From Squalus acanthias (lineage: Eukaryota): a DNA stretch of 64,000 nucleotides. The notes below the pieces were generated by a model. It searched no databases, had not been told where the DNA came from, and was given only the letters and a program-made list of their open reading frames with translations. Shown one piece after another: positions 1 to 64,000 of this stretch. Within the stretch, counting starts at the first letter, position 1. Every line of letters starts with the position of its first letter. The position numbers and the translations under genes are program-made. Location: the NCBI GenBank assembly GCA_030390025.1, contig CM059431.1, positions 124,312,001-124,376,000 on the forward strand, written 5' to 3'.

Positions 1-710
1 GCAATATTGAAGTGAGGCTTGCATGTTTATTTCACACCTGGACTCCTAAATCTGTTTGTCCTAGTCGGATCTTGCAATGTGTAAGCTCTGACTGGCATTT
101 CTGGGTCTTGAGAAGACTTAAAGAGTCCACTCCATGCTGCTCAAAAAAGGCCCAAATCCCCCCCCCCCCCCCCCCTTACTTCTAAGCCTTGGCGTTGGCC
201 GAAATTAGTAAGAGCCCGACAGGTGAGCTGCATCAGAGTGCTTGTTTCTCATGGGATTTATACTGATCAGGCCCAAGGATGGATTTACTTCTGTCGTCGG
301 GCCTTTTCATTTCATCACGCTGTCACTGCTCGCTGCCAGAATAACGTGTGGTTTGAGGCGTTAAGAAATTTAGGCCCCCGTTAGTGATTTTTCTTGGGAT
401 ATCAATTTGGGTAAGGCCTATTTCACAGGGTGCCTAGTCATGGAGGGAATGCTTTCATTCACTGGATAAGCTTTTGGCTGAGTGCAGGCGGCCAGATTGT
501 GCTGCAGAATAAATGAAGGGAAAGGGAGAAAACTTGTGAAAGGTGTGGTCTCTCTTGAGTTTTATTCAGGATGCAGTTCCGTATATAGCAGTGGGAAAAT
601 TCAGGCCACAAATATTGATACAATCACCATAGTACTGCTCTGTAATGTGCCAATAGAAGGCATGCTTATAGCTAGAGGAGCATGCTTGCAAATTGTTCCA
701 CTTCCTAAAG

Positions 711-788
711 TGGAATACACTGCTATGAAGAGCAATGCTCAGTAGTCTGACTGAAATGGAACATTGCTCTTCATAGCAGTGTATTCCA
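711..788. repeat. Perfect 27-bp inverted repeat with 24-nt spacer
   Basis: TGGAATACACTGCTATGAAGAGCAATG (711-737) is the exact reverse complement of 762-788. Confidence 0.9.
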
Positions 789-2223
789 TTGTGATATTGT
801 GATGCCAGACAATCTAGGGGCCTCAGGAATATGGCCTGTGGGTGACCAATTCTCCCATTGGACTTTTAAATCAATACATGCTGATGTGGCGGATCGCCAC
901 CTAAACGGGCGCAATCCACTTTTCCGTCAGTGGACAATAAATCGGGCACCTTGCCTTTAAGGCATGCTGCCTTTAAGGCAGGAGAAAAGGAGTGGGCGTG
1001 GCCTCAGAGTTTTCAGATCAGTTGGTTAGCAGCCATTTTACCAGGCAGATGTAATTAAAAGCTTTGTGTTCCACACATGGACTCGGCCTTAATTCGTGTT
1101 TCGCGGCAGCCACAACACTAAAGTCTTATTTCTTCCTGCACTGAGCCATTGAGTCAGCTGTTACAAGATCTCAGAGACTAGCTAAAATTAGTGCCAAAGC
1201 ACAAGTACGTTGAACATATTTATATTGGCCATAGAAGTGTTGACATTTATGAATGTCTAGCAGCTAATTAGGCAGTCTGAGTAAAGAGCATCTAAATCTA
1301 CATGATTAAGCGTTTTTTTGTCTACAGTGCATCCGTAAGACATAACTGTCCACAGGGTGATAGAAATGCCCATAAGGTGCGAAGCAGCTGATCGATTGAT
1401 TGTTAGTGAATGGGAGATTTAAGTCAATCCAAACCCCTGGTGCCTAACTGCTTCAAATGTTACAGTGATTAAATGCTGATCAATCAAAAGAATATTATTG
1501 TAAAACTAATCACTAAATCTGTTGATAAAGTTTTCTAGTCACTAAAAAACAAACAATAAGCAAGCAGCACAAGAACAGCTAATGAAATCTCTGAAAAAAA
1601 TTCCAACTTACTTTGAACCTCAAGGCCCCCATCTCACTATATACTCCTGAAATTAAACCTTGTACCCCAATAAACACATTAAAAAAGTTGAACAATTATG
1701 AAAACAAATCCCGAAACTGCTCCATAAGCTTATTCATTCCATGTACAGATTCCTCCAAAAAAAACTTCTGCATATCATTAGCCTTCCCTCAGGTCCTTTA
1801 GACTTACCTTCTGTTCCACCTCCACACCCTAGACTCTGCCATTCCTACAGGTTAAACCCTGTTCCCCTTTCCCCAAGTGCCACGTGATCCCCCATCTCTC
1901 TGAGTGCTGCCAGACCCCAAACTTCCCCATAAATCCGACCAGTCCCAAACCCGTGTAGCTTGCCCCCAACCATGTGCTCCATTCTCAAGCACCAGCCGGA
2001 CTCTCATACTGTCTACTCCCACCCAACTCTGCCACTTTCACTCAGTCCAGCCCACAAACCAAACGCAAGCACCAGGACCTCAATTCCGTTGCACCACCTT
2101 CAGGAAGCCTGTCTCTACCTAATCCCATTATTCACATCAGCCCTACACTACGTTGTCTACCAACTTGCAGTATATGCTAAGCTTTACCAAAGTAAGATGT
2201 AAAATTGTAAAAAAAAATCATAT

Positions 2224-2971
2224 GAGTCTCGATTCTAACCCCCTTCACCCAGTAAGAATGGGAGGGTTTAAGATTAGGCCGAGTCGACTGTTACCGGCCT
2301 GAGGTCACTTTGTTCGCACTGGTGCCATTTCATTTTCGCTGATTGTCAAGTTGGCCGAGACTCCCACTACAGGGAGGCAAGGGCCTACTTGAAATTCAAA
2401 AGTCGCATCCCGATGACATTATCAGTGCTGCGATGTAATTTTAATGTTGTGTCGGGAGAGTTCGGCACTGTGTGTAACCCGACAGCCGAACCACAGCAGG
2501 AGGTGCCAACCTGGCCAGAACAGGCCAAGGTAAGTTTGAAAAAATTACTTTTGTGAAAAGTGCTTGTGGGCTAGGAGGAGCAGGAATGCTTCCCCCCCAG
2601 GCCTTGCAAGGAGTTCTTGGGCCTCCCTAGCTCTGGCCTCACTCCCACCCCCCAAGGTTGTGGTGAAACACACCTCTGATCCCTGCCCACGGCTGAATCT
2701 TCCCCCTCCCCCCAGCGCCTCTAGACTCCTCCCCCACTGTCTGCTGGGGACCATTCTCACGCGTCTGCCACCTCCTGCTGCCAAATTATTGCTCCCGCCC
2801 GTCAGCCAGGTACTGGAGCTGGCCAGGTTTGAGCAGGATTCCAGGAACCTTTATGTAAATGAGGCCCGGCCATTATGATCGACAGGCCTCCACGTCCCCG
2901 GGCTCTCCGGGTGCACCAGCGGCTTTGGGGTTCGTATACACTCTTCTCGACCCTGCTTTAAAATTGGGGCC
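2224..2971. mobile_element. Harbinger-type MITE (old)
   Basis: Degenerate TIRs GTCTCGATTCTAA / TTAAAATTGGGGCC; GC-rich subterminal regions; internal AAG|GTAAGT; ends approximate. Confidence 0.5.
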
Positions 2972-4686
2972 ATGATGTCTATACTTAGACAATAGAAGAT
3001 ATACAAGACTGGAGACTGAGGGAAGGATGTATTTATGGAAAGATTGATAAAAGGAAGATAGAGATTTGGACAGAAAACATGAGTGGATTTATCTTAAGTT
3101 ACAAATATTTTAGTTCCAGCGCTTTTTATTGTAATCATTGATCTTCTTTCACGCAATGTGTTTGTAAAATAATGTTTTATCTTTAGTTCTCCATATAATT
3201 AGGGTTTTTTTCAATTGATTGTTGTATTTATGAAGGTCACCAGCATTAACATCAGTAAATCTACATCTACAACATTTTCAAACTGATTAGTTTTTGGTTT
3301 GGAGAAATTATCTGCAGATGAGCAGGAATTTCCTTAATTTCTTCTCTACTATATTGTCCTGCAATGCTGTTTTCACATTGACAGCTAACAGGAGCCTTGA
3401 ATTATTTTTAGGGATTTAATATTCTTTTAGTAGGAAATCCATACAGCAGTTTATAGATGGGTCCATGGGTGCATGTCTTAGCAACGGGCCAATTTTTCAC
3501 AATGTGCGTGGGTACTTTTGCACTTAATGAATACATTAATTGAGAAGTCTAATTTGTAACTTTGAATTCCTCAGGTCACTATTATGTTTTGGAGACTTCT
3601 TCTATTTACTACTTCTAGTGGAATTCGAATTATGTTTTAAAATAACACAGTTATATTCTTTCCAAAAGTACGAAAAAGAAAGAATCCTCACACGAGCATA
3701 GTAACAAGAGGACTTATTAGCCTCACCTGTAATTATCTATGGAAGTTTCGTAGCCAAATTACAGATGCTAATCAGAGCAGACAGAGTCAGGTCTCAAGTA
3801 TGGGCAGTATATAAAAAGTTATGGCAGGACATTTTTTTTTCTCTGGCTTGAAGCAGAGAGAGATTTGGAAAGCAAGCCAAGGAAAAAATAATGTTTTCCT
3901 GCGGGTATATCAATTCTGAGCATGTGTTCTTAGCATGAACTTGGCTAACATTTTTAGAGATTTCACTTCTCAAAACAAACAGTTCTTGACCTCAATCAAG
4001 AGCTGAGAGCTCGTTTCGGAGCAGATTCTGCTTTGAGTTACTTGCTGATAACCAGTGAAGGTGGCAGTTGCTTTCAACTTTGTTTCTCGAATTCTTTGGG
4101 TCTCTGAGAGTGATTTTGGAGGCATTGGTCAGTCCACCATTTATAATTGTGTGAGCTAAGGGATAGCTGCTTTGCTTAGTGTAGCAAAGCACCATGTAGC
4201 AGCAGAACATACAAGTGAGTGTCCCAGTCAGTGTTAGCTTGAGCAGGACCTGGGTATAAAATATTACATGGAAGTTAGAATCTGTGCATCTCTCTAATTT
4301 GCACACCCCAGCTCAGATGTGTTCTGTGAATTATCAGACATTAAGTTGGTGATGATCTCTTTAAATAGCACAGGTGGGGGGTCCTTCCTGCTGCTGAATG
4401 TGTGTTCAGCTGTGCGTGTTTAAGAAAGGGCATTTACTGGAGCATTGAGCTCCAAAATGTCAGCGCTGGCGTAACATCAGCTTTGCACACTGATTGACGT
4501 CCCGATCTGCTTACTCTGCACACTTCCAGCGCACACTCCCTGTGCCCATGCTAACAACCTGCCCAGGATGGCGTCTGGCACAGCCCACAGCAGAAGTGTG
4601 CGCGCACACCACGGATGCCATTTTGGAACCAAATCTGCACCCGTAGCGCCCAAACAACAGGTGCTATGGAGCCGAATTTAGCAGCC

Positions 4687-6060
4687 ATAGAGTACAAAAG
4701 CAAGAGGGCTATGGTAAACCTTTATAAATCACTGGTTAGACCTCAACTGCATTATTGGCCCAAAAATTCGTGAGGAAGCCTTCGTGCGAGGGTAAGGCCT
4801 CCCCGCGATCTCTCACTCCGCGTTGGCTTTTTCAGTTCCAGCTCGCACGAACTTGATGTTCTGGACAGCTGCTGTGCTGGGCTTGCGTATCCCACCGGCG
4901 TAGTTAAGTCGTGCGAGCTGTGGGATCACGTGACTCAGTTAGAGCCAATGGCAGCACACCATCTTCCATTCATAACTTTCACATAAGTGCTGTGAAAGTT
5001 ATGAATACTATAGCCCCCAAAAGAACCGCTAAACCTCAATTAAATTTAAAAAAAACCATCACATTAATAAAATAAGTATAGTTAAATAAATTAACCATTT
5101 TAAATAAAAAATTTAATTTTTGAAAAAATTTAAAATCTTTTAAAAAGTTATAAAAATAAACTTACCTGTCTTTAAAGTCTCTAAAAAAGATATACCTGTT
5201 AAAAAAAATTCAAAATAATACTTAATTCACTACTTAACTTGTTAAAAGTGGGTCTTACTCCTTTTTTTATGTGTAGAATCTTCCGTACTTACCTGCGCGT
5301 TGAAACCACTAAGTGCATAGCGTGCGCGCAGCCTGTAGCGCGCACGCGGTGCACCTAGGACCCGCCCCCTTTTCCATTCTCCAAGTGCCGGTTTTCAGCG
5401 CATGCGCAGTGCATGCAGAAAACCGGCAATTGGAGACAGAATACGCGAGAGTACACAGTGCGTACTCTCGCGTAGCAAGACTAATTTTTGGCCCATTGTG
5501 TCCAATTCTTGGCACCACACTTTAGGAAGGATGTCAAGGACTGGAGAGGGTGCAGAGCAGATTTCCTAGAATGGTACCCAGGGATTTCCTAGAATGGTAC
5601 CCAGGACTTCAGTCATGTGGAGAGCCTAGAGAAGCTGGGATTGTTCTCCTTAGAACAGAGAAAGTTGAGCAGAGATTGAATGGAGGTGGTGAACATTATC
5701 AGGGGTTTTGATCAAATGGATAGGAAGAAACTGTTTCCACTGGCAGGAGGGCCTGTAACCAGAGGACACAGTTTTAAGATAATTGGTAAAAGAACCAGAG
5801 GAGAGATGTGGAGAATTTTTTTTTATGCAGAGTATTGTTATGATCTGGAATGTGCTGCCTGAAAGGGCGGTGGAAGCAGATTCAATCATAACATTCAAAA
5901 GAGAATTGGATATATACTTGAAAAGCAAAAATTTGCAGGGCTATGGGGAAAGAGCAGGGGAGTGGGACTAATTAGATAGCTCTTTCAAAGAGCCGGCAGA
6001 GGCACGATGGGCTAATGGACTCATTCTGTGCTGTATCATGCTATGATTCTATGATTTCTA
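4687..6060 (+). mobile_element. CR1 LINE 3' fragment, split by a MITE at 4757-5494
   Basis: Peptides IIRGFDQMDRKKLFPL..TRGHSFKI and FKRELDIYL..GYGERAGEWD match CR1 ORF2 C-terminus; ends in CTATG-type tail repeats. Confidence 0.85.
4757..5494. mobile_element. Harbinger-type MITE, hairpin family copy A
   Basis: TIRs GGCCCAAAAATT / AATTTTTGGCCC; 3-bp TSD ATT; removal restores the CR1 sequence; colinear with 33202-33965. Confidence 0.85.
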
Positions 6061-6532
6061 TGAACGATGATACAGACTGAATCAACAGGTAATTGTTGCA
6101 TTTCTATATAGTATTTATTAATAAGATCATTTTCCATAAGAAACATCACAGAATGCACTGTCATGCAGCAAGTATTTTCACTTACCAGCTCTCTGCACTT
6201 GATCATAATGGAACATATCTATGTTTAACCTTTAACAATTTGTTCCTTCCAACCACATGCTACAGAATATTGCATACGATCAAGACTTTCCCCTCACAAT
6301 TACACTGCTGCCACTGAAGAGAGCTAAGCTAACTAGCTAAAATGGTACCTGAAGTCACAAACAGCCATTTTTTTTTCCTTTGAAAAGGAGTTGCACCTTT
6401 TATGATGTAATGATGTTTCCAAGATTACATTACCATTATTAATTTTGAAGGTGTTTTCTTTTGTGGACAGCTCATACCTATAGTTTGCATTGTGCTTGGA
6501 TCTGCTTACTGGATAAATATTTTATCCACATT

Positions 6533-7059
6533 GAGGTAGAAAAGTCATGTGTAAAATGGGCGCAAATCATACCAACTTAGCAGTGGGACGACCTGCTAAA
6601 TTCGTGGGGCCCATTTTTTAGGGTTCCTGGCTGACTGCCCAAAACAGGTGTTAGGCCTCCTGAATATGTTAATGAGGGGTCTAACACATGTTGAAGGACC
6701 CCTCTAAAAAATTAGTTAATTAGGCCTGGCTTACTCAGGATTCTTCAGCAGCTCCTGGGGCAGTCAACTAATGGTAAGCATTTTTAATTTTTTAAAGAAT
6801 GAACACCTTTCTGTGTAGCCAGGGGAAGCAGAAGTGCCCCCTCCCCTCACAGTCCTAGTGTTTGCCATTCTCGTTGCCCGCTCCAACCCCACTCTTGGAA
6901 TTAACCTGAGGGCCACTGCTGGTGAGACAAGTAGCCTGGAATTGACTTTTCTCATGGGGCAAGCTGCCTGTGGAGGTGCAACTGGCAGCTTTCCTCAAGT
7001 ATGTAGATGAGGCCTGAGGACCAATTCCTGGCGATCTGGCACAGACTCATTTCTATCCC
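6533..7059. mobile_element. Probable Harbinger-type MITE (old)
   Basis: Degenerate TIRs GAGGTAGAAA / TTTCTATCCC; internal GGTAAGC; composition like the other MITEs. Confidence 0.4.
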
Positions 7060-8095
7060 AAAATGTTGTTAATATATATTCTCTAACTTCCTCAAGATGT
7101 GGTTACAGTGTTTTAATAGATGAGTGCTACTGAACAATTGGGAATTTATGTTACACCTTTCCTGTGTAGGTGCATGTGCTTGTAGACATTGGGTGAGGAG
7201 AGAACCTGGGTCAGCTGTGATGTCCACAAATAACCTGCTGACACTCACTGTCAAGGCTCACACATGAATGGCGACTTGGACTAGGTACTAGAAAATGAGT
7301 GAGGCCAGATGTCTCTTACGCCTGCCAGGTGTGAACGTGTTCAAAAAAGGGGAAGGAGAAAAATTGACAGAAGAAATTGGAGGGGCAAACGCACAAAAGG
7401 AACACAAGATTCATTTGGTGTTCAGCATCTGATATATGCTGTGCTACTAACTATTAAGGTATGGCATTACAACTTAAAAAAAAACACCTCTAAGGCCTGT
7501 TTTATCAGACTGTACTTTGGTACACATGGTTTAAAATATAATTTATATATGTGTGTCGTACATAGTCAGCAATTCACTAATCAACATAACTATAACAATT
7601 TAGCTATTTACAAATGGCTATATATGATTAATATGGGAGATTCTTAATCTTGTCTTGAGATAGAGGAATGACTTGCACGTTAATATACGTAGTGCAAGAT
7701 GTCACAGGAGATGATATCATTCCCTGGTCACACAATGCAATTCATTACATAACATTCTGTTGACAATACTTGCACACAATTTAAGATTATAGTCACGCAT
7801 ACTTTCATGCCTGGAACACAGACCTTAGATGTCAGAGATCTGGTGATGGAAATTATTGACCAGCATCTAGAGTAAATGAAAACTTTTCAGAAATGAATAA
7901 TCGCATACTATTGTTCATTCTCCCAGAAGACACAACCCCTTGTATTGTCTACCAATCAGCATTTCAAGGAAGCCATGCAGCAGTCTACATCCTCTTAACA
8001 TTATCTTTGTTAAAATTCCATCACTATGGTTTCTAACAAAAGCAGTTAAGCAGTTTTCCCAAAAGTAATTACTTAATTGGCTTTTGAAGCTTTAC

Positions 8096-8204
8096 CTTTC
8101 CAGACAATGGAAGGAGACAAGTTCATTCTCACTTCTAGTAAATCCTTTTTGTCAATCTCTAAGGTTTCCATTTCCAGAGAATTAACACTAATAATGTTCG
8201 AAAT
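8096..8204 (-). CDS. Candidate isolated host exon (109 nt), product unknown
   Basis: TTTCCCAG acceptor and AAG|GTAAAG donor; one open frame ISNIISVNSLEMETLEIDKKDLLEVRMNLSPSIVWK in unique-looking sequence; no partner exons found. Confidence 0.25.
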
Positions 8205-10548
8205 CTGGGAAATTTCAATGATTGTACAAAGGTTAATCAGGCATTTTTCAAGCCAGCATTATATATACATATATTTATACTGTATCTGTACCAACCTACA
8301 ACAACAACAACTTGCATTTATATAGTGCCTTTAATGTAGTAAAATGTCCCAAGATACGTCACAGTAGCGTTATCAAACAAAATTTGACACCGAGCCACAT
8401 AAGGGGATATTAGGGCAGATGCTTGGTCAAAGAGATAGGTTTCAAGGAACGTCTTAAAGGAGGAAAGAGAGGTAGAAAGGCGGAGAGGTTTCGGGAGGGA
8501 TTTCCAGAGCTTAGGGCCTCAGCAGCTAAAGGCACGGCCACCAATGGTGGAGCGATTAAAATCGGGAATCCGCAAGAGGCCAGAATTAGAGGAGCGCAGA
8601 TATCTCAGAGGGTTGTGGGGCTGGAGGAAGTTACAGTTATAGGAAGGGCAAGGCCATGGAGGGATTTGAAAACAAGGATGATAATTTTTAAATTGTGGCG
8701 TTGCTTAACCGGGAGCCAATGTAGGTCAGCGAACTCAGGGGTGATGGGTGAACGGGACTTGGTGCGAGTTAGGATACAGGCAGCAGAGTTTTGGATGAGC
8801 TTAAGTTTATGCAGGGTGGAAGTGAGAAATAGGAGGGGACCAAGGATAGATCCTTGGGGGACACCAGAGGTAACAATGCGGGAGTGGGAAGAGAAGCCAT
8901 TGCAGGTGATTCTCTGGCTACGATTAGATAGATAAGAATGGAACCAGGCAAGTGCAGTCCCACCCAGCTGGACGATGGTGGAGAGGCATTGGAGGAGGAT
9001 GGAGTGGTCAGCCGTGTCAAAGGCTGTAGACGGGTCGAGTAGGACGAGATGGGATAGTTTATCTTTGTCACAGTCACATAGGATGTCATTTGTGACTTTA
9101 AAAAGAGCCGTTTTGGTACTGTGGCGGGACAGAAACCTGATTGGAGGGCTTCAAACATGGAGTTCTGGGAAAGACGGGCACGGATTTGGGAGGCAATAGC
9201 ACGTTCAAGGACTTTGGAGAGGGTAAGGAGGTTGGTGATGCGGTGGTAGTTTACACGGACAGAGAGGTCAAGAGTTGTTTTTCTGAGGAGTGGGGTGATG
9301 ATGGCAGATTTGAAGGGAAGGGGGACAGTACCTGAGTAGAGAGAACTGTTAACAATATTAGCCAGGAAGGGAAGTTGGGTGGTCAGCAGTTTAGTGGGAA
9401 TAGGGTTGAGGGAGCAGGGGGTGGGTATCATGGACAAGATGAGCTTGGAGAGAGCATGAGGGGAGATAGGAAATTAGAAAAAATGTGAGTTCAGGGCTAG
9501 GACGGGGGAACCTTAGAGGAATTTGGCCCAGTGGGCTTGGGGAAGGGAGGTAAGCGGCAGAGGCAGCTCAACGGATGGTCTCAATCTTAGTGACAAAGAA
9601 GTCCATGAGCTCCTCACACTTGTTGTTGGAGGTGAGGGTGGAGGAGGCAGAGGAGAGGGGTTTACGAAGACGGTTTGCAGTAGAGAAGGGGTTATCTTTG
9701 CGTTCCAGGATGATCCTGGAATAGTGACCAGTTTTGGCAGAGGAGAGCAGGACCTGATAGTGCTTTATGTGGTACAGCCAGATCTGGCGGTGAATGGCTA
9801 AACCAGTTGTCTGCCATATACGTTCAAGTCTGCGTCCCTTGGACTTAAGGGAGAAAAGATGAGGGGTGTAAAAGGGGGAATGACCAGGGTGAGAGTGAGT
9901 TTTAATGGAGTCTAGGGCATCAAAGGTGGAGGTGAGAGTGTGGTTGAGCAGATCGGTAGTTACAGAAATGTCGTGGTGAATGGAGGGCCAAAGGCTGGAG
10001 AGTTGGGATTTTGAAAGTGAGTTGGAAGTGAATTGGGAGAGAGTTTTTTCTGGAGCAGACATAGAAGGAAATAGGATTGGAAGAGGGAAGGGGGATGTGG
10101 GTGGAGAGCAATAGAAAGAAGTAATGAAAGATGGCCTTATCTGTGATTGACAAGATGGGTGTAGCGAGGCCATGTGAGATGACAAGGTCAAGGGGTGGCC
10201 GTAAATATGGGTAGGGGTGTTTATATGAAGGGTGAGATTAAGGGAGGTTAGGTGGGCATTGAACTCAGAGGAGAGAGAGCATGATGAGTTGAGATGGATG
10301 ATGAAATCACCAAGGATGAGATTTGCTCAATGCAGAGGCTGAGGGAGGAAAACAGTGAAGATGCCTCAGTGAGAAAATTGTTATGGTACTTGGGTGGGTG
10401 ATAGAGAACAAGGATTTTAACAAGGTGAGATGCTCAAAGGAGGAGAAGATGCCAAGGAGAAGGGGGACAGACCAAGGCATGATTTGGTGATAAGAACCAC
10501 ACCGCCACCGTGGCAGTTTGGCAAGGCAAGTGGTGGAAGGTATAGACA

Positions 10549-11358
10549 CTCTCCACTTGCCTGGATGAGTGCAGCTCCAACAACACTCAAGAAGCTCGAC
10601 ACCATCCAGGACAAAGCAGCCCGCTTGATTGGCACCCTAAACATTCACTCATTCCACCACCGCCGTACCGTGGCTGCAGTGTGTACCATCTACAAGATGC
10701 ACTGCAGCAACTCGCCAAGGCTTCTTCGGCAGCACCTCCCAAATCCTTGACCTCTTCTACCTAGAAGGACAAGGGCAGCAAGCGCATGGGAACACCACCA
10801 CCTCCAAGTTCCCCTCCAAGTCACACACCATCCTGACTTGGAAATTTATCGCTGATCCTTCATTGTCGCTGGGTCAAAATCCTGGAACTCCCTAACTAAC
10901 AGCACTGTGGGAGTACCTTCACCACACAGACTGCAGCAGTTCAAGAAGGCGGCTCACCACCACCTTCTCAAGGGCAATTAGAAACATAGAAACATAGAAA
11001 CATAGAAACTAGGAGCAGGAGTAGGCCATTCGGCCCGTCGAGCCTGCTCCACCATTCAATACAATCATGGCTGATCATCCAAATCCAGTACCCTATCCCT
11101 GCTTTCTCACACAGAATCCCCATCGAGCCTACACCGACACATATCCCACCCTATCCCCGTAACCCCACGTATTTAATTCCCCCTAACATATCCCATCCTA
11201 TCCCTGTAACCCCACATATTTAATCCCCCCCTAACACTAAGGGTCAATTTATCATAGCCAAATCAACCTAACCCGCACATTTTTGGACCATTAGGGATGG
11301 GCAATAAATGCCGGCCTTGCCAGTGATGCCCACATCCCATAAACGAATTTTTAAAAAA
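10549..11358 (+). mobile_element. CR1/L2-group LINE 3' fragment inserted in the L2
   Basis: SPLAWMSAAPTTLKKLDTIQDKAARLIG.. nearly identical to the end of ORF 48486-49373; A-rich 3' end; apparent TSD AGACA. Confidence 0.8.
10982..11289 (-). mobile_element. Composite insertion: HE1-type SINE 3' part joined to a CR1 3' tail
   Basis: (AGAAACAT)n CR1 tail at 10982-11108; 11110-11289 matches the SINE at 53341-53480; single TSD ATTAG. Confidence 0.7.
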
Positions 11359-12097
11359 AGACAAGCGGGGAGGTTTCATTTAGGGGGAACCCTCAGCCAG
11401 GTTTTCACCAAGGCCATGATGTGGATGCCATCATCCACAATAAGCTCATGGATGGCAAGGGCCTTGTTCAAAAGTGAACGGACATTCTGGAGAGAGATGC
11501 GAAGAGGGCAGTGATAGCTGATCTAGTGGCAGGGTTCACAGGGTCAGCATTGGAATGGGTGAATGGGATGGGAAGGAGGTAGGAAAGATTAGGCCCCAGT
11601 GGGCACACTGGTTGGGAAGGCCGGTGAGAGAGTAGGGTTGGGCAGTTGGGGTTGCTGCCCTTAAGAAGGCAGTGACAAGTGCCTTGATGGGCCCTTCGGA
11701 GGATGTCAAGAGAGGCACAGAGGGAAGTTGTAGGCTTATATAAGAGGGAGTCAAGTTTGGGATGGCGGCAGGAGAGTAGGAAGGTCAAGGAGTGCTGAAG
11801 GGATTTGAAAGGGCAGAGTATCCGAGAGGAAAGAAATGAAATGAGGAATGATGACAGGAGATCGGGATCTAGGAGGGGTAAAGAGAAAAGAAGAAAAAAT
11901 GGGGGAGAAAAAAGTGGAAATAGAAATGATGGGCTCGGGTAGTGTAGAGGGGTTGGTGGGATTCGGGCACAATTTCCAGCAGAGTAGAGTAAACTTTATG
12001 TTGTATCCAGCCTGTCATATCTGTAACTTAAGAATGGTTGCACTAGGTGCCAAAAGTGTAAATTTGTTTTATTCCCCAGCATTGACATCTCTGACCT

Positions 12098-12330
12098 GCT
12101 TTCCTGGGATGTGGGCAATGCTGGTAAGGCCACATTTATTGCCCATCGCTAGTTACCCTGAGAAGGTGGTGGTGAGCCTTTTCCTTCAACTGCTGCAGTC
12201 ATTGTGGTGATAGTGCTCCCACAATAGTATTAGGACAGGAATTCTAGGATATTGACTCAGCAACCAGAAAGGAACGTTAATATATGTTCAAGTTAGAACG
12301 CTGGGTGACCTGGAGGTTATGGTGTTCCAA
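12098..12330 (-). mobile_element. Old 3' fragment of the CR1/L2-group LINE family
   Basis: Resembles 48215-48450 (GGGATGTGGG..ATTGCCCATC..GAGAAGG). Confidence 0.6.
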
Positions 12331-13694
12331 GGTTTGGTCTGCATCCTTTCCCCTCCCTTTCTAAAGGCATTGACGTCTAGTGAGGGTTTGATATCACAGA
12401 TGCTGATCACCCTCTAGGGCCTCACCCACATGGCCAAAATTCATATGAGCCTAGTCAGTGGATGTCATCATGGGAAAGCATCACAGATGAGCTTAATCCT
12501 ATTTTCACCCGACACCTGCACACACACATGCATTACCAGCAGAGATATCTGGATAGTGATCGGGGGCAGCAACTCAGGGTGGTTTTCTCCTCCATTATCT
12601 AGAACTGCTTAGATCATGTTTGGCATCCCCAGCTCCACACTGGCTGAGATCAACACGGGTAAGTAATTAAAATGAAAATTATGAGAATCAGATGTAAGTA
12701 TTAAATGCAAACTCTAATTGATGCACCAATTGAAGGCTGGCCTTATTCAAGTACCTGTGAATTGTTTTGTGTTTTCACATTGTTGTCCTTTATAATTTCC
12801 ATGAAATGTGAAGCATTTTCCTGGAGCTTACAGGCTAGAAAATACTATTGGCAATGGTAGCAACTAGACATTGAATGTGTTTGTATGACCTTCCTCTGTC
12901 TGCTAGAGGTGCTAACTCATTTCAAATAAATGGGTTATAAACAAATTAATGTCATATAAAGGCATGAAGCCTTCAGCCACCGATTTTGTCAACTGTAATT
13001 TCTTGCCTCATGTCATTACATATATTAGGTATTATGTATAAGGATAATTTAGATTGAATAAACACACAGCACAATTAATACTAGAACTTAAACTAAAGTG
13101 AGCAAAATGTATTATGAAAATGGAACTTCTTTCTATAATTTATTGGAGAGACTTGGGTCTTATTTTTAATTGGTGCAGCTCTGTTGCAGTTGGGCACCTA
13201 TAGCTGTGGCAATGTCTTATGGTATTGGCCAGCAGAGGGGAGTAGAGAGAAAATAGAAAGGAAGGAAGCCTGGTGAATTGAGATGAGGTACAGAGTATAT
13301 TGTAGAGATCGCTGACTTTGTTTCCTCAAGTCTACAGAGTGAGTTGTAACTTTTAATTTAAGGCAAAAGATAAGTGTTTCAAAGGCTTTGAGCAAACTTG
13401 GCTGCCGACATTGAGCAAATTAAACTGAAACGTGCTTTCATGTCTTTCTGATTCCAAACAAAATCTGACAGAGGATCTTCTGCCTTCGGTAGTTATAGTT
13501 TAGTTTTTGGCTTTGTCATGACTCACTTCATTTATTAAAGAGCAACATGTTTATAACAGATGACTTAAGCTGGGACATTTGTGACAATAATATAATATAA
13601 AAGACATTGTACACAATTCGGTCTAACTGTTCATTTACATGTCCTGATATGCTTTGTTACTGTTTGGTGATTTAAAGTAAACAATTATATGGTC

Positions 13695-14430
13695 ATTACA
13701 TAGGATTACATAGGATATACAGCACAGAAACAGGCCATTCGGCCCAACCAGTCCATGCCGGTGTTTATGCTCCACTCGAGCTTCCTCCCGTCTTTCCTCA
13801 TCTAACCCCATCAGCATAACCCTCTATTCCCTTCTCCCTCATATGCTTATCTAATCACCCCTTAAATACATCTATGCTATTTGCTTCAAGCACTTCCTAT
13901 GGTAGCGAGTTCCACATTCTCATCACTCTCTGGGTAAAGAAGTTTCTTCTGAATTCTCTATTTGATTTTTTGGTGACTATCATATATTGAAGGCCTCTAG
14001 TTTTGCTCTTCCCCACAAGTGGAAACACTCTCTCTGTATCCACTCTTATCAAAACCTTTCATAATTTTAAAGACCTCTATTAGGTCACCCCTCATCCTTT
14101 TCTTTTGAAGAGAAAAGAGACCCAGCCTGTTCATCCTTTCCTGATAGGTGTACCCTCACATTTCTGGTAACATCCTTGTTAATCTTCTCTACACCCTCTC
14201 CAGTGCCTCTATATCCTTTTTATAATATAGCAACCAGAATTGCACACAGTACTGTGCAAGTGTGGTTTAGCATAACTTCACTACTTTTCAATTCTATCCC
14301 TCTAGAAATAAACCCTATTGCTTGGTTTGCTTTTTTTATGGCCTTGTTAACCTGTGTCGATACGTTTAGTGATTTGTGTACTTGTACTCCGGGATCCCTT
14401 TGTTCCTCTACCCCATTTAGTTTCTTCTTT
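13695..14430 (-). mobile_element. CR1 LINE 3' fragment
   Basis: GVEEQRDPGVQVHKSL..QVNKAIKKAN..GFISRGIE; (TTACATAGGA)-type tail repeats. Confidence 0.85.
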
Positions 14431-15517
14431 TTCTTAACCTTACAGTACTGAATCATATTGTCCTTCTCAACACAAACTCCTCCATCATTATTGATCTACA
14501 AAGAAATATTGATTGACAGGAGTAATGTATGCTACCAAGAACATTTTGTTTATTTGCTATAACTCTTGTACTTCTTACAAGTCTAAAAAGGATGCACCTT
14601 GACATAATGCAAACTAGTAGCATAATCCTCAAAACGGGTCATATGGGTAAAATTGAAGAGGGGGGGGGGTACAATTTGATGATTGTGACCAGTATAAATA
14701 TATATGTTTTAGAGACGACCCTGATAATGACTAGAATCAGTTGGCTATCAAACTGAAGTTGCTTACAGAGAAAATGCATAAGGACTACAGCAAGGAGAAG
14801 CACCTCCACTATAGCTGGGTATTCTATCTTCTGAGATACTCAAAGTATTGTATGATAAGAAAATGGTACAAAATTATATAAACTTCAGCCATTAACTGGG
14901 ACAGGCTTCTAAGCCGCACCCGCAACCTTTCCCTGATTGTAGTGAACGGATTTGTTCATTAAATTGGGTCAGACCATGCGTGACCTAATTCTAAAACTGG
15001 ATTGGAATTTTTTATGGTGGAGTTTTATTTAAGGGGTCATAAGCAAGCATTTAATAATACCTTAACAACTATTTAACTACATAGTAACTAATCTTACTGA
15101 GTTGAAAAAAATTAAAATAGTATAGAAAAATAAACAGTTATTAATAATGCTATTAGCAGTTATTACTTTATTCAGCTAACATATGTAATTTCATACAAAC
15201 ACATTAATAGGTTATTTACTGTAACTATTTTTTGCATTAAACTTTTAATAAGTGCTTGTTTATATCTGTTTGCCCAAATACTTGTTTTATTAGTATAGAT
15301 CCAACTGTCTTCCAGGTGACATTGAATGTTGTTCACACAGAATCTAGTTTGCAAAATAAGCCGCATAAACTCTTTTTTAAATAGGGAAAAGAGAACCTTT
15401 TGGGTTTGGGAACAAACTCCCATTTGAGACATGTACTCTTTCAAATTACTATTACTGATATTAGTGTATGAATCCTTCACGTTTTCATAGGACATTCTGC
15501 TGTGCGCTAATTTAGTG

Positions 15518-15665
15518 TAAGAACAGAAGAACATAAGAAATAGGAGCAGGAGTCGGCCATTTGGCCCCTCGAGCCTGCTCCGCCATTCAATAAGATCATG
15601 GCTGATCTGCTACCTCATCTCCACTTTCCTGAGCTATCCCCCATATCCCTTGATTCCCTTAATAT
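15518..15665 (-). mobile_element. CR1 3' tail fragment
   Basis: AAGAACATAAGAAATAGGAGCAGGAG..GGCCATT, same as 53003-53120 and the reverse of 43200-43298. Confidence 0.8.
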
Positions 15666-15745
15666 TCAATAGGCATTAACTTATTCATTTTAAATGAGGT
15701 AAAGCTTTCACTAAAATTACAGACAGAAGTTTGCCATCTGAGTGT

Positions 15746-16777
15746 TGTAAGCGGTTTTTGATCCGAGCCCAATTGCTAGACGGACGGTTCGAATCGCCCC
15801 CGCCTTACGAAAGTTCTATACCCGGGAATTATTATTCAGAGTATAAATGAAATAAGTCACGGACAGGAATGCTTCGGTGAAAAATCAAACTTATATTTAT
15901 TTGGTCTAACATACACTGTCTAAAACATGCACTACTAAACGAAATCACTGTCTCTGTGGAGAATAAAATCCAGGTTACAAACAACATACATACAGTACAA
16001 AACTGAGGACTATGACAAGCAGTAATTCCCTTGTTGCTATGGTGGACTCTAATTCCACCCCTACCAACGAATTACCCAATCGCATAAGCCCCTTCGCCTG
16101 GCTGAACCAAACGAAGCTCCCACCCTTGGAATAGCCCAAAAGCTTCACTTCTGAGAAAAACTCTGAGCCCTCTGGTTACCGGCTTGGGACACTCAAGACC
16201 ATGCTTACCACCACACACAGTCGGTCTCGATCACTCCGCTTAGCTGCTTCTTCCTCTGGTACTTCTTCTTGTTAGGTCGATCTTGGTGCAGCGAGAGCGA
16301 GAGAGAGAGAGAGATGGTGGGAAAGGATCTATCTTTATAGAAGTCTCGCTACCCCTATCTTTCCCGCCAATCTTTAAAATCCTTTTGTTTCTAAGCACTC
16401 CGGTGCTTAATCAGTGATGGGCCATCATCAGACCCATGTGTACTCCATGATTGGACTAATGGCCCTAAGTCTGGGACATATTTTGGTCTTTGTGTTGGGA
16501 AAAACTGGCTCCTCTCCGGCTGGCTAGGCCAGTGGGTTATTGTTCTGCTTCTCTTCTGAGATGGAGGTGAGAAGTGCTTTTGCATATTCTGGATGACTGA
16601 CAGTTCTTTTGCCATAGCAAACTGCCATGCGTTCTCTGGAGTTTTAACAAACCAGTTTTTCACATCTGCACAGGGTGATCCCATCACAGGGAAAATACCC
16701 TCAGAAAAATCCTATAAAGTCCACAAAATATTCTCGACTGAGTCCATTCTTCAAACAGAGACTTTGCGATCTCTTTA
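15746..16777 (-). mobile_element. Probable solo LTR
   Basis: Starts TGTAAG; AGTGT on both flanks; minus-strand TATA-like CTATAAAG (~16335) and AATAAA (~15898); (AG)n; terminal CA missing. Confidence 0.5.
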
Positions 16778-17957
16778 GTGTGTTAAGCATTCATCTGCCA
16801 ATATTGCCAAAATAAATTCCAGGATATGAGTATTAATATATGGCCTAGTTTTTCATACTAAATTTGCTGGCCAATATAAAAGGCCTCTCATAAATTTACT
16901 GCTTACTTTTTAAAAGAATCTTCTTCCTGGTAACAGCAACAAACAGGTTAAAAACAACGTGGTGGTGGCAACATCTCTGGTAATGCCTCAACACCAGAAA
17001 GAAAGAGCTTGACTTTATGACCTCAGGAAATGCCAAAGTGCTTCTCAGCTAATGAAGCTCTTTTGAATTGTTGTAATATAGGGAAACATGACAGCCAATT
17101 TTTGCACAGTAAAGTCCCACAAACAGCCAGTGAGATAAATGATCAATGAAACTGTTTTGGTGTTGGCTGATCGATAAATGTTGGCCATGTCACCAGGAAA
17201 ATTCTCCCGCTCTTCAAATAGAGCTGTGCGATCTTTTACATCAACCCTTATCTTAGTTTAACATCTCACGCTGCATTTCCTCACTCCACCACTGGAGTAT
17301 CAACTGAGATTATGGGCTGAATTTTCCTGGGTAGTAGCGGGCGAGATCGATTGCGGGTCAGGTGGGAAAGTTGTTATTTTTGACAGCGGGTCGGGAACCC
17401 CGCTGTCATCTCACTCCCATGCACCTTTCCTACAGGCGCGTCTGTCATCATGGAGCCAACCCAAACTGCAGCGGTGGGGGACCCAATTGAAATCATTATG
17501 AGGTAGTTTACAGGCACTTAAGAACCTTTTTCCCCCTACTTTTTAAATTTCCCTGCATGGCCAGGGGATTCACGCAGCTTGGGAACCACGTCTGTCAACA
17601 TGAGGCATGAGTTCTGTAGCCATTGCTCCAGCTGATTACTTGACAACGTGAAAAAGAAACCAAAATAAAAACATGTTGATTATATCAGCTAACAGATTGA
17701 TGGAGATTCTGTTCTACTTGAAAAGATACTGGTAAATGTTAATTCAGAAATTCCTGAAGGGATGCAAGTGCTACCCTGGATGGTGAGGGAAATACATTTT
17801 CCTATGGCCATTCTCAGCTGTTGCCTTCCAACTCAACAATAATTGCAGCGAATTGATCTGCACTATAAAAAATCACACATACCATTTAAATAAATGTTTG
17901 TGTTGTTTCTGGTCAGGTTTTTCTAACAGTACACTGTGATTGTCCAGTAACACATTA

Positions 17958-18400
17958 AGTCATATAGTCATAGAGTCATAACAGCACAAAAGGAGGCCAT
18001 TCGGCCCATCGAGTCCATGCCGGCTCTCTGTAGAGCAATCCAGTCAGTCCCATTCCCCCACTCTATCACCGTAGCTCTGCAAGTTTATTTCCCTCACATG
18101 CCTATCCAGTCTTCCCTTGAAAACATTGAGTGTCTCTGCTTCCACCACTTCCGTCAGCAGCGAATTCCAGGTCATTACCACTCGCTGCGTAAAAAAAGTT
18201 TTTCCTCACCCCCCCCCCGTATCTCTTGCCCAAAACCTTAAATCTGTGTCCCCTAGTCCTTGTACCATCAACTAGTGGGAACAGCCTTTCCCCATCTCGC
18301 CTATCCAAACCCGTCATAATCTTGTACACCTCTATCAAATCACCCCTCAACCTCCTTTGCTCTAATTCAAACAAATCCAGCTTCTCCAACCTGTCCTTGA
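17958..18400 (-). mobile_element. CR1 LINE 3' fragment
   Basis: LEQRRLRGDLIEVYKIMTGLDR..TRGHRFKV; (AGTCATAG) tail repeats. Confidence 0.85.
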
Positions 18401-18510
18401 ATAAATCAAGTCATCAACCGTAACAATTTCATTCTCCTCACTCATTCCACTGGTTCAATTTGCTTTCAATCCCTGAATATGACTAATTTAACTTTTCAGT
18501 CTGAGACTTT

Positions 18511-18669
18511 GGGGGTGAATTTCTACAGAGGTTCTCTCACTTGTCCATTGTTAACTTCAACAGAAGAGCTTCAGAAATCCCAGAAACACATTGTAAGGAC
18601 CACTTACACTGTTTGTCAGAGATTCCACAGCTCTTCTGCCGACCTTGCATAAGATTTCAAATCCACCCC
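18511..18669. mobile_element. Small MITE (159 bp)
   Basis: TIRs GGGGGTGAATTT / AAATCCACCCC; TSD TTT. Confidence 0.65.
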
Positions 18670-19825
18670 TTTACAAATACATTTAAAATCTGCTTAATTT
18701 TATGTATTACCTATATACACACACATCTTTTATTTGTACCAGTTACTGATACAAATGTCTATAGATTTGTGACTAAAGCACCAATAACTTCCCAATTAAT
18801 GTATTTTTAAAATTATGTTCTTGATCGTATTTGTAGATGGCATCATATTACTTAATGATAATATTTAAATATTTCTTTGTCACTCATATATAACTTTTAT
18901 TATATTATTGTACAGTAAAGATTCAACACCCACTATGTTAGATTAAACTTAAAATTAAATGTGGCCATGGTCCCTTTAAGGATCCCGGCTGAAAACGCAT
19001 CATGAATGACGTCACCAGACCCGCTCCATCTTATTGGGCTGGGTAACGCACTGGGCGGGCTTAATAGGCCCCATTAAGGTAAGTTCATTTTCTACAGCGG
19101 GATGGAGCCAGCAGCGGGGTCGGGACCCGCCACGGATACCGGCCGCAATGGACTCGCCATGGTAAGGAAAATTCCGGCCTATGTGCTCAAATTCTGGAGT
19201 AGGACTTGAATTCACTACCTTCTCAGTCGAAAGCAAGAGTACAACCACTGAATCAACACAGATACCAAGGAGTGGAATAGATGATAGAGGTGGCTTGGCC
19301 TTCAATTCATTGAGTTGATTTTTTTCTAATTATCCATCTCCTTTCAGAACTCCAGCCATGTGTTCAGATGGCATTGGGGGGAATTGTAACAAAGATATTT
19401 ATTTTGCTGTAGATACACTAACCATTAGAACTGACTTAGTGCCTGTCATTTCTGCTGAAACAATGACAGAAGACTTATGGAGACACATTTATATATTTTA
19501 TTCCGGTATCGTGGAAAATATATAATGCAGTCAGATTTACTGGCAGTCATAGCTCATTACCAACTGCTGAGAGTAAAATACAGTTCATGATTATAATAAT
19601 ACATAAACGGAGAACAAAGCAGTTCAAAACACGTGTGTTTGCTGAAAGAAATATTTCAACTTTTCAAACAGAATAAAACTTCATTCAGCATTGAGTCAAA
19701 TATTTATATTTATTGCTCGGAATTGTTCAACCGTCCAATTCAGCAGTTTAAAGAAGGAAAACAATTTATGCATTAATTTTGAAATTTCTTTATAGCTGAA
19801 GATAGATCCCTCAAACAACACAACT

Positions 19826-20011
19826 TGGGTTAATTTTGACTTTTGGCGATAGTGTAAATTGGGCGCTATCGGATTGGCCGCTTGTTATAAATCTCGCCCG
19901 ATTTTTGTTTCCTCTTATGTCAATAGAAATGAAAATCGGAAGAGGTGCACAATGGGCGGCTGATCCGATATCGAAAATTTTACAACAACACCAAAAGTCA
20001 AAATGACCCCC
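19826..20011. mobile_element. Palindromic (fold-back) MITE
   Basis: GGGTTAATTTTGACTTTTGG pairs with CCAAAAGTCAAAATGACCC; imperfect symmetry continues to the centre. Confidence 0.75.
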
Positions 20012-20859
20012 AATGTGCCCTAAACTTTCCGTTCCCAGTAACCTCAATATACAGGCTCAAAGTTTGCTGGTGCATGCGCTGTTAGTTAGACTTTTTCCCT
20101 CACCCTTCAGCTGAAAAATGTTTTGCCCTGTAAATTGATGGAAATGCGAGCTGATAACAGGGATAACAGGGCATCTGGGACCTTGGTGAACGATGGAACC
20201 AACAGTCTATTCCTTAACCAGTGAGTTTTAAGGATTGAGACAGAAACAGAGAAACAATGGAAAAGCAGGATGAATTAGAATGGATGAGTAAGAGTCAAAT
20301 CGGGTACAGGATGAGAAATTCAGGGAAAGTAGGGGGGCGATTTTCCCAGCCCTGTGGAGGCGGGTTTGGAGGTGGGTCAGTTCGTAAAATTGCAAAAAGT
20401 GAGTGCGGGTTTGGAAACTGCCTCCAACCCACCTCCGTGCAACTTTGCCAGAGGCAGGCTTCAGGAGTGCGATTTAGTCCTGCCTCCAAGACGCGGGATA
20501 GGCAATTAAGACCCTTAACAAGCACTTAAGGGCCTCTGTAATCCTATTTTGCCAGGCCTTTGTTATTTTCCCACATTTACAGCTTGTTGCACGCCGCTCC
20601 TAAAGCACGCCAGCTAATCCTGGCGGGTTGACAAGTGGCTGGCCTCCTCACAGCTGCAGCTCCTCCATAAAAATGGAGCTTTCAACAGGGATGAGTTGGA
20701 GGTGGCAGAACTTTTGTTGCACAGGTCTTTGAGCACTTTTTCCAGACCTACTGAAGTCAGAGTTGGTGCAGCTGAGATCTATCTACTTTGGGACCTCCTG
20801 GGAAAACCCTCTCCCCACGTGGACTGAGTGCTTCTCCAAGGGAGGTATCTGCCAGCAGC

Positions 20860-22142
20860 ATGGGAAACATTTATTTCCTTTCATCATGGACCTCAGATTC
20901 GGACGAGGAGCAGCCACAGCAGCAGCAGAACCAGGCAGAACAGCAGCAACAGCAGCAGGAGCGCCAACATGCTGCTCACCCACCTGATGCTGCACAGGGC
21001 AGAAGGCGCCAGTGCATGGCAGCACGTCACTGCAGGAGATACCCTCCTATCAGGGTTAACAGACAGAAGATGAGCTTCCTCAACATGAGTAAGCAGCAGT
21101 GACAAAAGAGGCTGAGACTATCGTGAGAGGTTGTCCGAGACATCTGCACAATGCTGCACCAACACCTGGAGCCCGGAGGATCCGGTGGACACCCCTTACC
21201 AGTGGCTGTCAAAGTCACCACCGCACTCAACTTTTTTGCTTCGGGCTCCTTCCAGGGATCATCAGCAGACATCAGCGACATCTCCCAGTCAGCCACCCAC
21301 AGTTGCATCACACAGTTTACCGATGTCCTCTTCGCAAAGGTGCACAATTACATCAACTTTTCAACGGATCAAGCAAGTGTAACCACGCGTGCGGTTGGAT
21401 TCGCAAATATGGCAGGCTTGCCAATGGTGCAGGGCGTCATAGACTGCTCATATGTGGCCTTTAGGGCACCCCATCACAACCCAGCTATTTTTGTCAACCG
21501 CAAGGGCTTCCACTCCTTCAACGTACAGCTGGTGTGTAACCACAAAAAGGAGATTTTGCATGTTTGCGCCAAGTAATGTGGTAGTTGCCATGACTCGTTC
21601 ATCCTGCGACAGTCTAGTGTGCCTCCGCTCTTCAATCCGCCAAACCAACCTAACGGATGGCTTCTTGGAGACAAGGGCTACCCCCTGAAGACGTGGCTAT
21701 GACGCCAATCAGGAGGCCATCGAACGAAGCTGAAGAGCGCGACAATGCCAGCCACATTTTGACCAGGTCCATCGTCGAACAAACCATCGGCTTGGTGAAG
21801 ATGCGATTCAGATGCCTTGACAGATCAGATGGAGCCCTGCAGTACTCAGCAGCCAGGGTCTCCAAAATGGTCGTGGTCTGCTGTACGCTGCACAACATTG
21901 CACAGCATCGTGGCTTGCAGCTTCCTGAGGAGCAATTGGCTCAGTACATAGCCTCCTCAGATGAGGATGAGGATGAGGAGGAGGAGGAGAATGATGACCA
22001 AGCAGAGGTGCATCAACCAGCAGCAGCAGCAGCACGCGAGCACATTGCTGGCCAGAATGCAAAGGATGCACTCATCTTGGCCAGATTTGCTCAGGTTGCC
22101 CAGTCTAGCGCATGTGCTTGGCGCCTTCTTAGCACAAGATAG
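20860..22142 (+). pseudogene. HARBI1-type DDE transposase of Harbinger 1
   Basis: [67 protein letters not shown]; stops at ~21100 and 21574, frameshift ~21690. Confidence 0.92.
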
Positions 22143-22953
22143 ACAATAGACATGACTCTCTGGCTTCTTCTCACTCTGACCACCAACCTGACCAAGCAAG
22201 TCTCGCTGAGGCCGCAATGTGGAACTTCCAAAACCGAAATCACAGAGGCCATAACGTCAACAGTTTGGCATAACCAGAGTTTAATACATTGACAAATGGA
22301 TGGCATTTAATCATTAAACACAAAAAAACACCCAAGTGACTGCCCGTGTGACTAATTGTGTTTTATCTTCCTCTTACGCGTGCTCCTACGTGGTGCTTCC
22401 CCTGTGGCTTCAGCAGAAGTGGAGAGCCCTTGCTCACTTTCATGCTGCTCCTGCTTTGACACCTTTGGCGGGCATCCTCTGGGATAGCGAGCCTGTGAGG
22501 GCTCGCCAAAAGTCTGCTCCTCCTGCGGCTGTGCAGGGGCTGAGACGCCCATCTCAGTTGGGTGAGGACTCTGATGGGGCTCTAACTGAGGACAATGCAG
22601 TGGCATGGAAGTGTGAGCAATTGGAGAGGAGCCCCCACTTACTTGTTCTCTGCCACCAACATCCCTCTCATGGGTCAGCCCCACCTCAGCGCTAGCAAGT
22701 GGCTTGAGACCACTTTGCTGCACATCAGGGGGGCCATGAGGACCCATCTCTGCACTGGTAGTCCTACTGCTGAGGATTTCCATGAAGCTCTGGCCTCTCT
22801 GATCTATAGCTGGCCATCGATCCTCCAGAGATGTCAGTCTATTCTGAACATTGACCATGTTTTCAACACTCTGGCGACTTACCTCCTCCATGGCCGTGGC
22901 CTTCATTTGCAGAGAGGCAGCCATCGATACCGCGGAGGTATAGGGTCATATAT

Positions 22954-23400
22954 GGGCTGGATTTTGAATGACCCATGGAGTCGGGTTTGGAGGCGTGTGG
23001 GGGGTTAAATTTGTGGGGTCGGGGTTTCCGACCCTATCCCGACTCTATCCCGCCTGCACGCAATTTTGACAAAATCAGTCGCGGGGTTCCCGACTCCGTC
23101 CCGCCTCCAAGAGGCGGGAGAGGCCATTAAAGCCCTTAACAAGCCCTAAATTGGGTCTGTAATGCTATTTTGAAACATTGTAGCTAGTTTAACCCTTTTC
23201 TGACGTGAAGCACGCCTGGTGTGAAACACTCCAGTGAAACCTGGCGGGAGCACAAATGGATAGCTGACTATCGGCTGCAAGTCCACTATTACAACGGAGA
23301 TGTGATGAAGGTAGTAGTAGTATTAGGTGTGAAAGTCGCCTCTGATACTGCTACAATCAATGTCATGGCATTTGGTTTAAGAGGACTTGGATGCAAAAAA

Positions 23401-23435
<35 letters not shown>

Positions 23436-23706
23436 TATATTAATTTGCATCAGAAGCAATGCAGACAGGTCCTCTCTCACCAGTAGCCAGACAATCTCTG
23501 AGAGCAGGCAGTCAGCAATGATGACATCATCAGAGGCGGGTTTAAGACTGAAACCACTAATTAGTTCATGGGTTCCCACATGCTGCAACTCAATTGCCCA
23601 ATTAAGTTAAAATTGCATCAGGCATCCACATTAATCTGGAGTCGGGGGGGAAAAACGAAATGCAGATTACACGACCCCAACCCGACCCCAAGACAAAATC
23701 CAGCCC
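22954..23706. mobile_element. Harbinger-type MITE inserted in the CR1 3' tail
   Basis: Perfect TIR GGGCTGGATTTTG / CAAAATCCAGCCC; subterminal similarity to the Harbinger 1 left end; (CT)n at 23404-23432. Confidence 0.85.
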
Positions 23707-23778
23707 ATAGAGTTATACAGCACAGAAAGAGGCCCTTCGGCCCATCGTGTCCGCGCCGGCCATCAAGCCCTGTCTATT

Positions 23779-26580
23779 CTAATCCCATTTTCCAGCACTT
23801 GGTCCGTAGCCTTGTATGCTATGGCGTTTCAAGTGCTCATCTAAATGCTTCTTGAATGTTGTGAGGGTTCCTGCCTCTACCACCCTTTCAGGCAGTGAGT
23901 TCCAGATTCCAACCACCCTCTGGGTGAAAATGTTTTTCCTCAAATCCCCTCTAAACCTCCTGCCCCTTACCTTGAAACTATGCCCCCTGGTTATTGACCC
24001 CTCTACTAATGGGAAAAGTTCCTTTCTATCTACCCTATCTGTGCCCCTCATAATTTTGTACACCTCAATCAGGTCCCCCCTCAGCCTTCTCTGCTCTAAG
24101 GAAAACAACCCCAGCCTGTCCAGTCTCTCTTCATAGATGACACGCTCCAGCCCAGGTAACATCCTGGTGAATCTCCTCTGCACCCTCTCCAATGCAATCA
24201 CATCCTTCCTATAGTGTGGCGACCAGAACTGCACACAGTATTCCACCTGTGGCCTAACTGGCATTTTGTACAGCTCCATCATAATCTCCCTGCTCTTATA
24301 TTCTATGCCTCGGGTAATGAAGGCAAGTATCCCATATGCCTTTTTAACCACCTTATCTAGCTGTCCTGCTGCCTTCAGGGATTTATGTACATGCACACCA
24401 AGGTCCCTCTGATCCTCTGTCCTTCCTAGGGTCCTGCCATTCATTGTGTATTCCCTTGCCTTTTTAGTCCTCCCAAAATGCATCACCTCACACTTTTCAG
24501 GGTTAAATTCCATTTGCCACTGTTCTGCCCATCCTCCTGTAGCCTGAGGCTTCCCTCCTCGCTATTTACCACTCCACCAATTTTCATGTCATCTGCAAAC
24601 TTACTGATCATACCTCCTACATTCATATCTAAATCATTAATGTACACTACAAACAGCAAAGGACCCAGCACCGATCCTTGCGGTACACCACTGGAAACAG
24701 GCTTCCAGTCACAAAAACAACCTTCGACCATCACCCTCTGCCTCCTGCCACTAAGCCAATTTTGGATCCAATGTGCCAAATTGCCCTGGATCCCATGGGC
24801 TCTTCCCTTCTTGACCAGTCTCACATGCGGGACTTTGTCAAAAGCCTTACTGAAGTCCTTGTAGACTACATCAACTGCACTACCCTCATGCACACACCTG
24901 GTCACCACCTCGAAAAATTCAATCAAATTGGTTAGATATGATCTCCCCCTGACAAAGCCATGCTGACTATCCTTGATTAATCCTTGCCTCTCCAAGTGGA
25001 GACTAATTCTGTCTCTCAGAATTTTTTCCAATAATTTCCCTACCACTGATGTTAGGTTCACTGACCTGTAATTCCCTGGTTTATCCCTACTACCCCTCTT
25101 GAATAATGGTACTATGTTAGCTGTCCTCCAGTCCTCTGGCACCTCCCCTGTGGCCAGAGAGGTTCTGAAAATTTGTGTCAGAGCCCCTGCAGTCTCCTCC
25201 CTTGCCCCACACAGCAGCCTGGGATACATCTCGTCTGGGCCTGGGGATTTATCCACTTTTAAGCCCGCTAAAACCGCTAGTACCTCCTCCCTCTCAATAC
25301 TAATTTGTTCAAGTATATCACAATCCCCCTGCCTGATTTCTATGCCTACATCGTCCTTCTCCATAGTGAACACAGATGCAAAATATTCATTTAAAACCTC
25401 ACCCACATCTTCCAGCTCTACACACAGATTGCCGCTTTTGTCCCTAATGGGCCCTACTCTTTCCCTGGTTATCCTCTTGCCCTTAATATACTTATAAAAC
25501 ACCGTGGGATTTTCCTTTATTTTGCCCGCCAGTATTTTTTCATGCCCCCTCTTTCCTTGCTCTCCTAATTTCTTTTTTAAGTACCCCCCTGCACTTTCTA
25601 TACTCCTCTAGGGCTTGCACTGTTTTTAGTCCTTTGTATCTGCCAAAAGCCTCCCTTTTTTTCCTAATCCATTCTTATATATCCCTTGACATCCAGGGTT
25701 CCCTGGGCTTGTTGGTCCCACCTGTTGACCTTTACGGGAACATGTTGGCATTGTACTCTCTCTATTTCCTTTCTGAACGACTCCCACTGCTCTGATGTGG
25801 ATTTTCCTACAAGTAGCTGATCCCAGTCCACTTTGGCCAGATCCTGCCTTATCATATTAAAATTGGCCTTCCCTCAATTTAGAACCTTTATTTCTGATCC
25901 ATCTTTGTCCTTTTCCATGACTGCCTTAAATCTCACCGAATTATGGTCACTGTCACCAAAATGCTCTCCTACTGACACTTCTACCACTTGCCTGGCTACA
26001 TTCCCTAGAATTAGGTCCAGTACCGCCCCCTCTCTTGTAGGACTTTCTACATGCTGGCTCAGAAAGCTCTCCTGGATGCACTTTAAGAATTCTGCACCCT
26101 CTAAGCCTTTCACACTCTGACTATCCCAGTTAATATTGGGGAAGTTGAAATCCCCTACTATTATTACCCTATTATTTCTACACTTCTCTGAGATTTGCCT
26201 ACATATCTGTTCCTCTATCTCCCCTTGACTGTTTGGGGGCCTACAGTACACTCCCAGCAAAGTGCTTGCCCCCTTTTTGTTTTTAAGTTCTACCCATATG
26301 GCCTCATTAGAGGAACCTGCTAAGATATCATCCCTCCTCACAGCAGTAATTGACTCCTTGATTAATATTGCGACACCCCCTCCTCTTTTACACCCCCCTC
26401 TGTCTCACCTGAAGATTCTATACCCCGGAATATTGAGCTGCCAGTTCTGCCCCTCCCTCAATCATGTCTCTGTGATAGCAACAATATCATACTCCTATGT
26501 GTTCATCAACACCTTCAATTCATCTGCCTTACTCGCAAGACTCCTTGCATTAAAATAAATGCCATCCAGCCTTGCCATAC
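23779..26580 (-). pseudogene. CR1 ORF2 (APE endonuclease + reverse transcriptase), frameshifted
   Basis: IIVGDFNFPNINW, LDLIL..GDSDHN, KSPGPD, DFSKAFDKVPH, GVPQGSVLGP, KFADD. Confidence 0.95.
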
Positions 26581-27652
26581 TCCCTTGTGCCATTACATAT
26601 TTGCTCTGCCTTCCAGGCTGACTTCTTTTTTCCTCTATATTTGGCTGTGCATCACCCCCTACTATAGCTCCACTCCGTATCCCATCCTCCTGCCAAGTTA
26701 GTTTAATCACCCCCCCCCCAACAGTACTAGCAAACCTCCCCGCAAGGATGTTGGTCCCGTTCTGGTTCAGGTGCAACCTGTCTGACTTGTATAGGTCCCA
26801 ACTTCCCCAGAAGCAGACCCAGTGATCCAGGAAACTAAAGCCCTCCCTCCTGCACCAACTCTTTAGCCACGCATTCATCTGCTCTATCCTTCTATTCCTA
26901 TACTCACTGGCACATGGCACCGGGAGTAATCCAGAGATTACAAACTTTGAGGTCCTGCTTTTTAATCTGCTACCTAGCTCCCTAAATTCTTGTTGCAGGA
27001 CCTCATCCCTCTTTCTACCTATGTCGTTGGTACCAATGTGAACCATGACCTCTGCCTGTCCACCCTCCCCCTTCAGAATGCCCTGCAGCCGTTCAGTGAC
27101 ATCCTTGACCCTGGCAGCAGGGAGGCAACATACCATCCTGGAGTCACGTCTGCAGCCACAGAAACGTCTATCTGTTCCCCTTACGATAGAATCCCCTATC
27201 ACTGTTGCTCTCCCACTCTTTTTCCTCCCCTCCTGTGCAGCTGAGCCACTCATAGTGCCACGGACTTGGCTCTTGCTGCATTCCCCTGAGAAACCATCTT
27301 CCCCAGCAGTATCTAAAACGGAAAATCTGTTTTAGAGGGAGATGGACCCAGGGGACTCCTGCACTACCTTCCTAGTTCTTTTACTCTGTCTGGAGGTCAC
27401 CCATTTCCTGTCTGCCTGTGCACTCTTTACCTGCGGTGTGACCACCTCGTTAAACGTGCTATCCACGAAGATCTCAGCTTCACGGATGCTCCATAGTGAC
27501 TCCAGCCGCAGCTCCAGCTCCGAAACGCGGATTTCGAGTAGCTGCAGCTGGAGACACTTCCTGCACATTTGTTCGCCCTGGACACCGAAAGTGTCCCTGA
27601 CTTCCCACATAGCACAGGAGGAGCACTCCATGCTGCCAAACTCCCCTACCAT
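26495..27652 (-). pseudogene. CR1 ORF1 (Cys motif + leucine zipper + SGNH esterase), frameshifted
   Basis: CSSC..CRKC, LEIRVSELELRLESL, VIGDSIVRG, HIGTNDI, DRLHLN. Confidence 0.9.
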
Positions 27653-30600
27653 GTCGTACCCTTAATTTACTCCCTTTACTTCCTTTAAATTAAAGAATAT
27701 TATATACACTAGGGACCTTACTTCCCTTTAAACACTACTTACTCTAAACTAGAGACATTACTTTTACTTCAACGACTGGACTGTAGAAATACTCACCAGG
27801 TCCTACTTACCAATCAGCTCCTTCCCTGGTTGTGACGTCACTTTAGCGGTTTCGCTGTTGTTGTTGTTTGACTGCTCCCACTCACGGACTCTTTCCCAAC
27901 TCGCAGCACTCCGGTAGACATCGCTTCCACGGAGGTAGCCAACCTTTCCGAGGAGATGCGCTCATGCGCCAATGACTCCACAAATGCTCTGCTCATATTT
28001 GAGTTGGCCCTCCATCCTCTCCACACACGCAATGACCCTGGAGACAAAACCTGACAAAGACTCCTGCACCTGTTCCTGGAGGTCCAGCACTGCTCTCCTT
28101 CTGGATGGACCCAGAGGCACAGGGTACACATGCAGCTGAGCAGAGCTAGGAGAGTCCTGCGACCTCCGACGAGGACTCTCCACTGCTGTTCCTGTCTCTA
28201 CTACCAGCTGATGCTCACTTGTGAGCTGTGACACCCCAGGTGACAACACTACTCTATGTCCCGAAGGTCCCAGCCGAGGTGTGCGTATCTGCGCTGGTGC
28301 TGGGTACGCTTACATCTGCTGACGCTGAGCCCTCAGAGGTTGCAGGTTCCTCTGAGGAGTCTTCCACCTCAGGCTCTTCCTCCTTGACAGTGGGGAGGGT
28401 GTCTGTCGATGGTCCTGTGGGGGAGTAAAGGAATGAGTTAGAGATGTTACGGTAGTGTGGCATGCACATGCAATAGCGCAGATGATCATTTGCCTTTCTA
28501 TAAATGTATATTCGCAGCCATTCTAGTGACTCTTGCAATGTAAAAGAGAGAGATGCAGAACTATTCTGTCACCAGCTTGCTCTGCTTCGCCCATCTGTCC
28601 ATCCCCCACGTCCACCTCCACCTCAGCGCCAACGATTTCCAGGGCCACCTCTTCAGCATTGGTCAAATGGGCGAGGGAAGGTGGCCCTCCTCCAGCCTTC
28701 GCCCTTTCCCTTTTATTGTGGGCTCTCTTTTCCTGCAATGATGGAGACAAGTGAGTTTGAGTGAGAATGATGGAGTGAGTGTAGAGAGTCCAGAGCATAG
28801 ATGCTTAGAAGGAGACCAAGATGGAGTGATGTTCCTTTTCCACGGGCCCTCCATGTGTGTTGTTATTCATTGTCATTGCATAACATTGATAGGGAGTGTG
28901 AGGGCAGCATAGTCGAATAATGAAGTGATTGTGTCCATAGAGTGAGAGGGATGGTTAAGGGTGCAAGGGTTGTAATGGTAAAGTGGAGGAGGAGGTTGAC
29001 AATGCAGAGTGCTGGTGACGAGAGGAGAAGGGGAGCAGAAGGAGGGTCAAGCTGATGCTATACTCACTTTGGCTGATCTTACAAGGTCATTGAACCTCTT
29101 GAGGCACTGCAGCCATGTTCTGCTGCACACAGATCTGGAGGTTAAATCCCATGCCAGCTGCACCCACACAGCCTTGGTTTGTGTGGGAGGCTTCTTCCCC
29201 CCAGATGAGGGGAAGAGCACCTCCCTGCTAGCTCTTACCCCCTCAACCAAAATACTCAGAGACTCCTCTGTGAACCTCGGGGAGGCCTTGGGTCTGGAGT
29301 TGACCATCTCTTCTCAACGCAAAAGTGTGCAGCATTCACAAAACAGCAGTGAAATTAGCCAAGGAAGCCAGCAGCCCTTAAATGAAGCTGCATAAGTGAT
29401 GTCAGCAGAGGCGAGTTTCAGTCCAAAAAGAGTAATTGGCCATGGGGAACCCATACACCCGGAATTAATTGGGCAATTAGGGGAAAATCCAATTTTTTTC
29501 CCACCTCACAGTGGAGGCGGGTTCAGCACCCGCCCACCCCCAAACCCATTCCCAACCCGCCTCCAATGGGAAAATTGCCCCCAACGATTTGATTAAGAGA
29601 GAAAGAAAAAAGAGACAGACAGGAAAAGTACACTTTTTTAATTTTAAATTTTAAACATCTCTAACAACAATTTACTATCAGTAGGAATGAGACCCCACAA
29701 TTTAAGTTGTTCCTTTTCTGGGCTGGAGAGATTGATTGGCATTGCAGGAATATAAATCTCTTCATTAAAAATGTTCTTAGGCTGATAAGTACTAGCTCTA
29801 ACTTTCTGTGATGAGTTTAATTGGCAATTAATGTGGAAATGCAACAACTTCATGAAACTCACCGAGAGGTTAAGGGCCCCTTGCTATTTTTGCGAGGCTA
29901 ACGGCGGAGCGGCATGAATCATCCAGCATCTTGTGGCAATTCACAATTCACAGTATATCGCTTCTTCACCACAAGTTGCTAAAGTATTTACACATGAATA
30001 ACGGTGTGCGCATTGAACTCACCGCTATTTTGGCAGCAAATTCTGGGCATTGTGTTTTAATATTTATGTTGTTTAGGACATGTCAAAATGTGTGCAGAGA
30101 GGAGCCTATTCAGCAAAGCTGAGGCCTCTGGAGGTTCATTATATTTAGAATAATTGGACTACAATGTCTCCAGACAGAGGTTAGATTGGAGCCTCCAGTA
30201 GTCTATTATAGAGGGTTTATGGAGAGCCTCCCACAACTTCTCTCACCTGTCACTGATAATAATAGTGCTCAAATTATTCTCCCAGTTAGATTTATGGATT
30301 GCTATTTTTCATTTTGCACACTGTAGAATAAACTGGATGAATTTATTTTATCTCTAGTATCTCCAGTTGAAATTTCTAATCATGTTATTGCCCTTAAATA
30401 TTAAGAAAACGATTTTAGGAATATTAAACTTCTGCTGTAGATATTCCTAAGATATCATGAATTTTGTTTAACAGGTCAAATATTTGTCTGAGTCATAATT
30501 CATTGTGGTACTTAAAAAAAAATAGTCTATTGAAACAGTTATCTTTAGCCTTTTCATTGGCTTACCAGTTCTGGTTATGCAGATGTGCCCGAATTGTAAC

Positions 30601-30889
30601 TTAGCTCTAGATTCAGTTACATTGACCCTAATATTGGAGCGGAACTGGGAATGGAGTAGGGAGGTGGGGCAAATGCGCAACATCACAGGACGTGCAGGAA
30701 TGTCTGAATTCAACAGGGGTGCCTCATTATCATTTTACTTCTGGGTTTCGCGTCTCTATTGCACGGGAGCGGGCGTGACACAGACCCACATGCTGCGATT
30801 TCACCTTGACTATTTAAAGGCCCAGTTCAGTGATGCAAGGGAGGAAGATATTTGGAGATTAGATGAGTTGTGTTTGCTCCATAAAGTGA

Positions 30890-32720
30890 GTGACAAGTTT
30901 GCAAAGAGCAAAGGCTGTGCCCAGGATCAGCAAGTCATCGCTGGATGTTCTGCTGGGTGCAGTAAGGGTTAGCAGGGAGGTCCTGTTTTTTACCAATGGC
31001 AAAAAAAAACTACTGCCACCAGCAAAGATGGCATGGCTGCAGGTAGCACAGGAGGTCAGTTGCAAGAACATCACCATGAGGACCTGGATCCAGTACAGCA
31101 AACAATTCAATGACCTGACCAGGTCAGGAAAAGTGAGCAAAGTTACAGATGTAGTACACCCCTCTCACTCTGTCTTGTGAAGCATACTCCATTCACAGCA
31201 CTCCTCACACCCACTTCATTTTCAACAGCACCCATTGTTTTGCTTCCATGCACATCCTTTCATCCTCACTCCCCTTACATCCTCACAACCCCCTTCCTCC
31301 AGTCACCACTGCCACTCACTCCAATCCTCATGTAATCTGATACAACCTCAGTTAGCTGCCTTGATTCTCAGCACAAGTCCTCAAATGGCTCTGTTAACAC
31401 GTTCCTCAAATGCGTCCTAGCCCCACTTGTGATCCATTTGCTTGATTGTCACCCTCACCGATGCACACATGCCTCCGACACACTCATAATTCTGTCGTGC
31501 CTCCCTTGCAGGAGAAGAGAGCACAGAATGTAAGGGAGATGGCAAGGACCAGATACAGACCTCACAGATTGTGGAGCTTTACCTGGCAAGGAGGAGGCTT
31601 GGAGATTAGTGGCATATATGGCTCCCTCAGCATCGGAGATGGCAAGACTGGTAGCGCTTTGGAGCAGAGTGACAGCATTAATCTCTCAGACCCACATCTC
31701 CTACAAGGCAAAATCATCTTGAGTTGATTTCAGCACTTTATCAAATATGATCACCTTAATCTTGTGCATTTCAACATTTGTACAGTCCCATGACTAAATC
31801 ATATCCATCTCAGCTCTCCTTCAAGGCCATCACACAAAGAAAATGATCACCTACACCAAGATAATGAGGTCTCCTCAGAGGAGCTCATTCCTGCTGAGGA
31901 TGCACCATCACAGGACACATGAGTGCCAGGCACCAGCGTAGATACAAGTACATTTGTCAGCCCCCTTAGAGGGTTTGGTGGGATGTCTCCAGGTGCACCT
32001 CGCTTCACAAGTGAGCCCGAGCAGAGAGTAGTGGTAGGGTAGGACAGCTGTGGAGAGTCTGTGTTAGAGGCTGCAGTCCTCTCCAAGCTCTGCCTAGCTA
32101 GACAGAAATGCTGATCCTAGGGTGGAGAGGCACCAATTAAAAGGATAGAGGCTCAGCAGCAACTGTGCAAGGTACCGGCAGTCCTACCAGGCACACTTTC
32201 CACAATGGCATGGTGGATGGAGGAGTCCAGCTCAAATATTTGTGTTGTGATATCGCAGGCCCTTCCAAAGATACAATCTTCTATTGAGAGACTGGCTTCT
32301 TCTATGGAGGTTGTATCAGGGTGCACTAATGAGTCCGTGCAGGCCCAGACAGCGGCCTTGCAAACTCTGAATGGCAACATGTCTACCACCTTACACAGGC
32401 TGGCGGACGAATTAGACACGGGCTTCCAAGGCGTCCCTGATCTCCTCCAAGCTGCTCTCCCGCAAAGAGGCAGAAGTGATGTGCCACTGGCCCAGGTGAG
32501 GGTGGATGGAGTTAAGGGAGATGGAAGTGCCCACTCTTCTCAAAGTATTTGCACGTCTCACCCATTGTCCCCTCCTCAACCAGTACCCAACATGCTGCCT
32601 CCTCTTCCACTGGCCCACAAGTGCAGTTGGAACAGTCATTGGTGGAGTCCTCACAGAGTCCAACACCCAGAGGTTGTCGGCTGCGAACACCTCAGAAGAC
32701 AGAACAAGGAACAGAGCAAG
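30890..32720 (+). pseudogene. Myb/SANT-like gene of Harbinger 2; exons ~30890-31132, 31512-31668, 31826-~32720
   Basis: PRISKSSLDVLLGAV..AWLQVAQEV..RTWIQYSKQFNDL; EKRAQN exon 2; same splice positions as elements 1 and 3. Confidence 0.82.
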
Positions 32721-33201
32721 GATTGCACCATGTTGATTTTTGATATTTGTTAATCCGATTAAGTTTTTAAATGTATTAATTGGCACCACTTTCCTGTGTT
32801 CCCCATTCTTGAATTGCGAGTTGTTAGAAATTAGGGGTACCTAGGTACTTAAAATATATATGGTGATGCGAATGAAATTGTGACGTGAATAATACTGTGT
32901 TTAAATGATTGCATTAGAGCTCGAGACAAGTAAGGGGTAAATGTATAAATTGTGTTTTACTTGAACTGCTTATGTTTCGGTTTCCTGGAAACTTTTATTA
33001 GAGCTTGAGACAAAGGTGTCTTCAGTTAGTTAGATTAGATGATGCATAACATTCCACACAGGGGCCCCACAGCATAGCCTTGCCTCCCAGGCTAGCTGTC
33101 TGTTGTTTGTAGGTTAGGATTTTGACTTTATTTAATGTATCTTTAATTTGGCCAATGAAGGCCCAACCTATGTTTCTTCCATTATTACTAATAACCATAT
33201 T

Positions 33202-33965
33202 GGGCCAGAAATTTGGTTTTCCAGCTTCCTGCGGGTGCAAGCATCGCGCGCGTACTTGCCCACCGCGCCTGCAGTTGTGCTTTGGGCCCACGAGTACTTC
33301 GGGTCCTGGGCCTCCTCCAGCTGCCGGTGCGCAGTGCTTGTGTATCCCACGGGCGCAGTTAGTTCGAAGCATCCCCTGGGATCACGTGGGCAATGGAGAG
33401 CCAATCCTAGCAGGGCATTTTCATTCATAGATTTGACAGGAAGACCTGTCAAATCTATGAATAGAGATTGACCCCAAAACCACACTTAAACTTCAAATAT
33501 TTTTTTTTTAAATCACATTTTTAAAATAAGTATAAGTTAAATAAATTAACTACTTTAAACAAAAATTTAAATTTTTGAAAAAATTAATTATACTTTTTAA
33601 CGGTGCTAAAAATAAACTTACCTTTCTTTAAAGTATCTAAAAAAGATAAACCTGTTGAAATTTTTTTTTAAATTGTAATTAATTAACCACTTACCTTGTT
33701 AAAAACAGGCCTTGCGCCTCCTTTTTTAAAGCGCAGCTTCTTCATACTTACCTTCCCGGAGAAACCTGAAAAAAAAAACGGAAGTTCGCTGCGTGCGCGC
33801 AGCCTCTCCCGCGCACGCGTTCGACTTCTGAACCCCTCCCTTCAGGGGAACGGAAGTTCCGGTTTCCCGCGCATGCGCAGTGCATGCAGGAAACCGGCAC
33901 TTCAGATGGCCTTACGGGTGAGTACACAGCGCGTACTCACCCGACAAGAGCCGAATTTCTGGCCC
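33202..33965. mobile_element. Harbinger-type MITE, hairpin family copy B
   Basis: TIRs GGGCCAGAAATT / AATTTCTGGCCC; colinear with 4757-5494. Confidence 0.85.
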
Positions 33966-34481
33966 TATATAATGCTAAGGTAGAAATTGGAGTTTGTTTA
34001 ACAAAACTGCTTGCGAAGATATGTAAATTTAAATTAGTATAAAGGACATAGAATAGAAGGAATTTATGGGAGTCAAGGTATCATCTCAGGATGAAATAGT
34101 CTGTTAGATTAAGGGGAGATAGTTTGGATAGTGGCTGGTTGAATAAGACAGCTCTAGCTTAGGCCTCTGATTAAATAGCCCAAAGCTGTGCCTGGTACAC
34201 GTACTGACTGCACCAGGAAGGACAGGACAGACGAGATAAGAGGAATTCAGGTGGATTGGCCTTCAAAATGTATAAACAAGACATGTGAGGGGAAAGCATA
34301 GGACCCCTTGGGGGAGGGTCTTCATCTGTAAGTTTAGACTCGACTTCCATTGGGCACCTTGTTTTAAGGGGAACATCCATAGGTTAAATGGTCCCGTCCA
34401 TATTCTACCCCAGGCCCACCCCTAAAAAGAGAATAAAAGCAAGAACTCAAGAGCCCGTAGCTCAGACAGTGGAACGGGGAG

Positions 34482-34654
34482 CTCCTGAGGGTGGATCCAT
34501 GCGGACTTTGGTCGAACACTCTTGGGCAGTTCAGAAAGGACTCCTGAGGGTGGATCCATGCGGACTTTGGTCGAACACTCTTGGGCAGTTCAGAAAGGAC
34601 TCCTGAGGGTGGGTTGAAGCTGACCTCAGTCTAACACTCTTGGGCAGTTCAGGA
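34482..34654. repeat. 59-bp tandem repeat, about 3 copies
   Basis: Units start at 34482, 34541 and 34600; first two identical, third has a different middle. Confidence 0.9.
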
Positions 34655-34868
34655 ACAGAGAGGAATAAGGAGAGTTGTTCGTGCATGCTAGCCGTCTGTC
34701 CGATTGGGTCCAGTACCAGCTATTTGTCACGGCTGTATGTTTTTGCTGTATAACCAGTGTGTTATATCCCGTCCTAAACTCCGATTAAATACAATATACC
34801 CACCATATTGGTTTGCACTCGATCCTGATAATCTAATCTCAGCAGGGTGCCAAATGTGCTTTTCATTT

Positions 34869-36442
34869 AAAATAACAACAGAAAACGCTGGAAAAACTCA
34901 GCAGGCCAGGCAGCATCCATGGAGAGAGAAACAGAGTTAACGTTTCAGGTCGAAGACCTTTCGTCAAAACTGGAAAAAAGCAGGAAATGGAATAGATTTT
35001 AAAGCAAGTTTACGGGCTGGGAAAAGGGGGAGGGGATGAAGAACAAAAGGGAAGGTCAGTGATAGGATAGAAAGCAGGAGAGATTAAGAGACATTGAGAG
35101 ACATTAAGAAATATTCAACGCAAGAGGAGGTGGTAATGGAACAGGTTAAGGAACAAAGGATGGCTCCAGATGAAGTGTGAATTGCGCTGGTAGAATGAAG
35201 GACAGCTGGGGGTGGTAGAGGAGTGGACTAGGGTGTCGCGGAGGGAGCGGTCCCTGCGGAATGCTGAAAGGGGAGGTGAGGGGAAGAAGTGTTTGGTGGT
35301 GGGATCACGTTGGAGGTGGCGGAAATGGCGGAGGATGATCCGTTGAATGTGGAGGCTGGGGGGGTGAAAGGTGAGGACAAGGGGAACTCTATTGTGGTTC
35401 CAGGAGGGATGGGCAGGGGTGAGGGCAGAAGTGCGGGAGATAGAACGGACACGGTCGAGGGCCGTGTCAACCACAGTAGAGGGGAATCCTCGGTTGAGGA
35501 AAAAGGAAGACATGTCGGAAGCACTGGTATGGAAGGTGGCATCATCAGAGCAGATGTGGCGGAGACCGAGAAATTGGGAGAATGGAATAGAGTCCTTACA
35601 AGAGGTGGAGTGGGAGGAAGTGTAGTCCAGGTAGCTGTGGGAGTCAGTGGGCTTGCAGTGAATGTTTGTCAATAACCTAACCCCAGAGATGGAGATGGAG
35701 AAGTCGAGGAAGGGAAGGGAAGAGTCGGAGATGGACCATGTGAAGGTGAGGGAGGGGGGAAATTAGAAGCAAAGTGAATGAAATTTTCTAGTTCAGGGCG
35801 AGAGCAGGAGACGGCACCGATACAGTCATCAATGTACTGAAAAAAGAGGTGAGGGAGGGGATCCGAGTAGGACTGGAACAAAGAGTGTTCCACATATCCC
35901 ACGAAAAGGCAGGCATAGCCATGCGGGTACCCATAGCAACACCTTTGATTTGGAGGAAATGAGTGGAGTCAAAGGAGAAGTTGTTCAATGTGAGAATAAG
36001 TTCAGCCAGGCGGAGGAGGGTGGTGGTGGATGGGGACTGGTTGGGCCTCTGTTCAAGGAAGAAGCGGAACGCCCTCAGGCCATCCTGGTGGGGGATAGAG
36101 GTGTAGAGGGATTGTACGTCCATAGTGAAAAGGAGGCAGTTGGGGCCGGGAAACTTGAAACTGTTAAAGTGGGGGAGGGCGTTGGAAGAGTCGCGGATGT
36201 AGGTGGGAAGAGACTGGACAAGGGGAGAAAAAATAGAGTCGAGATAGGAAGAGATAAGTTCTGTGGGGCAAGAATAGGCTGAAACGATGGGCTTACCAGG
36301 GCAGTCCTGTTTGTGGACCTTCGACCTGAAACGTTAACTCTGTTTCTCTCTCCACGGATGCTGCCTGGCCTGGTGAGTTTTTCCAGCATTTTCTGTTGTT
36401 ATTTCAGATTTCCAGCATCCGCAGTACTTTGCGATTGTATTA
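34869..36442 (-). mobile_element. Penelope-like retroelement with inverted pseudo-LTRs and RT fragment
   Basis: MDVQSLYTSIPH, QIKGVAMGTRM, QYIDDC, KPTDSHSYLDY..IPFSQF; 34869-34954 mirrored at 36319-36404; 13-bp TSD GTGCTTTTCATTT; GIY-YIG part missing. Confidence 0.92.
34935..34971 (-). ncRNA. Minimal type I hammerhead ribozyme motif (C3U core variant)
   Basis: AGUU-UUGACGA-A-AGGUC-UUC-GACCU-GAAA-CGU-U-AACU. Confidence 0.7.
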
Positions 36443-36539
36443 GTGCTTTTCATTTGTTTGGTGCTGAATGTGGAGAGATGAATTGACTGAGATCAATTGG
36501 TGGATGTGCAACCAGTGGATGGATGATTACAGGACTACT

Positions 36540-37320
36540 ACTGTGAGGGGGAGGGGTGGTGCTGGTATGTTATTGTGACATTGGACCAGTTTGAGTGACT
36601 AACTGAACTTTTGAATGATTCCAGGTCGGAACATGTCGGGGATGTTGGCCTGCCACAGCATGGAAGCATCATGACAACTCCCAGGGAATCTGAGCAGGCC
36701 TGAATGAACCTTTTCTTGTGGTCACACACTAGCTGCGCATTGATGGAATGAAATCCCTTGCAGTTAATGAATGCTCCTGGTTGGTCAGCGGCTGGTCGGA
36801 TTGCCACATGTGGGTAGTCGATGGCACCCAGCACTTGTGGGAAGCCAGATATGTGAATCCCAGCACACACTCATTCTGGCTATTGTCATCATATCACATC
36901 ACAGGGGAAGTTTATATACCTTCCAGCCCAGGGAAACAATCCATCCATCAACTGCCTTATACATTTCTGTGCAGCCTGGCGGCCTGGAAGAAAATTAAGG
37001 GCGGTGGTGACTGGTAATGTGTGGCCACTAGGTCCAGCAGGGAGCAGGCCTTCTTGTAGGAGGCTGCAGAGGTCTGCCACCACCTGACGTAACAATCTCA
37101 GCCTTCGGAAGCATTGCATCTCTGACAGGTCAAGGAAGCTGAGCCTCTGTCTGCAGACCCTGTTGGTGGGCAGGGCCTTCTGCGAGCTCGACCCCTCTGT
37201 TGCTCACTTCTCTGTTGGCAACCTGCAACTCCCTCCACAGCATGCCTCTGTTGATGTTGATCCTCATTCTGTTCCTCATCCTCAGTCCAATCGAGAGCAT
37301 CCAAGGCAACACCCATCATG
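36540..37320 (-). pseudogene. HARBI1-type transposase of Harbinger 2, C-terminally truncated
   Basis: LPVTTALNF, GFPQVLGAIDYPHVAI, NCKGFHSINAQLVCDH; frameshifts. Confidence 0.85.
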
Positions 37321-37550
37321 CGTTTCTCTGTGTGAACACCTCCATATTCTCCAAATAACTCTCTTACCAAACCGTGTCCTAGAGGGAACTGAGAAAGGAC
37401 CTGTGAGTACTGAACCTTTATTGACATTGGGCTTCCTGACCTTTAACCACCCCGATAAAATGCCGCGCAATCACACCTCTGTTTCCATGGCGATTTTCCA
37501 GACACCCGGGAAACACGTGCTGCACTGATTAATTTCAATTCGGACACCTT

Positions 37551-38294
37551 GGGCTGGATTTTCCAAGCCCCGAGGAGGCGGGCATGCAGGCGGGACAGCC
37601 GGTAAATTCAGAGAAAGTGGGGGCGGCTGGCAAAGCTGCCCCCATCCCACCTCCGTGCCCTTTTGCCAGGAGGCGGGAAGATGTGTAGCTTCGGGTCCCG
37701 TCTCCTGGAGGCGGGAAAGGCATTTAATCCTTTTAACTGCCTGTTAACAGGTAATTAACAGGCAGAAAAAAGGATTAGAGCCATTTTACCTTCACAGGTG
37801 AAGGCTTCCCGACCTCGGAGAACCCCGTCGGGGTGGAGGAGACGTGAAGGAGGTCGGCGACGGTCGGAGGCACCTGGAAGTAAGGTGTAGAGGTGAGTGA
37901 TGGCTGCAAGTGTGGAGTGGTAAGTATGCAAGGTGAGTGATAAGTTTTAAAAAGTGTTCACTTACCTTGTTTTCTTTCTACAGCCTTCAGCCGCGGTGGA
38001 TCGGGAGAGCCGACATCCTCCTTGTCAATTTCACAGACTGGCTGTTGGAACCGCCTTCACAGAGCTGTCAAATGCTGACATTTCTTCTTTCATGAAGTCT
38101 TGACAGATAGCACGTCTGACGTTGACGTGCTCTGTCAGTGACTTCCTCCCTAATTGCTGAGCCTGCAGGGCGGGCTTAACAACGTCAATCAGGGGAAAAT
38201 CCCTCTGGTTGGTCAGGCGAGGATGGAGGCGGGACATTGACATGACATGCAGCTGTCCCGCCTCCAACTCGCCTCCATTCACAAAAGCCAGCCC
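37551..38294. mobile_element. Harbinger-type MITE inside the Harbinger 2 terminus
   Basis: TIRs GGGCTGGATTTT / AAAAGCCAGCCC; flanks CTT/CTA. Confidence 0.7.
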
Positions 38295-39299
38295 CTAATT
38301 TCATTCTAGGAGCCTGATTTAAATATGTTAATAAGTGTCCCGCCTCTTCACGGCAGTACACTCGGACACCCTGATATCGACCGCTGTAAAGATGGCAGCT
38401 GCCACGAACGCAGTGGGTTGGGGATGTGTTCCGCAAATTTCACATTTCCACCCCCAACCCTCTCCCGCCCGTCGTGGGAGAAGATTTTAATGCCGACCCC
38501 ATGATCTTCGAATATTACTTTAGTCTGCTAATTGCTGGGATTTTTTTAGCGATTAAATCTTTTTTGAATTGCATCCATTTAATTCCCAGACTTGTGTAAT
38601 ATTATGAAATGTTTCAACGAAGAGGAACTACAATTGTAAATCAGAATATAGCTCAATGCCACTCTTGGTGCATTATTTTTCACTAAGCGTTAACCCTTGC
38701 AAATGTTCTTACTGATAAATGGCTGATCTTCAAGAGAGAGAGGATATAGTGTGCCAGCCAGAGGCAGTTTATTGGGCAAACATATCAGATCATCAATCTC
38801 CTACAATTTACAGACCAAAATATTTCTTAAATTAGTTGCTCCTAGCTGCCTTCTGCAAATATGTAATGGTACACTTTTAAGCCTCCTTCAGTGATTTTAC
38901 AGTGTTATATAAATGTAGATATAGTACCAAATAATTTAGTTACACAGATTTATTTATCAGTGGGAATTAAAAGTGACAGCGTTATAAACAAATAATAATT
39001 ATGGCAGAATATTCATTTTAATTATTGTAACAAGGCCAAAAAGGAAACCTGGCAAAGGGGAAAACCTTTCACAAGATTTAATATATAATTGACCTAAGGA
39101 CATTGTAGACAGTTCAGTTTATGAAAACTAGTCAACTTTTAGCCCTACATATTTAAATATTCTATCTAAATGCTTAAAAATGAACTCATAAAGTGAGATC
39201 AAATTTTATTGTAAGCAATTAGATCACCCTTGGTGTTGCTCACTGGTATGCCATATATGAGCTGGGTTGCAGAGTAGTCAGATCAGGAATGAAGTAAGG

Positions 39300-39960
39300 C
39301 CCTACCATTGGTTGATGGTGCAGGCAGAAAACTGAATCCTGAAAAAGCTAAACTTACAGTTCTATTTATCCACTCCTCAAAACTGTCAGAGTGCGTGAAA
39401 ACATTTCTTCCCACACAGTTAGCTGCACATGCAGTGTCATTCCCGTTTGAAGAAATAGTATCTGAGTGTAACAGTATTGCAATATTTTGAGAATGTACAT
39501 AAAGCTGAAACTACATAAAATGAGCATTTCCCAACTTTTACTGATCTCTGTTTCCATATCGCCTCCAACCTCGCCCTCTCCCACAGGTTCTCTCATGATT
39601 TGCAGCGACTCCTCTTCGTGTGTACTCAGGTTTTCAGTGCTGTTGCTCCTTTCCCAGTTGTGTTTCAGTGGTGCTTGTTGTAGGTGAGCTATTTCTTTTG
39701 GAAGCAGAGAAGTCAATTTTAACGGCATGTGAGTGGTATTGAGATTTAGCCCCAAATGAGGAATATGATGATGAAATGTGGAGGTGCATAGTTCCGTTAA
39801 ATGAAGTGTCCTTGAAGAATAGTAATAGGTGTTGTGGCTTGCAATGTGAGTTGCCAGAGTGGTCTTGCGTATAGAATGTGCTTGTAAGTTTGCAGAGGTT
39901 TCCCTTTGCAAAAGTGAATTCCCCTGTCATCCGGTTTCTTAGAGAGAAATGTACTAGAGG
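39300..39960 (-). pseudogene. Possible highly decayed Harbinger Myb-like gene remnant
   Basis: KEIAH..LSTHEEESLQIMRE..EVGGDME resembles exon 2 (EKRAHN..LTNAEEVALEIVG..VGDG). Confidence 0.35.
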
Positions 39961-40578
39961 TAAGAAGATGAAGAAGGTTCTATGAGTGGTTGAGCATGTG
40001 TATTGGCAAGATAACCTTGACTTACCTTGACTTACATAGAATTACATAGAGTACAGCATAGAAATAGGCCATTCGTCCCAACAGGTCCATGCCAGTGTTT
40101 ATGCTCTACACAAGCCTTCTTCCACCCCTCTTCATCTAACCCTTTCAGCATTACCTTCTAGTAATTTCTCCCTTCTGTTTATCTGGCTTTCGCTTAAATA
40201 TAACTATGCTATTCGCCTCAACTAATCCCTGTGGTAGTAAGTTCCACTCTCTGGGTAAAAAAGTTCCTCCTGAATTTCCCATTGGATTTATTGGTGACTA
40301 ACTTATATTTATGGCCCTTAGTTTTGGACAGCCCCACAAGTGGAAACATTTTCACTACATCTAACCTATCAAACCCCTTCATAATTTTAACGACCTCCAT
40401 TAGGTAACCCCTCAGTCTTCTCTTTTCTCGAGAAAAGAGCGCCAGCTTGTTCAATCTTTCCTGATAGGTATAACCTCTTGTTTTGGTATCATCCTTGTAA
40501 ATCTTTTTTGCACCTTCTCCATATCTCTATATCCTTTTATTATAATATGGAGACTAGAACTATGCACAGTACTCAAGT

Positions 40579-41354
40579 CTTCTTCTTCTTCTTCTTAGGC
40601 AGTCCCTCGGAGCCGAAGATGACTTGCTTCCACATTAAAAATGAGTTCTCAGGTGACTGATGAGTCCAATACGGGACCTACAGTCTCTGTCACAGGTGGG
40701 GCAGACGGTGGTTGAAGGGGCGGGTGGGTGGGGTGCTTGGGTTGACGTGCGCTCCTTCCGCTGTTTGCGCTTGGCTTCTGCTTGCTCCCGGCGAAGAGAC
40801 TCGAGGTATTCGGCGCCTTCCCAGATGCTTCTCCTCCAATTTGTACGGTCTTGGGCCAGTGATTCCCAGGTGTCGGTGGGGATGTTACACTTTTTCAAGG
40901 AGGCTTTGAGGGTGTCCTAAAAGTGTTTCCTCTGCCCACCTGGGGCTCTCTTGCCGTGTCGGAGCTTCGAGTAGAGCGTTTGTTTTGGGAGTCTCACATC
41001 GGGCATGCGGACGATGTGACCTGTCCATCGGAGCTGATCGAGCGTGGTCAAAGCTTCGATGCTGGGGATGTTGGCCTGAGCGAGAAACCGGATGACAGGG
41101 GAATTCACTTTTGCAAAGGGAAACCTCTGCAAACATACAAGCACATTCTGACGTTGGTGCGCCTATCCTGCCAATGGATTTGCAGGATCTTGCGGAGGCA
41201 GCGTTGGTGGTACCTCTCCAGTGCTTTGAGGTGCCTGCTGTACATGGTCCATGTCTCTGAGGAATATAGGAGGGCGGGTAACACTACTGCTCTGTATACC
41301 ATGAGCTTGGTGCCGGGTTTGAGGTCCTGTTCTTCAAGCACTCTCTTCCTCAGG
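40579..41354 (-). mobile_element. RTE-clade LINE 3' fragment
   Basis: TKLMVYRAVVLPALLYSSETWT, QLRWTGHIVRMPD.RLPKQ.LY, CPTCDRDCRSRIGLISHLRTH; (GAA)n tail; TSD CTCAAGT. Confidence 0.92.
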
Positions 41355-42749
41355 CTCAAGTATGCAATTGTGGTCTAACCAAGGTTCTATATAAGTTGAA
41401 CATAACCTCTCTGCTTTTGAATTCTATCCCTCTAGAAATGAACCCCAGTGCTTTGTTTGCTTTTTCTACAGCCTTATTAACCTGCGTCGCTACTTTTAGT
41501 GATTTGTGCATCTGTATCCCTAGATCTCTCTGCTGCCCTACCCCATTTACACACTTATTTTCTAAGGAGTATGTGGCCTCCTTATTCTTCTTACCAAAAT
41601 GCACAACCTCAAACTTATCGATATTGAAATTAATTTTCCAATTAAATGGCATTGTGCAAGTTTATTAATGCCTTCTTGCATTTTGTCTAAATCCTCCTCA
41701 GTATTCACTATACCCCCAACATGGTGTTGTCCTCAAATTTTGAAATTGTACTTCTGTTTCTCAAGTCCAAATTGTTTATTTAAATGGTGAACAACAGTGG
41801 TCCCAGCACCGATCCCTGTGGAACACCACTTCCCACCTTTTGCCAGTCTGAGTAGTTACCCTTACCCCTACTCTCTGTTTCCTGTTTTGTAGCCAGCTTG
41901 CTATCCATTCTGCTACTTGTCCACTGACTCCACATGCTCTGACCTTAGTCATGAGTTGACCTTATTAAAAACCTTTTAAAAATCCAAATATATTACATCT
42001 ACTACATTAACCTGGTCTTTCTGTTACTTTGTCAAAGAAGTCAATAAGGTTGGTCAAGCATGACTTTTCCTTTTGAAGTCCATGCTGATTATTCTTTACT
42101 ATATTTTTGGTTTCTAGATGTTTTTCTATTACATCCTTGAGTAAATACTCCATTATCTGTCCTACCACTGATGTTAAGCTAACTGGTCGATAGTTCCCTG
42201 GGCTTGTTCTATCTCCCTTTTTAAATATAGGAATAACATTAGCTGTCTGCCAGTCCTCTGGCACTATTCCCTTTTCTAATTAATTTTTATATATATGTAA
42301 TTCAGACTTAGGGTTTTATCTTCTCTAAGTTTGGTTAGTTTATTAATTATCTCCTCCCTTTCTATCTTGAATGTCTTTATATCTTTTTTAATTTCTACTT
42401 CTAATGCAATTTCCACTTTGTTAGTCTCCCTGGTAAATATTGAGGCAAAGTAACTATTCAATATTTTTGCCATTTTGGTGTCATTACCTGTGAGTTTATC
42501 TTATGACTCCCTTAGTGGCCCTATACCTATCCTGATGTTTCTTTTATTATTATGATATGTCTGTAGAATATTTTACTTTTTTTTATATTCCTTGATCATT
42601 TAATTTAGTGGTTCTTCTTTGCCTTCCTAATTGTTTTTTGACTTCTTTTCTAACCTCTTTGTATTCACTTTTGTCATCCTCTCATTTGTTTTCTGGGGCC
42701 GGAATTTTGTTTACCTGGGCAGGTTGGGTACGGGTGGCCAGCGTGGCCA

Positions 42750-43298
42750 GAGGTTGTGTAGATTGGGACTCTACTCATTGGAGTTCAGAAGAATGAGAGG
42801 CGATCTTATTGAAACATATAAGATTGTGAAGGGGCTTGATCGGGTGGACGCGGTGAGGATGTTCCCAATGATGGGTGAAACTAGAACTAGGGTACATAAT
42901 CTTCGAATAAGGGGCTGCTCTTTCAAAACTGAGATGAGGAGAAACTTTTTCACTCAGAGGGTAGTGGGTCTGTGAATTTGTTACCCCAAGAAGCTGTGGA
43001 AGCTACTTCATTAAATAAATTTAAAACAGAAATAGACCGTTTCCTAGAAGTAAAGGGAATTAGGGGTTACGGGGAGCGGGCTGGAGATTGGACATGAGTT
43101 TGAGTTCGGATCGGTCAAGGCCCTGTGGGTGGCGGAGCGGGCCCAGGGGCCGAGTGGCCTGGTCCTGCTCCTACTTCTTGTGTTCTTTAGAGTTGAGGTT
43201 GGATCAGATCAGCCATGATCTCATTGAATGGCGGAGCAGGCTCGAGGGGCCGATTGGTCTACTCCTGCTCCTATTTCTTATGTTCTTATGTTCTTATG
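42750..43298 (+). mobile_element. CR1 3' fragment inside Harbinger 3
   Basis: RLGLYSLEFRRMRGDLIETYKIVKG; (TTCTTATG)n tail. Confidence 0.88.
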
Positions 43299-43533
43299 AC
43301 CCTGTTCCTCATTTCATGCCGCTCCTCAGAGCGACTTTCCCTTAATGGGGCCTATTAAGGCAGCCCTGCATGTTACCCGGCACTATTATATGGTGCGGGT
43401 CTGATGATGTCATCGATGACTCATTATCAGCTGAGATATTTAAAAGAACCTTGGCCATATTGCATTTGAAGATTCATCTAGGATTGTGCAGGCACTGTAT
43501 TGGAGCATTTGGGTGTTGCTAAGCCTTGGAAAC

Positions 43534-45451
43534 ATGATTGCACAGTGGCAGAGGGCTGCACCCAGGTTCTCAGCTGACTCCTTCCATGTGCTTGTGGATT
43601 AATTATATCCTCCCTTTCTATTTTAAATGTCTTTGTATCTCCATGTGCTTGTGGAGGGAGTCAGAGCATGCAGGGAGGTCGTCTTTCCTTCTGATGGGTG
43701 GAAGAGACCTCCCCAGGAGACAAAATGAGCTGACTAGAGATTACAGAGGAGGTCAACAGCAGGGATGTGGTCAGCCGGACCTGGGTACAGTGCCGGAAAT
43801 GCTTCAATAATCTCATTAGATCACGAAAGGTGAGTGTTACGCCAAACTCATCCTGCTGTGCCTCTCATCACATCCCCATCACTCTGCCTTCCCGAACCTG
43901 CTCCTGTGCATCATTACTCACACCAACATACGTTGCACATCCACCAATCCCTCTCTATCTACATTATCACATCCCCATCTGAATAACCATCCCTCACACT
44001 CACCTTCATCCTAATGCAATCATACCAACTAACAACACACAAGGAGGCCATTTGGCATTGGCACCCCACTCCATCATAGTCTACCTCTAAAGATGTTACC
44101 CATCCATTCCTTACACTCATTCCAACACTCTCATTGAAACTTCTCTTCTTTCCCTCCTTGCAGGAGAAGAGAGCCCACAATAAGAGGGAAAGGGAGAGAA
44201 CTGGAGGTGGCCCTCCATCATTGGCGACGTTAAATGCAGCAGAGGAGGTCGCCCTGGAAGTATCAGCAGTCGCACAGCAGCTCGCGGTGGGAGACAGAGA
44301 GAGGCAGACATCTCAGCAACCTGGTAACAGAATTACATCTCATACAGCCACATGGCATACAGTAGTCACTCAGATGGGAAATGATGTCAGCAGCCAGTGA
44401 ATGTTCATCATGTGCATAATTGTATCTTTGCCCATTCTTGATATGACATTTCTAAATCATCTCTTTACTCTCCCACAGGTCCATCAAGAGACTCCCCCAC
44501 TGTCCAGCAGGAAGAGGAAGACGACTCCTCAGAGCCTTTAACTTCTGAGGGTACACTGTCACCAGACATAAGCGCACCCAGCAGCAGCGCAGATGCTTAC
44601 ACCTCGGTGGGTACACGCGAGTTAGAGTAGTGTTGCCACCTGGTGTGTCACACATCACAAGTGAGCAAGAGGAGATGGTGGAGACAGGGGCAGCAGTGGA
44701 GACTCCTCGCCGGAGGGCACAGGATGCTTCTAGCTCTGCTCAGCTGCATGAAAACACTGAGCCTCGGGGGCCATTGAGAACGAGAGTGATCCTGGAGATG
44801 CAGGAAGAAGTGCAGGAGGCTTTGACAGGTTTTGCGACCTCGATGTCAGAAAATGTGCAGAGAATGGAGGAGTCCATCTCCAAGATGAGCACCACCATGT
44901 CGCAGGTGATGGCGACACTAGGTTCTTCCATGGACAGGGTGGCCACCTGCATGGAGCAGCTAATGCACCACTCACATGAGCACATGCTCTCTATGGAGAA
45001 TAGATGGCAGAGGCTTATAGACCTCCTTTCTAGGAGGGATGTCAACATAGCCTTGGGTCCTCATGGCCCCACTGCTGTGCAGCAAGGTGCGCTCCAGCTC
45101 CTTGCTAGCACGGAAGTGCGGGTGGCCCATGAGAGAGATGACGGTGAGAGGGGACATGGAAGTGGGGGCTCCTCTCAAAGCACTCACAATTCTTCCCCAT
45201 TGCATCCCCCTCAGTCAGAGCCCCACATACCTCCTGAGATCGCGATGGCCGAGTCTACCCCTGCACAGTCGCAGGAGGAGCAGACTTTGGTGGGGGGGGG
45301 GGCACCACAGGCTCCAAGACCCAGAGGACATCCACCAAAAGTTTCTAATGAGTCGCAGCAGGGAAGTGAGCAGGCTGCCTCTACCTCTGCTGAAGCCACA
45401 GGGGTTGCACCTCGTAGAAGCATGCGTAGGAGAAAGATGAGACACAAGTAG
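43534..45451 (+). pseudogene. Myb/SANT-like gene of Harbinger 3; exons 43534-43829, 44164-44323, 44479-45451
   Basis: RTWVQCRKCFNNL, EKRAHNKRERERTGGGPP, 273-aa open stretch ending PRRSMRRRKMRHK; GT-AG introns; exon 1 disrupted. Confidence 0.88.
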
Positions 45452-45669
45452 ATGCACAAGGGTAAGCACTTGGGTGTTTTAATAACTTTCCGGTCATGGC
45501 CAATTCTGTCTGCAACTTTGGAAGTGGCTTAGTGAGTTGGAGTGAATGGTGAGACATAATGTTACCTCCAGCAATGGTGGTCAGTTTGAAAGGAATGGCC
45601 TGGTCATTATAGGGATGCTTTATGGTGTCGTTTGTTGTTGGGAGCCTGGCACAGCATATGGGTGTAATG

Positions 45670-46880
45670 GCTGAAGTTAAGCAAATCTGGCCTCCCGGGC
45701 AGCAATGCGCTCGGGTGCTGGTGGGATCTGGATTGCAGGTTCCTCCTGCTCCTCCTCCTCGTCTTCCAGCTGATGCTCCTCCTCCTTCTGAAGAGGCTGT
45801 GTGCTCAGAGCCTTGCTCCTCATGCAACGCTAATCCTCACTGCTGTGCTATGTTGCGCAGGGCGCAGCAGACCACAACAATTCTAGAGACCCTCGCTGGT
45901 GCATACTGAAGGGCTCCTCCAGATCTGTCAAGACATCTGAAGCGTATTTTCAGCCTGCCTATTATCTGCTCCATGACACATCTGGTGGAAATGTGGCTTT
46001 CATTATACCTCTCTATGGCCTCAGTACTTGGCATGAGTCATGAGCCACGTCTTCAGTGGATAGCCCTTGTCTCCAAACAGCCAACCGGAAAGTCTATTTG
46101 GAGGTGCGAAGAGCTGAGGGATGGTGGACTGGCACAAGATGAAAGAGCCATGGCAGCTACCAGGGAATATGGCACACACATGCATAATGATCTTCCTATG
46201 GTTGCAGACGAGCTGCACATTGAGGGAGTGGAAGTCCTTGTGTTGACAAACACTCCTGGGTGATGATGGGGTGCCCTGAAGGCCACATGTGTGCAGTCGA
46301 TGACACCAAGCACCCATGGGAAGCCAACCAGAGCGGCAAAGCCATGCGCCTGCTGAGTAACACTGATGTCATCAGTGGCAAAGTTGATATTATTGGCTGA
46401 CTTGTCAAAGAGCGCATCGATGACTTGTGTGATGCGTCTGTGGGTGGCCGACTGTTAGATGCCACAAATGTCTGCTGCGGATCCCTGGAAGGAGCCTGAG
46501 GCGAAGAAGTTGAAGGTGCTGGTGACTTTGACAGCCACTGGCAAGGTGTGTCACCCCGCTCCTCTGGGCTGCAGGTCTTGCTCCAGCAATGTGCAAATGT
46601 CTGTGATGACCTGGCGTGATAGCCTGAGCCTCCTTTGGCACTGCTGCTCCGTCATGTTGAGGAAGCTCATCCTCTGCCTGTATACCCTGTGTTGGGGGTA
46701 TTGCCTCCAGCATGGTGCAGCCCTGTGCTGATGCCCTCTGTCCTGTGCAGCATCAGGTCGTTGAGGAGAAGGTTGGTGGTGTTGTTAGGGCTGCTGGTGT
46801 GCCTGGTGCTTCTGGTGTTGAGGCTCAACATGGTCTGATTCTGAGGACCAAGGTGAGACAATATAAACAGCAACCATGCT
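45670..46880 (-). pseudogene. HARBI1-type transposase of Harbinger 3
   Basis: [48 protein letters not shown]; several frameshifts. Confidence 0.9.
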
Positions 46881-47666
46881 GATGTAATAGATGGAAGGTC
46901 AAGTAGAGATGAGAGAAGCAATGTGTCAATGGTGTGATAGGTTGTACCAATGAGGTGACAGTGGTTCCCGAATTTGCAACCTCTAGAAAGCTAAATCTGT
47001 GCTGACAATACACTCAGCACTAGCCTCTGCCTTAGGAAAGTAACCAGGTGTCAACTGGGAGTATTTATTGTGCTTTCCAGGCTGTGCAGTAATGAGTTCC
47101 ATCAATGGCCACTGAACTTCTGCCTCAGGTTCACAGATGCGTGATTCCCGTGGTCATGCAGTGAAATTGGAAAGGTAGGGTTAAAAAGATGCTTAAGCAT
47201 CTAACAACTACCTAATAATTATCAAATTAGGTTGGCCACCTCTGCTGTTCGGGTCGCGATTGCGCTGGCCAACGCGTACGAGTAAAATGCGCAAGGAGGC
47301 AGGATGACGGCGGGTTTCCGACCCGCTCCGATTTATTTCAACTTTCACTCCCGACCTGCCTCCAATCTCGCACGCGTGGCAGCAGGAAAATTCTGGCCTA
47401 TGTATTTAGTGTAAGCCTATTTTCTTGCCCTTATTTTTTTATTAATCCATGGTGTCTCATTATTGGTTAGTTTTTTTCTTGTTTTTAGAGGAATATATTT
47501 GTCCTGGACTCTATTGATCACCATTTTAAATATTTCCTGCCGCTGTTCTCACACACTGGGTAAGAATGGAGTCCTGTACACACTGTAAAAACTCCATTCC
47601 CTTTACCTACCTTTTCTTGCTAGTTTATTTAGGGGTAGTTGAAATCGCCCATGATTATTATTCTAT

Positions 47667-50314
47667 GGGCTAGAAATTCATTATAGCCCAGGAATGGGCG
47701 GTATCTTTAGAAAAGTTTGAGAATTAGGGCCAGGTGCTAATGCTTTAGATTGCAAGCAAAATTCATTCTCACTGCTCAAAGAAATGATTGGGGCTGTAAA
47801 TCAATTATTAAAGGCCTAGCTCAGTGGTGTTACACTGTACGGGGGGACCAATATCAGATGTAGTCTAATTGCAACTCATCAGTGCCACAGGCTTTTCCCA
47901 GTACTTAAAGGGGAAGCACAACAAGGAGAAGGAGCCGGAGGACTGAAGCAGGTGTGCTCATGGCAGATCCACCTCAGTCGTGTGGTCAGGGTGATTGAAT
48001 GCTTCAACAAATTCTACATACCACCATCTGTACCACAAGCTTCACACACTGCCCAAAGCACCACACCCCAGCGCTCACCCACCAACAATCTCTACCTACC
48101 AACACTCACACCCACATCTCATGCCTTGCACACAATGACAGCTATTTAACTATGCCAGGCACAAGGGTCATTAGTAATTAGAATGAAAGGGATATGTGTG
48201 ATTTTTTTTAAATTTGTTTTTATGGGATGTGGGTGTTGCTGGCAAAGCCAGCATTAATTGCCCATCCCTAATTGCCCTTGAGAAGGCCTTCTTGAACCAC
48301 TGCAGTCCTTGTGGTGAAAGCTCTGCCACAGGGCTGTTAGGTAGAGAGTTCCAGGATTTTGACCCAGTGACGATGAAGGATCGGCGATATACTTCTAAGT
48401 CAGGATGGTGTGTGACTTGGAGGGGAACTTGGAGGTGATGGTGTTCCCATGCGCCTGCTGCCCTTGACCTTCTAGGTGGAAGAGGTCACGGGTTTGGGAG
48501 GTGCTGCCGAAGAAGTCTTGGCAATTTGCTGCAGTGCATCTTGTAGATAGTACACACTGCAGCCACGGTACGCTGGTGGTGGAGGGAGTGAATGTTTAAG
48601 GTGGTGGATGGGGTGCCAATCAAGCGGGCTGCTTTGTCCTGGATGGTGTCGAGCTTCTTGAGTGTTGTTGTAGCTGCACTCATCCAGGCAAGTGGAGAGT
48701 ATTCCAGCACACTCCTTACTTGTGCCTTGTAGATGGTGGAAAGGCTTTGGGGAGTCAGAAGGTGAGACACTCGCCGCAGAATACCTAGCCTCTGACCTGC
48801 TCTTGATGCCACAGTATTTATGTGGCTGGTCCAGTTAAGTTTCTGATCAATGGTGACACCCAAGATGTTGATGGTGGGGGATTCGGTGTTAGTAATGCCA
48901 TTGAATGTCAAGGAGAGGTGGTTAGACTCTCGCTTGTTGGAGGTAGTCATTGCCTGGCACTTCTGTGGCGTGAATGTTACCTGCCACTTATCAGCCCAAG
49001 CCTGAACGTCATTCACGTCTTGTTGCATGCGGGCATGGATTCCTTCATTATCTGAGGAGTTGTGAATGGCGCTGAACACTGTGCAGTCATCAGTGAACAT
49101 CCCCATTTCTGACTTTATTTTGGAGAGAAGGTCATTGATGAAGCAGCTGAAGATGGTTGGGCCTAGGACACTGCCCTGAGGAACTCCTGCAGCGATGTCA
49201 TGGGGCTGTGAGGATTGACCTTCAACCACCACAACCATCTTCCTTTGTGCTAGGTATGACTCCAGCCACTGGAGCGTTTTCCCCCCGATTCCCATTGACT
49301 TCAGTTTTACTAGGGCTCCTTGATGCCACAATCGGTCAAATGCTGCCTTGATATCAAGGGCAGTCACTCTCACCTCACCTCTGGAAGTCAGCTCCTTTGT
49401 CCATGTTTGTGCATAAATTTATTAATGGAGTTTGCAATATTTTGTGGTTCATCTCATTTCACCTTTGTGCCCAGGAGGATGCTGTGATATGGCATGACAC
49501 AGGGATAGTATGATGGGCATGTGGTGAGCAAAAGGGATCTGGGGTTTAAGTCATCCTGGTGTGAGGCTGGAGGTCTGTTTGGAGAAGGTGGCAAAGTTCT
49601 GTAACCACCACCTTGGTGATGCGGAGCCATCTAATACACTGCTCCTCACTTAATTGAAGGTAGGAGAAGTGCTGTCAGAATACCCTCGGAGGGTAAGGCC
49701 TCCCGGTGAGAGCCTGATGCCCCGCCTCATCCCTCGGCACACATGTTCCCGTATTTCTCGCTGCCTACGCTCCCTCCGCCGTAGATCCTGGAGGTCGAGG
49801 TGGCATGCCAATACAGCCCTCATTAATGTTGCCAAGTGAAGCAGTTTGAATCTTTGAACAATAAATGTAGCTACTTTTTAATTGCCAGAAAACTGCTGAT
49901 ACAAAAGAAACTTGAAATTACTCATACAAACTGTTCCACCGTGTGAAACTGACAAAAAACCACTGAAACTAACCTGCCCTGACAGCTGCGAGTGATTAAT
50001 GCTGATGCCTTTAAATAACATCACTGGAGCCGACTTCCTGCAGCTGCACGCCAGCTCTCCCTGTCGCTGTCTATTCGAGGCGCTAAGGTAAGTGGCGACA
50101 ATGAATTTTCCAGATCAGGTGCACTCTCACTGACGTCACAATCTGCCTGGCGTTAAGGTCCCCAGTGGTACCTCATACCCGGGGGGGGGGGGGCGGGGGG
50201 GGGATTTGCCGTGCGGTGCTGGATTCACCTCACCCCGGTGCTACTGCATCAGAGCCCCGGTACAGCCATCTGTAGACGCTAACAGGTGACTCTAAGCTAC
50301 CAATTTTTTCCCCC
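47667..50314. mobile_element. Internally deleted Harbinger element with transposase N-terminal remnant (~49560-49835, minus strand)
   Basis: Ends GGGCTAGAAATT / AATTTTTTCCCCC; TSD TAT; minus strand reads PYPPRVF..FSYLQLSEEQCIRWLRITK..VTELCHLL. Confidence 0.7.
48205..49410 (-). mobile_element. CR1/L2-group LINE 3' part with 295-aa RT ORF (48486-49373)
   Basis: LDIKAAFDRLWH, GVPQGSVLGP, MFTDDC, WADKWQVTF. Confidence 0.92.
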
Positions 50315-50601
50315 TATGTCTTCCACTCATTTCATAGATTTACTTCCACATTTCTTCCTCCACCTCCCCTCCACTCTTAGGTGGTCTGTCGAATACCTCT
50401 ATTAGTGTGATCAATCCCTTCTTAACTTTCATCTCGATCCATATGGATTCTGATTCTATCTTGTTGATAGTTATTTCACTTTTTTCTACTGCCTTTATGT
50501 TATCTTTAATTAGTACAGCTACCCAGCCTCCCTATCTCTAACTTCCCTATCCTTTCTAAATATGTTATATATGTTATAACCTGCGACATTTAAAAGACCT
50601 G

Positions 50602-51198
50602 GGGGGGGAAATTGGGCTCGGCACCGCTAATGCCGCCTGCAAAATTCAGTGATGTCATCGCTGTGCACAGCGCCCCGGCTGCAAACTTCGGTTGAGCCCC
50701 CTGATCTATCGCTGGACGATATGTCCGACAGGGTCAGGGTCGTGTTATTGCAGCCGCGGTGGCGCAAGTTAAAGGGCAGGTGTCAGGCGGCCATTTCTTT
50801 TGGGCCAACTGCCAGCACCTGCCCCCTTTCCCTTTTTTATTTGAGGTGCCGACTGTGATCGCTCAGCCCGGCACTCCTCTTGAGTGCCGGGCTGCTTTCC
50901 CGGCACCCCGCTCCTCGGTGGTCCAGCAGGGCCCCGGTGCACACAGCGCTAAGGGGAGGGAAGCCTGTAATACCGCGGCGCTACGTGCCGACACGCGTGG
51001 CGCTGTTGGACGTAGCGCCGCGATATTCAGTTGTAGCGCCCCAGGAAGGAGGTGGAGCACTTCCAGTAGCGCCCCGCCTCCTGCTTGGGGTGCTACTACT
51101 GTATTTACGGCGCAGGGGTGCTAACTTTTTCAGGACGCTAAAAGTCGCGCCCCGGTGAAGTTAGCGCCCCAAATGGGGCGCCACCGAATTTCTCCCCC
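50602..51198. mobile_element. CpG-rich Harbinger-type MITE
   Basis: Ends GGGGGGGAAATTGGG / CCGAATTTCTCCCCC; TSD CTG; many AGCGCC/GGCGC motifs. Confidence 0.78.
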
Positions 51199-51525
51199 CT
51201 GTTCTTTTTGTAGACATATTTCAGTTACACCAACTAAATCTGGCTCTTTGCTACAGATTATTGCCTCCAGTTCCCCTGTTTTATTTTGGATGTTGTGCAC
51301 ATTTCTATACAGACAATTTCATTTATTTTTATTAGTCGTTTCTCTCACTTTATTTTTTACGGTATTTTTATAATTCTGTTCTATATCTGTATTTGTTCCC
51401 TGACTGTTTATGTTACCTTTATTTCTTACCTTAGTCTGACCTTTATTCTCATCTGCTGTTTGTTTTATCATTAGGCTCATGTTATTTCAACCAGATCTCT
51501 CCCCCACCCTCTGCCTTACTAATTT

Positions 51526-51740
51526 AAAAATGAGAAGTCGCACAACACCAGGTTATAGTCCAACAGATTTATTTAATTTTACAAGCTTTCGAAGCAGTTC
51601 GCTCCTTCGTCAGGCTCCTGACGAAGGAGCGAACTGCTTCGAAAGCTTGTAAAATTAAATAAATCTGTTGGACTATAACCTGGTGTTGTGCGACTTCTCA
51701 TTTTTGTCCACCCCAGTCCAACGCCGGCATCTCCACATCA
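51526..51740. mobile_element. Miniature fold-back Penelope-like insertion with hammerhead core
   Basis: Perfect 89-bp arms (51526-51614 / 51617-51705), 35-nt tail, TSD TTACTAATTTAAA; CTGACGA-stem-GAAA in each arm. Confidence 0.8.
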
Positions 51741-53340
51741 TTACTAATTTAAAGTCGAACCCACAGCCCTATTTATCCTTTCCGCTAGGACCTTGGTCCC
51801 ATTCTGGTTCAGGTGGAGCCCATCCCAGTACTGGTGCCAATGTCCGATGAAATGGAACCCCTCCTTCCCACACCACTCTTTCTTGATCTGTTTATCCCTA
51901 TACCAATTAGCATGTGGCTCGAGTAATAATCCTGAGATTGCCAGCTGTGAGGACTTGCTTTTTAATTTCCTATGTCATTGGTCCCGACATGGACCATGAC
52001 AACTGGATCTTTCCCCTCTCTTTCCAAGTTCCTCTCCAGTTGCTCCAACATATCCTTTACCCTTGCGCCAGGTAGGCAACACACCCTTCTGGACACTCAG
52101 TCATGACTGCAGAGGAAGCAATCTATCAACCTAATTATTGAATCTCCTCGGACCACAACCTTTCTATTTCTATCCTGCTTCTCCCCCTTCCTCCCTTGGA
52201 CTGCCTTCTGCTCCATGGTGCCATGGTTATCATTCTGGCCATCCTCTAAGCCACCTTTATTCTGATCCTCATAGGTAGCCAGTTAATTATGCCTGTTGGA
52301 TAGGACCAGTGTCTGCAGGATATCCTTGTCTACCTCCTCCAGGTTCCCCCAACACTGTTGACTGAGAGTCATACACTCCCCTTCCTGCACCTGTGCTTTC
52401 CTCTGAGGTATGATTGTATTCTGGAGGAAATTATCCAGTAATTCCTCCCTCTCTCTCTTATGTGTCAGAGTGCCTCTAACTCGTCTCCAATTCAAGGACA
52501 ATGAGCTGGAGTGTCTCAGGGCAGCGATATTTACTACAGATGTGGCAATTTGGGACAGTCTCACTGTACACAAACTCCCACACGCTACAGTCCTGACACA
52601 CTACCGGTGCTATCATATCGAATCTTTATTTGTTTCTTTTTAGGAGTAATTTATCTCTGGAGCTAATAAAAATGCTTAATGAATTGATGGATTAGATTGA
52701 TATCAAATTAATTTGTAATTACTCTGATTATTTCTTATTTATTTATTATTTTGTGTACCAGATATTTATTTAATGCAATTCGGATCCTTTTAATGTTGGT
52801 ATCCTCCACTTAGTTTAATTCATGCACTTAGATCTAATTAACTACTCTGAATATGTATTGATAAATTTACTTAATTAACTATTTATTTAGATTTGATATT
52901 TAAAATTAGAATGTGTACAATAAATTAAGCATTTAGCTTAAATTCCTCAGGTTCTGCCACTCCTCCTGAGTGCTCAGCTGCCAGTTCTCTCAATCTTTTT
53001 ATAAGAAAATAAGAAATAGGAGCAGGAGTCGGCCATTTGGCCCTTCAATAAGATCATGGCTGATCTTCTGTCTCAACTCCACCTTCCCGCACTATCCCTG
53101 TATCCCTTGATTCCCTTAGTATCCAAAAATCTATCGATCTGTGTCTTAAACATGACTAGTTACAGCCTGTCAACCTGACAATAACTAGTTTATTCCTACT
53201 CTCTGTTTTCTGTCCATTAACCAATATTACCCCCAATCCCATGAGACCTAATTTTGTGTAATAACCTCTTGTGTGGCACATTATCAAAAGCTTTTTCAAA
53301 ATCCAAATACACTATATCTATTGGTTCCTAACTATCTACC

Positions 53341-53636
53341 ACAGAATCCCCACAGTGCAGATAGAGGCCATTTCGGCCCATCGAGCCTGCACATATCCCA
53401 CCCTATCCCTACGTATTTAATCCCCCTAATACTAAGGGTCAATTTATCATAGCCAAATCAACCTAACCCACACATCTTTAGACTGTGTGGAGGAAACCGG
53501 AGCACCCGGAGGAAACCCACGCAGACACGGGGAGAATGTGCAAACTCCACACAGACAGTCAGCCGAGGCCGGATTCGAATCCGGGTCCCTGGTGCTGTGA
53601 GACAACAGTGCTAACCACTATGCCACCGTGTTACCC
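53341..53636 (-). mobile_element. HE1-type tRNA-derived V-SINE
   Basis: A box TGGCATAGTGG, B box GGATTCGAATCC, V-domain TGTGTGGAGTTTGCACATTCTCCCCGTGTCTGCGTGGGTTTCC, CR1-like tail. Confidence 0.9.
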
Positions 53637-54133
53637 TGCTAGATAGAACCTCAAAAAACTCTTAACAGTTTTGTCAAAGACGATTTCCCTTTCATAAATC
53701 CATGTTGACTCTGGCCAATTATATTATGATTTTCTAAGTGTCCTGTTATCACATCCCGAATAATAGATTCTAGCATTTTCCCTACTAATGTCAGGCTAAC
53801 TGGCCTATAGTTCCCTATTTTCTCTCTCCCTCCTTTCTTGAATAGCTGGGTTATGTTTGCTACAGTCCAATCCACAGGGACCATTCTAAAATCTAGGGAA
53901 TTTTGGAAGATCAAAACCAATGCATCCACTATCTCTCTAGCTATCTCTTTTAAAACCCTAGGATGTAGGCCATCAGGTCCAGAGGATTTGTTGGCTTTTA
54001 GTCCCATTAATTTCTCCAGTATTATTTCTTTACCAATACTAATTTCTTTAAGTTTCTCATTCTCACTAGACCCTTCATTCCCCACTATTTCCAAAATGTT
54101 TTTTGTGTCTTCTAACTTGAAGACAGATACAAG

Positions 54134-55224
54134 GGGGGGAGGGGGGAAATTTAACCTAAAATAACGGGTGGGTTTGGAGTGTCGGGGTAGTTACATTGTT
54201 AAAAATGGGATTTCCAACCTGATCCCTCCTCCAACACGCCCACTTCCGGTTTTTACAGAGACAGGACAGGGGTGGGCAACCAACCCGCTCCCAGGGGGCG
54301 GAAAGTCAATTTAAATATTATAATGAGGCTGGAAGCCTTTTTTAAATCTCCATTTTGGTGTTTTTAACTGCATGTGGAGGTTTCACACAATTCGTGAAAC
54401 CCGGCAAGGTAACGCAGGGATTGCTGGATCCAGGAGCTAAACGCCTTTATACCTCCCTCCTGGATCCAGGGACCCTACCTAACCGCCCCCCCCCGCTGTG
54501 ATTGGAGATCCCCCCCCCCGCTAGGGCTCCGAATACCTCCCCAGGCCTGCCCACCTGCCCCTAGGCTTCCCCACACCACGATGATGCTGGATCCGGCCAC
54601 AATCTTCTGGTGGCCAGCCCTGATCTTCTCTCTCCCCCCTTCCCCGCTCCCCTCCATTCCTACCTGACCTCACCCCCCGAAGCTTCCCCCGGCCCGATCC
54701 CCAGCCCTCTCTCAACCATCCCCCCACCCCCTCACCCACCCCTGATCGTCTGCCCGGCCCCGATCTTCGGTCCTCTCGCCACCCTCCTTGATCCATTGTG
54801 TGTGCCCCCTTCCTCTCTTCACCCCTCTCCACCCCCGATCCATTGCCTGGCCCCCAGTCCTCTCTCCACCCCTCCCCCCCCCCCAATCCTCTGCCCAGGC
54901 CCCCAGTTCTCTCTCCACCCCCCGATCCTCTGCCCGGCCCCCGGTTCTTTCTCCACCACCCCCCCCCCCGATCCTTTGCCCGGCGCCCGGTCCTCACGCG
55001 AACCCTCCCTCCCTGCTTCGTGCGGCCGCAGCCCTACCTGCCCGCAGCCAACCAGCCTCTCAATCTGGCTGGTTGTGGGCGGGAAACCGAGGCCTCACAT
55101 GCAAATCAGGCCTGCCGTTAAAGTCGGCAGTACCTGCAGGAAACCCGGCCTCCCAGATTTCCTGACCGCATCAGAACCCGCCCGCCCCCACCCCCCACCT
55201 GCTTTCCTCCAGAAAATTCCGGCC
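54134..55224 (+). mobile_element. Harbinger-type MITE with C-rich minisatellite, copy 1
   Basis: Ends GGGGGGAAATTT / AAAATTCCGGCC; TSD AAG; reverse-complement match to 58670-59511. Confidence 0.85.
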
Positions 55225-55685
55225 AAGGTATTTGTTTAATGCCTCTGCCATTTCCTTATTCTCCACTATAATTTCTCCTGTCTCTTCTTGTAAGGGACCC
55301 ATGTTTACTTTTGCTAATCTCTTCCTCTTTACATACCTATAGAAGCTTTTACAACCTGTTTTTATGTTTCTTGCTAGTTTACTCTCATATTCTATTTTTT
55401 CTCTATCAATTTCTTGGTCATCGTTTGTTGAATTCTAAAATCCTCCCAATCCTCAGGCTAACTAATCTTTTTGGCAACATTATAAGTCTCTTCCTTTAAT
55501 CTAATACTATCTTTAACTTCTCTTGTTAGCCACGGTTGGACCACTTTTCCTGTGAGGTTTTTATTTCTTAAGGGAATGTATATTTGTTGTGAATTATGAA
55601 TTATTTCTTTAAATGTTTGCCATTGCTTACCTACCATCATACCTTTTAATCTAGTTTCCTAATCTTTCTTAGCCAACTCATCTCT

Positions 55686-56429
55686 TCCCACTGTCCAGGG
55701 CCCCAAACACCCCTTCCAGGTGAAACAGCGATTTACTTGTACTTCCTGCAATTTAGTATACTGTATTCGCTGCTCACGATGTGGACTCCTCTACATTGGG
55801 GAGACCAAACGCAGATTGGGTGACCGCTTTGCGGAACACCTCCGTTCAGTCCGTAAGGGGGACCCCGAGCTCCCGGTGGCCTGTCACTTTAATTCACCGC
55901 TTCACTCCCACTCTGACCTCACCGTCCTCGGCCTATTACACTGTTCCACGGAAGCGCAGCGTAAGCTCGAGGAACAGCACCTCATCTTTCGTTTAGGCAC
56001 GCTACAGCCCTCTGGACTCAATATCGAGTTCAACAATTTTAGATCATAACCTCAGCTCCAATCACATTTATATTTTATTTTTTCCACCCTTTTATTTGCC
56101 CCCCCCCACCTTTTTTTTCCTCCTAGAAGCTGGCAGCTGTCCTTCATTCTGCCAGTGGATTTCACACTTCTTTCAGCCTTAATCTGTCACATTAACACCA
56201 CCTCTAGCCTTGCATATCTCTTAATGTCTCTTAATGTCTCTTCATCTCTCCCTTTGTTCTTTTATCCCCTCCCCCTTTTCCCAGCTTTACTCTGGCCTTA
56301 AATCTATTTGATTTCCAGCTCTTCACAGTTCTGACGAAAGGACATCGACCTGAAACGTTAACTCTCTTTCTCTCTCCACGGATGCTGCCTGGCCTGCTGA
56401 GTTTTTCCAGCATTTTCTGTTGTTATTTC
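55686..56429 (+). mobile_element. Penelope-like element 3' part: GIY-YIG endonuclease (55720-56049) + pseudo-LTR
   Basis: NLVYCIRCSRCGLLYIGET..R..EH..HFN..E..LI..LGTLQPSGLN; 3' end matches the 34869-35110 element. Confidence 0.92.
56327..56363 (+). ncRNA. Minimal type I hammerhead ribozyme motif
   Basis: AGUU-CUGACGA-A-AGGAC-AUC-GACCU-GAAA-CGU-U-AACU; intact core, one mismatch in stem II. Confidence 0.78.
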
Positions 56430-56849
56430 TCATACCTATGTAGTTTGCTTTGTTCATATTTAAGACCCTAGTTTCGTATTTAACTAAATCACTCTCAAAG
56501 TCAATATAAAATTCTACATATTATGGTCACTCTTCCCCAGAGGCTCCTTTACTACAAGGTTATTAATTAACCCTGTCTCATTGCACAATATTAGATCTAA
56601 AATAGCCTGTTCCCTAGTTGGTTCCGTGACATACTGATCTAGAAAACTATCTTGAATGCATTCCATGAACTTGTCCTCTACACTATTACTGCAAATTTTG
56701 TTTGCCCAGTCTATATGAAGAGTAAAGTCCCCCATGATTACTGTATTATGCTTGTTACATGCACCTCTGATTTCCTGATTTATGCTCTGCCCGACACTAC
56801 AACTACTGTTAGGGGTCTATAAACTACTCCCCTTCTGCCCCTTGTTGTT

Positions 56850-57345
56850 TTAGACTCAGTTCCCAAAATGCTTGAAGACTACACTTACTGAACCTCTTCC
56901 TGCACTACGTAGCAGATTCTTGAGTGGTGCAGGTTGCAATGACTGCCTCTACCACCTCCCTTAAGATACTTTGAGTTGCCCCCTTATGTCTGCCTCTTAT
57001 GGCTTTGATTTCTCCCGACAACAATTCCAGAGATACATCTGAGAATCTGGGATGCTTTCCAGCTGCTGCTTCAGATATTGCTGCCATTCTTCTTCTTCCT
57101 GCTGTGTAGAAACTGATGTAGTCCTTTAACTGGCTGCAGCCTTTTAAAGGCTGTACTAGAATCATATTTCCCTCCCCCATTAATAGCAGTAAATCTATCA
57201 AGAGCAGTATTACTGCTCCAAACCCACCCTACACAGCAAATGAGGCTCCCAGGAGAAACTGACAGCAGGTCAATGGCGGATTCACATTAGTTGACGGTAT
57301 TTCTGCTCCGCTGCTATCTCACCAACAGGAGGAGAATTCAGCTCA
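56850..57345 (-). mobile_element. Old Harbinger terminus with Myb-like exon 1 remnant
   Basis: GKHPRFSDVSLELLSGEI..ILREVVEAVIA; ends GAGAATTCAGCTC. Confidence 0.5.
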
Positions 57346-58669
57346 TGAAACACAATCAGGTATCAGCTGCAGAGAAGGATATTTTTACTCAATTTCTATA
57401 CATGGCATTCAGATTAGAGCATATAGTCACTGTCTGAAGTTGGCTATGCAATAATCAATGTTAACACGTTCCTCACAAGTCCATCTGTGGTCTATAAATT
57501 ATAGTGTATCAATACCATTGGCAATATCAGTACTTTGCACTATGTATTGATCAGTTTAATCAATCAGTTAAGCTATGTTATTTTATAAAGACAATGAAAA
57601 AGAATATCACTGTACCCTGCCAAATAATTTTACAAGGTATTTTACAAAGGAGTTATTTTACATATAGTGTGTTCTTTGGCATTGCCATGTGATGCGTCAC
57701 CAATGGTGGTGTGCTGTGCTCTATTTTATGTTCTGGTTTTCCATACACCATGGCACAATGACACAGTTGGTGCTTCTGCAAATAGTCAGCGTAGGTACAG
57801 TGAATTTGAGGATACACTTATAATGCACCAAGTGAATCAAGGGTGAATTGCTCTCAAACCGACTTCAGGTTTGGAGATACAACTTGCACTGGGTTTTCCA
57901 AAATCCAATCCAACTTCCTGGGTTTAAATGGCTCTAAAACCATGATGTGGGTTCATGTCACATCACTGTGAAAGCATGGGCACATGACAGATTATTTATT
58001 AGCCATGAAAAATATTCCCTATTTTATCCCTGCGAGGGGCATTCAACTGTTGAATGATTTTCATTAAATTTCTCATTTCACCAGACCTTGATAGCAATGT
58101 TTCAGGCATGCCCTCACTCAAACTGCAGAAGACCACGTTACACTGCAGTCCGGGTGTGAAAACCCCTCACTTCGACAGCTCCAATGCAATCTGCTCTGAG
58201 ATCCCTGGTCAATCTCGGTTTAAATTTCATTGCAGAAACTGCTTTGCTGCAACACTAAAGCTGGAATGTAAATTCATCCTGCTAAATGCAACTCTATTTG
58301 CACATTTTGTTGCTGCAAAGTGTCCATTGCTTGTGGTGATATTAGAACCATGTTTTCAGTGGTACTAAAGACTAAAGATGAATAAAGACTAAATTTAGCT
58401 GTGAGCCACAGCAGTCCCAAAATAACAAACATTTTAAAGAACAGGACATTTTAAAGAGCCTATTCAGGAATAAATGTAAGCAAATAAATCACAGATGGCA
58501 GGAGATTGTGTTCGGACCAATTCACACTAGTTCTTAAGTTTAATTACCTTACTCTTAACCATGGCATCACAAATAAACTCATTTTATTTTGATTATTGCT
58601 CGAATGAACAGATTACCAAAAAGTAGATTTTAATCTCAGGGTATGTAACTTTGTCTGAACAAACACATT

Positions 58670-59511
58670 GGCTGGAATTTTCTGGAGGAAGGTGGGTTGG
58701 GGGCGGGTGGGCTCCGATGCGGTTGGGAAACCCGGGAGGCCTTTAACGGCAGGGCCTGATTTACATGTGAGGCCTCAGTTTCCTGCCCGCAGCCAGCCAG
58801 ATTGAGAGGCTGGCTGGCTGCGGGCGGGTAGGCCTGTGGCCACACAGAGCGAACAGGAGGGTTCGTGTGAGGACCGGGGGCCGGGCAATGGATCGGGGGG
58901 TGGGTGGGGAGGGGGTGGGGGGGCTTGGTGGGGGGGTGGGGGACTGAGGATCAGGGCCGGGCAATGGATCGGGGGGGAGGTGGTGGAAAGGATCGGGGAT
59001 CGGGCCAGGAGAAGCATTGCGGGGGGGGAGAGGACCAGGGATCAGGCCAGGGGAAGCATCATTGTTGAGGGGAGAGGAAGTCTGGGGGCCGGGGGTGGGG
59101 TGAGGCCTGGGGAGGTGATCGGAAGCCTGGGGGGACCTCCGATCACGGGGGGTGGGTTAGATAGGATCCCTGGATCCAGGAGCTAGGTATAAAAACATTT
59201 ACCTCCTGGATCCAGCAGTCCCTGCCTCGCTTTAACTGCCGGGTTTCACGAATTGTGTGAAACCCGTCCACATGCAGTTAAAAACAAAATGGATGTTAAA
59301 AAAAGGCTTCCAGCCTCATTATAATATTTAAATTGACATTCCGCCCCCTGGGGGCGGGTTGGTCACCTGCCCCTCCATTCCATCCCATCCCGCCTCCGTT
59401 AAAACTGGAAGTGGGCAGGTTGGAGGCGGGAGCAGGTCGGGAATCCCATTTTTAACAATTTAACTATCCCCACGCCCCAAACCCACCCATTTTTTTAGGT
59501 TAAAATTCCCT
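58670..59511 (-). mobile_element. Harbinger-type MITE with G-rich minisatellite, copy 2
   Basis: Reverse complement of 54134-55224 (shared translation PQPASLSIWL..PHM). Confidence 0.85.
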
Positions 59512-59992
59512 TTAAGTGTTTGTTGCAAACTCATTTTTGTAAGAATGTTGTGATTTCATCCTGCAAGTGCCAAAATATTTTCAAATATGGAACAATGTAG
59601 ATTTACAAATTACTTTATTATTTGCTCAGTGATACAGAATGAACTACAATGGGGCAGAATGCATCAGCTATCATCAAAATATATTATCTCAGAGAATGAA
59701 CTGTAGAGTTAGTACCCAGATACAGTACAACACTATATTACATTTTCTTTAAAAATCACCTATTACAGGAATGGTATTTTCTGGCTAATGGTTTAGTGTA
59801 CAGTATAGAGTGGGACAGGTTATTACTAAGGTATAGACTGCATTATCTTTACAGTCTACTCCTGATGGGTCAAAATCATTGCTTGCGCTAAAATAAAAAT
59901 CGAATTATCCAACAATTGAAATTAAGCAATGCAAATTAAACAGTAAAGCGTGAATTTAATGCAAAAGTAAAAATTCAAACCACCAGATATTT

Positions 59993-60065
59993 GGGTACGG
60001 TAGCGTAGTGGTTATAGTATTTAACTAGCCAGCCTGAGGTGATGAGTTTAAGAGTTGAACTTTCC
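59993..60065 (+). mobile_element. tRNA-derived SINE head remnant
   Basis: GGGTACGGTAGCGTAGTGGTTA A-box; B-box decayed. Confidence 0.45.
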
Positions 60066-61453
60066 TCGGTGCAGCTGTGTTCCATTTTCTTGGGTTGGGG
60101 TCCATTGCCATTTCCATTTTGTAGCAGTGCAAGAGTGGCAGTAACGCACCGAATTTGCTTTCCAATCTGACTGAAGTAGGGTGGGCCCTTCTTGGGGTGA
60201 CCATCTCACACTGCCTGCAGAGCAGAGTTTTATTTTAAAGTTTGGAGAAAGCAAAGACTCTGAAAATATTTAAAATTAAATAGCCAAGAGTGGGACTCTG
60301 CGCATGCATGTTAGTTCATGTGGCCACATCTCTCTCATGGTGACAGGATCATGTATTTGCAGCCAAGGAGAGCCCGCATTATAATTGCAATGTTGACAGG
60401 TGCAAACTGTTAACTTCAGTTATTGGCCTCAGGCTGGCAACACAGTGTTGTGACAAATTAAGTGAGAAAGATGTACAAGTAAAGATCGACAAGCATCTCC
60501 CTGCTTGCTATAAAACATTTTCTAATACCCATACAGCATTGTGGAAAAAGGAATGAAGATTAAATCATAAAGTCCCTTCTAGCTCTCATACAGAACAGTC
60601 CTGACTGACAAAGAACTGTTTTTATGCAAGCTACTGTCTCCTGAAAATGATTACTACCATTTGTGATATTACATTACTTACAAAAGTTGAAACAATGCTA
60701 TGATATTGTTGGCTTAGCAAGAACTCAAGGCTCACTGCAACTTGGCACACTACCAGCTAATTTCATTCATGCATTTAGACATTAATTCAGAAGCAGGCAA
60801 TCTACCATTTACACACACAACTCTAATTTTTCTACGGTCTGCTTTACCATTCCTTTCCAAGCTTCTCTATCTAATCTAATTGCACTGCTACCACCAAACC
60901 ATTTCTCCTGTCACAACGTTTCTTTGCTTCAAGGACCTCACTGCCATTAACAGCTTCTGTGTTCTGAAGAATACAACCATTTTTCTAGACTCTACATTAT
61001 GTTTCTCTATGCTTGTTGCTTGCTTGAAAATATAATTTATCCCAATTTACTTTTATAATTTGAACAGTGCCACAGCCTCACAACCTGAGCGTCAGGGCAT
61101 AGCCTGATCCCCATTTTGTTACCAAGTTTCAGGAAGTGGTAGTTATGGTTGATCATAAATAAAAAAGAAAAATAATTTATGATACACTACAGATTTGGAG
61201 GACATATTCCAGGCCAGGTGCCATGGTAGAACCACGCTCAACATACATAATGAGTTCTAGTTTAGAGTATCATTGAACTTGGCGACAGAGAAAAAACAGC
61301 TACAACCTCAAAAAAAGAAGTGAGAGAGCAAAGTGAGTTTGTGATTGCATTAGTATCTATACATCAATCTATGCTGTGTTAATCAAGTTCTACAAGATAA
61401 GCCCATAGAGAAATATATTTTGGCTTTTAGATCTATGAATGTTAATAACCCTT

Positions 61454-61982
61454 GTCCCAAAAATCGATGATGGGGTGTTTCCAACGTGCCAAGGCACACC
61501 CCTAGGAATGTCCACCACACATCTTAGTGGACTTTTCAGGATGAGAGGCCAACTCTCTACTTTGGGTGCCAACGATAGGCACAAATGCCGCAAGGGGCAC
61601 ATCAAGGGTGCTCGCCCACCAGGGAAGCTCTCTTGGAAAGATGCTTTCTTTGCCCTCAGGGGACCCCCCACGTGCACCATGCTTCTGCTTGTCAGTGGCT
61701 AGGCATGCCTGGTCTGACCAGGAGTTCCTCTGTCGACCACACAGCGGGTCCCAATGTGAGCTGAGCATGAGGGAACTCCTGACATCGGAAGTCCCTGTGC
61801 CCTCTATGCTGATGTCCTTGTTAGGGAGGTGGTTAATCCAGATCCACAAGGCCAATCGAAATTCCTGACTTTAGGCCAGGATTTGGCACATCTAGTTCTT
61901 GGCCCAGTTTCAGGCACTTCCGGTGAACTCCCGCTGATGTTACAGCCGAAGTACACCACAAGAGCCATGGATTTTTGCGTTC
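61454..61982. mobile_element. MITE (old)
   Basis: CAAAAATCGATG / CATGGATTTTTG inverted ends; TSD CTT. Confidence 0.6.
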
Positions 61983-62417
61983 CTTATTTTGTTTGTGTTG
62001 CTGTGCTAACATTCATTCATCTAAAATAACCCACGTTTTCCTGGTAGAAGTCTTTCATCACTTTGGTCTTAATGTTGCTGCTGGCAATCTGGTCATTTAA
62101 CCCTTATCATCTGCCATTGTTAGCACTGATGAGGAAGCATAATTCTGGGTGTATTATGTCATGGTCACAGAATAGAAAAGTTTGTTTCAGAGGCATGACT
62201 CTGTCTGAACTTATGGTTGCAGTTCTGGTGTAGAGAGAGGCTATTTGGATAAAGGGAGTAAATGCCATTAACACTAGGTGGCAGCATGCTCAATTTGAAT
62301 TTGCTGCCAGCGTGAAAGTAGTGTCCTTAACCCATTGGCGCAAGAAGTTAAATAAATAATGAAAAAGTATAAAGACAATTCGCCAATAATATGTAAAGGA
62401 AGGTTAAAAACACATAT

Positions 62418-64000
62418 AACAACAACAGTAACTTGTATTTATATAGTGCCTTTAACATAGTAAAAAGTTCCAAGGTACTTCACAGGAGAATTAAATGACA
62501 AAAATTTTGACACCGAGCCACATAAGGAGAAATTAGGGCAGGTGACCAAAAGCTTGGTCAAAGAGGTAGGTTTTAAGGAGTGTCTTAAAGGAGGAAAGAG
62601 AGGTAGCGAGGTACAGAGGTTTAGGGAGGGAATTCTAGAGCTTAGGGCCTAGGCAACAGAAGGCACAGCCATCAATGGTTGAATGATTATAATCAGGGAT
62701 GCTCAAGAGGCCAGAATTAGAGGAGCGCAGATATCTCGGGGGGTTGTGGGGCTGGAGGAGATTACAGAGATAGGGAGGGGCGAGGCCATGGAGGGATTTA
62801 AAAACAAGGGTAAGAATTTTGATATCGAGGCATTGCTTAACCGGGAGCCAATGTAGGTCAGCGAGCACAGGGGTGATGGGTGAATGGAACTTGGTGCGAG
62901 TTAGGACATGGGCAGCCGAGTTTTGGATCACCTCAAGTTTACGTAGGGTAGAATGTGGGAGGCCAGGGAGCACCATAATGCATCCCTACAATGTCCAAGC
63001 CATTCTTTTCACACTCATCACAATTGGGGGGGGAGGGGGTAAGTTGTGTCTCAACATTCACTGGAACTCACTAAGATACTTCCAAAGGTGAGCACAGATC
63101 TGTCCAATAAGGTAAAGTGTTGAAAATATAGATTTCAATGTTTGACAACACATTAAAAGAAACTTTACATGAACATTGGCTAAACCACCCAGGTGCATAC
63201 CCTTGTGTGTTATTAGTTTGTATGTTTGCAGTAGGTTGAGGGTGAATGTGAGGGTGGCTAGTGAGATGGGGAAGTGATAATGTAGATAGAGAGGGAGGGA
63301 TGGAGGTGCAAATTAAGTTGGTGTGAGTAAAGATGTGCAGGAGTAGGGTAGGGAAGGCAGAGTGATGTGGATGTGATGAGTGGCACAGCAGGATGAGGTT
63401 GAGTGTGGCTTGGCAGTAATGTTTCGTAATCTGCTCAGATCATTGAAAGGTTTGCACCACTGCAGCCTGGTCCTCCTGTGCAATGTGCAACAAGGCTGCA
63501 TTGATCTCCTGGGGAGGTCTCTTCCGCCTATGGGAGGGGAAGAGAACCTCCCTCCGTACTGTGACTCCCTCCATAAGCATATGGAGGGAGTCATGGGAGA
63601 GCCTGGGTGCAGCCGTGCACCTTTGTGCAGTGCTTGTCAGTGTTTGCAGCACCTCAATGCTGCAGAATACTGACAGGAGAATTGTCAAGATCAATTTGGA
63701 CATGGCACCTTTAAGGAAACCGGCTGATGACATGTCATCAAATGATGTCATCAGACCTGCTTCCTATTATTTGGCTGGGAACCTCGCTGGGCGGGCTTAA
63801 CAAGCCCAATCACTGAAAAATCATTTGGAGAGTGTGGGCTGCAGTAGGCAATGGGCTGGGACCGCGACACCGACCCTGGCCACCCCGGACCCACCTCAGT
63901 CGGCAAAATCCCAGCCATGGAGTTGAAGGAAGAGGCAGAGCTCAGTCTTTGTCCTTCTATCTTGTTGTCTAGGCCAGCGTGAGTTTGGAAAGGTAAGGCA
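62418..64000 (-). mobile_element. L2 LINE 3' part (62418-62966, resuming at 63917)
   Basis: IQNSAAHVLTRT..HSPITPVLADLHWLPV..FKSLHGLAPPYL; same family as 8297-8820. Confidence 0.88.
62967..63916 (-). mobile_element. Harbinger terminus with Myb-like exon 1 and intron remnant
   Basis: AAPRLSHDSLHMLMEGV..RREVLFP, WCKPFNDL; TIR AAAATCCCAGCC; similar to 43330-44000. Confidence 0.8.

Follow-up and report, generated by a model that had tools for sequence, protein, structure and literature searches.

Paired base changes in the internal hairpins of two Harbinger-type MITE copies from Squalus acanthias are consistent with symmetry kept at the DNA level

Two copies of a miniature transposable element, here called A and B, carry internal hairpins in which bases on opposite arms have changed together between the copies. 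Both lie in a window of 64,000 nucleotides of the Squalus acanthias contig CM059431.1, which is the whole stretch of DNA that was analysed and to which all positions refer. The covariation is real and far above chance. The reading that we favour, at somewhat better than even confidence, is that paired cis-sites are selected for mobility and polished by template switching, i.e. that a Harbinger-type MITE maintains a symmetry at the level of its DNA, with dimeric sites and hairpin-templated repair acting together as the most likely combination. All ingredients of this reading are known processes. If it is true, even strong covariation of base pairs within a DNA transposon is not necessarily a sign of a functional RNA. 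At present, the case is a well-supported oddity in an ordinary element class, seen in two copies.

Copy A (4757-5494, plus strand) is a 738-bp non-autonomous TIR element inserted within a CR1 LINE, and copy B (33202-33965, plus strand, 764 bp) belongs to a sister lineage. They are 72% identical over 656 nt according to blastn and 70% identical over the 734 columns of a global alignment. Both have TIRs of 12 bp that begin with GG(G/C); those of A (4757-4768, plus strand, and 5483-5494, minus strand) differ at one position, and those of B (33202-33213 and 33954-33965) are perfect. Copy A is flanked by ATT on the left (4754-4756, plus strand) and again on the right (5495-5497). Because two CR1 copies representing the empty site (24310-24155 and 14254-14166) align gap-free at the junction when the flanks of A are closed over a single ATT, the target duplication of A is 3 bp long. 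In copy B the left flank reads ATT but the right one TAT, so that a clean TSD is lacking; a search for a homologue of the flanks of B or for its empty site within the window returned none. The AT-rich core of A spans 5030-5300. No ORF of at least 95 aa overlaps A, and the five ORFs overlapping B have no Pfam match. A third copy of the element was found neither within the 64-kb window by blastn nor in the genome-contig and viral-contig scans.

The G-rich 12-bp TIRs, the 3-bp TSD of A, the lack of coding capacity and the presence of GGG-ended neighbours with DDE_Tnp_4 would place A and B among the non-autonomous PIF/Harbinger (PHIS) elements. Two such neighbours are decayed elements of the autonomous type, at 20332-29582 (DDE_Tnp_4 fragment 21127-22139, plus strand) and 42695-47398 (fragment 46024-46368, minus strand); their ends are of the GGG...AATT/ATTT type, and neither has blastn homology to A or B. 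An autonomous partner with ends matching those of A or B was not found within the window. The ATT duplication of A differs from the TWA that marks PIF/Harbinger in the strict sense, and an ANT duplication is described for the Pangu group of PHIS (PMC4482050). According to the description by Han et al. (2015, PMC4482050), Pangu elements have an ANT duplication and TIRs starting with AG or GG, both of which fit A; membership, however, is defined there by the transposase and many TSDs, compared with one clean TSD in A and none in B here. Other GGG-TIR elements of the window have TAT or CTG target sites, unlike the ANT of Pangu. A Helitron or Helentron identity was also considered, as hairpin 2 (see below) sits near one end. 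Helitrons and Helentrons have no TSD and no true TIR and carry a 3' hairpin near the end, and the true TIRs and 3-bp TSD of A rule this identity out.

Stems were defined as perfect pairings of at least 8 bp with a loop of at most 30 nt, on one copy alone. Hairpin 1 is AT-rich and has a perfect stem of 16 bp with a loop of 7 in A (4968-5006) and of 18 bp with a loop of 4 in B (33423-33462); it is not built from the repeated end motif described below. Hairpin 2, with a stem of 13 bp in A (5442-5474) and 11 bp in B (33915-33943), sits 20 nt (A) or 22 nt (B) from the right end. Hairpin 3 spans 5378-5436 in A, with an inner 11-bp stem at 5386-5428, and 33859-33897 in B, with an inner 9-bp stem. Hairpin 4 combines an inner 10-bp stem (5320-5347) and an outer stem in A (5309-5358), and has an inner 9-bp stem in B (33791-33818), where the outer stem is imperfect. 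Copy B additionally contains an imperfect, hairpin 2-like palindrome in its 5' subterminal part (33228-33272), which shares with hairpin 2 a CGGGTG and a 14-nt stretch that is 86% alike.

Between A and B, hairpin 1 differs by three double changes (A-T to G-C, C-G to A-T and C-G to G-C), hairpin 2 by two (C-G to G-C and A-T to T-A) and hairpin 3 by one (T-A to C-G), and hairpin 4 has none in its 10 pairs. The variable 6-bp tract of hairpin 1 is symmetric in both copies and resembles no repeated motif; the outer 7 bp of this stem are conserved. With the four stems set on A (50 pairs), 40 pairs are kept in B, 6 are altered on both sides and 4 are broken on one side only; all four breaks lie at stem ends, and internal one-sided breaks amount to 0 of 50. 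With the stems set on B (47 pairs), 39 are kept, 6 double-changed, 1 broken and 1 gapped. An earlier, sequence-only reading of this DNA had reported three internal hairpins. Its coordinates, its perfect stems of 16 and 18 bp and its three compensated changes for hairpin 1, its coordinates and two changes for hairpin 2, and its single change for hairpin 3 came out exactly on recount; all three hairpins are present and co-changing, but the fourth (5320-5347 in A, 33791-33818 in B) had been missed.

Chance can be ruled out as the origin of the covariation by randomisation and slid controls. When the 16 changed stem sites were randomised over the stems of A with the background substitution matrix, compensated pairs numbered 0.40 on average, and none of 200,000 trials reached six; the B-defined stems gave a mean of 0.34, and once more 0 of 200,000 trials reached six. 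Slid controls gave no double change in six out of six cases. Independent change at the stem rate predicts about 13 one-sided breaks per 50 pairs. In a shuffle control, 6 of 500 shuffles reached seven double changes (TIR counted), which is near the floor attainable with two rows. The covariation analysis as a whole comprises two sequences, A and B.

Both copies look young. Their observed/expected CpG ratios are 1.13 (A) and 1.06 (B), whereas the window as a whole has 0.39 and ten other repeats fall within 0.22-0.85. Transitions make up 18 of 53 mismatches in the well-aligned parts of A and B; in four repeat pairs that have decayed they make up 141 of 220 (p = 9e-5). The share in A and B resembles that of the two transposase genes of the window (56 of 127; p = 0.25). 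The pattern of divergence between A and B is therefore unlike post-insertion decay, and compensation after insertion is ruled out, as both copies look young by their CpG content and share of transitions. Among the 24 runs listed, 17 (from 4 coded organisms and 7 studies) contain 0.36-0.73 of 78 words sampled from A; these are word shares only and, if evenly spread, would correspond to a divergence of 1-3% between A and the sequences in those runs. Each copy would so be near its own master, the 30% divergence between A and B having accrued in lineages that were still active. Since both copies look young, the double changes arose between active lineages, and the perfect stems were inherited from the masters and are therefore uninformative on selection acting on the inserted copies.

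Are the stems kept symmetric for the sake of an RNA? Selection on an RNA fold would require that the element is transcribed and that its stems function in RNA, and some observations agree with this. Folding is strong, with DNA z-scores of -11.0 (A) and -7.9 (B) relative to 20 shuffles; both copies have retained motifs that resemble promoter elements and splice donors; and 7 of the 24 runs listed, which are possibly RNA (or DNA), contain 0.39-0.50 of A's words; three runs recorded as RNA contain only 0.04-0.08 of these words, which is evidence neither way. However, cut-and-paste elements do not use RNA to move, and the changes themselves do not resemble those of a folded RNA. Four of the six double changes are transversions, for which there is no route via a G-U pair, and a one-sided G-T or A-C change, including any internal one-sided G-U change, occurs in neither the A-defined nor the B-defined stems. 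Among the compensated changes 2 of 6 are transitions, the same proportion as in the background (0.33), and this differs from the 61% reported for one-step compensations in rRNA (10.1101/2021.04.15.439925) with P = 0.17, which is weak taken alone. There is no strand preference: in 7 of 8 hairpins the plus and minus strands differ by less than 1.2 kcal/mol when folded as DNA, and with at most two G-U pairs per hairpin both strands fold nearly alike. A search for Rfam families gave no match at gathering score anywhere in the window.

Loops are no freer than stems. The two copies agree at 36 of 43 loop positions and 84 of 100 stem positions (both 84%), compared with 15 of 41 in the spacers, which are stretches between the 3' modules chosen by the analyst (loops versus spacers, p = 1.5e-5). 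As loops are conserved like stems while spacers are not, whole modules are kept and not just pairing. The surroundings of the hairpins had been described earlier as clearly diverged; this is correct for the 5' GC-rich part (60% identity) and the inter-hairpin spacers on the 3' side, but not for the AT-rich core, which is 81% identical, nor for the loops, which are on par with the stems. Co-change also extends to the TIRs, which are protein sites more than 700 bases away from each other: 1 of 12 pairs is double-changed, or 2 of 15 if the TIRs are extended, the second being at position 15, as compared with 6 of 46 in the hairpins. RNA-fold selection on the stems is thus unlikely and not supported, although the criteria for a structured RNA, judged here on two sequences, have low power, and as a full account of the covariation we give it very little credence. 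The proposal of the sequence-only reading that structure is being maintained stands as far as the symmetry is concerned, for which dimeric protein sites and hairpin-templated repair fit best. Its RNA fold is not supported, given the equal conservation of loops and stems, the transversions, the strand symmetry and the co-change of the TIRs.

The ends of the elements contain repeated short motifs that may explain part of this symmetry. The A-type subterminal motif TCGTGCGAG is scattered over the 5' end of A in three copies, at 4782-4790 (plus strand), 4842-4850 (minus strand) and 4909-4917 (plus strand), and its GCGAG core reappears in both arms of hairpin 2 of A. GCGAG/CTCGC is thereby present five times in A, three times dispersed at the 5' end and twice in the hairpin 2 arms, and is absent from B. 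One compensated pair of hairpin 2 results from a G-to-C change, and the dispersed site 4842/33286 shows this change too. Overall, three of the five A-type motif sites show this same change in B (two of them being the hairpin arms), one is ambiguous and one is lost. A lineage change common to the arms of hairpin 2 and a dispersed site may be read from this, but the correspondence is suggestive only. The arms of hairpin 4 contain CGTGCG, which is also the core of A's 5' motif, and the 21-nt loop of hairpin 3, identical in A and B at 20 of 21 positions, contains the palindrome GCGCATGCGC. The sequence GCGCAYGCG is found six times in the window, always within A or B, compared with an expectation of 0.08.

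Different proteins could read such sites. The Myb-like protein of Harbinger elements binds element ends (PMC2836001, PMC9392472), and in the Emigrant MITE subterminal repeats are protein-bound (PMC1636448). Host promoter factors may be an alternative reader of the end motifs, judging by the motifs themselves: CACGTG (4927-4932) and CCAAT (4945-4949) are kept in A and B according to the alignment. We take these to be an E-box and a CCAAT-box, i.e. putative host promoter sites, and likewise assume that GCGCATGCGC in the hairpin 3 loop is an NRF1-like palindrome and putative site and that the GGAAGT repeats of B are ETS-like putative host promoter sites. ACTTACC motifs, putative 5' splice donors on the minus strand, are located at 5160 and 5287 in A and at 33616, 33689 and 33746 in B; the window contains 17 of them against 6.7 expected, a count as high as this being reached in 1 of 100 shuffles. 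On the minus strand the sites in A and B lie downstream of the promoter-like right end and may be a first-exon relic. A scan of B for bacterial promoters and terminators stayed at shuffle level, the models being bacterial and the host a vertebrate. When the 21-nt motif of the hairpin 3 loop was compared with metagenomes, eight loci were found with homology that never extended past 21-27 nt. Six of them (L002-L006 and L008) represent one unrelated AT-rich repeat family that has the motif alone in common with A and B, and the palindrome may possibly be used by unrelated repeats.

Lineage-specific end motifs are also found in other elements of the window. GTCGGG occurs six times in the element at 22954-23706 of a neighbouring family and is missing from 37551-38294 and 20332-29582, which use GGCGGG instead. 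The elements 22954-23706, 37551-38294, 17314-19179 and 50603-51199 have their own end motifs (GTCGGG, GGCGGG, AGCGGG and GGCGCT, respectively) in 6-7 copies. The commonest GC-rich 6-mer of the ends exceeded shuffles (P <=0.025) in 7 of 12 elements and did not in 5 of 12. Lineage-specific end motifs could serve as a natural series for testing co-evolution between the Harbinger Myb-like protein and its sites.

Such co-evolution might by itself have produced the paired changes, if half-sites changed separately by point mutation and selection tracked the Myb-like protein, without any copying between arms. This agrees with dispersed motif copies that change by lineage even far from a partner arm, and with loops that are conserved like stems. 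However, it would require a symmetric reading of every base in arms of 11-18 bp, including the variable tract of hairpin 1, and it predicts one-sided intermediates inside stems, of which 0 were observed in 50 pairs. We regard it as improbable in this pure form. Binding alone leaves mirror-perfect whole arms unexplained, hairpin 1 above all.

Copying between arms would account for this perfection. If every mutation that hits one arm is transferred to the other arm or else removed, pair changes should accumulate at about the per-site background rate. In hairpin 1, 3 of 16 pairs have changed, compared with 3.0-5.2 expected from background rates of 0.19-0.33. In hairpins 2-4, 3 of 29 pairs have changed, compared with 5.5-9.5 expected; this lower count points to added sequence constraint. 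Template switching has been described as creating stems, or repairing several mismatches, in one event (10.1101/2021.04.15.439925), and mPing gains copies in yeast via homology-directed repair at the excision site (PMC10288884). By analogy, the repair of an excision gap may have been the setting of arm copying in A and B. Loop inversion, a direct footprint of template switching, was not seen between A and B. Hairpin 1 could in principle have originated from a small inverted triplication (as outlined in PMC13334657), but this candidate was dropped since a clean third copy was not seen.

Hairpins are abundant in the window generally. It contains 26 perfect hairpins of at least 10 bp, compared with 1, 1 and 6 in three shuffles, and 17 of the 26 fall in eight short, GC-rich elements, which together make up 10% of the window and include one whose boundary was set by alignment. 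Excluding A and B, 11 of 20 perfect hairpins lie in six other short Harbinger-like elements. The 11-bp hairpin at 37737-37765 is restricted to one lineage and has no counterpart at that place in two relatives, as the formation of stems in one step would predict.

It could be asked whether template switching makes and polishes palindromes with zero selection. The rate of change in hairpin 1 fits such a purely mutational origin, as do the frequency of hairpins in many elements of the window and the one that is lineage-specific. On the other hand, hairpins 2-4 and their loops are far better conserved than adjacent spacers (36 of 43 versus 15 of 41), and CpGs are kept in A and B, so that we consider mutation alone very unlikely. 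The clean pattern of A and B was not repeated in other element pairs of the window, which are decayed or less than 65% identical; of 13 pairwise element comparisons, the 6 below 65% identity were left out as covariation evidence. In the MITE pair at 54141-55224 and 58670-59515, both CpG-decayed, 1 of 30 pairs is compensated with stems set on the first copy, and with stems set on the second copy 67 pairs include 1 compensated change, 10 one-sided breaks and 2 gaps.

The favoured reading, paired sites polished by template switching, would combine these observations as follows. A and B would be young copies, each from its own active lineage, and the two lineages would have separated long ago within one non-autonomous PIF/Harbinger (PHIS)-type family, whose GC-rich ends probably form arrays of short putative binding sites in both orientations. 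These sites would be read by the Myb-like partner protein of the mobilising element or by host promoter factors. Closely spaced inverted pairs of sites could constitute hairpins 2 and 4, and probably 3. Selection for mobility would keep the modules of stem and loop, and the preferred motif would drift by lineage. A change in one arm would be copied to the opposite arm, or erased, in one short-range template-switch event, most plausibly during re-synthesis of the element in homology-directed repair of the excision gap, a presumed route of copy gain for such elements. The expected outcome is strictly Watson-Crick, strand-symmetric stems whose double changes ignore base identity and run close to the background rate, like those of the TIRs.

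Hairpin 1 is the sole stem without an explanation from repeated motifs and the strongest candidate for a required DNA structure. A secondary structure of the DNA itself, as a cruciform or a single-stranded hairpin, might be required for mobilisation or for survival of gap repair, with hairpin 1 as the structural cis-element. This stem is perfect over 16-18 bp across lineages that are 30% apart, with a symmetric variable 6-bp tract, and long perfect palindromes tend toward loss unless maintained. The stems are strand-symmetric and without G-T, and in several other elements of the window a perfect hairpin lies at a distance of 145-330 nt from one end. However, hairpin 1 changes at the rate predicted by neutral arm copying, and hairpins are found at variable distances, with sequences that differ between families and in one case arose in a single lineage. 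The mPing scan as summarised in PMC9921582 invokes GC content and nucleosomes rather than a hairpin or secondary structure, and accounts of PIF/Harbinger of the kind considered here describe no single-stranded step. A requirement for DNA structure is, on this balance, rather unlikely. Similarly doubtful is its generalisation that vertebrate Harbinger-type elements need an extrudable internal hairpin, recognised by shape, for transpososome assembly or for re-copying during gap repair. If true, the covariation would give the first hint that a eukaryotic cut-and-paste transposon has a cis-element dependent on structure, and a structurally required hairpin 1 would mean an unrecognised requirement of Harbinger transposition with relevance to vector design.

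The closest known systems each share some of these features. The sequence-only reading had placed internal features of this kind outside the standard MITE model, which was too strong, as internal or subterminal sequence matters in mPing (PMC9921582) and Emigrant (PMC1636448) according to the summaries of both studies. The Tourist-like mPing of rice (PMC2836001, PMC9921582, PMC10288884) resembles A and B in being non-coding, with short TIRs that start with GG and a 3-bp TSD. Its internal and sub-TIR sequence affects mobility, which is tuned by internal sequence without one common motif (PMC9921582). It differs in its length of 430 bp and its TWA duplication, compared with 738-764 bp and, in A, ATT; the four perfect, co-changing internal palindromes of A and B have no counterpart in these summaries of mPing. 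Harbinger3_DR and Harbinger3N_DR of zebrafish rely on two proteins, the transposase being brought to the element by a Myb-like protein that is bound at its ends (PMC2836001, PMC3016246, PMC9392472). Compared by description, the target of Harbinger3_DR is a CWG-centred palindrome (PMC3016246), in contrast to the ATT of A. Emigrant/Lemi1 of Arabidopsis has subterminal repeated motifs that are cooperatively bound by an element-encoded protein (PMC1636448), but it is a pogo-type element (Tc1/mariner) and not a Harbinger, and the abstract does not mention covarying hairpins. The stems studied by Monttinen and Loytynoja (10.1101/2021.04.15.439925) show that one template-switch event can give a perfect stem and apparent compensatory changes; they are known from rRNA and microRNA loci under selection for an RNA fold, whereas A and B belong to a DNA transposon in which we infer the switching. 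The literature searched, mostly open-access and exclusive of Repbase, did not describe internal hairpins that covary in Harbinger MITEs. The Myb-like protein of Harbinger3_DR reportedly binds repeated GC-rich palindromic subterminal motifs.

The remaining repeats of the window are diverse, and many further elements have GGG...A(A/T)TT ends. Both DDE_Tnp_4 elements contain a second, convergent ORF, the two being 48% identical over 181 aa and without a convincing Pfam match. The element at 20332-29582 is split by the MITE 22954-23706 and a CR1 LINE with ORFs for a GDSL esterase, an endonuclease and an RT. The MITE copies at 54141-55224 and 58670-59515 are inverted members of one family, 3.4 kb apart and 82% identical, and a GIY-YIG ORF (55663-56046) lies between them. 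A perfect palindrome of 88 bp, closed by a loop of 4 nt, occupies 51526-51705; it resembles a fold-back insertion and perhaps belongs to a Penelope-like element. An element of another type, 1277 bp long, is located at 39873-41149 and has 67-bp TIRs that are 99% complementary. Furthermore, a perfect stem of 27 bp that encloses a 24-nt loop stands isolated at 711-788, and a 59-nt unit occurs three times in tandem at 34482-34658, two of the units being identical.
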